From Alphaproteobacteria bacterium MarineAlpha3_Bin3 (GTDB taxonomy: Bacteria; Pseudomonadota; Alphaproteobacteria; Rhodospirillales; Casp-alpha2): a DNA stretch of 46,812 nt. The stretch spans positions 1 through 46,812 of the forward strand of contig PTLK01000001.1 in NCBI GenBank assembly GCA_002938075.1, in the 5' to 3' direction. The notes below the pieces were generated by a model. It had not been told where the DNA came from and ran no database searches. It worked only from the letters and a program-made list of their open reading frames with translations. How positions within the stretch are numbered: the first letter of the stretch is position 1; each line of letters starts with the position of its first letter. Shown here in pieces: positions 1 to 46,812 of the stretch. The position numbers were made by a program, and so were the translations under genes.

Positions 1-22
1 CCGGTCCGCGCCTCCAATTTAA

Positions 23-98
23 TCCGGCGTAGTTCAGTTGGTAGAACGGTGGACTGTTAATCCATATGTCGCTGGTTCGAGTCCAGCCGCCGGAGCCA
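23..98 (+). tRNA. tRNA-Asn (anticodon GTT), CCA encoded
   Basis: Cloverleaf readable: acceptor tccggcg/cgccgga, D-arm agttcagttggtagaac, anticodon loop ctGTTaa, T-arm ggttcgagtcc. Near-identical in layout to enterobacterial tRNA-Asn. 3' gCCA present. Confidence 0.93.
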
Positions 99-111
99 AA
101 TATAACAAGGT

Positions 112-144
112 CTTAGCTGGAAACAGCTAGGGCTTTGTTTCTTT
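112..144 (+). terminator. putative intrinsic terminator after tRNA-Asn
   Basis: Stem c112-g119 / c124-g131 (8 bp with one G.U, tagctg core) with gaaa loop, followed by T-rich gctttgtttcttt. Confidence 0.4.
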
Positions 145-278
145 ATAGCAACCAATTAGCAACCACTAGGGACGGTTTCACCCTTTTTTGGGCCAACTTA
201 GGCCACATCCCTTTAACGCGCACCAGAGGGCCTTAAAATGGCCCACAATGCTAAAAAAACGTTTTTGTTCGCTACATT

Positions 279-546
279 AATGTCTGCTTTACCCCCGAAA
301 GCGGACATTTTTGGCAGGCATGAAAAAGGTCTGCTTTTGACCGAAAGCGGACATTCAGAGGCTTTCTCAAATTTACAATTTTAATATCTGCTGAGATGTC
401 CGCTTTTGGGGGTAAAGCGGACATTCAGAGGCCTTCGTCTTGAACGAGGCTCGCTTTGGGTCATAAGCAGACATTTCTGACTGTCGCCAATTATGTCCGC
501 TTTCGGGGGTAAAGCGGACATGCCGAGACCCAATGTCCGCTCCTGG
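279..546. repeat. array of about 5.5 copies of a 26-29 nt palindromic unit (ATGTCCGCTTT-N6-AAAGCGGACAT)
   Basis: Hairpin units at 280-308, 329-354, 396-424 and 493-521, a degenerate copy at 451-474, and a half unit at 531-540. Irregular spacing of 40-65 nt. Confidence 0.85.
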
Positions 547-566
547 CTGAGGCTGTTGAAAACCCT

Positions 567-1049
567 TCAAGAAGCCTTGCCAAAACCTTCGATAGAGTTT
601 CCCCATTTAGCCCAAACTTCTTGAAAAACGTCTGCAACCTCGTTGGCCTGCCTCATATCATTCTCTGACAACGTACCAAGAGGCCATCCCAACCCGTAAA
701 AATCTGCGTCTAAGACTGTTGAAAAGGCCAGCACTTGGCTTAGATCAAGGCCAATGCGTTCCGCAAAGATTTCCGTTCCAGCGAGTAAAGCGCATATTTC
801 GCTTTCTGTGGCGGCAACCGCTCCCTCGAAGGCCGTGGTGTCATACTTTGCGTCGGCCCCCAGACATTCAAAGGCAAGATTGAAAGCCATAAGTTTATAA
901 AATGCCCGGTCGAATCGAAGGCCCAAAATCTCCGCCGCGCCGATTGAATCAACAACCTCAAGATCATGCGCCCTATATGAAAACTTGGGTGGGGAAACCC
1001 AGCCCCGCGTTGCCTTTTCCTTCCCACAAGGGCAACATTCAACCGTCAT
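567..1049 (-). CDS. hypothetical protein (start uncertain; alternative ATG at 890)
   Basis: Open frame in a visibly lower-GC patch. No recognisable motif. The ATG at 1049 overlaps head-to-head with the ATG of the + strand gene at 1048, so one start is probably wrong. Confidence 0.3.
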   Translation of the reverse strand: MTVECCPCGKEKATRGWVSPPKFSYRAHDLEVVDSIGAAEILGLRFDRAFYKLMAFNLAFECLGADAKYDTTAFEGAVAATESEICALLAGTEIFAERIGLDLSQVLAFSTVLDADFYGLGWPLGTLSENDMRQANEVADVFQEVWAKWGNSIEGFGKAS

Positions 1050-1749
1050 GTCAGGATGCCTAGGGATTCCAACGGCGGCATTAATCCTTGCCGCCGTGGC
1101 CGCTGGCGCGGGGGGGCTGTCGGCGCCGCGGTTAGCCGCGGCCGCGGCCACCTGCCCGAAGGCGGAAACCCTGCCCCGGGTGTCGCTCAAGACCCTAGCC
1201 GGCCGCGTCACCTACGAGACCAGGAAAAGCCGCGAACAACTGGCCCGCCTGCAGAGACGCAAAGGGGCGCAGAGCCGCAAACGCGGCTGGAATCCTATCG
1301 GGCTAACCCTGACCAAGCTTCAATTCCGCATGGACATCTCGATCAACACGCTGAGCCGCAAGGCCAAACGACATTGCGCCACCGTGGCGGGTGTGAAGGC
1401 GGAATTAGGCTACGACGAGATCACCATTTACGTCGCCATGCGCTATCCGCGGGGAAGCTGTCAATATCTTTCGGTCCTGGAACACGAAAACGAACACCTG
1501 GCGATTTTCCGCAATACCCTGGCCCGCTATGCGCCGAAGGTCGAGCGGCGGCTGGTCCAGGCCGCTTCACAGTTGAAGCCCCTGACCGGCCGGTCCCCCA
1601 ACCAGGCGGCGGCCAAGATCCAAAAAGCCCTGCAACGTCAGATCGAGCCGCTGTTCAAGGAGATGAACAAGGTCATGGACCGGGAAAACGACCGCATCGA
1701 CACGACGGAGAACTACCATCGCGAACAGGCCCGGTGCTCGAAGTGGTAG
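1048..1749 (+). CDS. secreted protein with HExxH motif (putative Zn-metallopeptidase-like)
   Basis: N-terminal hydrophobic signal-like segment MSGCLGIPTAALILAAVAAGAGG. HENEH motif in LEHENEHLAIF. GC and codon pattern match the surrounding genes. Confidence 0.5.
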   Translation: MSGCLGIPTAALILAAVAAGAGGLSAPRLAAAAATCPKAETLPRVSLKTLAGRVTYETRKSREQLARLQRRKGAQSRKRGWNPIGLTLTKLQFRMDISINTLSRKAKRHCATVAGVKAELGYDEITIYVAMRYPRGSCQYLSVLEHENEHLAIFRNTLARYAPKVERRLVQAASQLKPLTGRSPNQAAAKIQKALQRQIEPLFKEMNKVMDRENDRIDTTENYHREQARCSKW

Positions 1750-1848
1750 GCCCAAAAACCGCGGACTCTTGACGCCTTGCGCCGTGGGCGCAAGAATCTC
1801 TTCCAACAATGGGGAAAACAGCCTCTAACGGGGGAAACGAGGCAGCCG

Positions 1849-2517
1849 ATGAACGAACCGACCCAATTACTGCAGGCCGAAAAGGACGAACTGCAAGAGG
1901 CGGGGATGGAAATCCGCCACCTCAAGAGCACCATCGCGGCGCTGCGCGAGGAGTTGGAGGGCCTGCAGTACGAAATGCAGGAAAGCGTACAGCGGGCCGT
2001 CGCCGATGCCGCCGACGAAGCGACGCAGCTCATGGAAACGGCGACGGCGCTTCGCGAAGAACTGGACAACCTCAATTTCGAGAAAGACCAGGCCGTCCAG
2101 GAGGCGACGGCCAATTCCCACGACGAAATTCAGCAGTTGATGAAAACCGCGGCGGCGCTCCGCGAGGAACTCGACAACCTGAGCTTCGAGAAGGACAAGG
2201 CGGTGCAGGAGGCCATTGCCCGCGGCAACGATGAAATCCAGCAGTTGAAGAAGACCGCCCAGGCGCTCCGCGGGGAGCTCGACGATCTGAGCTTCGAGAA
2301 GGATCAAAGCGTGCAGAAGGTTGTCGCCGAAGACAGTGACAAAGCCCAGCAGTTGCAACAGACTGTGGTGGCGCTGCGCGAAGAGCTGGATACCATCAAG
2401 GGCCGCTACGAAGACAAAATTCAAGGCATGGAACGCGCCGCCCGCGACGAGATAAAACAGCTGCAGGAAACCGCCGCCGCGTTACGCGAGAAACTGGAGA
2501 CCGAAAATGGCGAGTAA
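1849..2517 (+). CDS. acidic coiled-coil protein built from six 36-aa tandem repeats
   Basis: GAGG 6 nt upstream of the ATG at 1849. ALREEL recurs at exactly 36-residue spacing (ORF-track residues 55, 91, 127, 163, 199, 235). The stop overlaps the start of the downstream cyclase by 11 nt. Confidence 0.65.
   Translation: MNEPTQLLQAEKDELQEAGMEIRHLKSTIAALREELEGLQYEMQESVQRAVADAADEATQLMETATALREELDNLNFEKDQAVQEATANSHDEIQQLMKTAAALREELDNLSFEKDKAVQEAIARGNDEIQQLKKTAQALRGELDDLSFEKDQSVQKVVAEDSDKAQQLQQTVVALREELDTIKGRYEDKIQGMERAARDEIKQLQETAAALREKLETENGE
1906..2514 (+). repeat. 108-nt in-frame tandem repeat (about 5.6 units) inside the coiled-coil CDS
   Basis: Repeat consensus xEIQQLxKTAxALREELDNLSFEKDxAVQEAxAxxxD, read from the translation. 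Confidence 0.8.
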
Positions 2518-4849
2518 CCTCCGACAGGACCCACCTCCCAGCCAAGCCCCCGCCTCCGGCAACCGGGCGCCGGACCGGGTCGCCATGCTGCGCCAGGCCG
2601 ACAAGAAACTGCAGCAGGCCGAAATGCTGCTCAACGTGTCGCGCCGGGTCGCCGCCATCGAAAGCCTGGACGAAGTCCTGAAAACCCTGGTTGAACTGAT
2701 TGCCTCCGAGTTGGGGGCCGAGCGCGCGTCCCTGTTCCTCAACGACCCCACAACCAGCGAGCTATATTCCCGCGTCGCCCAGGGCAATTTCTCGCGCGAG
2801 ATCAGGATGCTCAACACCACCGGCATCGCCGGCGCGGTGTTCGTCAACGGCCAGGGCGAGATCATTCCCGACGCCTACGCCGACGAACGCTTCAACCGCA
2901 AGGTGGATGAACAAACCGGCTTCAAAACCCGCAACATCGTCAGCGCCCCGGTCAAGACCGTGCGCGGCGACGTCATCGGCGTGACCCAGGCGCTGAACAA
3001 GAATGAAGGCGGCTTCACGCCCGAAGACCTGAACCTGCTGGAGGCCATTACCACCCAGGCCGCCGTCGCCCTGCAAAGCACCCAGTTCGCCGAACGCATG
3101 AAGAAAAGCCGCGAAAAGGAGATGGAATTTCTCAACGTGGTTTCGGACGTCACCTCGGAACTTGAACTGGGAACGCTTCTGACCAAGGTGATGAGCGAAG
3201 CCGCGCACATGCTGAACGCCGACCGCTCGACGCTGTTCATGAACGACGATAAGACCGACGAGCTGTTTTCCCGCGTCGCCATGGGCGACAGCCTGGGCGA
3301 AATCCGCCTGCCCAATTCCATGGGCATTGCCGGCGCGGTGTTCACGTCGGGCAAGACGATCAATATCCCCTATGCCTATGCCGATCTGCGCTTCAATCCG
3401 GCCTTCGACAAGAAAACCGGCTATTTCACCCGCTCCATCCTGTGCATCCCGGTGGTCAACAAGGACGGCAAGACCATCGGCGTCACCCAGGTGCTGAACA
3501 AAAGCGGCGGCCCGTTCACCGATGAAGACGAAACCCGCCTCAAGGCGTTTACCGCGCAGGTCTCCATCGCGCTGGAGAACGCCAAGCTGTTCGAAGACGT
3601 CCATAACATGAAGAACTACAACGAAAGCATGCTGGAGAGCATGTCCAACGGCGTCATCACCATGGACGAAGACGGCAAGGTCGTCACCTGCAACGCCGCG
3701 GGCCTGCGAATCATAAAAACCGGGATAAACGATATCGTCGGCAAACAAGCCGAAGACTTTTTCGTCGGCGCCAACACCTGGTTGATGGAGCGTATCAAAA
3801 GGGTCGAAGAAACCCTGGAACAGGACGTCCTCATGGACGCGGAACTGGAATTCGGGGACGAAGACGAGAAAGAAACGATTTCCGCCAACGTCAACCTGCT
3901 GCCGCTGATCGGCGAAGACGGCAAGAAACTCGGATCGATGATCATGATCGAGGACATCAGCAACGAAAAACGGATGAAATCGACCATGTCGCGCTACATG
4001 GACCCCGGCATTGCGGACCAGTTGATGAGCGACGGCAGCAGCGAGGATTTTCTCGGCGGCAAAAGCAGCGAAATCACGGTGCTGTTTTCCGATATCCGCT
4101 CGTTCACCGCCATCACCGAGGCCCTGGGCGCCCAAGACACGGTGCAGATGCTGAACGAATACTTCACCATCATGGTCGACTGCATCACGCGCGAAGGGGG
4201 CATGCTGGACAAGTTCATCGGCGACGCCATCATGGCCGGGTTCGGCATTCCCGTCTCCCACGAAGACGACGAGGACCGCGCCGTTCGCGCCGCCATCACC
4301 ATGGTCGTCGAGCTTTGGGAATGGAACGTGGAACGCGTGGCCCGCGGCGAAAACCCCATCGACCACGGGGTCGGTCTCAACACCGGCATGGTGGTTTCGG
4401 GCAACATCGGCTCACCCAAGCGCATGGACTACACCATGATCGGCGACGGCGTGAACCTGGCGGCCCGGCTGGAATCGGCGTGCAAACAGTATTCGGCGCG
4501 CATCCTGATCAGCGAGTTCACCAAGGCCAAGCTGAAAGGCACCTACCGCATGCGCGACATCGACATGGTCGTGGTCAAGGGCAAGACCGAACCGGTCGGC
4601 GTTTACGAGGTCCTGGACTACCACACGGACGAGACGTATCCCAACCTGATGGACAACGTGAACTACTTCAACGAAGGGGTGAAGGAATACCGCAACGGCA
4701 ATTGGGACAAGGGAATCAGCCGCTTCGAAGAAGCGATCAAGGCCAACGAAAACGACAAACTGGCGCAAACCTATATCGAGCGCTGCGAACACCTTAAGGC
4801 GGAACCGCCCGAGGACTGGAACGGCGTCTGGGTGATGACGTCGAAGTAA
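2507..4849 (+). CDS. GAF-GAF-PAS class III adenylate/guanylate cyclase with TPR-like C-terminus (CyaB1-like architecture)
   Basis: Two GAF domains carry PDE/CyaB1-type FN..VD..TG(F/Y).T motifs (FNRKVDEQTGFKTRN, FNPAFDKKTGYFTRS). PAS segment MLESMSNGVITMDEDGKVV. Cyclase core VLFSDIRSFT...GDAIMAGFG...GDGVNLAARLE. Confidence 0.9.
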   Translation: MASNLRQDPPPSQAPASGNRAPDRVAMLRQADKKLQQAEMLLNVSRRVAAIESLDEVLKTLVELIASELGAERASLFLNDPTTSELYSRVAQGNFSREIRMLNTTGIAGAVFVNGQGEIIPDAYADERFNRKVDEQTGFKTRNIVSAPVKTVRGDVIGVTQALNKNEGGFTPEDLNLLEAITTQAAVALQSTQFAERMKKSREKEMEFLNVVSDVTSELELGTLLTKVMSEAAHMLNADRSTLFMNDDKTDELFSRVAMGDSLGEIRLPNSMGIAGAVFTSGKTINIPYAYADLRFNPAFDKKTGYFTRSILCIPVVNKDGKTIGVTQVLNKSGGPFTDEDETRLKAFTAQVSIALENAKLFEDVHNMKNYNESMLESMSNGVITMDEDGKVVTCNAAGLRIIKTGINDIVGKQAEDFFVGANTWLMERIKRVEETLEQDVLMDAELEFGDEDEKETISANVNLLPLIGEDGKKLGSMIMIEDISNEKRMKSTMSRYMDPGIADQLMSDGSSEDFLGGKSSEITVLFSDIRSFTAITEALGAQDTVQMLNEYFTIMVDCITREGGMLDKFIGDAIMAGFGIPVSHEDDEDRAVRAAITMVVELWEWNVERVARGENPIDHGVGLNTGMVVSGNIGSPKRMDYTMIGDGVNLAARLESACKQYSARILISEFTKAKLKGTYRMRDIDMVVVKGKTEPVGVYEVLDYHTDETYPNLMDNVNYFNEGVKEYRNGNWDKGISRFEEAIKANENDKLAQTYIERCEHLKAEPPEDWNGVWVMTSK

Positions 4850-4880
4850 TACCGGAAATGTTCTTTATTTCAGGAAACCA

Positions 4881-5504
4881 ATGCTTCCTGCCTTGTTTCC
4901 CGCCATCACCATGATCGCCCACGCCCTGGAGGATTATATCGAGACTGCCGGCAAGGTCGGCCCCGACCATCTGCCTGCCATCCAGGCCTATACCGACGCC
5001 ATCCGGGTCATTGCCGATCACGGCGAAAACCCGGGCGACAGCGAAACCACGGAAATCCTGCGCGCCTTGCCGCACAGCGGCACCGTTACGGTGAACGCCA
5101 CCCCCACCGACCAGATAACCCGCGACATCGGCTTTTTGCTGGTCCTGCCGAAGGGCCTGCAACGCCGGATCATCGGCGAAGGACTTGCATCGTGCGGCTT
5201 TCGGGTCAGCCTCGCCGAAACCGCCGTCGAGGCCATCGAAATCGGGCTCGCCAACCCGCCCCATATCATCGGCGCCAGCATGGTCAACGAGGACATGAGC
5301 GGCGTCGAAATGGCGCACGCGTTCAAGGCCATCGATGCCCTGTCGAACGCCAAGTTCCTGTTGATGACCAGCTCCGGCGAAACCGACCCCGAGGCGCTCG
5401 GCCTCCCCGCGGGCGCCCGCGTGGCGCGCAAGGGCTGTAAATTCCAGATGGACATGACGAACCACCTGATAGAATGGGGCGTGTTCGGCAATATCAAGGA
5501 CTAG
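4881..5504 (+). CDS. receiver-like (degenerate REC) domain protein
   Basis: C-terminal half has a REC-like beta/alpha pattern (FLLVLPKG...HIIGASMVNEDMSGVEM...FLLMTSS). The acidic DD pair and the phospho-acceptor Asp appear to be missing. The N-terminal ~90 aa are helical and unassigned. Confidence 0.5.
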   Translation: MLPALFPAITMIAHALEDYIETAGKVGPDHLPAIQAYTDAIRVIADHGENPGDSETTEILRALPHSGTVTVNATPTDQITRDIGFLLVLPKGLQRRIIGEGLASCGFRVSLAETAVEAIEIGLANPPHIIGASMVNEDMSGVEMAHAFKAIDALSNAKFLLMTSSGETDPEALGLPAGARVARKGCKFQMDMTNHLIEWGVFGNIKD

Positions 5505-5516
5505 CGGCCGGCCCCC

Positions 5517-5933
5517 TTATTCTTCCACCAGCTTGCTTGTCGTCGCGCGCAGGCGCCGGGACAGGCTGATCGCCAGGGAATGATAAAAGCGCATCGCCAG
5601 GCTGGGATCGGCCGCGAGCAGGGCCTGGGTTTTCTCGGGCGTGATGACCAGAATCCTGGTCGGCTCATTGGCGATGACGTTGGCGCTGGCGCCGATCCCT
5701 TCCAGGAAATTCATGTCGCCGAAAAATTCCTTCCGGGTGAGGCTGGCGACGGTTTCGTCTTTGCCCCGGAGTGACAGTACGACCCGGCAAGACCCCTCCA
5801 AGATCACGAAAAGGGCGCGGCGGTGATCGCCTTCCTCTAGGATCACATGATCTTTTTCAACCTCCAGGACTTCGCCTTTTTTCTCCAGCAGAGCGCGGTC
5901 GTTGTCGTTCAGATATTCGAAAGCTTTATCCAT
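5517..5933 (-). CDS. stand-alone cyclic nucleotide-binding (CAP_ED) domain protein
   Basis: 138 aa. Beta-roll pattern with ILEEGD...LFVILEGSCRV...FFGDMNFLEG..ASANVIA. Good SD (GGAAGGAGA) upstream. Confidence 0.75.
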   Translation of the reverse strand: MDKAFEYLNDNDRALLEKKGEVLEVEKDHVILEEGDHRRALFVILEGSCRVVLSLRGKDETVASLTRKEFFGDMNFLEGIGASANVIANEPTRILVITPEKTQALLAADPSLAMRFYHSLAISLSRRLRATTSKLVEE

Positions 5934-5983
5934 ATCCGGTCTCCTTCCTGCTTATTTTCCCTCTATTTCTAGTTATCTTTCCC

Positions 5984-8236
5984 CTATTTCGTTGTCGCGA
6001 TGAAGACGCCGTCCCAGTTGGCGGCCGGCGGGTTTATTTTGTATTCGGCGATGCGCTCGTCGTAGAGATCGCAGAGCACATCCAGGTTGACTTCGAGGTG
6101 CCAGGGCTTGTGCTCGTCGGAGCCGAGACGGCGGATTTCCTTAAACATCCCCGCGGCCTCGTCGAAACGCTGTTGACGATAGCTGTCCACCGCGTCGGAA
6201 ATTTTCTTTTGCAGTGCCACGAACCTGGGACCGGCCTTGACCTCCGCGTCCCCCATCAGGCCGTAGATATAGGTGCCCTCGGTCTTGCCCTTGACCTGAA
6301 TGTAGTCGAGATCGATGGTCGCCATCCGGTCCGTAACCGCCGCGTTGGTGGTCGGGCCGAGAACCACGTTCATGCCGTAGCTCTTGGATTGCCCTTCCAG
6401 GCGCGCCGCCAGGTTGACCGTATCGCCGAGCACCGAATAATCGAAACGCTGGTCGGACCCCATATTGCCGACCACGCATTCGCCGGTATTCAGGCCAAGG
6501 CCTACTTTAAGCGGGATATGCTTGCGGCCTTCCTCTTTGGCTTCAATTTCAAGCCGGTCGTTCAGCGGCCCCATCTCGGCCAGCATCGCCAGGGCCGAGA
6601 CACAGCCATTGTAGATATGCTCGTCGTCGTCCAGAGGCGCGTTCCAGAACGCCATGATGCAGTCGCCCATGTATTTGTCGACCGTTCCCTGACGATCGAG
6701 GATGGCATTGGTCAATGGCGTCAGCAGCTTGTTGATCAGCGCCGTCAGGCCGACCGCATCGAACTGTTCGGAAATGGTGGTGAAACCGCGAACGTCACAG
6801 AATAACAGGGTCATTTCGCGTTTCTCGCCGCCCAGTTTCAGTTCCCCGGGGTTTTCGGCGACGCGCGCGACCATGTCGGGCGACAGATACTTGGAGAACG
6901 CATCCCGGGTCTGGCGCCGACTGGCTTCTTCCTTGGCGTAACCGGTATAGGTGAGGACGGTATAGAGAAGTAGGATCGAAATGACCGCGTAGCCGGCGTC
7001 GAACAACAATCGGTGTTCGGCGAACAGGTACCACGACGTGGCCCCGGCACCGCCGGAGACGAGCAGGAACAGCCCCATGGTCCATTTGGCGCCGGCCCAA
7101 GGGACCAGAATGATCATCGCCAGGCCACCGAACAGGATCAACGCCAGCTCGGCACCGATGAAATAATTGGGCCGCGAAAGCCATTTTTTATGCATCGCCG
7201 CCTCGATCAGTTGCACGTGGACCTCGACTCCGGGAATGACCGGCTCCGTCGGCACGGCGCGAATATCCAGAAGCCCGACCGCCGACGTGCCGACGATGGT
7301 CAGCTTGCCCTTGATCAGCGCCGGGTCGGCTGTTCCGTTAAGCACGTCCTTGGCCGAGACGTACTTGGATTTGTCGCTTTTCGAGAAATACGGCCACACC
7401 CGGCCGTGGCTGTCGGTCGGAATCTGGAGATTCTTGTGCACGCCCAGAAAAGTGATGCCTGCGACGTTGGCTTTGACCAGAATGGATTTGCGGTTAACCG
7501 CAACCCTCAGCATCTCGACCGCCAGCGACGGATACAGCTCGTTTTCATAAACGAACAGCGTCGGCACCCTTCTGACGATACCGTCAGGTTCCGGGACCAG
7601 GGAAAAGATGCCGTGGCCGGTGGCATGCTTTTCAAGCACCGGCACGTTGCGGATCAGCGACTGGAACCGGGGCAGGAAGAAGGCCGGGTTGACGTTCTTA
7701 CCCTGCTTCAGGAGCGCCACGGATTTCTTGATCGGCGGGCCCTTCTTGGTTTCCAGCTTTTCCCAGTAACCGGCCTGGCCCAACACGACGCGGCTTTTGC
7801 GGATCACCCGGGACATGATCTCGTCGTTGCTGGGAAGCGCCCTAAGCTTGGCCTTGGTGGCCTCGTCGAGGCCGACCACGGTATCCGGAATTTTATTCGG
7901 ATTCATCCTGTCGGGCTCGGCGAATACGATGTCGAAGGCGACCAAGGCGGCGCCCATCTGCATCAGGTTCTGGATAAGCTTGGCGACGGTGGTGCGCGGC
8001 CACGGCCATTGGCCGATTTCGGCCAGACTTTCCTCGTCGAGGTCGATGATAGTGACCGGCTTGCCCTGAGGCGGGGGAATTTCACGCGGTTTCTGCTGTT
8101 GGTAAAAATCGAACGTCTTCAGGCGCAGGAACTGCACTGGATAGGGGTCGACGTAATACAGGAACATGAACCCCGAAAGGAGGGCCACGCTCAAAAGCCT
8201 CTCGAAGCTGAAGGCGGAGCGCAGGAACTTAAGCAT
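5984..8236 (-). CDS. CHASE2 sensor domain - transmembrane - class III adenylate/guanylate cyclase
   Basis: N-terminal TM, then a periplasmic CHASE2-like region (VTIIDLDEESL...WPWPR), three or four TM helices, then a cyclase core LLFCDVRGFTT...GDCIMAFWNAP...GDTVNLAARLE. GGAGAGG lies 8 nt before the ATG at 8236, which I prefer over the ATG at 8269. Confidence 0.88.
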   Translation of the reverse strand: MLKFLRSAFSFERLLSVALLSGFMFLYYVDPYPVQFLRLKTFDFYQQQKPREIPPPQGKPVTIIDLDEESLAEIGQWPWPRTTVAKLIQNLMQMGAALVAFDIVFAEPDRMNPNKIPDTVVGLDEATKAKLRALPSNDEIMSRVIRKSRVVLGQAGYWEKLETKKGPPIKKSVALLKQGKNVNPAFFLPRFQSLIRNVPVLEKHATGHGIFSLVPEPDGIVRRVPTLFVYENELYPSLAVEMLRVAVNRKSILVKANVAGITFLGVHKNLQIPTDSHGRVWPYFSKSDKSKYVSAKDVLNGTADPALIKGKLTIVGTSAVGLLDIRAVPTEPVIPGVEVHVQLIEAAMHKKWLSRPNYFIGAELALILFGGLAMIILVPWAGAKWTMGLFLLVSGGAGATSWYLFAEHRLLFDAGYAVISILLLYTVLTYTGYAKEEASRRQTRDAFSKYLSPDMVARVAENPGELKLGGEKREMTLLFCDVRGFTTISEQFDAVGLTALINKLLTPLTNAILDRQGTVDKYMGDCIMAFWNAPLDDDEHIYNGCVSALAMLAEMGPLNDRLEIEAKEEGRKHIPLKVGLGLNTGECVVGNMGSDQRFDYSVLGDTVNLAARLEGQSKSYGMNVVLGPTTNAAVTDRMATIDLDYIQVKGKTEGTYIYGLMGDAEVKAGPRFVALQKKISDAVDSYRQQRFDEAAGMFKEIRRLGSDEHKPWHLEVNLDVLCDLYDERIAEYKINPPAANWDGVFIATTK

Positions 8237-8553
8237 CCGGCCGTCCTCTCCGGCTGCGGGCGAAACCATTAAAACGAATCCTGAACTTCGTCACCGGACT
8301 TCAACCCCCTTAATTGGCTCCCGGACACACGGTACTACAACAGGTCCGCCGTTTCGGGGTCAAGCCGTAATTCTCAGGCTCCTCGGGTGCCCCATGCCCG
8401 CCGATTCGCCTGAACCCCCCGTCAGTCCCCAACCATGGGGCGCCGGTTTCGAAAACGGATGCCTTAAGCCCCCGAGGCCCCGCCAGCGCCATAAAATCGC
8501 CGCCAACATAGGCTAGCGTCATTTGCTTGGGAGCCGTATATTTCTTGCCATGA

Positions 8554-9176
8554 GTGACCCCCTCCTCACGCGCCTGGCTCAAGCCCTTCCTGGAGCCGCT
8601 GAAGCCGATTTTCCGCGAGGTTTTGGCGATGTCGCTTTTCGTCAACCTGTTGGCGCTCGCGGTGCCGGTGTTCACGCTCCAGGTCTACGACCGGGTGATC
8701 GCCAGCGCCGGGATCAGCACCCTTTGGGGCCTGGCCATCGGCATGATTTTTGTCATAATTTTCGACTACATCCTACGCATGGCCCGGTCCCGGATTATGT
8801 AGTCGGTGGCCTTGCGGGTCGATGTTCTGGTTGGCCAGCGCCTGTTCGACAAGCTGATGGGGCTGCCGCTACACATGCTTGAGTCCAAGCCGGCGAACCA
8901 CTGGCAATCGCTTTTCCGCGACGTCTACGTGGTCCGCAACACGCTTTCCGGCGCCTCGGCGCTGTTGGTGGCGGACCTGCCGTTCGCGGTCGTGTTTTTG
9001 GGCGTCATCTTGGTCATCGTCCAAACGGACAAGAATTATCTTGGCGAGGAAGAAGGCTCGCTTCCGATCGTTCCCGGCATGCAGGCCACTGTCGACATTC
9101 ATACAGGCAAGCGGTCATGGACTACCTGATCAGACCCATCCTGAAACTCCGCCACGAAGCATTCAGGGAGCGTTAA
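8554..9176 (+). pseudogene. type I secretion remnant: PrtD/HasD-type ABC transporter N-terminal TMD fused by deletion to the C-terminal tail of an HlyD-family membrane fusion protein
   Basis: N-terminus has the typical T1SS ABC motif LFVNLLALAVPVFTLQVYDRVI. There is an in-frame TAG at 8803-8805. After about residue 155 the frame switches to the HlyD tail LPIVPGMQATVDIHTGKRS. The final YLIRPILKLRHEAFRER* lies in another frame, so there is also a frameshift near 9110. No NBD is present. Confidence 0.75.
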
Positions 9177-9355
9177 TCGACGATTTCGGAGGAATGAATT
9201 TAACGTCCTTATTGTTCATTTATCGGATTGCGGCATAACGGATTAAGATTTTATCAAGAATTCGGTATAAGGTTAGGGAATCCCTATGGGGGGACACGGG
9301 CCGTCAGGGGCCCGTAAAGACTGCCGTGAACTGATTTCGAAAGCAGGAATAGGGC

Positions 9356-10150
9356 ATGTCATTAGCAACGATCGGCGCGTTTATGGCCGCGATGGGCTTG
9401 TTTCTTAGCGCCATCGTCACCGCCACGGACGACTACGCAATCTTCATTAGCGTCTCCAGCTTCGTCATGGTTTGCGGTGGAACCTTGGCGGCAGCGTTCA
9501 TTTCTTACGAACCCCGCTACGTGATTTTGTCGTTTAAGGTGATGATCAAAATCTTTGCGTCGCCGGGAATGGGGCGCGGGGTGCTGACGGCCGAGGTCGG
9601 ACGCATCATCAAATGGGCCTACGCCGTGCAAAAGAACGGCATTCCGGCGCTCGAACAGGAAGCCAAGAAATCGGTTAAGGGAGACAAGTTCCTCTCGTTC
9701 GGCGTCGACATGGTGATCAGCGGCTACTCCGGCGACGAAGTCCGCGAAATCATGAACAACACCATCGAGACCAGCTTCGGGCGCAACACGGTGCTGGTGG
9801 ATATCATCAAGAAAATGGGCGCGGCGGCGCCGGCCTTCGGCATGATCGGCACGCTCGTCGGCCTGATCATCATGCTCGGCAGCATGGGCGGGGATCCGTC
9901 GACGCTGGGCGCGGGACTTGCGGTGGCGTTATGCACGACGCTCTACGGCGTGATATTTTCACAGATCGTCTTCCTCCCCTCGGCGACCAAGATCATGCAG
10001 CGCGAGCAGATCATCCGCTTCCGCAACTACCTGGTCGCCGAGGGTCTGGTCCTGCTGGCCGATAAGAAGAGCCCGCGCTTCATCCAGGACAAGATGAACA
10101 GCTTCCTCGACCCGGCGATCCACTTCGACATTGACAAGATGAAAAAGTGA
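9356..10150 (+). CDS. MotA/TolQ/ExbB family proton channel (MotA/PomA-like stator A subunit)
   Basis: 264 aa, four TM segments, plug/channel region GAAAPAFGMIGTLVGLIIML and LYGVIFSQIVFLP. Confidence 0.8.
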   Translation: MSLATIGAFMAAMGLFLSAIVTATDDYAIFISVSSFVMVCGGTLAAAFISYEPRYVILSFKVMIKIFASPGMGRGVLTAEVGRIIKWAYAVQKNGIPALEQEAKKSVKGDKFLSFGVDMVISGYSGDEVREIMNNTIETSFGRNTVLVDIIKKMGAAAPAFGMIGTLVGLIIMLGSMGGDPSTLGAGLAVALCTTLYGVIFSQIVFLPSATKIMQREQIIRFRNYLVAEGLVLLADKKSPRFIQDKMNSFLDPAIHFDIDKMKK

Positions 10151-10198
10151 TCGAGGCCGGAACTCGTTTCGGGCCTCCGTGGCCATAGGGCAAGAATC

Positions 10199-11035
10199 AT
10201 GGACGCACCTCCCGAAGAAGTAGAAGAAAAAGAAGACTGGCTGGTTACCTATGCCGACGCCATCACGCTGTTGATGGCCTTCATGGTCATGCTCCTCACC
10301 TTCGCCGAATATGACATCCCCGCCTTCGAGACGGCGGCGACGGCGATCAAGAGCAACCTCACCGGACAGGAATCCACCAGCCCGATCCAGTTACTCCGGA
10401 TCGACGTTCAGGATGTCGTCTACAACATGCAGGCCGACCAGGTGGTCAAGGTCGAAACCGACAAAAAGGGTATCGTTATCGAGCTGTCCAGTTCGGCCTT
10501 TTTCAAACCCGGGTTCGCCGATATCCGTGAAGAAGCCCTGCCGGTTCTGGAAAAAATGACGCAAACCCTGCTGGCGCCCCGCTACCAGTTCTACACAATC
10601 GAAATCGAGGGGCACACCGACGACGTCCCCATCAACACCCCCCGATACCCCTCTAACTGGGAACTGTCGGCGTCCCGCGCCGCCGGAATTATCCGCTTTT
10701 TAATCAGCCAGGAGCTGGATTCCAGCCGCATGAAAGCGACCGGCTATGCCGATACCCAGCCGAAAGCGCCGAACAAGGACGCCGAGGGAAATCCGGTCCC
10801 GGATAACCAAGCCCTAAACCGTCGGGTGGTCATCCGCGTCTATCCTATGTCGCTGGAGGAGAAGAAAGTGTTTTTGCAAAAGGTGGCGGAAAAGGAACGG
10901 GGGAAAGAAGCCTCGGCCGCTGGGCAACCGGCAACCCCGGCCCCCGTTCCGGCCACTCCCAAAACGCCGACGGCAACCCCGGCCCCCGCCCCGGCCGTTC
11001 TGGAAATTCCCCAGGCCACGCCGCCGGGGCAATGA
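10199..11035 (+). CDS. MotB-like OmpA-domain stator B subunit with Pro/Ala/Thr-rich C-terminal tail
   Basis: EDWLVTYADAITLLMAFMVML (conserved Asp before the TM). OmpA-like peptidoglycan-binding motifs NWELSASRAAGIIRFL and NRRVVIRV. Tail is PATPAPVPATPKTPTATPAPAPA. Confidence 0.8.
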   Translation: MDAPPEEVEEKEDWLVTYADAITLLMAFMVMLLTFAEYDIPAFETAATAIKSNLTGQESTSPIQLLRIDVQDVVYNMQADQVVKVETDKKGIVIELSSSAFFKPGFADIREEALPVLEKMTQTLLAPRYQFYTIEIEGHTDDVPINTPRYPSNWELSASRAAGIIRFLISQELDSSRMKATGYADTQPKAPNKDAEGNPVPDNQALNRRVVIRVYPMSLEEKKVFLQKVAEKERGKEASAAGQPATPAPVPATPKTPTATPAPAPAVLEIPQATPPGQ

Positions 11036-11044
11036 GCCCGAATT

Positions 11045-11869
11045 TTATTCGAGGATGATTTCCATGCCTTCGCGGCAAACGAAGGTGCCGTCCCAGGCTT
11101 CGGCGGCTTCGGCGGTGAGCTTGTCCATGAAATCGTCGTCGTGATCCGGCTCATGGTGGAAAATGGCCAACTGTTTGACTTTCGCCGCCTGGCACAAGCG
11201 CATGCCCTCGTTCCAGGTCGAGTGGCCCCAGTCGATTTTCGAGGGGAATTCGTCCTCCGTATAGGTGCTGTCGTAAATCACCACATCGGCACCTTCGATT
11301 AGGCCTAGGATGTTCTGGTCCGGCTGACCCGGCACGTGTTCGGTATCGGTCACGTAAACCGCCGACTTGCCGCCGTGTTCGATTCGGTAACCCGTGGCCC
11401 CGTTGGGATGGTTCAAGGGCGCGGTCCGGATGTTGACATCGTCAAAGAGTTGCAAGCTGTCACCGGCCTCGAAATCCTCGAACTTGAGGTCGGCCTGCAT
11501 GGCTTCGAGGGGAATCGGAAACATCGGATTGTTCATTTGCGAGGACAGAATCTTCTTGATGCCCCCTTGGCCGGTCAAGTGGCCGGCCATGATGGAAATT
11601 GAATTCTTGGGGTCATAGGCGGGAGCGAAAAAGGGAAAGCCCATGATGTGGTCCCAATGGGTATGGGTCAGAAGCATATGGGAAACGTTGTCGCCGTTGG
11701 AGATGAGGGATCCGCCAAAGTTCTTTATCCCGGTGCCGGCATCCAAAACGAAACAATGATCTCCCGCCCGCACCTCGATGCAACTGGTGTTGCCGCCGTA
11801 TTTCATGTGGCTGGGGGTCGCACAGGCGATGCTTCCGCGCACACCCCAGAATTTCAGTTTTAGAGTCAT
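11045..11869 (-). CDS. MBL-fold metallo-hydrolase
   Basis: KFWGVRGS N-terminus and HxHxDH motif (LLTHTHWDHIMGFPFF). 274 aa. Confidence 0.8.
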   Translation of the reverse strand: MTLKLKFWGVRGSIACATPSHMKYGGNTSCIEVRAGDHCFVLDAGTGIKNFGGSLISNGDNVSHMLLTHTHWDHIMGFPFFAPAYDPKNSISIMAGHLTGQGGIKKILSSQMNNPMFPIPLEAMQADLKFEDFEAGDSLQLFDDVNIRTAPLNHPNGATGYRIEHGGKSAVYVTDTEHVPGQPDQNILGLIEGADVVIYDSTYTEDEFPSKIDWGHSTWNEGMRLCQAAKVKQLAIFHHEPDHDDDFMDKLTAEAAEAWDGTFVCREGMEIILE

Positions 11870-12148
11870 ATCACTTCGACGTTTTTGGCAACCGGGCCGC
11901 TTGTTTACTTTTCCGGGATATCACCCGAGAAGCAAGAAAAAATCGCCTACTTCGGAAGTTAGGTATTCTTATGACCTATTTCTTAGGGCGCATGAAGTGA
12001 TGAGTATCACATTTTTCTTACCTCAGCCTGAACTCCGGCATTTATATCGATAAAGATGTGGAATTTCTCCTTCCCTGGCCGAAGAGGTTTTCCCGGGACC
12101 AGGGCGCCATTCTTAGGCCCGCCCGGAAACAGGTGGCGGGAACGCTAA

Positions 12149-12167
12149 GGGGGCCCTGGCGGCCCCC
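12149..12167 (-). terminator. GC-rich hairpin downstream of rpoH (possible terminator)
   Basis: 7-bp G/C stem gggggcc/ggccccc with a 5-nt loop, about 70 nt past the rpoH stop. Only a weak U tract follows. A second hairpin lies at 12118-12140. Confidence 0.25.
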
Positions 12168-12233
12168 GGTCCTAAGGGTGATTTTCGGCAATCCCGGAAC
12201 TGGCCTCGGGGATTGGGGATTCAGTTCCGTCTT

Positions 12234-13115
12234 TCAGGCTTCGGGTTCTTCGGCGATGACCGCCGTTACCGCCTTTTGGACCTTGTCAAAGGCCCGCACC
12301 TCAAGCTGGCGGATCCGCTCGCGGCTGATGCCGTATTCCTTGCCAAGCTCCTCCAGCGTCTTCGGATCGTCCTTCAGCCGCCGCTCGGTGAAAATATGGC
12401 GTTCGCGTTCCGGTAGCGCCTTCAGCGCCTGCCTAAGGATGGCGCTGCGGTGGCCGAGTTCTTCCGCCTCGGCGAATCGGCTTTCGGGGCTGGGGCTATT
12501 GTCGACCAGGGTATCCTGAAATTCGATGCCTTCCTCGTCATTGGACAAGGGCGCGTTGAGGGACAAGTCCCTGGTCGAAAGACGGCGGTTCATATGGGTG
12601 ATCTCGTCGGCGGAAACGCCCATGGTATCGGACAACTGTTGGGCCTGATCCGGGGTCAGTTCACCGCTATCGAGGATATTGAGTCGGCCCTTGAGATTGC
12701 GCAGCGAGAAAAACAGTTTCTTCTGCGACGCCACCGTGCCCAACTTGACCATCGACCACGACTTCAAAACGTATTCGGTGATCGACGCCCTGATCCACCA
12801 CATGGCGTAGGTCGAGAGCCGGAATCCCAAACCCGGGTCGAATTTCTTTACCGCTTTCATCAATCCGATGTTGCCTTCGGAAACCAAGTCGGCGACGGGA
12901 AGGCCGTAGCCCCGGTATTTCATGGCGATTTTCGCCACCAGGCGCAGGTGCGACGTCACCAACTTATGGGCAGACTCGGTGTCGCCCTTGTCACGCCAGC
13001 GAACGGCAAGCATTTGCTCTTCTTCCTTCTCCAGCATGGGAAAGCTCCACACTTCGCGGAAATACCGCGACAGGCCGCCTTCAACGGGAACCGCCGGTAA
13101 GCTCAACGCTGTCAT
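12234..13115 (-). CDS. rpoH: RNA polymerase sigma-32 (heat-shock sigma factor RpoH)
   Basis: Sigma-70 regions 2-4 are present together with the RpoH box (ASQKKLFFSLRNLK). TYAMWWIRASI motif. 293 aa. Confidence 0.93.
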   Translation of the reverse strand: MTALSLPAVPVEGGLSRYFREVWSFPMLEKEEEQMLAVRWRDKGDTESAHKLVTSHLRLVAKIAMKYRGYGLPVADLVSEGNIGLMKAVKKFDPGLGFRLSTYAMWWIRASITEYVLKSWSMVKLGTVASQKKLFFSLRNLKGRLNILDSGELTPDQAQQLSDTMGVSADEITHMNRRLSTRDLSLNAPLSNDEEGIEFQDTLVDNSPSPESRFAEAEELGHRSAILRQALKALPERERHIFTERRLKDDPKTLEELGKEYGISRERIRQLEVRAFDKVQKAVTAVIAEEPEA

Positions 13116-13416
13116 AACTTAATTCCCTATTCCTTCTTCTTCCGTTTCGGCGCCGGTTTTTTTTCGGTTTCTTATTGGACAACCCGGACACTCAATTACG
13201 TGGCCTTGTATACACTCAGCCCCGTTCCATCGGCACAGCGCCGACGGCAGGACATATGCCGCAGGTCACATCAGGGATATGAAAGGGTGTACGCGTCTTT
13301 GATGTCTGCGATCCACTCGCGCACGGCCATATCCTCCGTTCGAAGCAATAAGCCTACTGGCCCACCATTCGGTCAGGCCGACCTTTTGCTGGCCCCAATG
13401 GGCGCCAGCGACAGTA

Positions 13417-13447
13417 ATTATAATACCCAAAAAACGGAAAAAGTCAA
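13417..13447 (-). promoter_or_regulatory. sigma-70-like promoter candidate pointing toward rpoH
   Basis: On the minus strand: TTGACT (13447-13442), a 16-nt spacer, then TATTAT (13425-13420), which overlaps TATAAT (13422-13417). About 300 nt upstream of the rpoH ATG. Confidence 0.35.
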
Positions 13448-13554
13448 GGATTAGGGGTATAAATACTTTAATTTCAATAAGTTAAGCTGTGCCGCCTGAA
13501 CCCCACCCCGATCGCGAAAAGACGCGCCGGGGGGGCGGTACGGAATAAACGGGA

Positions 13555-14430
13555 TTATTGGGGGGCCAGCGGATTGAACCCGGCCAGCGGCTGATCGAAG
13601 TCCTCGGGCGTGATGCCGTAGCTCAAATCAGGGATCGGCGGCAGTTCAAGGATGGAACCGTTGTTGATTTCGGTTTTTCGCTTCTGCCGGTACAGGCTGC
13701 GGACGGCGGCGTAATAATCGACGGACGTCTTTTTCACCTGGTTCAGCTCATCGACGATGCCGGCGTATTCATCCAGGCCCTTGGCGCCGGTCAGCGTATA
13801 TTCGATATTTTGACGGTCCGTATTGCCCAACCACAGCCCCAGGGGATCGAGATAGGGATCAATCACAAACTTGCCGATGGCGTCGCGGGGACTGGACGGG
13901 CCGAATATCGGCAGGACAAGGTAGAAACCTTCACCCATGCCGTAAACGGCAAGGGTCTGGCCGAAATCCTCACCATGGCGCTCTATCCCCAATTCCGATG
14001 CTGCTACATCGGCAAAGCCGACGATGCCGATGGTGGTGTTGATAATGGCCCGGCCGAAGGTCGTCAGCGCCCGTTCGAACTCTCCTTGCAGAAGATCGTT
14101 GGCGAAAATGACCGGCGACGAGAGGTTGTCGAGGAAATTGGAGATTCCCTGACGGACCGTCAAGTTGACGTTTGCATTATAGAACTTGGCGATGGGGCGC
14201 AGGAGCACATCCTGGAGACCCTCGTTGACCTCAAAGATCGACCGGTTCAGGGACTCCAGGGGATCGTTGACGGCTTCTTCGCCGCTGGCCTGGGCCAAGG
14301 TGACATGGACGGAATCCGTTTCCTCCATGCTGGCGGCAAAGGAAATTTCCGGCACCGCCAACCCGAAGGCCAGAACCGCCATCAAGAGGGCGACCGGCCA
14401 AGTGATGGATTTTAACTTTTTTAGGATCAT
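13555..14430 (-). CDS. MlaA/VacJ family outer-membrane lipid-trafficking protein
   Basis: Signal peptide, then the MlaA signature DPLESLNRSIFEVNEGLQDVLLRPIAKFY, followed by GLWLG and DYYAAVRSLYRQ. Confidence 0.85.
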   Translation of the reverse strand: MILKKLKSITWPVALLMAVLAFGLAVPEISFAASMEETDSVHVTLAQASGEEAVNDPLESLNRSIFEVNEGLQDVLLRPIAKFYNANVNLTVRQGISNFLDNLSSPVIFANDLLQGEFERALTTFGRAIINTTIGIVGFADVAASELGIERHGEDFGQTLAVYGMGEGFYLVLPIFGPSSPRDAIGKFVIDPYLDPLGLWLGNTDRQNIEYTLTGAKGLDEYAGIVDELNQVKKTSVDYYAAVRSLYRQKRKTEINNGSILELPPIPDLSYGITPEDFDQPLAGFNPLAPQ

Positions 14431-14692
14431 GAAACTCGTTTCTTAACTCATCCTGGAAAGGCACCAAAAACCAAACCGCAGAGACACCATCCACTGGAAA
14501 CGAGTCTCCGAGGATAGTTTCATTAATTGTTTTTAGGGGAACTTTTCGACTCCCGCAACCACTCATGTCCATCAAAACGCAAGTTGTAACAATTTATCAA
14601 AACAAGCCTTTTCTGTTATGGTTAACATTATCTTGAGAAAACCTTGGTTTAACCCTTCATAACAATGCAAAAAACATCTTTTGAGGCCATTA

Positions 14693-15307
14693 ATGCATCG
14701 TTCTTCGTTGACCTTTAAAGCTTTAGTTTTATTCGTTTGTTTGGCGGTTTTGCCCGGTCCGGCCACGGCCGAGGCGGGGCCAAGCGACATCGTCGTCCGG
14801 TTCCAGGCCAGCCTTCTCCAGGTCATGAAAGAGGCGGAAAAACTTTCCGTTCATCAACGCTTCGAGCGGCTGGCCCCCAGCGTCGATAAATCCTTTCACA
14901 TTCCGTTGATGATCCAGATCATCTCCAGCGGCTTTTGGAAGAAAGCGACTGCTTCGGAACAAATGCAAGTCGTCGAGGCTTTCCGGCGCATGAGCATTGC
15001 GACCTTGGCCACCCTGTTTGATGGTTATTCGGGCGAGGTCTTCAAATTGGAGAAGCAAATGCCGGGGCCGCAAAAGACCTTACTGGTAATGACGAAGCTC
15101 ATTAAATCAGATAAATCGACGGTCGATATCGCCTATGTCTTGAGGCCCTACAAAGAGGGTTGGCGCATCATCGACGTCATCCTCGATAATGGAATCAGCG
15201 AATTGAAGGTGCGCCAGTCGGAATACAGCCTGATATTAAAAAACAAGGGTATTCCAGGACTGATTTCGCTTTTGAACGGCAAGGCCGACGAGCTGATCTC
15301 CCAATAA
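14693..15307 (+). CDS. MlaC/Ttg2D family periplasmic lipid-binding protein (HpnM-like), paralog 1
   Basis: Signal peptide ending ATAEA. Ttg2D-type pattern F..LAP.VD..F....M......G..W......Q......F.R......A..F...SGE ... W.I.DV...GIS. Tandem with a paralog. Confidence 0.75.
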   Translation: MHRSSLTFKALVLFVCLAVLPGPATAEAGPSDIVVRFQASLLQVMKEAEKLSVHQRFERLAPSVDKSFHIPLMIQIISSGFWKKATASEQMQVVEAFRRMSIATLATLFDGYSGEVFKLEKQMPGPQKTLLVMTKLIKSDKSTVDIAYVLRPYKEGWRIIDVILDNGISELKVRQSEYSLILKNKGIPGLISLLNGKADELISQ

Positions 15308-15357
15308 GATTTCCTCATCCGCCCAAACCCACCACACGGCCGCCACATTTCAATCCT

Positions 15358-15987
15358 ATGAAAAAGACCATGCCACGCTGCTTTTTCACATTCGGGTTAG
15401 TGCCGCTTCTGACGGCCATGGTCGTGATAGCCCCTTCCGCCGGCTGGGCGCAGCCCAGTCCGAGCGATATTGTCACCGCCTTTCACCAAAGCCTGCTCGG
15501 CGTCATGAAGGAAGCCAAGACTCTTGGCGTCAAGGGCCGGTTTGAAAAGCTGGCGTCGCCGCTCAAGCAAAATTTTCATTTTCGGTTGATGACCCAGGTC
15601 GCCGCCGGCTCCTATTGGAGGAAGTCCGGCCCGGCCCAGATCGACAGGCTGGTCGACGCCTTTACCCGCCTTTCCATTAGCACCTATGCCTCGCGGTTCG
15701 ACGGCTATTCGGGCCAATCCTTCGAAACTGAGGGCGAAAAACCGGGGCCGCAGAAAACCATCCTGGTCAAGACCCGGATCATCGATCCCGGGTTCGACCC
15801 GGTGGATCTCACCTACGTCACCCACAAAATCAAGGGGGAATGGCGGATCATTGACGTGCTGCTGGATGCCGGTATCAGCGAACTGGCGGTGCGCCGGTCG
15901 GAATACCGCCGGGTGCTGAAAACCGGGGGGGTCGACGGCCTCATCGAGACCTTGAACCGCAAGGCCGATCAACTGCTGAACCCTTAA
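15358..15987 (+). CDS. MlaC/Ttg2D family periplasmic lipid-binding protein (HpnM-like), paralog 2
   Basis: Collinear in length and motifs with 14693-15307 (FHQSLLGVMKEA, GPQKT(I/L)LV, GEWRIIDV/EGWRIIDV, ISEL.VR.SEY). Confidence 0.75.
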   Translation: MKKTMPRCFFTFGLVPLLTAMVVIAPSAGWAQPSPSDIVTAFHQSLLGVMKEAKTLGVKGRFEKLASPLKQNFHFRLMTQVAAGSYWRKSGPAQIDRLVDAFTRLSISTYASRFDGYSGQSFETEGEKPGPQKTILVKTRIIDPGFDPVDLTYVTHKIKGEWRIIDVLLDAGISELAVRRSEYRRVLKTGGVDGLIETLNRKADQLLNP

Positions 15988-16010
15988 GACTTTCGGCCTC
16001 AATTCGCAAC

Positions 16011-17015
16011 CTAACCGCCGTCGCCGTCCCCTTCCGGGACCAGGCCCGGTTTCATGGAAAGAATCGACCCCAGCGTAAAACCCCAGACGATCCAGATCAC
16101 TTCGCGCAACCGGCGGACCACCGATACCGACACGCCCAGGGTCGGCGACCCCGTAATCGCCCCACAGACAAGCAGAAAGGCCCCTTCCTGGGCGCCGATG
16201 GAGGCGGGAATGAAAAACGTCCCGGTCCGCACCAGTTGCGCCACCGCCTCGATGATCCAGGCATCGGCCCAGGATATGGGATGACCCAGAAACAAGAGCG
16301 TGTAATAGATTTCGACCGCGCCCAGCAACCAGTTGACGAAGGCCAGCAACAGGGCGCCGGCGAACCGGCCCCGGGTGCCGGTGTAAAAATGAACCAGCCG
16401 GTCGTCCATGTCGCGGATATGGTGAAGAACGTCCTTAACTCGCGCCCCGAAACGCCAGCCGCCGATCCAGGCCCCGGTCAGCGACGTCACCCCAAAACGC
16501 TGGACGACAAAGAAAAGGGCCACCGCCAACCCCAATACCAACAAGCCGACGCCGGCGACAATTTCATAGGCCCCCGGCAGAGACCCGGCGGCGATCATCA
16601 AGGCGAAACCGCCGACCAGAAAGATCACCAGGGCGATCAGGTTGATGGTCCTAGCCAGGATAAGCGAGGCCGTCCCTTCGCGGTAGCCGATCCCGTAGTG
16701 CTTTTTCAACAGCATCGCCTTGACCGGCTCGCCGCCCATGCTGGCGGCCGGGATGACGTGGTTGAACGCCTCGCCGACCATGCGCAGCACCCAGGCCCGG
16801 TATGCCCAAAGCCCGTTCAGGGGAACGCCGCGGATGGTCATCTGCCAGGTCACGGAATCGATGCTGAAGGCGACGAAATAAATGCCCAGGATGACCAAAA
16901 ACCCGTATCCGACCCGGCCGATCTGGGCGCCGACTTCGGCGACCTCGATTTCGGCGATGACGGCCGCCAGCAACGCCACGCCGATGAGCAGGTAAAAGGC
17001 TTTCAAGTACCGCAT
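16011..17015 (-). CDS. hpnL: flippase-like (LPG-synthase TM / UPF0104) membrane protein, HpnL-like
   Basis: 334 aa polytopic membrane protein with the UPF0104 layout (GGEPVKAMLLKK motif). Lies directly downstream of hpnN and the CDP-alcohol transferase. Confidence 0.7.
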   Translation of the reverse strand: MRYLKAFYLLIGVALLAAVIAEIEVAEVGAQIGRVGYGFLVILGIYFVAFSIDSVTWQMTIRGVPLNGLWAYRAWVLRMVGEAFNHVIPAASMGGEPVKAMLLKKHYGIGYREGTASLILARTINLIALVIFLVGGFALMIAAGSLPGAYEIVAGVGLLVLGLAVALFFVVQRFGVTSLTGAWIGGWRFGARVKDVLHHIRDMDDRLVHFYTGTRGRFAGALLLAFVNWLLGAVEIYYTLLFLGHPISWADAWIIEAVAQLVRTGTFFIPASIGAQEGAFLLVCGAITGSPTLGVSVSVVRRLREVIWIVWGFTLGSILSMKPGLVPEGDGDGG

Positions 17016-17050
17016 GCCCCGGCCTCTACCGGCAAAAACGCTTTAGGGGC

Positions 17051-17712
17051 CTAAACATTGAATTCCCGGGCCCCACGGACGAATTGGGCGATCCAATAGA
17101 CCTGCGAACAAATGGCGCCGGCCGGCAGTAGCAGCCAGGTCAGGTCGAAAAGCGCTAGCGCCAGAACGATAAAACAAAAATCCTCCCGCGTAAGCTCACG
17201 GAAAACATACACCGCCCAATCGCTCAGGCCTTCGGGCTGGCGGGTGGTTTCCGCCTTGTCCTCGTCTTCCGAGGCCGCCTTGTCGCGGGCATCCAGAATG
17301 ATGCCGAGGGCAAAATTGAAGGTGCCGCCGGCGGCCGCGATCCCTCCCAGCCACAGCCACGCGTCATGGCCGAAACCCTTCGCCGTGCCGATCCCAAGGG
17401 CGATGAAAAAGGCGGTGTGGACGATCCAATCGACGAGGGTGTCGAACCACATGCCGAAGGTCGAACACTGGTCCTTGAGCCGCGCGATCTCGCCGTCGCA
17501 GTTGTCCAGAACGTACGTCACGACAAATAGAACCCCCGCCGCCGCCCAGCCGCCGCCCCCTTGCAACAGGCACCAGGACGCCGCCAGGCGGTTGCCAGGG
17601 ATGTCGCCGTGATCTGATTGGCGGTCACCGGCATGCGGGCCAAGGCCGGGGTCGCCAGCATGGATAGATGCTGGATCAGGGGAAACACCGGGGTCTTTTC
17701 TCCAACCGTCAT
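17051..17712 (-). pseudogene. CDP-alcohol phosphatidyltransferase family gene, split by an apparent single-base frameshift near 17581-17600
   Basis: The N-terminus MTVGEKTPVFPLIQ...MPVTANQITATSL reads from the ATG at 17712, which is 3 nt after the hpnN stop. The catalytic part, LAASWCLLQGG...LDNCDGEIARLKDQCSTFGMWFDTLVDW (the D-x2-DG-x2-AR...G-x3-D-x3-D motif), continues in a different frame down to the stop at 17051. Confidence 0.7.
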
Positions 17713-17715
17713 GCA

Positions 17716-20385
17716 TCATTCCCGTTGATTTACGGTCATCCGGTTTCCGGCGGCGACCATCAGCGCCGGCAAAACCACGAGCGTGCACCCGAGGGTCAAG
17801 GTAATGGAAATCGTCAACAGTAGCCCCATGCTCGCCGTCCCCGGGTGCGACGACAACGCAATACTGGCGAACGAACCAATGGTGGTCAAAGCGCTGAAGA
17901 CCACGGCCCGGGGCGTCGACGTTTCGAGAACGCCGCTGACGGAGTTTTCCTCACGTTGCCTCAACACCAGATGAATTCCGCTGGCAACGCCGAGCCCGAA
18001 CAACAAGGGCAGGACGATGATGTTGGCGAAATTGAAGGGTATATCAAAAATCACCGAGGCGGCGACGGTCAGCAGCGCCGCCAGCGTCAGAGGGGCGAAC
18101 ACCAGGACCATGTCGAGCCACCGTTTCAGGACCGCCATCAACAGCACTGAAATCAACGTCACCGAGATGATCCCCGCCTGCCAGAAAGCGGCGACGACCG
18201 CGTTGCCGGCCTCGAGGATGACCACCGACGACCCGATCGCATTGTCGGCAACGCCCTTGACCGATTGAACGAACCGGGTCAGCGCCTCGTGGTCACGGAG
18301 ATCCTCTTTGGGAAACACCTCGAGCCGGGCCCGGCCGTCGGCGGCGACCTGGTTGGCGGCCATATCGGGTGGCAGATTATTCAAATCCACCTGTTCCGCG
18401 GTCAGCGAAAGGTTAAGGGCGTCGAGCCGCCCCGGCAGCGCCGCCAACAGCCGCGTTTCCAGCTCCTTCAGCCCGGCTTCATTGGCCGGACCGTCCCCGA
18501 ACAGGGCCACCAGGGCCCGGGAAAGGCGCCCGGCCGCTTGCGCTTCGCCAGCCGCCCCTTGAAGGGCCGACAATTTTCCGAGCCTGCCGCGGATTTGGCC
18601 GAGCGCCGCCCGGCGGTCCTCCATGGACGGGGGCGCGTCGGTTCCCGCCGCGGCGAAGGACGGCATCAGGAACAGCCCCATGGTGGCGATGAGGTCGAGT
18701 TTCTCCGGCTGATCGGCGGGAACGTAATCGGCCAGGGTGGTGGTGCCGTCGACTTCGGAGAGCGCGTTCATTTTCCCGGCCAGGGCTTGGGCGGCGTCCA
18801 GGTTCGGTGTCAGGACGGTGATCGAATAGGGGCTGGTGCGGTTGTTTTCCATCAAATCGAAAATCGTCGCCACGGATTCGGTTTTCGGATCCTTCAGGTT
18901 CAAGGGGTCGAAATCGAACATCGCCTTCGGAGCCACGAACGCCGCCGCAACCCCCACCGCTAGGGCCGACCAGCAAACGGCTCGGCTGTTGAACCGGATA
19001 AAGGACTGGAAAACCGGTTTCACCGGAATCATCCCTCCGCCGCCTCCCTTGCGGAAGCCCCGCTTGCGGGGCATCACCGTCAACAGCGCCGGTAAAACGG
19101 TGATATTGGCGAAAAAGGCGATGAACATGCCGGTCCCGGCGATCAATCCCAGTTCGGCGAGGCCCAGATAATCCGTCGGCAGGAACGAATAGAAGGCGAT
19201 GGCGGCGCTCAGCGCGCACAAGGTCAACGCCCCGCCGACCTGTTTGGCGGCTTCGGACAGGGCCCGGGCGTGATCGCCATCGCGGTCCATCCCTTCCTTG
19301 TAGCGAAGCCCGTAATGAATGCCGAAATCGACGCTGAGGCCGATAAACAGAACCGCGAACGCGACCGAGATCAGGTTTAACGCGCCGAGGGCCAAAATCG
19401 CGAAGGCCGCCGTCCAAATCAGGCCCATCAGCAACGTCACCAGCGCCGCCGCCGCCAGCCTCAGCGACCGGAACCCGATCAGCAACAGAACCACGACCAG
19501 GAACAGCGACACTCCCGCGGCCACGCCCATGCCTTTTTCGACGCTTTGCAGTTCCTCATCGGCGAGCGCGGCGGAGCCCGTCAGGCGCACCAGGACGCCG
19601 TTTTCCCGGGTCAGGCCCAGGTCCCGGGCGGCGGCGCGCACGCCCGCCATCGCCTTCGCCGCCGGCTGCAAGGACTTGAAATCGAGAGCCGGCTGGAGGA
19701 CGAGGATGCGGCGGTTGGCCAACACTTCGTCTTCCGGGGCGACGGCGCCCGTCATCAACGTCTGCCAGGACAATTGACTGAATTTTCCGGCCTTTTGGGC
19801 TTCGGCGACATCGGCCAGGGCGTCCAGCACCGTCATCAATTCAAAGGGGGCCTCGGCGGGGTCCTTGAGGAATTCGTCGATGGCCAGGTCAAGCATGCGA
19901 AACAGGCCGACGAGGCTGGGGTCCCGCCACAGGGCGCCGAGGAAGGGCTGCGCTTCGGCCAGCCGGTCGCTGAGCTCGTAAAGGTCATCCAGCTCCAAAT
20001 ACAACAACCCGTTGCGGCGCAGGAAATCGTTGCCGGCCGGGTCGTCGACGCGGCCGAACAATTTCGGTTGCCGGCGAAGCCGCTCGGCCAACGCCCGGGC
20101 GGCGTCATCGGAAAGGTCCGGGCTGTCGCCATCGATGACGACAATCAGGTTGTCGGAAAACTGCGGAAAGGCCTTGTCCAGTTCCGCCGAATGGCGGCGG
20201 AACGCCAGGTCCGGCGACAACATGTCGCCGGTGTCGGTATTGATGCGGATATTTTCCGCCAGATAGACCGCGGCGGCGGCGCTGAGAAGCACGGAGGCGG
20301 CAACCACCAGCCAGGCCAACCGGCGCACCCCATCGGTCCAGCGCACAAGGGCTTGGCGGTATGCTTGGGCAGGCGTCGTGGTCAC
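17716..20385 (-). CDS. hpnN: hopanoid transporter, RND/MMPL superfamily (HpnN)
   Basis: 889 aa with two 6-TM bundles and two large periplasmic loops. HpnN-type N-terminus (INTDTGDMLSPDL), in a hopanoid gene context. Confidence 0.88.
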   Translation of the reverse strand: MTTTPAQAYRQALVRWTDGVRRLAWLVVAASVLLSAAAAVYLAENIRINTDTGDMLSPDLAFRRHSAELDKAFPQFSDNLIVVIDGDSPDLSDDAARALAERLRRQPKLFGRVDDPAGNDFLRRNGLLYLELDDLYELSDRLAEAQPFLGALWRDPSLVGLFRMLDLAIDEFLKDPAEAPFELMTVLDALADVAEAQKAGKFSQLSWQTLMTGAVAPEDEVLANRRILVLQPALDFKSLQPAAKAMAGVRAAARDLGLTRENGVLVRLTGSAALADEELQSVEKGMGVAAGVSLFLVVVLLLIGFRSLRLAAAALVTLLMGLIWTAAFAILALGALNLISVAFAVLFIGLSVDFGIHYGLRYKEGMDRDGDHARALSEAAKQVGGALTLCALSAAIAFYSFLPTDYLGLAELGLIAGTGMFIAFFANITVLPALLTVMPRKRGFRKGGGGGMIPVKPVFQSFIRFNSRAVCWSALAVGVAAAFVAPKAMFDFDPLNLKDPKTESVATIFDLMENNRTSPYSITVLTPNLDAAQALAGKMNALSEVDGTTTLADYVPADQPEKLDLIATMGLFLMPSFAAAGTDAPPSMEDRRAALGQIRGRLGKLSALQGAAGEAQAAGRLSRALVALFGDGPANEAGLKELETRLLAALPGRLDALNLSLTAEQVDLNNLPPDMAANQVAADGRARLEVFPKEDLRDHEALTRFVQSVKGVADNAIGSSVVILEAGNAVVAAFWQAGIISVTLISVLLMAVLKRWLDMVLVFAPLTLAALLTVAASVIFDIPFNFANIIVLPLLFGLGVASGIHLVLRQREENSVSGVLETSTPRAVVFSALTTIGSFASIALSSHPGTASMGLLLTISITLTLGCTLVVLPALMVAAGNRMTVNQRE

Positions 20386-20650
20386 GGTTTAGGCCCCTCC
20401 TTCCGTCGCCGCTTATAGCCCTGTTGGGACTATCGGAACAAGGAAGGTCAGATTTTTTTGATCCGGTAGACCTGAGGGGTCCTCGCCTATTGCGGTTCAA
20501 GCATCATAACACTCGGTGAAGATACGCAGGCTGGGCGTCTCGCATCGCGCCACCTCCAGGCGGCCCCTTGACTCCGCGAGGCCGGGGTAACACCCTCCCC
20601 CGGCCCGGCCCATTGGGCCTTCGGGCCCCGGAGTTTCTAAGGACGAAACG

Positions 20651-21265
20651 ATGAAAACCCCGCCCTGGGACCAGCGGATCGCGCGGGTCCTCGTCAAACC
20701 CCTGGTCAAATCGCCGGTGACCCCCAACCAGATGACGATGTTCACCCTGACGGTGGCGCTGGCCGGCGCCGGTCTGTTGGCCACCGGCGATGCCGTCAAC
20801 GCTGATTGGGGCGCCGGGCTATTCGTGCTGGCCCGGTTCCTCGACCACTTTGACGGCGAGCTGGCGCGCCAGAAGGACATGACGTCGAGGCTCGGCTATT
20901 ACCTGGATTACGTTTCCGGCGCCTTGAGCTACGCCGCCCTGTTCCTGTGCATGGGTATCGGATTCATCGATTCCCCGCTTGGCCCCTGGGCCATCGTCTT
21001 AAGCGCGGCGGGGGCCGCCTCGGCGGTGGTTTCCATGTTCACCAATCTAGGCATCGACAAGCAGCTCGACCTCGACGAAGACGCCGAACACGACGCCGTC
21101 GGTTATCCGGGCTTCGCCGGTTTCGAATTGGAGGACGGCATCTACCTGCTGGCGCCGATCACCTGGGCCGGGTTCCTGATGCCGTTTTTTGTCGCCGCCG
21201 GGATTGGCGCCGGCGTCTACTGCCTGTGGACCTGTTGGACCCTATTGAGGCTCCGAAGGGGGTAA
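20651..21265 (+). CDS. CDP-alcohol phosphatidyltransferase family protein (small, about 200 aa)
   Basis: VTPNQMT N-terminal motif. Catalytic motif LDHFDGELARQKDMTSRLGYYLDYVSGAL. Confidence 0.8.
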   Translation: MKTPPWDQRIARVLVKPLVKSPVTPNQMTMFTLTVALAGAGLLATGDAVNADWGAGLFVLARFLDHFDGELARQKDMTSRLGYYLDYVSGALSYAALFLCMGIGFIDSPLGPWAIVLSAAGAASAVVSMFTNLGIDKQLDLDEDAEHDAVGYPGFAGFELEDGIYLLAPITWAGFLMPFFVAAGIGAGVYCLWTCWTLLRLRRG

Positions 21266-21850
21266 TTTTTTCCGGTACATGGCAAAAAACAAGGCGGCCA
21301 CCAAAGGAGCGATGTAAAAGGCCGCCACCAGCAGCCCTTCCGCCTGCCCGAACCAGATGAAAACCGGGATCAGCAACACCGCGTCGTCGGCGTCGAAACC
21401 GGCGACGCTGGGAAGCTCGGCGGCGCGGGCGCCTTTCAATTCCTCGATCCGCATCACCAGCCACAGGATCGCGGCCACCGAAACCCCGGCCATGAGGCCC
21501 ATGGAAACGGACAGCAACCCGTACCCGCCGTCGCGCAAGCCGACGCCGAGGCCGATCAGCACCAGGGCGTTTGAAACCGCGTCGGCGATCATGTCGTAGC
21601 GGTGGCCCGAGGCGCTGGTCCGGCCGGTCAGCCGCGCCAGATCGCCGTCGGCCCGGTCCAGCACCACCGACAGCACGAAGACCGCGGCGCCGAGGTTCTG
21701 CCATTCGGGGCCGATGGCCAGGGCTGCCGCCGCCGCGATTCCGGTCAGCAGCCGCGCGGTGGTCACCTGATTGGGCGTCACGGCGGTATGAATCAGGGGC
21801 TTCACCACCGTGACCCGGGCGACGCGGTGTATCCAGGTGTCGTGGCTCAC
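21242..21850 (-). CDS. CDP-alcohol phosphatidyltransferase family protein, translationally coupled to ppd
   Basis: VTPNQVT motif. Catalytic motif LDRADGDLARLTGRTSASGHRYDMIADAV. The GTG start overlaps the ppd stop (GTGA). The 3' end overlaps the convergent paralog by 24 nt. Confidence 0.8.
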   Translation of the reverse strand: MSHDTWIHRVARVTVVKPLIHTAVTPNQVTTARLLTGIAAAAALAIGPEWQNLGAAVFVLSVVLDRADGDLARLTGRTSASGHRYDMIADAVSNALVLIGLGVGLRDGGYGLLSVSMGLMAGVSVAAILWLVMRIEELKGARAAELPSVAGFDADDAVLLIPVFIWFGQAEGLLVAAFYIAPLVAALFFAMYRKKLPPSEPQ

Positions 21851-23028
21851 GTATTAAGCCCGGCGGATGCCTTTTGGCCTTCGCCGGCCCCCGAGGCGAG
21901 GAATTCCTTGAACCGGAGCGCCACTTCGGGCGGCTTGACGCTCGGCCGTCCCAGGTCCTTCATCGAACCCGGCGCGATGCGCATATGAATCAGATGCGGG
22001 CCGCGACCCGATTGCGCCGATTTCAGCGCCTCGGCGAAACCGCCGAGGCCGTCGCAGCGGTAACTTTTCCGGTACCCGCAACCGGCGGCGACCCCGGCGA
22101 AATCGACCGATTGGGAAACCGTCGGCTGGCCGCCGGTGGAATCGTAGGTGCCGTTGTCGAGAACGATGTGGATGAGGTTTTGCGGCCCATAGGCGCCGAT
22201 GGTGGCCAGGGTCCCCATTTTCATCAACGCCGCGCCGTCACCGTCCAGCACCACCACCGGATTGCCGACGTTCAGCGCCACGCCCAGCCCCATGGCGGCG
22301 GCGCAACCCATGGACCCGACCTGATAGAGGTGCTGCCGCCGGTCGCCGAGGGTAAAAAGCTCGCGCCCGCATTTCCCCGTCGTGGCGATGATGCCGGCGT
22401 CATCGGCAACGCCTGACAGCACCGTTTCCAGGGCCTGCATTCGGGCCGGCAAGGGGCCTTGGTCCAACAGGTCGGCGGCCTCGCCCCTTGGCCGCGCTTC
22501 CGGCGCTGACCAAGAGTCCGCGCCGTCGTTGCCGACATCTCCTTTTTGCATGATGAAGGCGAACGGCAGGCCGGTTTTATCCATCGTCGCCCCGGCTTCC
22601 CCGATCGCCGCCGCGATTTCGGCATCCTCGGCCGGGAACGGCCGGTGCGGGACCTCCATCAGCTGCAAAAGGCCCGGCGTGATCCGGCCCATCAGCTCAT
22701 GCTGGGGCTCGTCCGTGAGCCCCGGCCCGGCCCGCCAGGTGACGATCAAAAGCGTCGGGATGCGGAACGGAAAGTTCAGCGACGTGATCGGGTTGACGGC
22801 GTTGCCGAGGCCGGAATTCTGGCACATGACGGCTGTCTTGTGCCCGGCCAGCCAGGCGCCCGACGCGATGGCCACGGCTTCGCCCTCGCTGGCCGCGGCG
22901 ACATAGGTCAGCCGCTTGTCGGTAATGGCGCCGTTGATCAGCGGCGTCAGAAAGGAACAGGGAACGCCGGTATAGAAATCGAACCCGGCGTCGAAACCCG
23001 AACCGAGAAACGCATCGGTAGCGATCAC
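21847..23028 (-). CDS. phosphonopyruvate decarboxylase (ThDP-dependent)
   Basis: [13 protein letters not shown]-terminus, [15 protein letters not shown], and the ThDP motif [12 protein letters not shown]...NN/DNG. Tail GRPSVKPPE is typical of Ppd. GTG at 23028 overlaps the upstream stop (GTGA). The longer ORF to 23079 is rejected. Confidence 0.8.
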
Positions 23029-23351
23029 AAGAACTTGCCCGCCCTGGTGAAGTCGGCGGCGTCGTCCACGTCGAGCCATTGCCCCGGCACGTAGACGGCG
23101 CGAATGGACGTTCCCTTGTCGATCAGGCGCTGCAGCAGGTCGAGCATGCTCGACATCGACAGGCCCGAGGCCCAGATGCCCTTGAACCCCGCTTCCTCGA
23201 CGATTTTCGCCGACAGCCCGTTGCGGGCCTCCATCAGGAATTCCAATTCCGGGGACGTCAACATGGCGCGCAAACGTGCCGCCTTCGACGGCGCCTCAGC
23301 CTGGCTGTCCCAGTTGTGGTCGGCTTTTCCCCGCATCGAAGAATCCCTCAA
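23025..23351 (-). pseudogene. PEP phosphomutase remnant: N-terminal ~68 aa of Ppm fused to the C-terminal ~40 aa of a nucleotidyltransferase-like sequence
   Basis: [41 protein letters not shown] matches the conserved Ppm N-terminus. The catalytic core that should follow is absent. The sequence instead continues as [22 protein letters not shown], which resembles the G.W.D(V/I)D...D tail of LicC-type NTases. Confidence 0.65.
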
Positions 23352-23540
23352 ATCAATGGATTGTTATTCCGGGTCGGCATATACCCCTGATTCCCCGGAG
23401 GTTCAAGGATTCCCCCTTTTAACCCAAGTCAAGGAAGGACCCGGGATTTTCCGGAAAATCCTCCCAGCGGCGTTGAAGCGCGGGGGCGCCCATCCTAAAC
23501 TCCGCCGGTTTGAGGCGCACCCCAACCCCGAGGACTGCCG

Positions 23541-24299
23541 ATGCTGAACACGCCGATCATCAACGACGAGCAAATGCGGGCTTTTGAGCGTGACGGATAC
23601 CTGGTCATGAGAAGCGCCTTCAACGAAGACGAAATGGCCCTTATCGACACCTGGACCAGGGAATTGCTGGCGCTGCCCGAGGAATCCGGCAAGCACTGGG
23701 TCTTCCACGAGGAAAGTCTGAAGGGCAACGGCAAGGACCTGGTCAACCGCATCGAGAACACGGCGCCGTTTCATCACGGCTTCGCCGAACTGAGCACGGT
23801 CCTCAAGGCGCCGGCGGGGCAACTCCTGGGAGAACAGGCGGTGTTGTTAAAGGAAAAGGTCAACTTCAAGATGCCCGGCGGCGGCGGCTTCAAGCCGCAT
23901 CAGGATTCACAGGCCGGCTGGGACAAGTATGCCGATTTCTATGTCAGCGCCCTGGTCAGCATCGACGAGGCGACGGTCGAAAACGGCTGCCTGCAACTGT
24001 GCGCCGGCCACCATGAACGCGGCCTGTTCACGTCGTGGGAACCGCTGACCGAGGAAGACATGGAGGGGATGGAATTCGTGCCCTGCCCGACCCAGCCCGG
24101 CGACGTGGTGTTGTTCGACTGTTTCGCGCCGCACAGCTCGGAACCCAACCTGACCGACAAGACGAGGCGCCTCTATTACGCCACCTATAACCGGCTGTCG
24201 GCCGGCGACCACAGGACGCAATACTACGCCGACAAGCACAAGAATTACCCGCCCGACATCGACCGCGATCCGGCAAAAGAATACGTCTTCAGGGTCTAG
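23541..24299 (+). CDS. phytanoyl-CoA dioxygenase (PhyH) family Fe(II)/2-oxoglutarate dioxygenase
   Basis: 252 aa. HxD facial-triad motif (KPHQD), distal His (FAPHSSEPN) and R..YY. Divergent from the ppm-remnant operon. Confidence 0.75.
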   Translation: MLNTPIINDEQMRAFERDGYLVMRSAFNEDEMALIDTWTRELLALPEESGKHWVFHEESLKGNGKDLVNRIENTAPFHHGFAELSTVLKAPAGQLLGEQAVLLKEKVNFKMPGGGGFKPHQDSQAGWDKYADFYVSALVSIDEATVENGCLQLCAGHHERGLFTSWEPLTEEDMEGMEFVPCPTQPGDVVLFDCFAPHSSEPNLTDKTRRLYYATYNRLSAGDHRTQYYADKHKNYPPDIDRDPAKEYVFRV

Positions 24300-24341
24300 C
24301 CGCTTTTAGACGCCCTAAAGGCCATCCCCAAACCCCCGCCC

Positions 24342-25196
24342 ATGGATCCACTCGTCCTTACCCTGGTCCTGACGGCGGCGGTCCTTCACGCGACCTGGAA
24401 CGCGCTGATCAAAAGCGGCGGCGACCCGTGGGTGCGCCTCGCCGTGGTCAATGGCGTCGGCATCGTTTGCGCGGCCGCGTGGCTGCCCTTCGTCGAGGCG
24501 CCGAATGCCGAGGCATGGCCGTTCATTCTGGGGTCGGTCGCCATTCATCAGGTCTATTTCGTCTGCGTCGCCCTGCAGTACCGTTTTGGGGACCTGTCCC
24601 ACGTCTATCCGATCTCGCGCGGCACCGCCCCGATCCTGGTCGCCGCCGCGGCGTTTATTTTCGCCGGTGAAACCCTGAGCCCGGCCGGCGCCGTCGCGGT
24701 GATCGTCATTTCCGCCGCCATCATCAGCTTGACGTTCGACAGCCGTTGGCCGACGGGAGAAGGCAAGGGCGTCTTCTTCGCGCTTTGCACAAGCGTCACC
24801 ATCGCCGTTTACACGGTGATCGACGGCCTCGGCGGGCGCACGGCGGACGATGTGTTCGCCTATATCGTCTACCATTTCCTGATTAACGGGATTCCCTTCG
24901 GGCTGCTGGTGATCTTCATGCGCCGGCGCGTTCTAGGGGCGACCCTGAAGGGGCACTGGAAGACCGGCTTCTTCGGCGGGGTTCTGGCCTTTCTGGCTTA
25001 TGGACTGGTGATCTGGGCGATGACCCTGACGCCGATGACCTATGTCTCGGCGCTGCGCGAGACCAGCGTCATCCTGGCGGCGCTGATCGGCGCCATCATG
25101 CTCGGCGAACCCTTTGGCCGGCGGCGCGTCATCGCCGCCGCCTGCGTCGCCTTCGGCGTCGTGCTGTTGCAATTCAGCAAGTACTCATTTTCATAA
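24342..25196 (+). CDS. EamA/DMT superfamily transporter
   Basis: 284 aa with 10 predicted TM helices in two EamA-like halves. Confidence 0.75.
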   Translation: MDPLVLTLVLTAAVLHATWNALIKSGGDPWVRLAVVNGVGIVCAAAWLPFVEAPNAEAWPFILGSVAIHQVYFVCVALQYRFGDLSHVYPISRGTAPILVAAAAFIFAGETLSPAGAVAVIVISAAIISLTFDSRWPTGEGKGVFFALCTSVTIAVYTVIDGLGGRTADDVFAYIVYHFLINGIPFGLLVIFMRRRVLGATLKGHWKTGFFGGVLAFLAYGLVIWAMTLTPMTYVSALRETSVILAALIGAIMLGEPFGRRRVIAAACVAFGVVLLQFSKYSFS

Positions 25197-25444
25197 TTCC
25201 ATGACGCTTAGGACGGCTTCCCGAAGTCATCCCGTTAGGCGCCGGCCCCGCCGTGATGCTGGACATCACAAGAGGGCGGCAACGCGGCCGGGGGCCTCGG
25301 GAAGCCGCCCGCGGGATCGCCTCTCCCGCCCCCTGGGTGCGTCGGGACCGCTTGCCGATGGCCCCGCATCGCCTGCGCGTCCCCTTCTGCCGAGGAAACG
25401 GGAGAGGCGATCCTACGGATCACGGAATTATGAAAGTGAGTACT
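25180..25444 (+). repeat. ~265-nt nested inverted-repeat element (structured RNA or MITE-like)
   Basis: Three helices found by hand pairing. Outer: 25180-25204 with 25420-25444 (21 contiguous pairs including one G.U, one mismatch, then 3 more pairs). Inner 1: 25214-25224 with 25297-25307 (11 bp). Inner 2: 25314-25328 with 25399-13 i.e. 25399-25413 (15 bp perfect). The left outer arm contains the EamA stop codon. Confidence 0.7.
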
Positions 25445-25475
25445 GGGGAGCGTGAAACGGCGGTCCGAGTGAGCG

Positions 25476-26288
25476 TTATTCGCCGGAGGCCTGGTCGATC
25501 CGGGGCCGTTCGGCTGCCAGCGTTTCCTCGGCGAAGAAATCGCTTACCAGCGGCATGATGATCTTTTCCGCACACAGCAGGTCGGAAGGGAAATCGATCT
25601 CGATCCAGGGGATGCCGGTGATGTCCTCGTAACCGAAGGTGCCCTCGGGTTCGGCCGCCAGCACGTCGCGCATGGCTTCTTCGTAGGTGACGTCACATTC
25701 GCCCCGCTCGATATAGACGCCGGCGGCATCGGCGATTTTGGCCGCCACATCGCCGGACATTTTCAAAAAACCCGGCCACTCGCCGATGTCGTCATAGTCG
25801 TCGGTGACTTTTTTCCCGAAATCGACCGGCTCGCCGTCGCGGATGCAAAGTTTCACCGGCTCTTCGCCGGGTTCGAAATCACGGTCGATGATAAAGCAAT
25901 TGTCGTGCACGGAACGAATGAGCCGGCTCATCATTTCCGGGGGATAGAGAACGTCCGAATCCATGAACAGGACGTCGTCGCCGCTGCGCAATTCCTCGCC
26001 CGCGGTCCACAGCGACACGATCGGGCCTTCCTTGAAACGGGGATTGAAAACGGAGCGGATAAACCCCCCGGAACCCCCGGGCGCAACTTTTTCGGCCTCG
26101 GCCAAAAGGTCTTCCTTGCGGTGACCGACGATCAGGACAAGCTCGTCGACGCCGAGCGCTTTCAGAATCCCGACATGGCGCTCGAGAAGGGTCTTGCCCT
26201 CGAAACGCAGCAAGGCCTTGGGCAAGCCGTCGTTTTGATCGCCATAAAGGCGTCTTCCAACGCCGGCGGCTAGCATGACCGCTTTCAT
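25476..26288 (-). CDS. LicC/PntC-like nucleotidyltransferase (putative cytidylyltransferase)
   Basis: MKAVMLAAGVGRRL...LPKALL N-terminal NTP-transferase signature. C-terminal W.EIDFPSDL. 270 aa. Lies 84 nt downstream of hpnA on the same strand. Confidence 0.75.
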   Translation of the reverse strand: MKAVMLAAGVGRRLYGDQNDGLPKALLRFEGKTLLERHVGILKALGVDELVLIVGHRKEDLLAEAEKVAPGGSGGFIRSVFNPRFKEGPIVSLWTAGEELRSGDDVLFMDSDVLYPPEMMSRLIRSVHDNCFIIDRDFEPGEEPVKLCIRDGEPVDFGKKVTDDYDDIGEWPGFLKMSGDVAAKIADAAGVYIERGECDVTYEEAMRDVLAAEPEGTFGYEDITGIPWIEIDFPSDLLCAEKIIMPLVSDFFAEETLAAERPRIDQASGE

Positions 26289-26372
26289 CAGACTTTCGCC
26301 ATTCCCTATTGAAACCAGGTGGACGGAGTCATAAAACGCCGCCGCCCCTAGGGCAAGGTTCAGTTCGAAGGA

Positions 26373-27371
26373 TCATGCGGTTTTCCCAAGATAGCCGTTT
26401 TCGCGGAACCACCGGACGGCGTCCCGCAGCGCCTTTGCCGCCGGACGGGGCGCATATCCCAAGGCCCGCGCCGCCTTTTGGTGGGAATAATACATCTTCT
26501 TTTTCGCCATCCTGAGGCCGTTGACGGTGACGAAGGGTTCGCTGCCGCCGGTCAGGCGCGTCCAGGCTTCGGCGACCACCGCGACGGGCATGATCAGGTT
26601 GTGGGGAATCCTGAGCCCCGGCGCCTTGCCGCCGGTGATGTCGGCGATGGTGGAGAGGATTTGCTTGAGGCTCAGGTTTTCGCCGCCGAGGATATAGCGC
26701 TCCCCCGCCTGTCCTTTATCGAAGGCCAGCAGGTGGCCTTCGGCGACGTCGTCCACGTGGACGACGTTGAGCCCGGTATCCACGTAGGCCGGCATTTTCC
26801 CCGACGCCGCCCCGACGATCATGCGCCCGGTGGGGGTCGGCTTGATGTCGCGGGGGCCGAGGGGCATCGACGGGTTGACGATGACCACCGCCAGGCCCTC
26901 GGAATCCGCCAACGCCCGGACCTCGGCTTCGGCCAGGAACTTGGATTGCTTGTAAGGCCCGATCATATCCTCGAACCCGACCGGCGTTTCCTCGTCCGAC
27001 GCCTGGTCACCCGGCAACAAACCCAAGGTGGCGACGGAAGACGTATAGACGATGCGCTCGACGCCGGCGTCGCCCGCCGCCAGCATGATCGCCCGGGTTC
27101 CTTCCACATTGGCCTTGAACATCGGCGCCGGGTCGGGCGCCCACAACCGGTAATCGGCGGCGACGTGGAAAAGGCCCCGGCACCCCTTGAGGGCTTTGCC
27201 GAGGGTGGCGGGCTCGGTCAGGTCGCCTTCGACCACCTCGACGGACAGGCCGTCGAGGTTGCGGCGGTCGCTGGCCGGCCGGACCATGGCGCGCACCTCA
27301 TGGCCGCGTTCGATCAGCTTTCTGAGGACCGCCGAGCCGACGAATCCGGTGGCGCCGGTGATAAAAATCAT
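26373..27371 (-). CDS. hpnA: hopanoid-associated NAD-dependent epimerase/dehydratase family protein (HpnA)
   Basis: MIFITGATGFVGSAV Rossmann motif and YKQSK catalytic motif, in an hpn context. ATG at 27371 preferred over the ORF start at 27425. Confidence 0.8.
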   Translation of the reverse strand: MIFITGATGFVGSAVLRKLIERGHEVRAMVRPASDRRNLDGLSVEVVEGDLTEPATLGKALKGCRGLFHVAADYRLWAPDPAPMFKANVEGTRAIMLAAGDAGVERIVYTSSVATLGLLPGDQASDEETPVGFEDMIGPYKQSKFLAEAEVRALADSEGLAVVIVNPSMPLGPRDIKPTPTGRMIVGAASGKMPAYVDTGLNVVHVDDVAEGHLLAFDKGQAGERYILGGENLSLKQILSTIADITGGKAPGLRIPHNLIMPVAVVAEAWTRLTGGSEPFVTVNGLRMAKKKMYYSHQKAARALGYAPRPAAKALRDAVRWFRENGYLGKTA

Positions 27372-27568
27372 CGACCGTTTCTTTTGTTCGCTGTCATTAC
27401 CGGTCTTCCAGCCAAAAAAAAGCACTCAAATACAGGTTTTGCATTTAAAAAACCCGCCGAAAAGGGTAAACACCCCTTCACCTTTGGCCGGATAGTCTCT
27501 ATTTTCAACAATGATCCTTGCCGCCCTTTGGCGAGCTTGGCAATCGGCAAGGTTATTGGGTATCGATC

Positions 27569-28543
27569 ATGGCACCGAAAGAGCACCAGAAAATCGACGT
27601 ATGGCTGGCCTCCCCGCGCGGGTTTTGCGCCGGCGTGGAGCGCGCCATCGAAATCGTCGAACAGGCCATCGACCTCTATGGTCCGCCGGTTTACGTGCGC
27701 CATGAAATCGTCCACAACAAGCGCGTGGTCGAGACTCTCAGGGCCAAGGGGGCTGTTTTCGTCGAAGAGGTGGACGACGTGCCGGACGGCGCGGTAACGA
27801 TTTTCAGCGCCCACGGCGTTTCCGAAGCCGTCGAGAACCAAGCCAAGGAGCGCGACCTGCCAGTCATCGACGCCACCTGCCCGTTGGTGTCCAAGGTCCA
27901 CAAGGAAGGGCAGAACCACGCCAAGATGGACCGCCAGGTCATTCTGATCGGCCACGAGGGTCACCCGGAAGTCGAAGGCACCCAGGGCCGCATTCTCGGT
28001 GGCGTGTTGCTGGTGATCAAGCCCGAAGACGTGGCGATGCTTGAGGTCCGGGATCCGGACAAGCTCGCCTACGTCACCCAAACGACGCTCAGCGTCGATG
28101 AGACCCGCAACGTGATCGAGGCCCTGAAGAAGCGTTTCCCGACCATTATCGGCCCCGACGTCAAGGACATCTGTTACGCCACCCAGAACCGCCAACAGGC
28201 CGTCCGGAACCTGGCCAAACACGTGGATTTACTGTTCGTGGTCGGCGCCACCAACAGCTCCAATTCCAACCGCCTGCGCGAGATCGGCACCGAGATCGGC
28301 GTTCCCAGTTACCTGATCGACGATGCCGACAACCTGGACCCGGCGTGGCTCAAGGATGTCAATATCGTCGGCGTCACCGCCGGCGCCTCGGCGCCCGAGG
28401 AACTGGTCCAGGAAGTGATCGCCCGTCTTGGTGATTTCGCCGAGGTCAAATTGACGAAGGTCCACGGGGTGGAGGAAAACATTACCTTCAAGCTTCCCCG
28501 CGAGCTCGAGGAAGCCGTTCGCCAAAACAGACAGCGCGCCTAG
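27569..28543 (+). CDS. ispH: 4-hydroxy-3-methylbut-2-enyl diphosphate reductase
   Basis: [38 protein letters not shown]. The three Cys ligands sit in their expected motifs. Confidence 0.92.
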
Positions 28544-28556
28544 GGTAGCTGCTTCG

Positions 28557-29720
28557 ATGTCCATCCCCTTGATCCAGAAAATCCGTGTTGGCGCCTATAT
28601 CCTTCGCCAACGGCTGAAGGGCGTCGACAAATACCCCCTGGTCCTGATGCTGGAGCCGCTGTTCCGCTGCAATCTGGCCTGCGCCGGCTGCGGCAAGATC
28701 GACTACGAGGACGAGATCCTCAACAAACGGCTCAGCCTCCGCGAATGCCTGGACGCGGTCGATGAATGCGGCGCCCCGGTGGTCTCCATCCCCGGCGGCG
28801 AGCCTTTGATTCACAAGGATATCGTCGAAATCGTCGAGGGCATCGTCGCCCGCAAGAAATTCGTTTATCTGTGCACCAACGCCTTGCTGCTGGAAAAGAA
28901 CCTCGGACGCTTCACGCCGTCGCCGTACCTGACCTTTTCGGTCCATCTCGACGGCCTGGAGGAACACCACGATCACGCGGTGTCGCAAAAGGGCGTTTTC
29001 AAACGCGCCATTTCGGCCATCCGCGCCGCCAAGGCCAAGGATTTCAGGGTCAACGTCAACTGCACGCTGTTCGATCAGATGAACGCCCGCGAAGCGGCGG
29101 AGTTTTTCGATTTCGTCACCGACGACCTGGGCGTCGAGGGGATTACCGTATCGCCGGGCTATGCCTATGAGCGCGCGCCGGACCAGGAACATTTCCTCAA
29201 CCGGACCAAGACCAAGCAGTTGTTCCGCGACATCTTCAAGCTTCAGGGAAAGACCAAATGGCGGTTTTCGCAATCGGTCCTGTTCATGGACTTCCTGGCC
29301 GGAAACCAGCAATACCAGTGCATGCCCTGGGGCAATCCGACGCGCAATATCTTCGGCTGGCAGCGCCCGTGTTATTTGCTGGGCGAGGGATACGCCGAAA
29401 GTTTCGATCTGTTGATGGCCGAAACACGGTGGGAGGATTACGGCACCGGCAATTACGAAAAATGCGCCGACTGCATGGTCCATTGCGGCTACGAGGCGAC
29501 CGCCGTCACTGACGTCGTCGCCCATCCCCTGAAGGCGCTGGGGGTCTATTTGAAGGGCATCGACACGGATAAGCCGATGGCCCCGGAAATCCCCCTCGAC
29601 AATCAGCGTCCGGCCGAATTCGCCTTCGAAGACCTGATTAAAACCCTGAGCCAGAAAAAGGCGGAGGAAGAGTCACTCAAGGCCGAACGACGGGCCGAGA
29701 TGGCCAGCAACGCGGCGTAA
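28557..29720 (+). CDS. hpnH: adenosylhopane synthase, radical SAM (HpnH)
   Basis: LMLEPLFRCNLACAGCGKI radical-SAM cluster motif. The conserved C-terminus (CADCMVHCGYE) is typical of HpnH. Confidence 0.9.
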   Translation: MSIPLIQKIRVGAYILRQRLKGVDKYPLVLMLEPLFRCNLACAGCGKIDYEDEILNKRLSLRECLDAVDECGAPVVSIPGGEPLIHKDIVEIVEGIVARKKFVYLCTNALLLEKNLGRFTPSPYLTFSVHLDGLEEHHDHAVSQKGVFKRAISAIRAAKAKDFRVNVNCTLFDQMNAREAAEFFDFVTDDLGVEGITVSPGYAYERAPDQEHFLNRTKTKQLFRDIFKLQGKTKWRFSQSVLFMDFLAGNQQYQCMPWGNPTRNIFGWQRPCYLLGEGYAESFDLLMAETRWEDYGTGNYEKCADCMVHCGYEATAVTDVVAHPLKALGVYLKGIDTDKPMAPEIPLDNQRPAEFAFEDLIKTLSQKKAEEESLKAERRAEMASNAA

Positions 29721-30359
29721 GGCGGTAATGGCTTTTCCGTTGTCTCCGGCCAAGCCGATCAGGGTCGGCAAATCCCAGGGATTTTTGAGCAAGCCGGCAA
29801 GGATGGCTCCGTAGCGGGGATCGCCGGCTTCGGTAATGTTTCCCAAAACCCAATCCGGAATCGCCTGCCCGACGGGATCGGCGACGGCCCGGATGACCAG
29901 GAATGGCACCCCGGCTTCCTCGGCCGCCGCGGCGACGGCGTGGCTTTCCATATCGACGGCGACGGCGTCTGTCTGCGCCGCCAGGGCGCGTTTGGCGGCG
30001 ACGGTCGTAACCACCGCGTCGGTGCTGGCCATGGTCCGGGTGTCGATGGCCTCGGCGTCGGCCAAACCCCGAAGCACGCTGTCGCGCCACGGTTCTGACG
30101 TTTCGTAAACCCGGCCGTCATCAACGGCGACGGATTGGGGAATGACCACAGCGCCGGGTTTCAGGTCCGCGGTCAGACCCCCGGCAGTGCCGAAACTGAG
30201 CAGCCCCCGGCATCCTTCGGCGGTCAATTGCCGGGCCAGGTCAAAAGCCCGCTGGGTGCGGGCGCCGCTGCATCTTACGGAAGGCCGCTGGTCAGCCGGG
30301 AAAACGCCTAGGCAATCGGCCTCTTGGGTAAGCCCGCAAATGACGCCGAGGTCGTTCAA
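29673..30359 (-). CDS. hpnG: hopanoid-associated phosphorylase/nucleosidase (HpnG, PNP_UDP family)
   Basis: GVICGLTQEA N-terminus, SFGTAGGL, AVDMESHAVA. A TTG start at 30359 overlapping the shc stop (TTGA) is preferred over the ATG at 30422, which lies inside shc. Confidence 0.75.
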   Translation of the reverse strand: MNDLGVICGLTQEADCLGVFPADQRPSVRCSGARTQRAFDLARQLTAEGCRGLLSFGTAGGLTADLKPGAVVIPQSVAVDDGRVYETSEPWRDSVLRGLADAEAIDTRTMASTDAVVTTVAAKRALAAQTDAVAVDMESHAVAAAAEEAGVPFLVIRAVADPVGQAIPDWVLGNITEAGDPRYGAILAGLLKNPWDLPTLIGLAGDNGKAITALRRVAGHLGPSFGLE

Positions 30360-32353
30360 ATACCGAACTTGGAATGCTTGCCACCGCTGTTCTTGAGGTC
30401 GCGGTAACGCGACAACGTCCATAACGGGAAATAGGCGCTGTATCCGTGATAGCGAAGGTAAAAGACCCGGGGAAAGCCGACGGCATTGAAATATTCCTCA
30501 TGCCAATTTCCGGCGTCGCGTTCGGCGTTCATCAGGTATTCTATCCCCGTATCGACGCTCTCGCTATTGACCTCACCGGCCGCCATCAAACCCAACAACG
30601 CCCAAGACGTTTGCGACGGGGTGCTGGTTTTGACCTCGTCGCGGCGGCGACGCAGGGTCGCATCCGATACGTACCAGGTCCGGTGCTGCCAGTAGGTGGA
30701 ACAGTCCTCTCCCCAACCCCCGTCGGGGCGCTGGACGAATTTCAGCCAATCCACGGCCTTGCGAATATAGCGGGCCTGCATGTCCATGCCGGCGGCGTTA
30801 AACGCGCACAGGACCGACCACGTCCCATAGACGTAATTGTTGCCCCATCGGCCGAACCAGGACCCATCCTCTTCCTGTTCGCTGCGCAGATAGGCCAACC
30901 CCTTGGCCATCACCGGGTGGGCCTTGTCGTAGCCCAATTGGGCCAGCATGCCCAGGCAACGGGCGCTGACATCGACGGTCGGCGGGTCCAGAAGCGCGCC
31001 GTGATCGGCAAAGGGAATGTTTTGCAGGAACATATGATCGTTGTCGGCGTCGAAAGCGCCCCAGCCGCCGTTTTTGCTTTGCATGCCGATGATCCATTCG
31101 GTGCCGCGTTCGATGGCTTCACGGTATTTTTCAGGGTCGGCGCGATGGAGCGCCATGACGACGACGGCTGTGTCATCGACGTCGGGGTAATAGTCGTTCC
31201 AGTACTGGAACGCCCATCCCCCGGGGCGAAGATGGCCGCGGTTGGCCTCCCAGTCGCCCTTGACGTCGAGGATTTGGCGGCCCAGCAACCATTCATTGGC
31301 TCGCACCATGATCGGATCGTTGGCGGAAAGGCCCGATTCCATCATCGCATGGACGGCCAGGCTGGTGTCCCATACGGGCGACAGACAAGGTTGGCAATAG
31401 CCCCAGTCGTCGTGGAGCACCAGAAGCCTGTCGATGGCCTTGCGGCAAATGATGTAATCAGGATGATCCTTGGGAACTTCCATCGCATCGAAGGCCATCA
31501 ACGCGTTGGCCATGGCCGGGAAAATTCCGCCCAGGCCATCCTCGCCGTTGAGGCGCTCGGTGACGAATTTCATCGCCCTTTCGATGGCCATCTTTTCCAA
31601 ACGCTTAGGAATCAGCGGGATAACGAATCGTGCCATAAAGTCGACAACCAGCATCAACATGCCAAAGAAATTGCCGGTCGGGTTTGTCTGATAAAACATC
31701 TGTTCGTTCGCCGGTTTGACGAACAGTTCGGAAATATCGACGCCGCGTGGGTTGCGGGCCCGGGGTTTCAACGCCGCCAGCACCTTCAGCGGCACCATTA
31801 CCGTTCGCGACCAATAGGAAACCCTGTTGATGTGGAAAGGCGCCCATTTGGGCAACAACATGGCTTCAACCCGGATCACCGGGACGGCGCGCCACGGCAC
31901 CTGGCCGAACAGGGCCAAGGCAAAACGGGTGAAGACGTTTGACCGGGCGGCGCCGCCGTGTTCCAGGATCGCCTTCCTGGCCCACCGCATATAAGGCGCG
32001 TCGACGTCTTCGCCAGCCAGCTTGAGGGCTAAATAGGCCTTCACCGAGGCGCTGAGGTTAAAGTCGCCGTCGTAGTAAAGCGGCCAGCCGCCGTGCTTGC
32101 CTTGGGTGTTCTTGATGTAGGCGACCAGTTTGGCCTCGACGGCATCGTCGATCTCGTCGAGGTAATGGTTGAGCATTATGTACTCGGCCGGGATGGTGGC
32201 ATCGGCTTCCAGCTCGAACGCCCAATGGCCGTCCTTGGCTTGGCGTTCGGCAAGCCAATCCCGCGCTTCATCGATGACCCCATCGATGCCTTCAAAATCG
32301 TAAACGTTTGACGGGGCCGATTCGGCTTGTTGCGATTTAACTAATTCCAGCAT
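30356..32353 (-). CDS. shc: squalene-hopene cyclase
   Basis: DVDDTAVVVMAL (DxDDTA catalytic motif), multiple QW repeats (GGWGAF, DGSWFGRWG, DGGWGE), STPSQTSWAL. Confidence 0.95.
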   Translation of the reverse strand: MLELVKSQQAESAPSNVYDFEGIDGVIDEARDWLAERQAKDGHWAFELEADATIPAEYIMLNHYLDEIDDAVEAKLVAYIKNTQGKHGGWPLYYDGDFNLSASVKAYLALKLAGEDVDAPYMRWARKAILEHGGAARSNVFTRFALALFGQVPWRAVPVIRVEAMLLPKWAPFHINRVSYWSRTVMVPLKVLAALKPRARNPRGVDISELFVKPANEQMFYQTNPTGNFFGMLMLVVDFMARFVIPLIPKRLEKMAIERAMKFVTERLNGEDGLGGIFPAMANALMAFDAMEVPKDHPDYIICRKAIDRLLVLHDDWGYCQPCLSPVWDTSLAVHAMMESGLSANDPIMVRANEWLLGRQILDVKGDWEANRGHLRPGGWAFQYWNDYYPDVDDTAVVVMALHRADPEKYREAIERGTEWIIGMQSKNGGWGAFDADNDHMFLQNIPFADHGALLDPPTVDVSARCLGMLAQLGYDKAHPVMAKGLAYLRSEQEEDGSWFGRWGNNYVYGTWSVLCAFNAAGMDMQARYIRKAVDWLKFVQRPDGGWGEDCSTYWQHRTWYVSDATLRRRRDEVKTSTPSQTSWALLGLMAAGEVNSESVDTGIEYLMNAERDAGNWHEEYFNAVGFPRVFYLRYHGYSAYFPLWTLSRYRDLKNSGGKHSKFGI

Positions 32354-32457
32354 AATTCCTTAGGCCGCCTTATAAGAAATAACCCATCACGATTGCAAGC
32401 GGAAAGACCAAGGAATTTTCCCCCATTGTTCCATGCTGTATTTTTCTCAAAAAACCG

Positions 32458-33729
32458 CTACTTTTTCAAGTCTTTAGAACTCAATGACAGGACCATATCC
32501 GCGGCCGTCCGACCCGAGCGGATACTTCCTTCGATGGTCGCCGGCAGCCCCGTCGCGGTCCAATCCCCGGCCAGGAATAGGTTTTTCAAGCCGGTCCGGG
32601 CGCCGGGGCGGCGTTTTTCCTGTTCCGGAGTCTGGGCGAAGGTGGCGCGTTTTTCCTTCACAATCCTGTGAGGCGGCAACGGAACGTCCCCGAGACCGAG
32701 GGCGAGGGCGACATCGGCCCACAGCCGTCCAGCGATCGAGGCATTATCCTCTTCGGCCAAATCATCCGCGGCACTGACCGTCACCGAGGCGACGCCGCCG
32801 CGCACGAACAGCCATTGGCCGAGGCCGCCAGAAAGCCCTAGAAACGAAAAGCCTTCGATTTTACTCTCGAGGCGGAAATGGCCGTTGACGATGGCGCGGA
32901 ATTCGCCGGGAACCTCGAGGCCGGGCACCAGCCCGGCGGCGGCCAGCGGCGGCACCGCCAACACCACGGTGTCGCCGTCGTCCAAGGCCGCGGGCCGGTC
33001 TCCAAAATCCAGCCCCGCTACCCGACCGTCCTCGATATTCAGGCCCCTGAGCCGGTTGTTGAGGCGAAAATCGGCACCCCGGTCTTCGAGAAACCGCAGC
33101 GCCGGATCGACGAAGCTATCGCTCAAGCCCCGTTTGGTGATCAGGGGACGGCAAGCGGCTTGGCCGCGAAAAAGGGTTTCGCGTATCACCGTCGACAACA
33201 GGGACGCCGCCCCTTCCTCGGCAGCGGTGTTGAGGATGGCGACGGCCATGGGTTCCCAGAACCGCCGAAAGAGGGCGCTGTCGGGGCCCAGGCACTGGGC
33301 CACCGTGGTTTCGCCGCCGGCCCAGGTGAGCCGGAACGCCTTCAGGTAATCGAGAGGGCGGCTGCCCGGAACCCGGCCGGCCTTGGAAAAGACGGCCTTG
33401 GGCAAGAACCCGGCATCCAGGGTGACGGTCCAACGTTCGGCCGTTTCCAGGTCGAGGAAGGGAAATTCCGCCCTTTCGGGTCCGGTGAGGCTGTTGTCCG
33501 CGCCGATGTCATTCAGGTAGGCTAAAACCGCCCGATTGCCGCCGAGCAGCAGGTGGTTGCCGTTGTCGATGCGACACCCCATGGCATCGTCCTGGAAAGA
33601 CCGGCAGCGGCCACCGGCATATCCGGCGGATTCGTGCACGACGACCCGGTGCCCGGTTTTGATCAGGCTGACCGCCGCCGAAAGACCGGACATGCCGGCG
33701 CCGATGATGTGGGTTATGGGACCGGTCAC
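32458..33729 (-). CDS. hpnE: hydroxysqualene dehydroxylase (FAD amine-oxidase family, HpnE)
   Basis: IIGAGMSGLSAA dinucleotide motif right after the GTG at 33729, which overlaps the hpnD stop. C-terminal LFLAGDWT motif. The long N-terminal ORF extension is rejected. Confidence 0.8.
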   Translation of the reverse strand: MTGPITHIIGAGMSGLSAAVSLIKTGHRVVVHESAGYAGGRCRSFQDDAMGCRIDNGNHLLLGGNRAVLAYLNDIGADNSLTGPERAEFPFLDLETAERWTVTLDAGFLPKAVFSKAGRVPGSRPLDYLKAFRLTWAGGETTVAQCLGPDSALFRRFWEPMAVAILNTAAEEGAASLLSTVIRETLFRGQAACRPLITKRGLSDSFVDPALRFLEDRGADFRLNNRLRGLNIEDGRVAGLDFGDRPAALDDGDTVVLAVPPLAAAGLVPGLEVPGEFRAIVNGHFRLESKIEGFSFLGLSGGLGQWLFVRGGVASVTVSAADDLAEEDNASIAGRLWADVALALGLGDVPLPPHRIVKEKRATFAQTPEQEKRRPGARTGLKNLFLAGDWTATGLPATIEGSIRSGRTAADMVLSLSSKDLKK

Positions 33730-34589
33730 TATAAATATCCGTAACGAAGGGCAATCCAGAGCTTGCCGGCCTTGGAAACGCCCACCGGCAGGGAAAGGTT
33801 CTTCCACCCCCGGCGCATCAGCCGGGCGAGGATTCGCCGGTAAATTTCCATCATCATGATGGCCGGGCGGACCTGTGCCCGCTCGCAGCGGGAAATCACC
33901 TCCGCGGCTTGTTCGAACCGGCGCGCCCCCATCTCGGCCAGGACATAACAAGCCTTTGAAAAACCATGACTTTTCAATTTAGAGGACAGGTCCGGATCGG
34001 TCACGTCGTGGTCCTGCAAAAGGTCTTCGGGAATATAGAGTCTGTCCCTTTCGGCGTCTTCGGGAATGTCCCTGAGGATGTTCGTCAATTGCAACGCCTG
34101 GCCCAAGGCAAACGCCAGTTCCTGCCCCTTGGCGGCGTCGATCCCGAAGACGCAAACGCAAAGCCTTCCGACGGCGCAGGCGACGCGGTCGCAATAGAGG
34201 TTCAGTTCATCCATATCGGCAATGCGCAGCGGTTCGTTGGCGTCCATTTCCATGCCGTCGATGACGGCCCGGAAGTCCTCTTTTTTAAGCCCGAAATCCT
34301 CCACCAGGCCTTGCAAGGCTTGGGTCACCGGATAGCGCGGCTGGTCACCGTAAAGATGGTCGATCTCGACCCGCCACTGCTCCAGCCGGGACAGTTTTTC
34401 GTCAGGCGCGCCGGGTCCGTCGGCGATATCGTCGACCTCGCGGCAAAAGGCATAGATGCCGTACATCGCCTGGCGCTTGTTTTCCGGCATCCAGCGCATG
34501 GCCCAGTAAAAAGACGTGCCGGAGCGCCGGACGATGGATTCCACGAGGGCCCAGGTTTCCGCCGCGGAGGATGTTTCAGGGGCACTCAT
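33729..34589 (-). CDS. hpnD: presqualene diphosphate synthase (HpnD, squalene/phytoene synthase family)
   Basis: SFYWAMRWMP, YAFCREVDDIADG (first DxxxD), NILRDIPEDAERDRLYIP (second Asp-rich motif). ATG at 34589. Confidence 0.88.
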   Translation of the reverse strand: MSAPETSSAAETWALVESIVRRSGTSFYWAMRWMPENKRQAMYGIYAFCREVDDIADGPGAPDEKLSRLEQWRVEIDHLYGDQPRYPVTQALQGLVEDFGLKKEDFRAVIDGMEMDANEPLRIADMDELNLYCDRVACAVGRLCVCVFGIDAAKGQELAFALGQALQLTNILRDIPEDAERDRLYIPEDLLQDHDVTDPDLSSKLKSHGFSKACYVLAEMGARRFEQAAEVISRCERAQVRPAIMMMEIYRRILARLMRRGWKNLSLPVGVSKAGKLWIALRYGYL

Positions 34590-34621
34590 GGGGCTATGGA
34601 TACACAACAAATGTCCGGGCG

Positions 34622-35800
34622 TCACCCATGGGGCGCGGTCCCTGCCCCGTAATGGCGTCCCTTCCAAGCGCTGCCGCGCCCCAGCCAGTAACAAAGGGCG
34701 GATGAAACGGTCATCAAGGTGAACAAAGCCGCCGCCAGGGGAAGCATCAAACCCCAGCCCATCGACAGTCCGTAGAGCTTCAATGTCGGGGAATAGGAGA
34801 ACCCCATCAGCCCCCACCAGGCGATCAGGCCGGCGGCAGCCACAACCCATCCGCCGCCCAAGAGACCGAGCCCGGCCAGTGGCGGCACCAGATATGCCAG
34901 TCCCATGCCGGCAACGGTGCCGACCAAAAGAAACGGGGAGTTTCCCAGTTGCTCGAAGGCGGTGCGGGACACCATGTGCCAAATCTCCGAAAGGCTGTTG
35001 TATCGCCGCTCGCTCCGGACCCTGGTGGTCAGGCCGAGCCAGATGGCGCCCCGTTGCTTGATTTCGGCGGCCAGGGCGCAATCGTCGATCAGGCGGTCCC
35101 GGATAGCGGCGACGCCGCCGGCCTTGGTCAGCGCCGAGCGGCGGACAAGCATGCATCCTCCCGCGGCGGCGGCGGTGGACCGGGACGGGTCGTTGACCCA
35201 CGGCAAGGGAAAAAGCTTTTGAAAGAAAAAAACGAAGGCCGGGATCAGGAAACGCTCCCAGAAGCTCTCGCACCGGAGCAGCACCATCAACGATACCAGG
35301 TCGAGGCCGTCACTTTCGGCCTTGGCCGCCAGCCGGCGCAGGCTTTCCCGGTCGTGCATGATGTCGGCGTCGGTCAACAGCACATAAGGGGCTTCGGGGT
35401 ACCTTTCATCGGCGGTTAGGAGTCCTTGACTTACGGCCCAGAGCTTGCCTGACCAGCCTGGCGGCAACGCCCTGCCCGTCACCACCGTCAGCCTGTCCTC
35501 CGCCCCCGCCGCGCCCGAGGCCGCCGCCGCGGCGGTGCCGTCGTCCGAGTTGTCGTCGACGACGATCACCGAAACCGGCCCGGGATAATCCTGGTCGATG
35601 AGGGAGCCGACGGTGCCGGCGATGGTTTGGGCCTCGTTGCGGGCCGGGATCACGCAAACGACGCCGGGCCAGTCTTCCACGTCCGGGGGTGTGTCCGGAA
35701 GCCGCTGGTCGGCCCGCCAGAACCTCCCCCTGAACCCTATAAGACCGGCCCAGAAGGCCAGGGACAGACCCGTCAGAACAACAGCGGCCAGTTCACCCAT
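34622..35800 (-). CDS. hpnB: hopanoid-associated family 2 glycosyltransferase (HpnB)
   Basis: VCVIPARNEA...VSVIVVDDNSDDGT GT2 motifs, N-terminal TM and C-terminal TMs. Sits between hpnC and hpnD. Confidence 0.8.
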   Translation of the reverse strand: MGELAAVVLTGLSLAFWAGLIGFRGRFWRADQRLPDTPPDVEDWPGVVCVIPARNEAQTIAGTVGSLIDQDYPGPVSVIVVDDNSDDGTAAAAASGAAGAEDRLTVVTGRALPPGWSGKLWAVSQGLLTADERYPEAPYVLLTDADIMHDRESLRRLAAKAESDGLDLVSLMVLLRCESFWERFLIPAFVFFFQKLFPLPWVNDPSRSTAAAAGGCMLVRRSALTKAGGVAAIRDRLIDDCALAAEIKQRGAIWLGLTTRVRSERRYNSLSEIWHMVSRTAFEQLGNSPFLLVGTVAGMGLAYLVPPLAGLGLLGGGWVVAAAGLIAWWGLMGFSYSPTLKLYGLSMGWGLMLPLAAALFTLMTVSSALCYWLGRGSAWKGRHYGAGTAPHG

Positions 35801-35806
35801 GTGCCG

Positions 35807-36697
35807 TCAAACCCAAGTCCGGGCCGCCCCCTTGACGCAACACCAGACATACCCCGGCTTGGTCAATTGAACGCGCCTTGGGCCCAAGGGGTCGCGGTGG
35901 CGGAGCAAGCCACTCAGCCGGTCGGCGATTTCCAGGATCGCCGCCGATTCGATGGCCAGGCGGCGGCTTTTCAATCCGCCGGGAAGGGCCCGGGCCTCGG
36001 TCATCAATGTTGCGGTGGCGTCAAGGGTCCGGTCCAGAACCCGGCGCAGCCCCGGAGTCGATTGACCGGCCGCCAGGTCTGTCACTTCGACGCCTTCGTC
36101 CTTCATCCAGTCCTGGGGCAGATACACCCGGTCCAGGCCGAGGTAGTCGTCCTTGCAGTCCTGCAGGTGGTTGATCACCTGAAGCGCGTTGCACAGGGCG
36201 TCCGAAGGGCCGTAACCGTCGGCCGAACCGCCGTGCAAATCCAACAGATAACGGCCGACCGGGGCGGCGGACAACAAGCAATAGCCCATCAGGTCGTCCC
36301 AATCATCGTATCTGAGCTTCGTCGCGTCCTGCTTGAAGGCGGCGATCAGGTCGACGCAATGATCGGCCGTGACCCCCGTTTCGGCCAGGCTGTCGCGCAT
36401 GGTGTGGGCGGTTCGCAAGGGGGGGCCGTCGGAATGGGCGCCCAGCAAGGCCCTCTCGAAATCGTCCAGCCTTCGCACCTTATCCTCGGCGGCCAGGTCC
36501 GGGTTATCGGCGATGTCGTCGATGGCGCGGGCAAAGGCGTAGAATTTTGCGATATGCGGCCGCAGCCGCGCCGGCAATAGCCAGGATCCGACGGGAAAGT
36601 TTTCGTAGGCCGAGTCTTTTCCCGACGGGGTTTCGACGCCGCCCTCAGGGTCTTGGGTCATTGTCGGTGCCATAGGATGAAAACGGGCACGCGCCAT
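35807..36697 (-). CDS. hpnC: hydroxysqualene synthase (HpnC, squalene/phytoene synthase family)
   Basis: YENFPVGSWLLP, YAFARAIDDIADN, LQDCKDDYLGLDRVYLP. The start ATG overlaps the upstream stop by 1 nt (TGATG). Confidence 0.85.
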   Translation of the reverse strand: MARARFHPMAPTMTQDPEGGVETPSGKDSAYENFPVGSWLLPARLRPHIAKFYAFARAIDDIADNPDLAAEDKVRRLDDFERALLGAHSDGPPLRTAHTMRDSLAETGVTADHCVDLIAAFKQDATKLRYDDWDDLMGYCLLSAAPVGRYLLDLHGGSADGYGPSDALCNALQVINHLQDCKDDYLGLDRVYLPQDWMKDEGVEVTDLAAGQSTPGLRRVLDRTLDATATLMTEARALPGGLKSRRLAIESAAILEIADRLSGLLRHRDPLGPRRVQLTKPGYVWCCVKGAARTWV

Positions 36698-37338
36698 CAA
36701 ATATCGTCTTGTATGCGTTTCCTGAGCTCAATCAGCAACGGCCCCAAGGAACCGCCGTTTTTCTGGATAAACGACGCGAATTCCGATTTCTGGGTGACCA
36801 CCATGCTGATGCCTTCGACCATGATATCGACGATCTTGTAGATCCCTTTCTTGCCCCGGACCCGCCAGGTGACCTTCAACGGCTTCGCCCCATCGACGCG
36901 GATCATGATCGTATGGACGAGGGCATCGCCCTTGCCTCTCACTTCCGATTTGTTGACCACTAGTTTTTCGCCCGAATACTTGGCGAAACGGTCGGCATAG
37001 GTGTCGACCAGCAAATCCTCGAAAAGTTGCAGGTATTCCTTTTTCTCGGATTCGGTGGCTTTCCGCCAATGGCGGCCGATGACGAATTTGGCGATTCCCT
37101 TGATGGCGAAGTTCTCGTTCATCAACCGGCGGAACCGGTCGGCCCGTTCGGTCTTAGAGATATCCTCGACCGTCAGCATGGAAATCGCGTCAGAGGTCAA
37201 AATCTCGATGAATTTCTTGGCCCCGGCGCCGAATTCATCCGCCCGGGCCGGCCCCGGCGGCAAGCCAGCGGCCACAAGGGCGGCGATAAAAAGGGCCGCC
37301 AGCCAAGGGCCGAGAAAGTCACGGCGGCGCACCATCAT
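36697..37338 (-). CDS. MlaC/Ttg2D family lipid-binding protein with twin-arginine signal (third HpnM-like paralog)
   Basis: MMVRRRDFLGPWLAALFIAALVAAG...ARA looks like a Tat signal. Ttg2D pattern (RFRRLMNENF, GRHWRKA, YADRF..YSGE, KIVDIMVEGIS). GGAGG lies 5 nt before the ATG. First gene of the hpnC-to-hpnG strand block. Confidence 0.75.
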   Translation of the reverse strand: MMVRRRDFLGPWLAALFIAALVAAGLPPGPARADEFGAGAKKFIEILTSDAISMLTVEDISKTERADRFRRLMNENFAIKGIAKFVIGRHWRKATESEKKEYLQLFEDLLVDTYADRFAKYSGEKLVVNKSEVRGKGDALVHTIMIRVDGAKPLKVTWRVRGKKGIYKIVDIMVEGISMVVTQKSEFASFIQKNGGSLGPLLIELRKRIQDDI

Positions 37339-37455
37339 GTCATCCTCCGAAAGCCTTGGCTTGCATGTTATCAGGTTTGGCAAACCCTGTCGGCCTGGAT
37401 TCCCTGTTCCGGCCCAAAAACCTTGTGTCTTTAATGTTCCCGGGCATGCCTTCGC

Positions 37456-38712
37456 CTAAAACCGGTCGGCCTGGAACGGCCGGATGTCGATGTTAGGCGT
37501 CCGGCCGGCCACCAGGTCGGCGATGATACGGCCCGTCCGGGGGCCGCCGGTCAACCCGACATGCTGATGGCCGAAGGCGAAGAAGACGTTTTCAAAAACC
37601 GGCGAGCGGCCGATCACCGGCAGGCTGTCGGGCAGCGTCGGGCGGAACCCCGACCATTCGCAGGCGTTTTCGGTGTTGATGCCGGGGAACATCCTTTTCG
37701 CGTGGCGCAGCAGGACCCGGGCCCGGGCCATGTTGGGCGGCGCCTCCAGGCCCCCAAATTCCGATGTTCCGGCGAACTTGATCCCGGGCTCGACCGGGGT
37801 GGCGACGAACTTCCGCCCGCCGGCGAAGACGGCGGAATTCAGTTCGATCCCCGGGTCGGGCAGGATGACGTGATAGCCGCGCTCCCCCTGCAAGGGCACG
37901 GGACTTCCCAAACGCGCTGCCAGGCTTCCCGACCAGGCGCCGGCGGCGATGACGATTTGGTCCACTTCCACCGGTCCTTCACCGGTCAAAAGGCTTCTCG
38001 GGCCATCGGGTCCGATGTCGACGTCAAGGACGTCGCGCAACACCACCACCCCGCCCGATTGGGCAAAGTGCTTGCCCAGCCCCTTGACCAGGCCGTGCGG
38101 ATCGACGGTAAAGCCGAGGTTCGGCAGGAAGTAACCTTTCTCGTAGATCGGCGCCAGCGCCGGTTCGCGTTCGCGGATCTCGTCGGCGCCGATCTCGCGG
38201 ACGTCGGCGCCGCGCTCGATCCGGAGCCGCCAGTTCAGCACCTCCTTGGCCGCGGAAACCGCGTCCTCGTAAACGTACATGTAGCCCTGGGTGCGGATCA
38301 GCCCCTCGGCGTCGGTGCCCCTGGCCAGGGTCAGGTGCTCCTCCAGCGCCGAGCTCAACAACGGCGAAAGGGCGTCGCAGATTTCGGCCACCCTTTGCGG
38401 CCGCCCGGCGCGGACGAAACGAAGAAGCCACGAAAGCATCTTCGGCGCATGCCGCCAGCGGATCGCCAGCGGCCCCAAGGGGTCCAAAAGCCATTTCGGC
38501 ACGTTGGCGAGCACCCCCGGCAGGGACAGCGGTACGAAGGAGTAATCGGCGAACAGCCCGGCGTTGCCGTAGGAACATCCCTCGCCGGGCGGCAGGCGGT
38601 CGATCACCCGCACCTGATGGCCTTCGCGCAACAGATGCAACGCGCACGACATGCCGACGATTCCGGCGCCGATGACGGTGACGTGGCGGTGGTTCCCTGA
38701 ATTTTGGTTCAT
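37456..38712 (-). CDS. FAD-dependent oxidoreductase (DAO family, D-amino-acid dehydrogenase-like)
   Basis: VTVIGAGIVGMSCALHL dinucleotide fold. 418 aa with DadA-like layout. Confidence 0.8.
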   Translation of the reverse strand: MNQNSGNHRHVTVIGAGIVGMSCALHLLREGHQVRVIDRLPPGEGCSYGNAGLFADYSFVPLSLPGVLANVPKWLLDPLGPLAIRWRHAPKMLSWLLRFVRAGRPQRVAEICDALSPLLSSALEEHLTLARGTDAEGLIRTQGYMYVYEDAVSAAKEVLNWRLRIERGADVREIGADEIREREPALAPIYEKGYFLPNLGFTVDPHGLVKGLGKHFAQSGGVVVLRDVLDVDIGPDGPRSLLTGEGPVEVDQIVIAAGAWSGSLAARLGSPVPLQGERGYHVILPDPGIELNSAVFAGGRKFVATPVEPGIKFAGTSEFGGLEAPPNMARARVLLRHAKRMFPGINTENACEWSGFRPTLPDSLPVIGRSPVFENVFFAFGHQHVGLTGGPRTGRIIADLVAGRTPNIDIRPFQADRF

Positions 38713-38810
38713 CCGTTGGCTCGCCTGGAATGATAAATACTGGCGGCACCATCCTAGCGCCCGTTATGATTGGCAACCAGAAAGATCATACCGGAGGATA
38801 ACGGTCACCC

Positions 38811-40118
38811 ATGTCCCTTGACCCCTATTTCGAGCCCGGCGACGGCGGCGACAACGCGTTCACCGTCGAGGCGCCGAAGATCAAGTTCGGTCCCGGATCG
38901 TTGCGCGAGATCGGCGACGACGCCAAGGCCTTAGGGCTAACCCGGGTCGCCTTTTACACCGATCCCACGGTGGCCAAGCTGGAGCCAGTCGCCATCGCGA
39001 CTAAGTCCCTGAAGGCCGCCGGCATAGACTTTGCCATTTACGACGAGACGGAGGTCGAGCCGACGGACCGCTCGTTCAAGGCCGGCACAGCCTTCGCCAC
39101 CGACGGCGGCTTCGACGGCTTCGTTTCCGTCGGTGGCGGCTCGGTGATGGACACGGCCAAGGCGTCGAACCTGTATTCGACCTATCCGGACGACTTCCTG
39201 GCCTACGTCAATGCCCCGATCGGCGAGGCGAAGCCGGTCCCGGGGCCGTTGAAGCCCCATATCGCGTGCCCGACCACCTTCGGCACGGCGTCGGAATGCA
39301 CCGGCATCGCCGTCTTCGACCTGCTGGAAATGGAGGCCAAGACCGGCATCGCCCATGCCCGCCTGCGGCCCCAATTGGGGATCCTCGACCCGACGGCGCT
39401 CGCCACCCTGCCCCGGGCGATCATCGCCGCCAATAGCTTCGACGTCTTCAGCCACGCCGTCGAAAGCCTGACCGCGCGGCCGTTCAGCCACCGCCCGGCG
39501 CCGGAGGATTCAAACAAACGTCCCCTGGGCCAGGGCGCCAACCCCTACTCGGACCTGGCGTGCCAAGAGGCGATCCGGCTGATCGGCGCCAACATCATCG
39601 ACGCCGTCAACGAGGCCGACAATTCCGCCACCTATGAGCCGCTGATGTTCGCCGGCATGCTGGCCGGCATCGGCTTCGGCAACGCCGGCTGCCACCTGCC
39701 CCACGGTATGTCCTATGCCGTCGCCGGGCTGGTGCGCGATTACACGGCGCCGGGGTGGCCGTCCAACCAGCCGATGGTGCCGCACGGGATTTCGGTAATC
39801 GTCAACGCGCCGGCGGTGTTCCGCTTTACCGGCCCGGCCTGCCCGGAGCGTCATATGAAGGCGGCCGAGGGCATGGGCGCCGACGTCGAAGGGGCGGCAC
39901 TGGAGGACGCCGGAAATATCCTCGCCGATCGGGTCATCGAGATGATGCGCCAGACTGGCATCCCCAACGGTCTTCGCGGCGTCGGCTATTCGGAAGACGA
40001 CCTCGACGCGCTAACCGACCGGGCGTTCCCACAGAAACGGCTGTTGGACAATTCGCCGCTGCCGCCGGACCGGGATCAGTTGCTGGGCCTGTTCCGCGAC
40101 GCGCTCAGCTACTGGTAG
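38811..40118 (+). CDS. iron-containing alcohol dehydrogenase family (hydroxyacid-oxoacid transhydrogenase-like)
   Basis: Fe-ADH motifs GGGSVMDTAK and metal-binding His residues (CHLPHGMSY). Length and N-terminus resemble the ADHFE1/HOT subfamily. Confidence 0.75.
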   Translation: MSLDPYFEPGDGGDNAFTVEAPKIKFGPGSLREIGDDAKALGLTRVAFYTDPTVAKLEPVAIATKSLKAAGIDFAIYDETEVEPTDRSFKAGTAFATDGGFDGFVSVGGGSVMDTAKASNLYSTYPDDFLAYVNAPIGEAKPVPGPLKPHIACPTTFGTASECTGIAVFDLLEMEAKTGIAHARLRPQLGILDPTALATLPRAIIAANSFDVFSHAVESLTARPFSHRPAPEDSNKRPLGQGANPYSDLACQEAIRLIGANIIDAVNEADNSATYEPLMFAGMLAGIGFGNAGCHLPHGMSYAVAGLVRDYTAPGWPSNQPMVPHGISVIVNAPAVFRFTGPACPERHMKAAEGMGADVEGAALEDAGNILADRVIEMMRQTGIPNGLRGVGYSEDDLDALTDRAFPQKRLLDNSPLPPDRDQLLGLFRDALSYW

Positions 40119-40142
40119 GCCGGGAACCGGCCCGGGACCGCC

Positions 40143-41555
40143 ATGCCCACCCTTTCGCCGCAAGTCCTGGAAGGCTTGAAGGCCGCCGCCGGCGACGGCG
40201 GCTGGTTAGAGGACGCGGACGCCAAGGCGCCGTACCTGACCGACGAACGCGACCTTTACCACGGCGACGCGGCCTTGGTGCTGAGGCCGCGAACGGCGGC
40301 CCAGGTTGCCGAAATCGTCAAAATCTGCGCCGAAAACGGCGTCGGCATCGTGCCCCAGGGCGGCAATACGGGATATTGCGGTGGCTCGGTCCCGGACCAA
40401 AGCGGCCTGGAGATCGTGTTGTCGATGTCGCGCATGAACACCATCCGCGAGGTCGATGCGGTCAACAATACCCTGATCGCCGAGGCCGGGTGCGTACTCG
40501 CCGATATCCAGGCCGCCGCCGGGGACGCCGGGCGGCTGTTCCCGCTCAGCCTAGCCGCCGAAGGCAGTTGCCAGATCGGCGGCAATTTGTCGACCAACGC
40601 CGGCGGGGTGCAGGTGCTGCGCTACGGCAACGCCCGCGACCTGGTGCTGGGGCTGGAAGTGGTGCTGGCGGACGGGAGGATTCTCGAAGGGTTGCGCGGT
40701 CTCAGGAAGGACAACACCGGCTACGACCTGAAGCAGCTTTTCCTCGGTGCCGAAGGAACGCTGGGCATCATCACCGCGGCGGTGTTGAAGCTCTATCCCC
40801 GACCCGCCGATGTCGCCACCGTGTTCTGCGCCGTCGCCGGGGCCCGGGGGGCAACGGCGATGTTGTCGCGCCTGCGCGGCGCCACCGGCGACGGGGTGAC
40901 GACATTCGAATACCTGAACCGGGCCTGCCTAGACCTGGTGCTGGAACACATCGACGCCACCCGCGACCCGTTCCAGGCCCGGCATGGCGATTATGCCCTG
41001 ATCGAGCTTTCGTCAGGCCGCGAAGCGGCCGAAGCGGCGCTGGCCGGCGCCATCGAGGCCGGCGAGGCGCTCGATGCGGTGATCGCCGAAAGCGGCCGCC
41101 AGGCGGACGAATTGTGGCGCCTGCGCGAGACCATCCCCGAGGCCCAGAAACACGCCGGAGGCTCCATCAAGCACGACGTTTCCGTCCCAGTGTCGAAAAT
41201 CCCCGAATTCCTGGAGGCCGCCGAGGAAAAATCGCTGCAGATCATCCCCGGCGCGCGGCTGGTGACCTTCGGCCACATCGGCGACGGCAATATCCACTAC
41301 AACCTGAGCCCGGCCCCGGACGGCGACGCCCGGGCCTTCCCCGGCGATGCCGAAAAGCTCTGCCCGGCCATCCACGACATCGCCGTCGGACTGGGCGGTA
41401 GCTTCAGCGCCGAACACGGCATCGGGGTGCTGAAGAAACAAGAGCTGGAAAAATACAAGTCCGGCGTTGAGCTGGACCTGATGCGGCTGATCAAACGCAC
41501 GCTCGACCCAAAGGGCATCATGAACCCGGGCAAGGTGGTGACGGGAAGTGATTAA
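40143..41555 (+). CDS. FAD-linked oxidase (GlcD / D-2-hydroxyacid, D-2-hydroxyglutarate dehydrogenase-like)
   Basis: FAD_binding_4 pattern (VPQGGNTGYCGG, KDNTGYDLKQLFLGAEGTLG) with a C-terminal FAD-oxidase_C domain (SAEHGIG). Confidence 0.8.
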   Translation: MPTLSPQVLEGLKAAAGDGGWLEDADAKAPYLTDERDLYHGDAALVLRPRTAAQVAEIVKICAENGVGIVPQGGNTGYCGGSVPDQSGLEIVLSMSRMNTIREVDAVNNTLIAEAGCVLADIQAAAGDAGRLFPLSLAAEGSCQIGGNLSTNAGGVQVLRYGNARDLVLGLEVVLADGRILEGLRGLRKDNTGYDLKQLFLGAEGTLGIITAAVLKLYPRPADVATVFCAVAGARGATAMLSRLRGATGDGVTTFEYLNRACLDLVLEHIDATRDPFQARHGDYALIELSSGREAAEAALAGAIEAGEALDAVIAESGRQADELWRLRETIPEAQKHAGGSIKHDVSVPVSKIPEFLEAAEEKSLQIIPGARLVTFGHIGDGNIHYNLSPAPDGDARAFPGDAEKLCPAIHDIAVGLGGSFSAEHGIGVLKKQELEKYKSGVELDLMRLIKRTLDPKGIMNPGKVVTGSD

Positions 41556-41806
41556 CCGCCCGGCCCGGCATTCCCCCCGGCATTCACAAGCCAGGGGATT
41601 TTCGAGCGGGCTTCGTTGAAGGCGTCCTCTTCGGTAGGGAAAATTCGGCCCCCATGGTCGGCGATCGGGAACCAGCCCCTTGCATCTTCTGAATCCCGGC
41701 GGAATTCCTCGAAGCCGAAGGTGGCGTCGGGACGCACGAAAATATCAACGCAACGCCCCCCATTCGGGGAATTGATGGATTTCATAACCTTGTTCTCGTG
41801 TGCCAT
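41552..41806 (-). CDS. small hypothetical protein (84 aa)
   Basis: Fills a gap between convergent and neighbouring genes with a plausible composition. No motif recognised. Confidence 0.35.
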   Translation of the reverse strand: MAHENKVMKSINSPNGGRCVDIFVRPDATFGFEEFRRDSEDARGWFPIADHGGRIFPTEEDAFNEARSKIPWLVNAGGNAGPGG

Positions 41807-41824
41807 GGGGGTTTCCGATCGGGG

Positions 41825-42826
41825 CTAACCCGCCAACAGAGTATCGATTTCATCCAACAGCGTGTCGGGAATCTCTACGCCCTCGGCGTGCGCCTTGTCG
41901 CGGTTTTCCAGCCGCCGGCTTCCCGGCAGCCGGGTGCCCGGCTGTTCGAGGATCGTCGCCATCAGTTCCTCGGCGCGGTCGAGGAAACCGTCGCCGCCGA
42001 GGTTTTCCGGCTTGAACACCACGAACAAATGGCCGACGTGGGGCGGCGATCCCTCGGCGTCGTAGAACGAACTCGCCTCGAAGGCGAAGTTCGACCCGGT
42101 CATGGCTGAGCACAGCATTTCCACCATCAGCGCCAGCGCCGCGCCCCGGGCGTCGCCCATGGGCAGGAACGAGCCCTCGAAGCCGGCCTTGGCGTCGGTG
42201 GTCGGATTGCCGTCGGTGTCCAGGCACCAGCCTTCCGGGATCGCTTCGCCCCGGTCGGCGGCGAGCTTGACCTTGCCGCGCGCGATCTTGCTGAGGGAGG
42301 TATCGACGACCAGCGGTGGGGCGTCCTTGCGCGGGCACGAAAAGGCGATCGGGTTGGTGCCGTAAAGAGGCCGGCTGCCGCCCCAGGGCGCGATGGCCCC
42401 GAAAGAGTTGGTGAAGGCGATGGCGGCGAGGCCGACGTCCGCCATACGCTCCGTATGGTGGCCCATGACCCCGGCGTTATGCGAATGGCCGACGGCGACG
42501 GCGACGACGCCGGTGCGCCCGACGATCTCCTGGGCCTTATCGAGGCCGATGTCGATGGCGGGAAAGGCGAAGCCGGAACGGGCATCGACGCGAAGCACCG
42601 CGTCGCCGGTGACGGTCAACGACGGTTCGGCGAAGCCGTCGATCTTGCCGGCGATGGCCTGGGCCGAGAACGCCGGCAGCCGGGCAACGCCGTGGGACGC
42701 CAATCCGTCGGCATCGGCCTTGACGAGGGCATTGGCAACGGAGACGGCGTTCTCATGCGAAGTTTTCGACGCCTTCAACACCCCGACGGCCAGGTCATGC
42801 AGGTCGCCGAGGCTGCGTACCGCCAT
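41825..42826 (-). CDS. Ldh_2 family (malate/L-lactate/ureidoglycolate-type) NAD(P)H oxidoreductase
   Basis: 333 aa. HGVARLP, GHSHNAGVMG and PWGG motifs are typical of the Ldh_2 family. Confidence 0.8.
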   Translation of the reverse strand: MAVRSLGDLHDLAVGVLKASKTSHENAVSVANALVKADADGLASHGVARLPAFSAQAIAGKIDGFAEPSLTVTGDAVLRVDARSGFAFPAIDIGLDKAQEIVGRTGVVAVAVGHSHNAGVMGHHTERMADVGLAAIAFTNSFGAIAPWGGSRPLYGTNPIAFSCPRKDAPPLVVDTSLSKIARGKVKLAADRGEAIPEGWCLDTDGNPTTDAKAGFEGSFLPMGDARGAALALMVEMLCSAMTGSNFAFEASSFYDAEGSPPHVGHLFVVFKPENLGGDGFLDRAEELMATILEQPGTRLPGSRRLENRDKAHAEGVEIPDTLLDEIDTLLAG

Positions 42827-42867
42827 GGATCGCCCCCCCCTCCGGTTTTCGCGCGCCCCAGGCCCGG

Positions 42868-44301
42868 TCAGGCGCTGCGGTAAAGCTTGGTCAGCACGAA
42901 TTCCCGGTGGCCGAGGGTTTCCGCCGCCGTCAGGCGGCCGTTGCAGGTGCGCATCGTGATGTCGATCAGCGCCTCGCCGGCCTTGTTGAGGGTCATCTCG
43001 CGCCTGAGGATGCCGGAAACGTCCAGGTCAACGTGCTCGCCCATGGTGCGCACGGTGCGCGGGTTGGCGGAAAGCTTGATCACCGGCTCGATGGGGTTGC
43101 CGATGATGTTGCCCTGGCCGGTCGGGAACAGGTGGACGACGAAACCGGCGGCAGCCTGAAGGGTCACGCATTCGGCGGCGGCCGAAGAGCTGTCCATGAA
43201 ATAGAGCCCCGGGCCCTTCTTCGGCGCCTCGGCGGGGCCGAGAACGTCGATGTAGCGGGTCTTCTTGCCGATCTTCTCAAGATTGCCGAAGGCCTTTTCC
43301 TCGATCGTCGTCAGCCCGCCTTCGATGTTGCCCTTGGTCGGCTGCGAATCGGACAGGTCGTCGGTCTTGTGGGGCTCGATGACCTCGTCCATGTAGGCCT
43401 GCCAAGTGTTGAGAAACTTCTGGCCGATCTTCTTGGTCTTGCCGCGCGCGGCGCAGTTGAGCTCGGCGCCGGTGATCTCCGACGTTTCGCCGAAACACGT
43501 GGTCGCACCCCAGGCGTCGAATTTGTCGATGAAGTTGCCGACCGTCGGGTTCGACGCCAGCCCGGACGTGGTGTCGGACTCGCCGCATTTGACCGAAACC
43601 CACAGGTCCTTGACCTGGCATTTCTGGCGCTCCAGTTCGGAGGCCCATTGCAGGTATTCCTTGGCCTTGCGGCTGACGTTGGCGACGGTCTTGATGTCAC
43701 CGTGTTTCTCGATGGCGAAGCCGGTGACCGGCTTGCCTGTCTTGGCGATGCCTCGGACGACGCGGCCGGTCCATTCCGGTTCGATGCCGATGACGATAAC
43801 GGCGGCGACATTGGGGTTGGAACCGGTGCCGATAAGGGTGCGGAAGTGAAGCTCCAGGTCCTCGCCGAATTGCAGCCGGCCGTAGGAATGGGGGATCGCC
43901 AGGGTGCCTTTGATGTTGTTGGCGACCGATTCAGAGGCGGCATTGGACAGGTCGTCCAACGGCAGGATGATGACATGGTTGCGGATTCCGACGCGGCCGT
44001 TCTTGCGCCGCCAGCCCATGAACGTCGGTTTCTTGGTCCCTGAACGCCTGACCGGGGCGCGCTTCACCTGGGCGCGCCTTCTGGGCCGGACCCGCCGGGT
44101 GGGCTTAGCTGTGGTGCGCCGGGTGGCCTTGGTCCGCCTGTTGGTTTTGGAGGCGGCGCGCTTGGCCGGCTTGGCACCGGTGCGGCGGTTGGACTTTGCC
44201 CGCCTGTCGGATTTGGCGCTGAGCCGCCTCGTCGCCTTGGTGCGCTTGTTTTGCTTCGCCGCTTTGCCTTTGGTCGTGGTTTTTCTTGCTTTCCTGGCCA
44301 T
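42868..44301 (-). CDS. UxaA-family sugar-acid dehydratase large subunit with a ~94-aa Lys/Arg/Thr/Ala-rich N-terminal extension
   Basis: The UxaA core starts at [21 protein letters not shown]. The ATG at 44301 is 2 nt after the SAF-subunit stop and is preceded by GGTGG. The alternative internal ATG at 44019 has no SD. Confidence 0.7.
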
Positions 44302-44303
44302 GG

Positions 44304-44591
44304 CTACCACCTTTTTGTCTTCAGGTTCTGGACGTGGACGTGACCGCCCTTCTTGATGGCGGCGACGGCCTTGCCGATGTCGTGTCCGTACTTAAGGATG
44401 GTGTCGCCCTTCTTCATCGGCGCGAGGGCGATTTTGTGGCCGATGGGAATGGTGTTCAGGCATTTCATCCTGACGGTCTTGTTGCCCTGCATGACCCAAC
44501 CGGTCAGCATCTGGCCCTTCTTGACCCCTTCGACAACGACGACGCCGACGGAATCGGTCTTGTCATGGACAATATAATGAGGTCCGGCCAA
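44304..44591 (-). CDS. SAF-domain small subunit of UxaA-family dehydratase
   Basis: [15 protein letters not shown]...IPIGHKIAL...KYGHDIGKA...[17 protein letters not shown] at 44591 follows GGGAGA. The ATG at 44669 is an alternative start. Confidence 0.7.
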
Positions 44592-44727
44592 CGGATTCTC
44601 CCTAAAGTTTGGATGATTGTTCCCAGGTCTGTTGCAAGGGAGAATACTCAAGCCGCCGCCATCAGGCAATACAAGCCCGCCCCGCCCAGGAGAAAGAACG
44701 GGAGTGCTCCTTCGTTTATTTTGAATC

Positions 44728-45225
44728 CTAGGACGTCTGGGAGTGCCTTTTCCGGATCACCGTTTCCCGGCCGTCGGCGGCCGGCTGATAGAAGACGGTG
44801 ATGGCGCCGGTGGCACGCTGCCAGTCCTGCTCCGTCTCGCCTTCCTTGACTTCAAGCGCATCGAAGCCGCAGCGCTGCATGAACAGGTACTGGTCGCGGA
44901 GCACGTTGCCGATGGCCCGGACCTCGCCCCGGTAACCGTGGCGTTCCCTCAGCCGCCGGGCGTTGGTGTACGCGCGGCCGTCCTTGAACACCGGGAACGC
45001 CAACGCGACGACGCCAAGATGCTCCAGATCGTCGGCGACGTCGCCCGCCGTATGGTCGCTTTGCAGCCGCACGCCGACCGGGTCTTTGCGCTTAATGAGC
45101 GTGGCCCGTTCTTCGCGCCAGCGCTTGAGGCCGACGATCACCGGCCCCGACGCCGGGATCGCCACCTCGTCGGCAACGTGGGTCCAGGGGTCGTCGACCA
45201 GCTTGCCGCTTTTAAGCAGCGGCAT
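44728..45225 (-). CDS. DUF934 family protein (sulfite-reductase-associated)
   Basis: 165 aa. FKDGRAYTNARRLRERHGYRGEVRAIGNVLRDQ motif. Overlaps the upstream sulfite reductase gene by 14 nt, the usual alphaproteobacterial arrangement. Confidence 0.8.
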   Translation of the reverse strand: MPLLKSGKLVDDPWTHVADEVAIPASGPVIVGLKRWREERATLIKRKDPVGVRLQSDHTAGDVADDLEHLGVVALAFPVFKDGRAYTNARRLRERHGYRGEVRAIGNVLRDQYLFMQRCGFDALEVKEGETEQDWQRATGAITVFYQPAADGRETVIRKRHSQTS

Positions 45226-46812
45226 CGGTCTTCTCCGGATAAAGCCGCTCCTTGAACGGCTCGGCGCCGACCCGGCGGTAGGTGTCGAGGAATCGTTCGC
45301 CGTCGGCGCGTAGCTTCACATAGGTGGTGACAACCGTTTCCACCGCGTCGACAACGTCGTCGGACGAGAACGCCGGCCCGACGACGTCGCCGATGGTGGC
45401 ATCCATGGCAGGGTTGCCGCCGAGGGTAATCTGGTAGTACTCCTCGCCCTTGCGTTCAACGCCGAGGATGCCGATGTGCCCGACGTGGTGGTGGCCGCAG
45501 GCGTTGATGCAGCCCGAAATCTTCAGCCTCAGCTCGCCGATGTCCAGTTGCCGGTCGAGATCGGCGAAGCGCTTCCCGATACGCTGCGCCACCGGGATCG
45601 AGCGGGCGTTGGCGAGGCCGCAGTAATCGAGCCCCGGGCAGCAGATCATGTCGCCGATGAGGCTCAGGTTCGGGGTCGCGAAACCGATTTCGTCGAGCGC
45701 CCGCCAAAGCCGGTAGAGGTCGGCCTCCTTGACATGGGCGAATACCAGGTTCTGTTCGTGGGTGACGCGGATCTCGCCGAGGCTGTAGCGGTCGGCCAGG
45801 TCGGCGACAGCGTCCATCTGCTCCGCCGTCGCGTCGCCCGGCACACCGCCGGTGGGTTTAAGGGTTAGATTGACGATGGCGTATCCGGGTTGTTTGTGGG
45901 CGGCGACGTTGGTGCGGGCCCAGCGGGCGAAGGCCAGGCTCTCGAACTTGTGGATGTCGAACGCCCGGGGGTCGGATTCCACCGTCTCAAAGGGCGGCGG
46001 CGCGAAGTGGGCCGCGACCCGGTCGATCTCGGCCTGGGGCAGCTTCAGGGGCCCGTCCTTGATCTGGTTCCACTCCTCCTCGACCAGCTTCTGCATCTCG
46101 TCGATGCCGAGCTTGTAGACCAGGATCTTGAGCTTGGCCTTGAAGATGTTGTCGCGCCGCCCCATCAGGTTGTAGATGCGCATGATCGCTTCCAGGTAGC
46201 TCAAGAGATCGTGCCGGGGCAGGAACTCGCGGACGGTCTGGGCGATCATCGGCGTCCGCCCCTGGCCGCCGCCGATGATAATCTCGAAACCGGTCTCGAC
46301 AGCATCGTTCTTCTTCAGGATGACGCCGATGTCGTGGAACTTGGCCGCCGTGCGGTCATTGGGCGAGCCGGTGACGGCGATCTTGAATTTCCTCGGCAGG
46401 TACGAGAACTCGGGATGCAGCGCCCCCCACTGGCGGATGATCTCGGCGTAGGGGCGCGAATCATCGATCTCGTCGGCGCTGACGCCGGCGTACTGGTCGG
46501 CGGTGACGTTGCGGAACGAGTTGCCGCTGGTCTGGATGGCGTGCATCTGGACCTCGGCCAACTCGGCCAGGATTTCCGGCGTATCCTCCAGCTTCGGCCA
46601 GTTGAACTGGATGCACTGGCGGGTCGTGAAGTGGCCGTAGCCGCGGTCGTAGGTGCGCGCGATATGGGCGAGCTTACGAAGCTGCGTCGACGACAGCATG
46701 CCGTAGGGAATGGCGATCCGAAGCATGTAGGCATGGAGCTGGATGTAAAGCCCGTTCATCAGCCGCAAGGGCTTGAACTCGTCCTCGGTGATCTCGCCGG
46801 CCATCCGCCGGG
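45212..46812 (-). CDS. cysI: assimilatory sulfite reductase hemoprotein (NIR_SIR family), 5' end outside the window
   Basis: FKPLRLMNGLYIQLHAYMLRIAIPYG, siroheme/4Fe-4S Cys cluster CPGLDYCGLA...ISGCINACGHHH. The frame is open to the window edge. Confidence 0.88.
   Translation of the reverse strand, partial: RRMAGEITEDEFKPLRLMNGLYIQLHAYMLRIAIPYGMLSSTQLRKLAHIARTYDRGYGHFTTRQCIQFNWPKLEDTPEILAELAEVQMHAIQTSGNSFRNVTADQYAGVSADEIDDSRPYAEIIRQWGALHPEFSYLPRKFKIAVTGSPNDRTAAKFHDIGVILKKNDAVETGFEIIIGGGQGRTPMIAQTVREFLPRHDLLSYLEAIMRIYNLMGRRDNIFKAKLKILVYKLGIDEMQKLVEEEWNQIKDGPLKLPQAEIDRVAAHFAPPPFETVESDPRAFDIHKFESLAFARWARTNVAAHKQPGYAIVNLTLKPTGGVPGDATAEQMDAVADLADRYSLGEIRVTHEQNLVFAHVKEADLYRLWRALDEIGFATPNLSLIGDMICCPGLDYCGLANARSIPVAQRIGKRFADLDRQLDIGELRLKISGCINACGHHHVGHIGILGVERKGEEYYQITLGGNPAMDATIGDVVGPAFSSDDVVDAVETVVTTYVKLRADGERFLDTYRRVGAEPFKERLYPEKTDAAA

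Follow-up and report, generated by a model that had tools for sequence, protein, structure and literature searches.

[quoted passage not shown] A link between phosphonate and terpenoid genes has been remarked on once, in Acetobacteraceae in 2021, together with the possibility of a 'terpene-phosphonate' (PMC8776678).

The stretch of DNA analysed here (the window) comprises 46,812 nt of contig PTLK01000001.1 from Alphaproteobacteria bacterium MarineAlpha3_Bin3. A first-pass annotation had proposed that a module at positions 16011-27371 may encode a pathway for making, flipping and exporting a lipid with a modified head group. Profile matches locate all of the listed genes there: phosphonopyruvate decarboxylase (Ppd), three CDP-alcohol transferase paralogs (CPT1, CPT2 and CPT3), a LicC/PntC-like nucleotidyltransferase (NTase), a PhnY*-like dioxygenase, an EamA transporter and a PEP-mutase remnant. 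The module is, however, not of a new kind, since it matches the Group 1 cassette. The same core (CPT, LPG_synthase_TM, NTase, a PEP mutase-NTase fusion or Ppm~NTase, Ppd and AEP transaminase, AEPT) is found on chromosome 2 of Burkholderia cenocepacia; the window differs in carrying an alphaproteobacterial copy nested in a hopanoid locus. What is new here is a 451-codon in-frame deletion in the Ppm-NTase gene, the absence of AEPT at the locus, a frameshift in CPT3, a CPT2 subfamily lacking a signature residue (D4), and the repeated loss of ppm with constrained ppd.

Our best explanation, held with moderate confidence, is that this is an alphaproteobacterial Group 1 phosphonolipid cassette within a hopanoid locus, which has lost its entry step and whose remaining genes are likely to be working. 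What the data show directly are the identities of the genes, the deletion, the conserved synteny, the domain fusions and the selection. For the intact relatives we infer the chemical steps, head group, acceptor and direction of transport as follows. The Ppm-NTase fusion and Ppd would turn PEP into phosphonoacetaldehyde, a transaminase would give 2-aminoethylphosphonate (AEP), the PhnY*-like dioxygenase may hydroxylate C1 and a PntC-like nucleotidyltransferase would form the CMP-phosphonate. A small membrane CDP-alcohol phosphotransferase would place the phosphonyl group on a lipid hydroxyl in the inner leaflet. The product would be flipped by the LPG-synthase-TM protein and taken outward by HpnN, HpnM and MlaA along with hopanoids.

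Layout of the module within the hopanoid locus

The module is flanked by genuine hpnN and hpnM on one side and by hpnA, ispH, hpnH and shc on the other. On the export side, the gene for an MlaA/VacJ-like lipoprotein (13555..14430, minus strand; PF04333, 222 bits) adjoins two HpnM (MlaC-like) genes, an arrangement kept in relatives. The two HpnM copies (14681..15307 and 15358..15987, both plus strand) score 168.4 and 200.3 with TIGR03481, above its cut-off of 160.1, and the first also matches PF05494. MlaC-like genes directly adjoin ppm in cassettes without hpn genes too. The HpnN-family RND lipid exporter (17716..20385, minus) reaches 998 bits with TIGR03480 (cut-off 752) and 762 with NF052374, under that profile's cut-off of 1100. 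At the other end, HpnA, an SDR protein encoded upstream of the NTase (26373..27371, minus; TIGR03466, 506 bits, cut-off 368), is followed by the hopanoid core of ispH(+), hpnH(+), hpnG(-) and shc(-) at 27518..32353 (PF02401; TIGR03470, 549; TIGR03468, 211; SQHop_cyclase N and C domains, 384 and 467 bits). Since hpnG and hpnH are present and hpnI, hpnJ, hpnK and hpnO were not found at the locus, bacteriohopanetetrol with free hydroxyls is the expected product.

Genes of the module are linked by both GTGA and ATGA overlaps. The GTGA overlaps reported earlier are borne out at the junctions of the PEP-mutase remnant (23025..23336, minus) with ppd (21847..23028, minus; TIGR03297, 432.6 bits, cut-off 312.5) and of ppd with CPT1 (21242..21850, minus). 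The stand-alone NTase gene (25476..26288, minus; PF12804) does follow hpnA on the same strand, with a spacer of 84 nt. CPT1 and CPT2 (20651..21265, plus) are convergent and overlap by 24 nt. CPT3 (17051..17712, minus) had been said to start 3 nt past the hpnN stop; an ATG is indeed found there, but its frame is shut after 64 codons, and the two genes are spaced by 3 nt or overlap according to frame. A spacer of 35 nt separates CPT3 from the gene for the HpnL-like, flippase-like membrane protein (16011..17015, minus; PF03706, LPG_synthase_TM, 93 bits), which scores 159 with the HpnL profile TIGR03476, under the cut-off of 195.65. Its domain also occurs in the Burkholderia and Roseomonas cassettes, and the gene, first named as hpnL, is rather a core part of the Group 1 cassette.

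Linkage to hopanoid genes and the lipid acceptor

An hpn marker (Shc, HpnH or HpnN) is present in the flanks of 28 of the 80 closest Ppd loci. Such markers occur at 18 of the 26 loci with CPT1 or CPT2, and of the eight loci without them, five lie on contigs of 8.8 kb or less. The linked loci show at least five different gene orders and include Plastoroseomonas hellenica (L086) and Roseomonas marmotae plasmid p1318-3, so that a cultured strain bearing the linked cassette is available. Clearly, the linkage of phosphonate and hopanoid genes is far beyond chance. It is conserved in relatives and recurs in many independent genomes, which argues against a random insertion and for the one functional module originally proposed.

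The suggested succession of activation, transfer, flipping and export, whose chemistry we infer, is supported by natural domain fusions. A CPT is joined to an NTase (P0176), to LPG_synthase_TM (P0155, P0224 and P0249) or, as a CPT1-like domain, to an HpnN-like RND transporter (CPT+MMPL; P0228, one case on a single 3.6-kb contig), and tandem CPT-CPT proteins exist. Operons give further support, for example hpnN-NTase-CPT-CPT-hpnA with 4-nt overlaps in L094 and L045, in which the HpnA is genuine (TIGR03466, 513 bits). The compact cassette of L092 has the order PhyH / CPT~NTase / Ppm~NTase / Ppd / AEPT / MlaC.

The acceptor may be either a glycerolipid (diacylglycerol) or a bacteriohopanepolyol. 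The bolder option of the first-pass annotation was a phosphono-hopanoid: the CPT acceptor would be a bacteriohopanepolyol hydroxyl (for example, the C35-OH of bacteriohopanetetrol), and the HpnL-like protein would flip, and HpnN export, a product whose head group is AEP or hydroxy-AEP. We regard this as possible, although tentative. It is consistent with the position of the cassette within hpn loci of many lineages in several rearranged orders, the proximity or overlap of the hpnN stop and the CPT3 start, the operon with a genuine HpnA, the P0228 fusion and the free hydroxyls expected of the bacteriohopanetetrol; a 'terpene-phosphonate' was also suggested independently (PMC8776678). However, tblastn revealed no hpn marker gene within 12 kb of the B. 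cenocepacia chromosome 2 cassette, and none was found within 10-12 kb of those of L092, L047/L073 and L080. In addition, the fusion is known from that one short contig, the specificity of HpnN is putative in view of its NF052374 score, and co-location could be explained by common export or regulation rather than a common molecule. No phosphorus-containing bacteriohopanepolyol turned up in literature searches, in line with the earlier statement that no modified hopanoid head group of this kind had been described.

Loss of the entry step and selection on the remaining genes

The PEP-mutase remnant is present as first described but is not a simple truncation, since the N-terminus of Ppm is joined to the C-terminus of the NTase (PF13714 is matched at positions 1-44 of 240 only). 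Alignment to the intact fusion in the relative L010 (554-587 aa, PEP_mutase + NTP_transf_3), which also answers whether intact versions exist, identifies an in-frame deletion of 451 codons. The junction joins WASGLSMS to SMLDL and the EDKxxxxxNS motif is gone. The resulting 103-aa ORF is found in 8 of 8 other assemblies, and thus in 9 of 9 with the window. Neither ppm nor AEPT was found elsewhere in the 46.8-kb window. With the fusion deleted and AEPT absent, the locus is incapable of de novo phosphonate synthesis; in the window genome, where CPT3 is also frameshifted, the pathway as originally drawn has no start from PEP. The species would obtain its phosphonate either through another ppm located outside this locus or by salvage of marine AEP.

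Relatives show comparable losses. An independent deletion in L021 likewise leaves an upstream ORF whose end overlaps the start of ppd as in the native arrangement, and in L009 the fusion gene is truncated differently from the window. Clearly, ppm has been lost repeatedly with ppd constrained throughout: omega for Ppd is 0.06-0.08 between pairs of ppm-less lineages. In the older ppm-less clade L015/L082, omega for Ppd, CPT1, CPT2, PhyH and NTase is 0.02-0.09 at a dS of approximately 1.

It seems to us unlikely that the module is a dead relic, non-functional since the loss of ppm and decaying, with ORFs that are intact simply because the loss is recent. The deletion in every assembly and the missing AEPT would fit this, as would the disruption within the species of CPT3 (two of nine assemblies, the window and L008) and EamA (one of nine, L007) and the further losses in the sister lineages L009 and L011, the latter a close relative without CPT1, CPT2, CPT3 and the HpnL-like gene. 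In the closest comparison (with L009), omega is highest for Ppd and CPT1 (0.42), hpnN and the HpnL-like gene having values of 0.18-0.21. Yet all omega values are below 0.5, and those of the older L015/L082 clade are lower still. Moreover, polymorphism within the species is no worse in the module than in the hpn and transport genes (nonsynonymous/synonymous 45/44 versus 84/66; Fisher p = 0.42), and the in-frame deletion leaves ppd translationally coupled. We therefore keep to the reading of a cassette that has lost its entry step: from these selection statistics, which are of modest power, the remaining genes, intact and under constraint, most likely still act on phosphonate supplied in trans.

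Transferases, nucleotidyltransferase and dioxygenase

The three transferases (all PF01066) fall outside the ordinary phospholipid synthases, as the first interpretation required, with a best score of 52 bits against PgsA/PssA/PIPS/Cls equivalog cut-offs of 107-580. Their best NCBIfam matches are archaetidylinositol-phosphate synthase and DIPPS, all under cut-off. CPT1, translationally coupled to ppd, has a complete signature (DRADGDLAR...GHRYDMIAD). CPT3 has the full D..DG..AR..G...D...D motif and an authentic ATG at 17712; its frame is intact in L001-L007 (same species) and L009 and broken by a 1-nt deletion at 17589/17590 in the window and L008. In CPT2 (DHFDGELAR...GYYLDYVSG), Gly stands where D4, the last signature Asp, is expected. 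Of the 25 CPT2-assigned ORFs, 24 have Gly (21), Val or Ala (two, divergent) or Asp (one) at this position and the other is a motif-less fragment, and D4 is missing in many of 150 global CPT representatives (36 Gly, 7 Ala, 3 Ser and 2 Val). Judged by its motif, CPT2 is a member of a conserved subfamily without the fourth signature aspartate. Signature aspartates are missing from CPT2 and also from the tandem CPT of L094, so it is uncertain whether this part of the family works by canonical catalysis.

The top PDB sequence match of the stand-alone NTase is the phosphocholine enzyme LicC (1JYK), PntC (6PD1) being matched too, and its top NCBIfam match is the IPCT domain of IPCT/DIPPS, under cut-off. 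Selectivity between PntC and LicC is steric and unreadable from sequence motifs (Rice et al., PMC6697681). Together with the transferase matches, this would suit a phosphate-ester head group: in ppm-less lineages the NTase and CPTs would handle phosphocholine, phosphoethanolamine or inositol phosphate and no phosphonate, much like a split IPCT/DIPPS or LicC system. We consider this improbable, since Ppd and the PhnY*-like hydroxylase would have no role there yet are retained under purifying selection at the same loci. Furthermore, the NTase and CPT orthologs of intact relatives accompany Ppm~NTase, Ppd and AEPT, and the NTase adjoins ppm in Burkholderia and Roseomonas. The hydroxylase itself (PhyH, Fe(II)/2-oxoglutarate dioxygenase; 23541..24299, plus; PF05721, 102 bits) has the PhnY*-type phosphonate hydroxylase NF052437 as its best NCBIfam match (165, under cut-off). 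Its position next to ppm/ppd is conserved in relatives, and it is predicted to hydroxylate the phosphonate at C1.

Least credible is a chance neighbourhood, in which phosphonate genes functionally unconnected to those for hopanoids and export would have been inserted here. The cassettes of Burkholderia and L092 do stand on their own, but synteny contradicts this view: in Rhodospirillales and Acetobacteraceae alike the linkage reappears with varying gene order, the two sets of genes are interspersed and do not form a block insertion, and both translational coupling to hpnN and hpnA and a CPT-HpnN fusion occur.

The EamA-family transporter (24342..25196, plus; PF00892) has phn_DUF6 TIGR03340 as its best NCBIfam match (146 bits, under cut-off). 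Among relatives it is confined to the closest ones (L010, L012 and L021), and it is split in L007. By sequence inspection, the divergent intergenic region between the remnant/ppd and PhyH-EamA operons (23337..23540) includes a perfect 18-bp palindrome, GGATTTTCCGGAAAATCC, at 23444-23461, which is confined to the window species.

Gene content of the module and type of cassette

ORFs were called across the window by their high-GC3, low-GC2 codon signature and then scanned against the Pfam and NCBIfam profiles. All the genes that the first-pass annotation had listed for the module were found. On the minus strand lie an HpnL-like protein of the LPG_synthase_TM family (PF03706; 16011-17015), the CDP-alcohol transferase CPT3 (PF01066; 17051-17712) and HpnN (TIGR03480; 17716-20385), followed by CPT2 on the plus strand (PF01066; 20651-21265). 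On the minus strand again are CPT1 (PF01066; 21242-21850), the phosphonopyruvate decarboxylase Ppd (21847-23028; 432.6 bits on TIGR03297 against a cut-off of 312.5) and a 103-aa PEP-mutase remnant (23025-23336). The plus strand then carries a PhyH-family dioxygenase (23541-24299; PF05721, 102 bits), whose best NCBIfam match is a PhnY*-type phosphonate hydroxylase, and an EamA transporter (24342-25196). An intact, stand-alone LicC/PntC-like nucleotidyltransferase (NTase; PF12804; 25476-26288) and HpnA (TIGR03466; 26373-27371) complete the set on the minus strand. GTGA overlaps were confirmed between remnant and ppd and between ppd and the CPT1 gene, as was the shared strand of hpnA and the NTase gene, which are separated by 84 nt. 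A spacer of 35 nt precedes the HpnL-like gene.

Hopanoid genes in the flanks were recognised at the curated cut-offs: HpnA (score 506), HpnB (522), HpnC (276), HpnG (211), HpnH (549) and two copies of HpnM (168 and 200), together with Shc, identified by its domains (384 and 467 bits). HpnN exceeds the cut-off of TIGR03480, a hypothetical equivalog (998 against 752), and lies below that of the equivalog NF052374 (762 against 1100). The flippase-like gene initially called hpnL is present, but the name does not hold: its product scores 159.2 bits on TIGR03476, below the curated cut-off of 195.65, and it is part of the phosphonate cassette rather than of the hpn set. A PDB sequence search with this protein gave no match to solved structures.

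The NTase matches LicC (1JYK, E = 6e-8) and PntC (6PD1, E = 1e-4), a likeness at the family level alone. Assigning its substrate from sequence was rejected since the selectivity that separates PntC from LicC is steric and not motif-based (Rice et al., PMC6697681). A role as sugar-1-phosphate partner of HpnA/HpnB was also rejected: orthologs adjoin ppm in Burkholderia, in Roseomonas and in the relative's locus L092, where hpnA is not adjacent.

Group 1 phosphonolipid cassettes have reportedly been catalogued since Yu et al. in 2013; they are the commonest predicted phosphonolipid cluster type and have had no known product since then. Group 1 corresponds to the 'Burkholderiales_CDP-OH' family of Li & Horsman (2022), with a seven-gene core consisting of a Ppm-PntC fusion (Ppm being PEP mutase), Ppd, 2-aminoethylphosphonate (AEP) transaminase, an alpha-ketoglutarate/Fe(II) oxygenase, a second PntC and two phospholipid-type genes; the predicted product, a 1-hydroxy-AEP lipid, has never been isolated (PMC8942020). 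On chromosome 2 of B. cenocepacia the order is CDP-alcohol transferase, LPG_synthase_TM, NTase, Ppm~NTase, Ppd and transaminase, and the window proteins match at 29-54% identity. With these proteins as tblastn queries, no hpn marker gene was found within 12 kb of that cassette, nor was a Burkholderia oxygenase detected using the window's PhyH. The compact cassette of L092 consists of PhyH, a CPT~NTase fusion, Ppm~NTase, Ppd, transaminase and MlaC.

Because this core is common to Burkholderia, L092 and the Group 1 description, the module of the window is a member-like variant of that cassette. It shares Ppd, the Fe(II)/2-oxoglutarate oxygenase, the stand-alone PntC-like NTase and the pair of small CDP-alcohol transferase and LPG_synthase_TM protein; of the Ppm-PF12804 fusion it has a remnant, adjoining ppd. 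This pair also occurs in Burkholderia (L090) and Roseomonas (L089); the window carries PF01066 three times and PF03706 once, and the HpnL-like gene belongs to the cassette. The window differs in lacking the AEP transaminase and the catalytic domain of Ppm, in having three transferase paralogs, one without the fourth signature aspartate, where Group 1 has a single transferase, and in being interleaved with hopanoid genes, unlike Burkholderia. The locus is thus a variant of an already catalogued cassette type that has no characterised product.

The PntC/LicC pathways offer a more distant parallel (PMC6697681). There too a small phosph(on)ate is activated by a cytidylyl-transferring PF12804 enzyme, often fused to Ppm, for transfer to a cell-surface acceptor. 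The transferase is of the LicD type and the target a glycan, whereas the window has CDP-alcohol phosphotransferases, a probable lipid target and an NTase whose substrate is predicted.

Linkage to hopanoid genes

A Ppd scan of one genome per GTDB species gave the 80 closest loci, mostly from marine or aquatic Rhodospirillales MAGs, on which the window proteins were mapped by tblastn; Shc, HpnH or HpnN in the flanks served as hpn markers. The counts rest on tblastn because the ORF-picking heuristic gives wrong labels to some antisense ORFs, in families f18 and f27. Markers flank 28 of the 80 Ppd loci, and 17 of the 43 that are at least 15 kb long. CPT1 or CPT2 is present in 26 loci, 18 of them with hpn markers; five of the other eight lie on contigs of 8.8 kb or less. 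The gene order of the window recurs in 15 loci (L010, L012, L014-L017, L021-L023, L031, L037, L041, L053, L060, L082). An order hpnN-NTase-CPT-hpnA is found in L045 and L094, a third in L064, and further ones in Rhodopila (L083), Plastoroseomonas hellenica (L086) and Roseomonas. Recurrence in 28 of 80 loci and in several gene orders excludes a random insertion. The co-occurrence that the first-pass annotation proposed to look for is borne out among relatives, and intact versions exist (L010, Roseomonas).

A complete copy is annotated on plasmid p1318-3 of Roseomonas marmotae. It reads VacJ, MMPL, polyprenyl synthetase, NTase, aepX (fusion), aepY, LPG-synthase-domain protein, AEP transaminase and CDP-alcohol transferase, and continues with ispH, hpnH, hpnG, shc, hpnE, hpnD, hpnC, a glycosyltransferase and hpnA. 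This corresponds to the phosphonate-terpenoid clusters of acidophilic Acetobacteraceae (Roseomonas, Belnapia; PMC8776678), in which the cassette stands between an MMPL/VacJ pair and ispH-hpnH-hpnG-shc-hpnEDC-hpnB-hpnA. As in the window, Ppm~NTase, Ppd, NTase, LPG_synthase_TM and CPT sit in a hopanoid locus, and the Roseomonas Ppd is 63% identical to that of the window. The Roseomonas copy differs in its gene order, in its completeness (intact aepX and AEP transaminase) and in its single transferase with full signature. The source devotes one sentence of speculation to an 'undiscovered terpene-phosphonate', with no analysis or product (PMC8776678).

An MlaC-like gene accompanies ppm in many loci that have no hpn genes. 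In twelve of them (L027, L030, L032, L034, L036, L044, L049, L050, L054, L055, L074, L092) the immediate neighbour of ppm~NTase is an MlaC/HpnM-like gene, with no hopanoid biosynthesis genes near. Such a partner of ppm fits a lipid product.

Loss of the PEP mutase and state of the window's copy

The 103-aa ORF has a PEP-mutase-like start and a nucleotidyltransferase-like C-terminal end. Its counterpart in L010, an uncultured Thalassospiraceae MAG that is the closest relative with an intact gene (Ppd identity 77%), is a fusion of 554-587 aa with the catalytic motif EDKLFPKTNS, a PEP_mutase domain at 24-267 and an NTP_transf_3 domain at 312-431 (numbering of the 554-aa translation). According to Rice et al. 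(PMC6697681), Ppm occurs most often as such a fusion with an NTase. Alignment to the L010 fusion shows that 451 codons are missing in frame from the window gene, with the junction WASGLSMS|SMLDL and a microhomology of about 3 nt. The Ppm active site and nearly all of the fused transferase have been lost. About 66 N-terminal Ppm residues are left, without the EDKxxxxxNS region found in the L010 ortholog and at many other loci, and the fused NTase survives as about 35 residues of its C-terminal end; the native start is retained, as is the native stop overlapping the ppd start. The 'PEP-mutase remnant' of the first reading is thus derived from Ppm, but is more exactly an in-frame-deleted Ppm-NTase fusion with both ends kept. 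In the metagenome assembly collection, the CPT1 protein is indexed in 153 blocks. The same 103-aa ORF stands on each of the eight other metagenome contigs that encode an identical CPT1 protein, four of them with the exact junction sequence. By tblastn, the 46.8-kb window contains neither a second ppm nor an AEP transaminase.

Loss of ppm with retention of ppd recurs among relatives, whose loci were read with 10-kb flanks, so that absence of ppm means absence within these flanks. The fusion gene is intact in nine hpn-linked loci (L010, L012, L013, L014, L017, L022, L041, L053, L060). An intact Ppd stands without an adjacent ppm, as judged over about 2 kb upstream of the Ppd match, in L015/L082, L016, L021, L023, L025, L031, L035, L037 and L071. 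These lineages are interleaved with the intact ones on a neighbour-joining Ppd tree, which is a rough guide to the number of losses; L015 and L082 plausibly share one ancestral loss. The closest relative, L009 (dS about 0.1), retains no more of the fusion gene than its final ~530 nt, behind unrelated sequence, a break different from that of the window. A hidden stand-alone ppm was looked for and rejected: the gene between PhyH and Ppd in L015/L082 encodes a membrane protein with a weak GlpM-like match, and an 87-aa ORF in L021 (ending ...ADLIAAGRFL and overlapping the ppd start) is another independent remnant of the 3' end of the fusion gene.

Between L015 and L082, over a dS of about 1, omega (dN/dS) is 0.06 for Ppd, 0.02 for CPT1, 0.02 for CPT2, 0.09 for PhyH and 0.04 for the NTase; strong constraint on the remaining module genes thus persists without a neighbouring ppm. 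Where dS exceeds 1, these NG86 values are close to saturation. An AEP transaminase lies beside Ppd in the more distant linked loci L025, L045, L064, L068, L083 and L089 and also in L092; among the loci examined, the clade closest to the window lacks it altogether. The recurrent pattern points to salvage of phosphonate into lipids or to another source of phosphonopyruvate.

The window's copy itself is a partly degraded member of this conserved feature. The first-pass annotation placed a transferase start 3 nt past the hpnN stop; an ATG is indeed there, at 17712, but the frame, which is the authentic one of CPT3 and reads MTVGEKTPVFPLIQ..., closes after 64 codons (17518-17712). The break is a 1-nt deletion at 17589/17590 (ACC-GCC against ACCGGCC), and the mechanical ORF 17051-17788 arises because the catalytic part of CPT3 runs on in another frame. 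The deletion is common to the window and L008, another assembly of the species, whereas the frame is intact in the remaining assemblies (L001-L007) and in L009, so that either a variant of the strain or an error of assembly accounts for it. The EamA transporter is split into ORFs of 58 and 205 aa in one of the species' assemblies (L007, 6356-7210). The other module ORFs are full length across the assemblies.

Is the module simply decaying? The ppm deletion, the missing transaminase and the disrupted CPT3 and EamA genes speak for it, as does omega against L009, which reaches 0.42 in Ppd and CPT1 but 0.18-0.21 in hpnN and the HpnL-like gene. The two closest relatives have gone further. In L009 (1-917 and 4132-5904), unrelated sequence replaces the 5' part of the fusion gene and a SulP permease is inserted before hpnN. 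L011 (2385-7872) has lost all transferases: Sel1-repeat, beta-propeller and DsbD-like genes stand in place of CPT1 and CPT2, and CPT3 and the HpnL-like gene are absent. Against decay, the remaining ORFs are full length and the deletion is in frame, preserving translational coupling to ppd. Across nine assemblies there is also no excess of nonsynonymous polymorphism in the module: nonsynonymous and synonymous counts are 45/44, compared with 84/66 for the hopanoid and transport genes (Fisher p = 0.42). We favour, on modest evidence, a residual function on phosphonate supplied in trans. The source could be a second ppm elsewhere in the genome or imported AEP, for which PMC8316502 describes fast turnover in seawater.

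Transferases, domain fusions and the predicted lipid acceptor

The three transferases are distant paralogs, with 33-42% identity over partial lengths. None comes near the NCBIfam equivalog cut-offs for PgsA, PssA, PIPS, ClsA or AIPS (best scores 19-52 bits against 107-580), and they do not fall among the ordinary phospholipid synthases, part of the outcome that had been named as fatal to the original proposal. CPT1 and CPT3 carry the full DxxDGxxAR...GxxxDxxxD signature, whose four aspartates serve in metal binding and catalysis (AF2299, IPCT-DIPPS and PIPS structures). CPT2 has Gly at the last of these, D4; among 25 ORFs that were assigned to CPT2, 21 have it too.

When 1.84 billion representatives were searched exhaustively by HMMER with CPT2 as query, the family proved to be small (308 proteins at E <= 1e-10, of which 40 reach E <= 1e-30). 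Among the best 150 global representatives, position D4 is D in 69, G in 36, A in seven, S in three and V in two. With D4 replaced in so many, the D4-less form is a real, conserved subfamily. CPT2 is more conserved than CPT1 (omega of CPT2 0.02-0.19) and nearly always stands tail-to-tail with it. In the L045/L094 lineage the locus has D4-less copies only, and the tandem protein P0122 lacks D4 in both halves. CPT2 could be a non-catalytic heterodimer partner, in keeping with the tandem fusions, or could catalyse by another mechanism.

Natural fusions, Pfam-confirmed and all among the best 150 of the 308 family members, join the transferase to other products of the locus. They comprise one with NTP_transf_3 (P0176), three with LPG_synthase_TM (P0155, P0224, P0249), one with an HpnN-like MMPL protein (P0228) and two tandem CPT-CPT proteins (P0122, P0244). 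P0228 (1089 aa, CPT1-like plus HpnN-like MMPL; L091, 176-3445) comes from one contig of 3.6 kb. P0122 is encoded in an operon hpnN-NTase-CPT-CPT-hpnA with 4-nt overlaps, whose HpnA scores 513 bits on TIGR03466; operons of the form hpnN-NTase-CPT(-CPT)-hpnA occupy L094 557-3518 and L045 2352-7400. The second-best NCBIfam match of the L094 and L045 HpnA proteins is the sterol C4-demethylation reductase SdmB (240-250 bits), a hint that HpnA acts on a triterpenoid rather than a sugar.

By analogy with IPCT/DIPPS, the NTase fusion supports a transferase that would use the NTase product. AF2299 (4O6M) is the closest solved structure to CPT1 (E = 7e-5), the best NCBIfam match of the window's NTase is an IPCT domain, and the logic would be the same, a soluble CMP/CDP-activated donor being made beside the transferase. 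The differences are that the domains are split in the window and reversed in order in P0176, that the window scores of 33-60 bits are far under the equivalog cut-off of 580, and that a phosphonate gene context replaces inositol phosphate. Likewise, the LPG_synthase_TM fusions support a transferase that may work with the flippase-like protein in the manner of the synthase and flippase of MprF, where the same domain is paired with an enzyme making a modified-head-group lipid. The MprF synthase is aminoacyl-tRNA-dependent, in place of the CDP-alcohol transferase here, and flipping by the HpnL-like protein is putative. The MMPL fusion supports a tie to the HpnN-type exporter. The gene links of the make-flip-export pathway first proposed are thus backed by natural fusions; its chemistry we infer.

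Nothing computed decides between a bacteriohopanepolyol and a glycerolipid as acceptor. In favour of the former, cassette and hpn genes are interleaved, CPT genes are coupled in operons with hpnN and with hpnA, a CPT-HpnN fusion exists, and the locus should yield bacteriohopanetetrol with free hydroxyls. For the latter speak the autonomous cassettes of Burkholderia, L092, L047/L073 and L080. In the literature searched, one search being too broad, we found neither a phosphorus-bearing bacteriohopanepolyol, which also favours a glycerolipid, nor a characterised Burkholderia phosphonolipid. On a hopanoid acceptor, small CDP-alcohol transferases, possibly as CPT1/CPT2 heterodimers, would carry out synthesis at the inner membrane. 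Flipping of the product would fall to the HpnL-like protein and export to HpnN/HpnM/MlaA, and the many marine lineages without ppm but with ppd, hydroxylase, NTase and transferases would use salvaged dissolved phosphonate. That the cassette puts AEP or hydroxy-AEP on bacteriohopanetetrol, with the ppm-less marine lineages running on salvaged phosphonate, seems to us unlikely.

If it were true, environmental AEP would be built into a membrane lipid rather than mineralised, and a phosphorus-containing class of hopanoid never described would exist; a hopanoid acceptor would also give geochemistry a new class of biomarker. The makers and re-users of marine phosphonates are an open part of the marine phosphorus cycle. 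The cassette is physically tied to hopanoid synthesis and export by interleaved genes, coupled operons and protein fusions in two alphaproteobacterial orders, and intact clusters are available in the cultured strains Roseomonas marmotae 1318 and Plastoroseomonas hellenica LMG 31523. The window's own contribution, a partly degraded copy, is more modest. New, as far as we found, are how widely the linkage extends in marine Rhodospirillales, the domain fusions, the D4-less subfamily, the placing of the HpnL-like gene in the cassette, the detailed structure of the deletion and the recurrent loss of ppm with ppd kept.

Some further features of the window were noted. A perfect 18-bp palindrome, GGATTTTCCGGAAAATCC, occupies 23444-23461 in the divergent promoter region that separates PhyH from the remnant/ppd operon; all assemblies of the species have it, and relatives lack it. 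In scans for promoters and terminators, no score exceeded the shuffled expectation. Downstream of the palindrome is CTTGAA...GGTATAT, whose likeness to an RpoH-type promoter was judged by eye. A 293-aa sigma-70-family factor with regions 1.2, 2 and 4, RpoH-like in size (12234-13115), adjoins mlaA at the locus edge and is kept in most relatives with the window gene order. A third MlaC-like gene (36697-37383) overlaps the start of hpnC (35807-36700); its score of 97.8 falls short of the HpnM cut-off of 160.1, which both copies at 14681-15987 exceed. An iron-containing alcohol dehydrogenase (38811-40118; PF00465, 435 aa), about 16 kb away from ppd, belongs to the family of the phosphonoacetaldehyde reductase PhpC. 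Its neighbours are FAD oxidase, DAO and lactate-dehydrogenase-like genes, and it may have no connection with the module. Finally, a cyclic-nucleotide signalling patch (2507-8269) contains a GAF-GAF-PAS adenylate/guanylate cyclase (2507-4849), a cNMP-binding protein (5517-5933) and a CHASE2 cyclase (5984-8269), and is followed by MotA/MotB-like genes (9356-11035).

Follow-up and report, generated by a model that had tools for sequence, protein, structure and literature searches.

The nested palindrome at positions 25180-25444 of the window, the whole 46,812-nt stretch of DNA that was analysed, is very probably a non-autonomous DNA transposon (MITE) of the IS630/Tc1-mariner type, drawn from a large modular family of marine Rhodospirillales-like Alphaproteobacteria. 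In a preliminary description, three identities had been proposed for it: a MITE inserted into a gene's 3' end, a 3'UTR-derived structured sRNA or stabiliser, and a bidirectional terminator complex between convergent genes. The first is upheld by empty orthologous sites, dispersed copies, terminal repeats that one subfamily has in common with a complete IS630-family insertion sequence and TA/CTAG flanks in the family, and the sRNA/stabiliser and bidirectional terminator readings are unsupported. In kind, the element is an ordinary and known one, an IS630-associated MITE like RUP (Repeat Unit of Pneumococcus), and nothing in the results indicates a new kind of system. It apparently comes from an undescribed and unusually well-structured family, and no description of this family was found in Rfam, PLSDB or the literature searched.

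Structure of the element at 25180-25444

The whole MITE, AGT...ACT, spans 265 bp with no strand assigned; it is absent at orthologous loci and homologous sequences occur elsewhere. By the IS630 convention, the element proper (GT...AC) extends from 25181 to 25443 (263 bp), with the flanking dinucleotides AA at 25179-25180 and TG at 25444-25445. The left terminal inverted repeat AGTACTCATTTTCATAATTCCATGA (25180-25204) is the 5' arm of the outer helix and encodes K-Y-S-F-S and a stop codon, and the right repeat TCACGGAATTATGAAAGTGAGTACT (25420-25444) is the 3' arm. The three long helices paired by hand in the preliminary description were all recovered. The outer helix joins 25180-25200 to 25424-25444 through 21 pairs, 20 of them Watson-Crick and one T25188.G25436, followed by an A/C mismatch at 25201/25423 and three further pairs to 25204/25420; the arms, AGTACTCATTTTCATAATTCC and GGAATTATGAAAGTGAGTACT, are complementary to each other. 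The 11-bp helix (25214-25224 with 25297-25307) is perfect and grows to 14 nt at 93%, which forms the base (25211-25224 with 25297-25310) of an internal hairpin, P2, at 25211-25310, with an apical hairpin GTGATG-N5-CATCAC at 25253-25269. The 15-bp helix (25314-25328 with 25399-25413) is likewise perfect, lies within a 29-nt inverted repeat of 79% and closes a second internal hairpin, P3, at 25314-25413, with an apical hairpin CGATG-N6-CATCG at 25356-25371.

The nested palindrome is real and exceeds what chance provides. The arm sequence occurred in none of 100 shuffles of the window. For the 265 nt, the minimum free energy is -157.3 kcal/mol when the + strand is folded (z -9.5) and reaches -169.2 kcal/mol for the - strand (z -10.9); for neither strand did any of 200 shuffles do as well. 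The arms do stand out as AT-rich, at 29-33% G+C against 61% for the window; the core has 72%. The element is crossed by short G+C-driven ORFs only, and it is the single copy within the 46.8-kb window. The suggestion that G.U pairs favour a + strand RNA did not survive, as the - strand folds better and the family-wide ratio of wobble to A.C pairs is much the same on both strands (66/23 folding +, 68/21 folding -).

Insertion of the element at the end of the EamA gene

The element lies between two convergent genes, a + strand gene for an EamA-family transporter (24342-25196; PF00892) and a - strand gene for an NTP_transf_3 nucleotidyltransferase (25476-26288; PF12804), whose stop codon is 31 nt past the MITE right end. 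As described earlier, EamA ends within the left arm, which supplies the final 17 nt of the gene (25180-25196), including the TAA stop, and the protein reads ...QFSKYSFS*. The EamA orthologues end ...QFSQG[A/T/S]*, and hence the last three EamA residues have been replaced and the new stop codon comes from the element.

Empty orthologous sites were found at three loci (L005, L006 and L007), with flanking DNA ~92-94% identical and the convergent genes ~20-30 nt apart. Where the empty site has CA between ...TTCAGC and GGGAGCGTGA, the window has A, the 265 nt and G (267 nt), and the net gain of 265 nt equals a 263-bp element plus a 2-bp duplication. The empty site, GC-CA-GG, does not include TA, so that no target duplication can be read for the window copy, whose flanks are AA and TG; 0-, 2-, 3- and 4-bp models each need at least two substitutions. 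Two distant EamA orthologues (L008 and L010) end ...AGC TAG at the window's insertion point, where CTAG can thus arise; that an ancestor with a TAG stop would have supplied a CTAG target for the window copy is speculation. The odd C-terminus of EamA and the 280-bp spacer behind it are best explained by transposon insertion rather than by a regulatory RNA.

All ten contigs with an identical neighbouring nucleotidyltransferase carry the element, and neither an empty allele nor read-through of an empty site was found in four DNA runs, which indicates that the insertion is fixed in the population. Across 11 orthologous copies of the insertion, variable sites fall on paired positions in 20 cases and on unpaired positions in seven, a proportion equal to the paired share of the element (194 of 265), and evolution of the window copy looks neutral. 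At L089, identity is 94.7% for the element against 97.9% for its flanks; this faster divergence is explained in part by exchange with a copy beside rmuC.

Reciprocal junctions between the window copy and the rmuC-side copy were observed at L086:7237-7521, where the EamA flank is joined to the right flank of the rmuC locus, and at L134:3345-3640, where the left flank of the rmuC locus is joined to the nucleotidyltransferase flank. Either some strains carry a genuine inversion between the two inverted copies, or the junctions are assembly chimeras formed at the 265-bp repeat. As the repeat breaks contigs and makes such junctions in these abundant deep-sea Alphaproteobacteria, MAGs of the clade should be checked at these elements for chimeras or real inversions. 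At another locus, L106, the upstream ORF (857-1441) ends as EamA does, with its last 25 nt and stop codon inside a MITE terminus (1417-1441).

A dispersed family with a covarying core

The copy search proposed in the preliminary description, made with the arms and the whole element, returned dispersed copies at other loci, and identical 21-mer ends were present in the related MAG ARS16 and in marine metagenome contigs. Copies were found on three contigs of ARS16. A second locus in the same population adjoins rmuC, with the element at full length on one contig (L092) and with an internal deletion on two (L091 and L087). Other copies contain an inserted 33-nt hairpin (L001 and L090, the former with a P3 variant CGCCTGTCGCG/CGCGACAGGCG), lie at a contig end (L002) or are 5'-truncated (L003, L088 and L094). 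A conserved core 23-mer was detected at 37 loci in eight MAGs. With queries from several subfamilies, at least 58 copies or fragments at 49 loci were catalogued in eight related marine alphaproteobacterial MAGs, including tandem and nested copies, and most family copies are intergenic. In the four DNA runs, the depth of the element was 2-3 times that of its flanks, and loose ends led to the rmuC locus and to another subfamily. No match to the element was obtained by blastn against 72,556 plasmids, and scans of viral contigs with the W terminus and the core found no element. Three loci that matched in the scan with the W terminus (L004, from Niallia, and L085 and L095, whose sequence was inspected) had no blastn match to the element and were set aside as chance.

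The termini differ among subfamilies, yet each is self-complementary, all have the form AGT...ACT, and a common three-helix core is kept. At least nine terminus types surround this core. The window copy has the W type (AGTACTCAYTTTCATAATTCC), and the others include B (AGTACTYMCTTKCACGATTTCGCG), G (AGTGTCCTGTCCCAGAGATTCG), P (AGTACCCTCTATCATAA) and C (AGTGCCCCCTATCATAG) types, two further subfamilies with AGTGGATAGACTCAGAC and AGTGGCCTATGTCAACC, and a more distant type beginning ATACCAAGG. In the family alignment, AGT and TCA (positions 12-14) are conserved in the left repeat, and the remaining positions covary with the right arm.

The structure predicted by RNAalifold on an alignment of 13 representatives has 97 consensus pairs, 59 of which show changes on both sides, so that the covariation sought in homologues is indeed present. 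In the alignment, 93.9% of cells are paired, against 78.3% after shuffling and 38-44% with a slid partner, and the covariation score is 0.45, against 0.17 for shuffled alignments (0/500 as high) and 0.08-0.11 with a slid partner. Compensatory changes occur in 19 of 37 pairs of helices 4-6 (P2), which are 92-99% paired, and in 18 of 27 pairs of helix 8 (P3). In the architecture common to the family, an outer stem encloses two long hairpins, both of which end in an invariant GATG-N5/6-CATC hairpin. An extra ~60-nt G+C hairpin module, which is also found alone, sits at various positions in many copies, and element size ranges from 265 bp up to ~410 bp with extra modules.

Two observations concern the modular make-up of individual copies. 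A smaller G+C-rich hairpin repeat of ~33-60 nt with the core CCGGGGGGACACCCCCC is nested at differing positions in many MITE copies, sometimes in tandem (L109:7130-7260, L111, L126, L121 and L001:4466-4500), and occurs solo at L099:930-1020; it looks like an independent REP-like repeat family. The copy at L126:2702-3088 is chimeric, G-type at its left terminus and B-type at its right, which shows that subfamilies recombine through the shared core.

The core keeps its sequence while the outer termini swap, and it is better conserved than the termini, the opposite of the usual MITE pattern. Hence, simple mobilisation in trans is not by itself a full explanation. Most likely, the hairpins either serve transposition, in that they bring together the two ends of a short element, or are produced by mutation that corrects palindromes (template-switch correction of quasi-palindromes). 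An alternative to which we give a small but real chance is that the covarying three-helix core is a functional structured nucleic acid, either an end-pairing device acting in cis or an RNA or DNA cargo spread across phyla by IS630 termini. With its subfamilies, covariation, nested insertions and likely IS630 partner, the family is a clean natural data set for the question of why some MITEs keep an elaborate fold.

IS630-type termini, target sites and alternative explanations

With the G-type terminus as query, 83 loci spread over many phyla were obtained. Among these, five complete elements of 1157-1193 bp with G-type termini AGTGTCCTGTCCCAGAGATTCG were found (L175, L202, L144, L174 and L142), together with a sixth of 999 bp (L168) in which the transposase match is fragmented. 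The terminus of the G-subfamily MITEs is identical to the right end of these ISs at 22 of 22 nt. The complete elements encode a protein of 364-376 aa with Pfam DDE_3 and HTH domains, and the 364-aa protein matches the NCBIfam model NF033545, IS630 family transposase, with 266 bits (cutoff 100). Ends of this kind and CTAG flanks are also found in an IS, annotated in RefSeq as IS630-family, on a Caballeronia plasmid. The transposase ORF of the complete IS630-family elements does not include a stop codon, and TAG is made up of the duplicated TA and the G of the target (L175:7642-7644 and L207:1278-1280); the transposase stop codon of IS870 of Agrobacterium is likewise completed by the target.

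MITEs of 99-272 bp with the same IS630 termini were found at six loci in Acidobacteriota, where a recognisably similar 271-nt interior is present, and at seven loci in other phyla. The Acidobacteriota MITEs and the alphaproteobacterial family have in common their length, the GGTCTTGCGAGGT/CCTCGCAAGACC helix and two GATGC...GCATC hairpins. Scans of genomes, metagenomes and viral contigs for an IS630 element with W-type termini returned only MITE copies and chance matches, and the W-type termini match the IS ends at about half the positions, as judged by eye. No IS630 transposase was detected by tblastn in the window or in the examined loci of the alphaproteobacterial MAGs, and a search of the examined loci for an autonomous element, based on 13-mer inverted repeats separated by 0.6-4 kb, yielded nothing beyond G+C-rich pairs attributable to chance.

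Insertion of IS630 elements takes place at TA, which is duplicated, and IS630 itself prefers TA within CTAG (PMC2170065; its reference Tenzen & Ohtsubo 1991). All six complete or near-complete ISs are flanked as ct/AGT...ACT/ag, which can be read as C-TA-[GT...AC]-TA-G. T precedes the element end in 56 of 65 non-family G-type ends, 34 of 47 family G-type ends and 12 of 21 B-type ends. By hand count, TA is present at both flanks in ~9 of 23 complete family copies; nearly all have T or A at one flank at least, and T or A is missing at one flank in about one third of family copies. Comparison of L123, where a P-type copy is interrupted by a G-type copy, with the uninterrupted P copy of L106 places the insertion exactly in the CTAG of the latter, and the 2-bp length arithmetic is exact. 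Several MITE copies abut TAG stop codons. As CTAG is about six-fold under-represented in the window (25 observed, 165 expected), its enrichment at the flanks is not compositional. At the level of the family, insertion is therefore at TA, preferably within CTAG.

In the mechanism that these data suggest, a putative IS630-family DDE transposase supplied in trans would bind both terminal inverted repeats, excise the element and integrate it at TA, preferably within CTAG, with duplication of the TA. For the window's W subfamily, a cognate IS630-family transposase would be the mover. In the window lineage, one copy landed 6-9 nt before the stop codon of EamA and became fixed, leaving EamA to end inside the left repeat with KYSFS* in place of QGA*. 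The nested hairpins are a trait of the family, kept by compensatory change on both strands.

Other modes of movement were considered. The palindromic junction CT/AGT...ACT/AG on its own fits a TA duplication, a CTAG duplication or blunt insertion, IS5-related MITEs that duplicate CTAG/YTAA exist (PMC3189936), and conserved hairpins are typical of single-strand transposition; the element might thus be a lookalike moved by an IS5-type transposase with a 4-bp CTAG/YTAR duplication or by a hairpin-dependent single-strand system (REP/RAYT or IS200/IS605-like). However, the inner AG...CT is invariant and the outer flank bases vary (TT, CC, AA, GG), unlike a 4-bp direct duplication, and the transposase encoded by the complete elements whose termini are identical belongs to the IS630 family rather than to IS5 or Y1. 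The IS5-like reading of the flanks, and an IS110-like reading with a CT core, were both rejected on these grounds. The family has perfect terminal inverted repeats of 21-27 bp, which to our knowledge are not a feature of IS200/IS605 or REP elements, and movement by any such system is extremely unlikely.

The RNA readings rest on the fold and on sparse transcripts. In one metatranscriptome contig (25068-25218), EamA sequence continues into the left arm, and fragments of diverged family members (matches to 25366-25403) occur in two metatranscriptomes; the RNA contigs are few, of low depth and too sparse for transcript ends. The element lies exactly between convergent genes, both of its strands fold strongly, its insertion is fixed, and known MITE transcripts have effects on the genes transcribed together with them (PMC3049150, PMC10969869). 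On this basis, the hairpin, transcribed from either convergent gene, could have been exapted to protect 3' ends, to be cut by RNase III or to act as a roadblock/insulator between the two genes. This is improbable, since no terminator-like stem with a U-tract was called in or at the element (the sole call, 25786-25772, is inside the neighbouring gene), neither arm is followed by a U-tract (the sequence reads GGGGAG on + and TGCTGA on -), and family copies occupy convergent, tandem and divergent spacers in both orientations. By hand count, ~8-9 copies downstream of genes are sense and ~10 antisense, which rules out a bias in gene orientation. Moreover, the variable sites at the locus give no sign of selection on the fold, and the element diverges faster than its flanks. 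A strand-specific structured RNA gene, a + strand 3'UTR-derived sRNA with the repeats as its paralogues, would account for the strong covariation in all helices, the conserved loop motifs (the two GATG-N5/6-CATC hairpins and CTGCCGAGGAAAC) and the diverged fragments in RNA data. This is very unlikely, given that structure and wobble counts are symmetric between strands with the - strand more stable, that copies lie in both orientations relative to neighbouring genes, and that promoter-like matches in the element are at chance level and terminator signals no better. The Rfam scan that had been proposed gave no support, with no match better than E = 0.9 for 24800-25900 (Rfam 15, E-value limit 10) and none that reached the gathering score in seven loci containing other subfamilies, and the IS630 termini and TA/CTAG flanks point to mobility at the DNA level. 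The hairpins probably have no host RNA function at the window locus.

Read as an IS630-type MITE, the element is closest to RUP, which is thought to be moved in trans by IS630-Spn1. As compared by description, both are non-coding, multi-copy and tightly folded, with paired terminal inverted repeats like those of the IS630 family (PMC3049150), but RUP, with 107 bp, is AT-rich and occurs in a Gram-positive host, whereas the window element has 265 bp, a core of 72% G+C, two covarying internal hairpins and many terminus subfamilies. The resemblance to ISs of the IS630/IS870 type lies in the AGT...ACT termini of the G subfamily, identical over 22 nt, and in the CT/.../AG flanks, which fit a TA duplication within CTAG as in IS630 (PMC2170065). 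Unlike these ISs, the window element has no transposase gene, and its interior is unrelated to theirs. The Correia elements of Neisseria and the ERIC/IRU elements of enterobacteria are also short, dispersed, palindromic MITE-like repeats that form long hairpins in or near transcribed regions, Correia elements with a TA duplication. They differ in size (~100-160 bp), hosts and sequences, and it is for those families that effects at the RNA level have been shown experimentally. Correia elements are reported to have 26-bp inverted repeats (PMC3049150). The Rickettsia palindromic elements (RPEs) provide another case of an alphaproteobacterial palindromic repeat that adds residues inside a coding sequence (PMC10969869), but RPEs lie in frame within genes and are translated through, whereas the window element gives only five C-terminal residues and a stop codon.

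Elsewhere in the window, a 108-aa ORF on the - strand (23025-23351), upstream of a phosphonopyruvate decarboxylase-like gene, has a weak Pfam match. It looks like the N-terminal third of PEP mutase, with a tail resembling the C-terminus of a nucleotidyltransferase, and may be a truncated or fused ppm in a phosphonate cluster.
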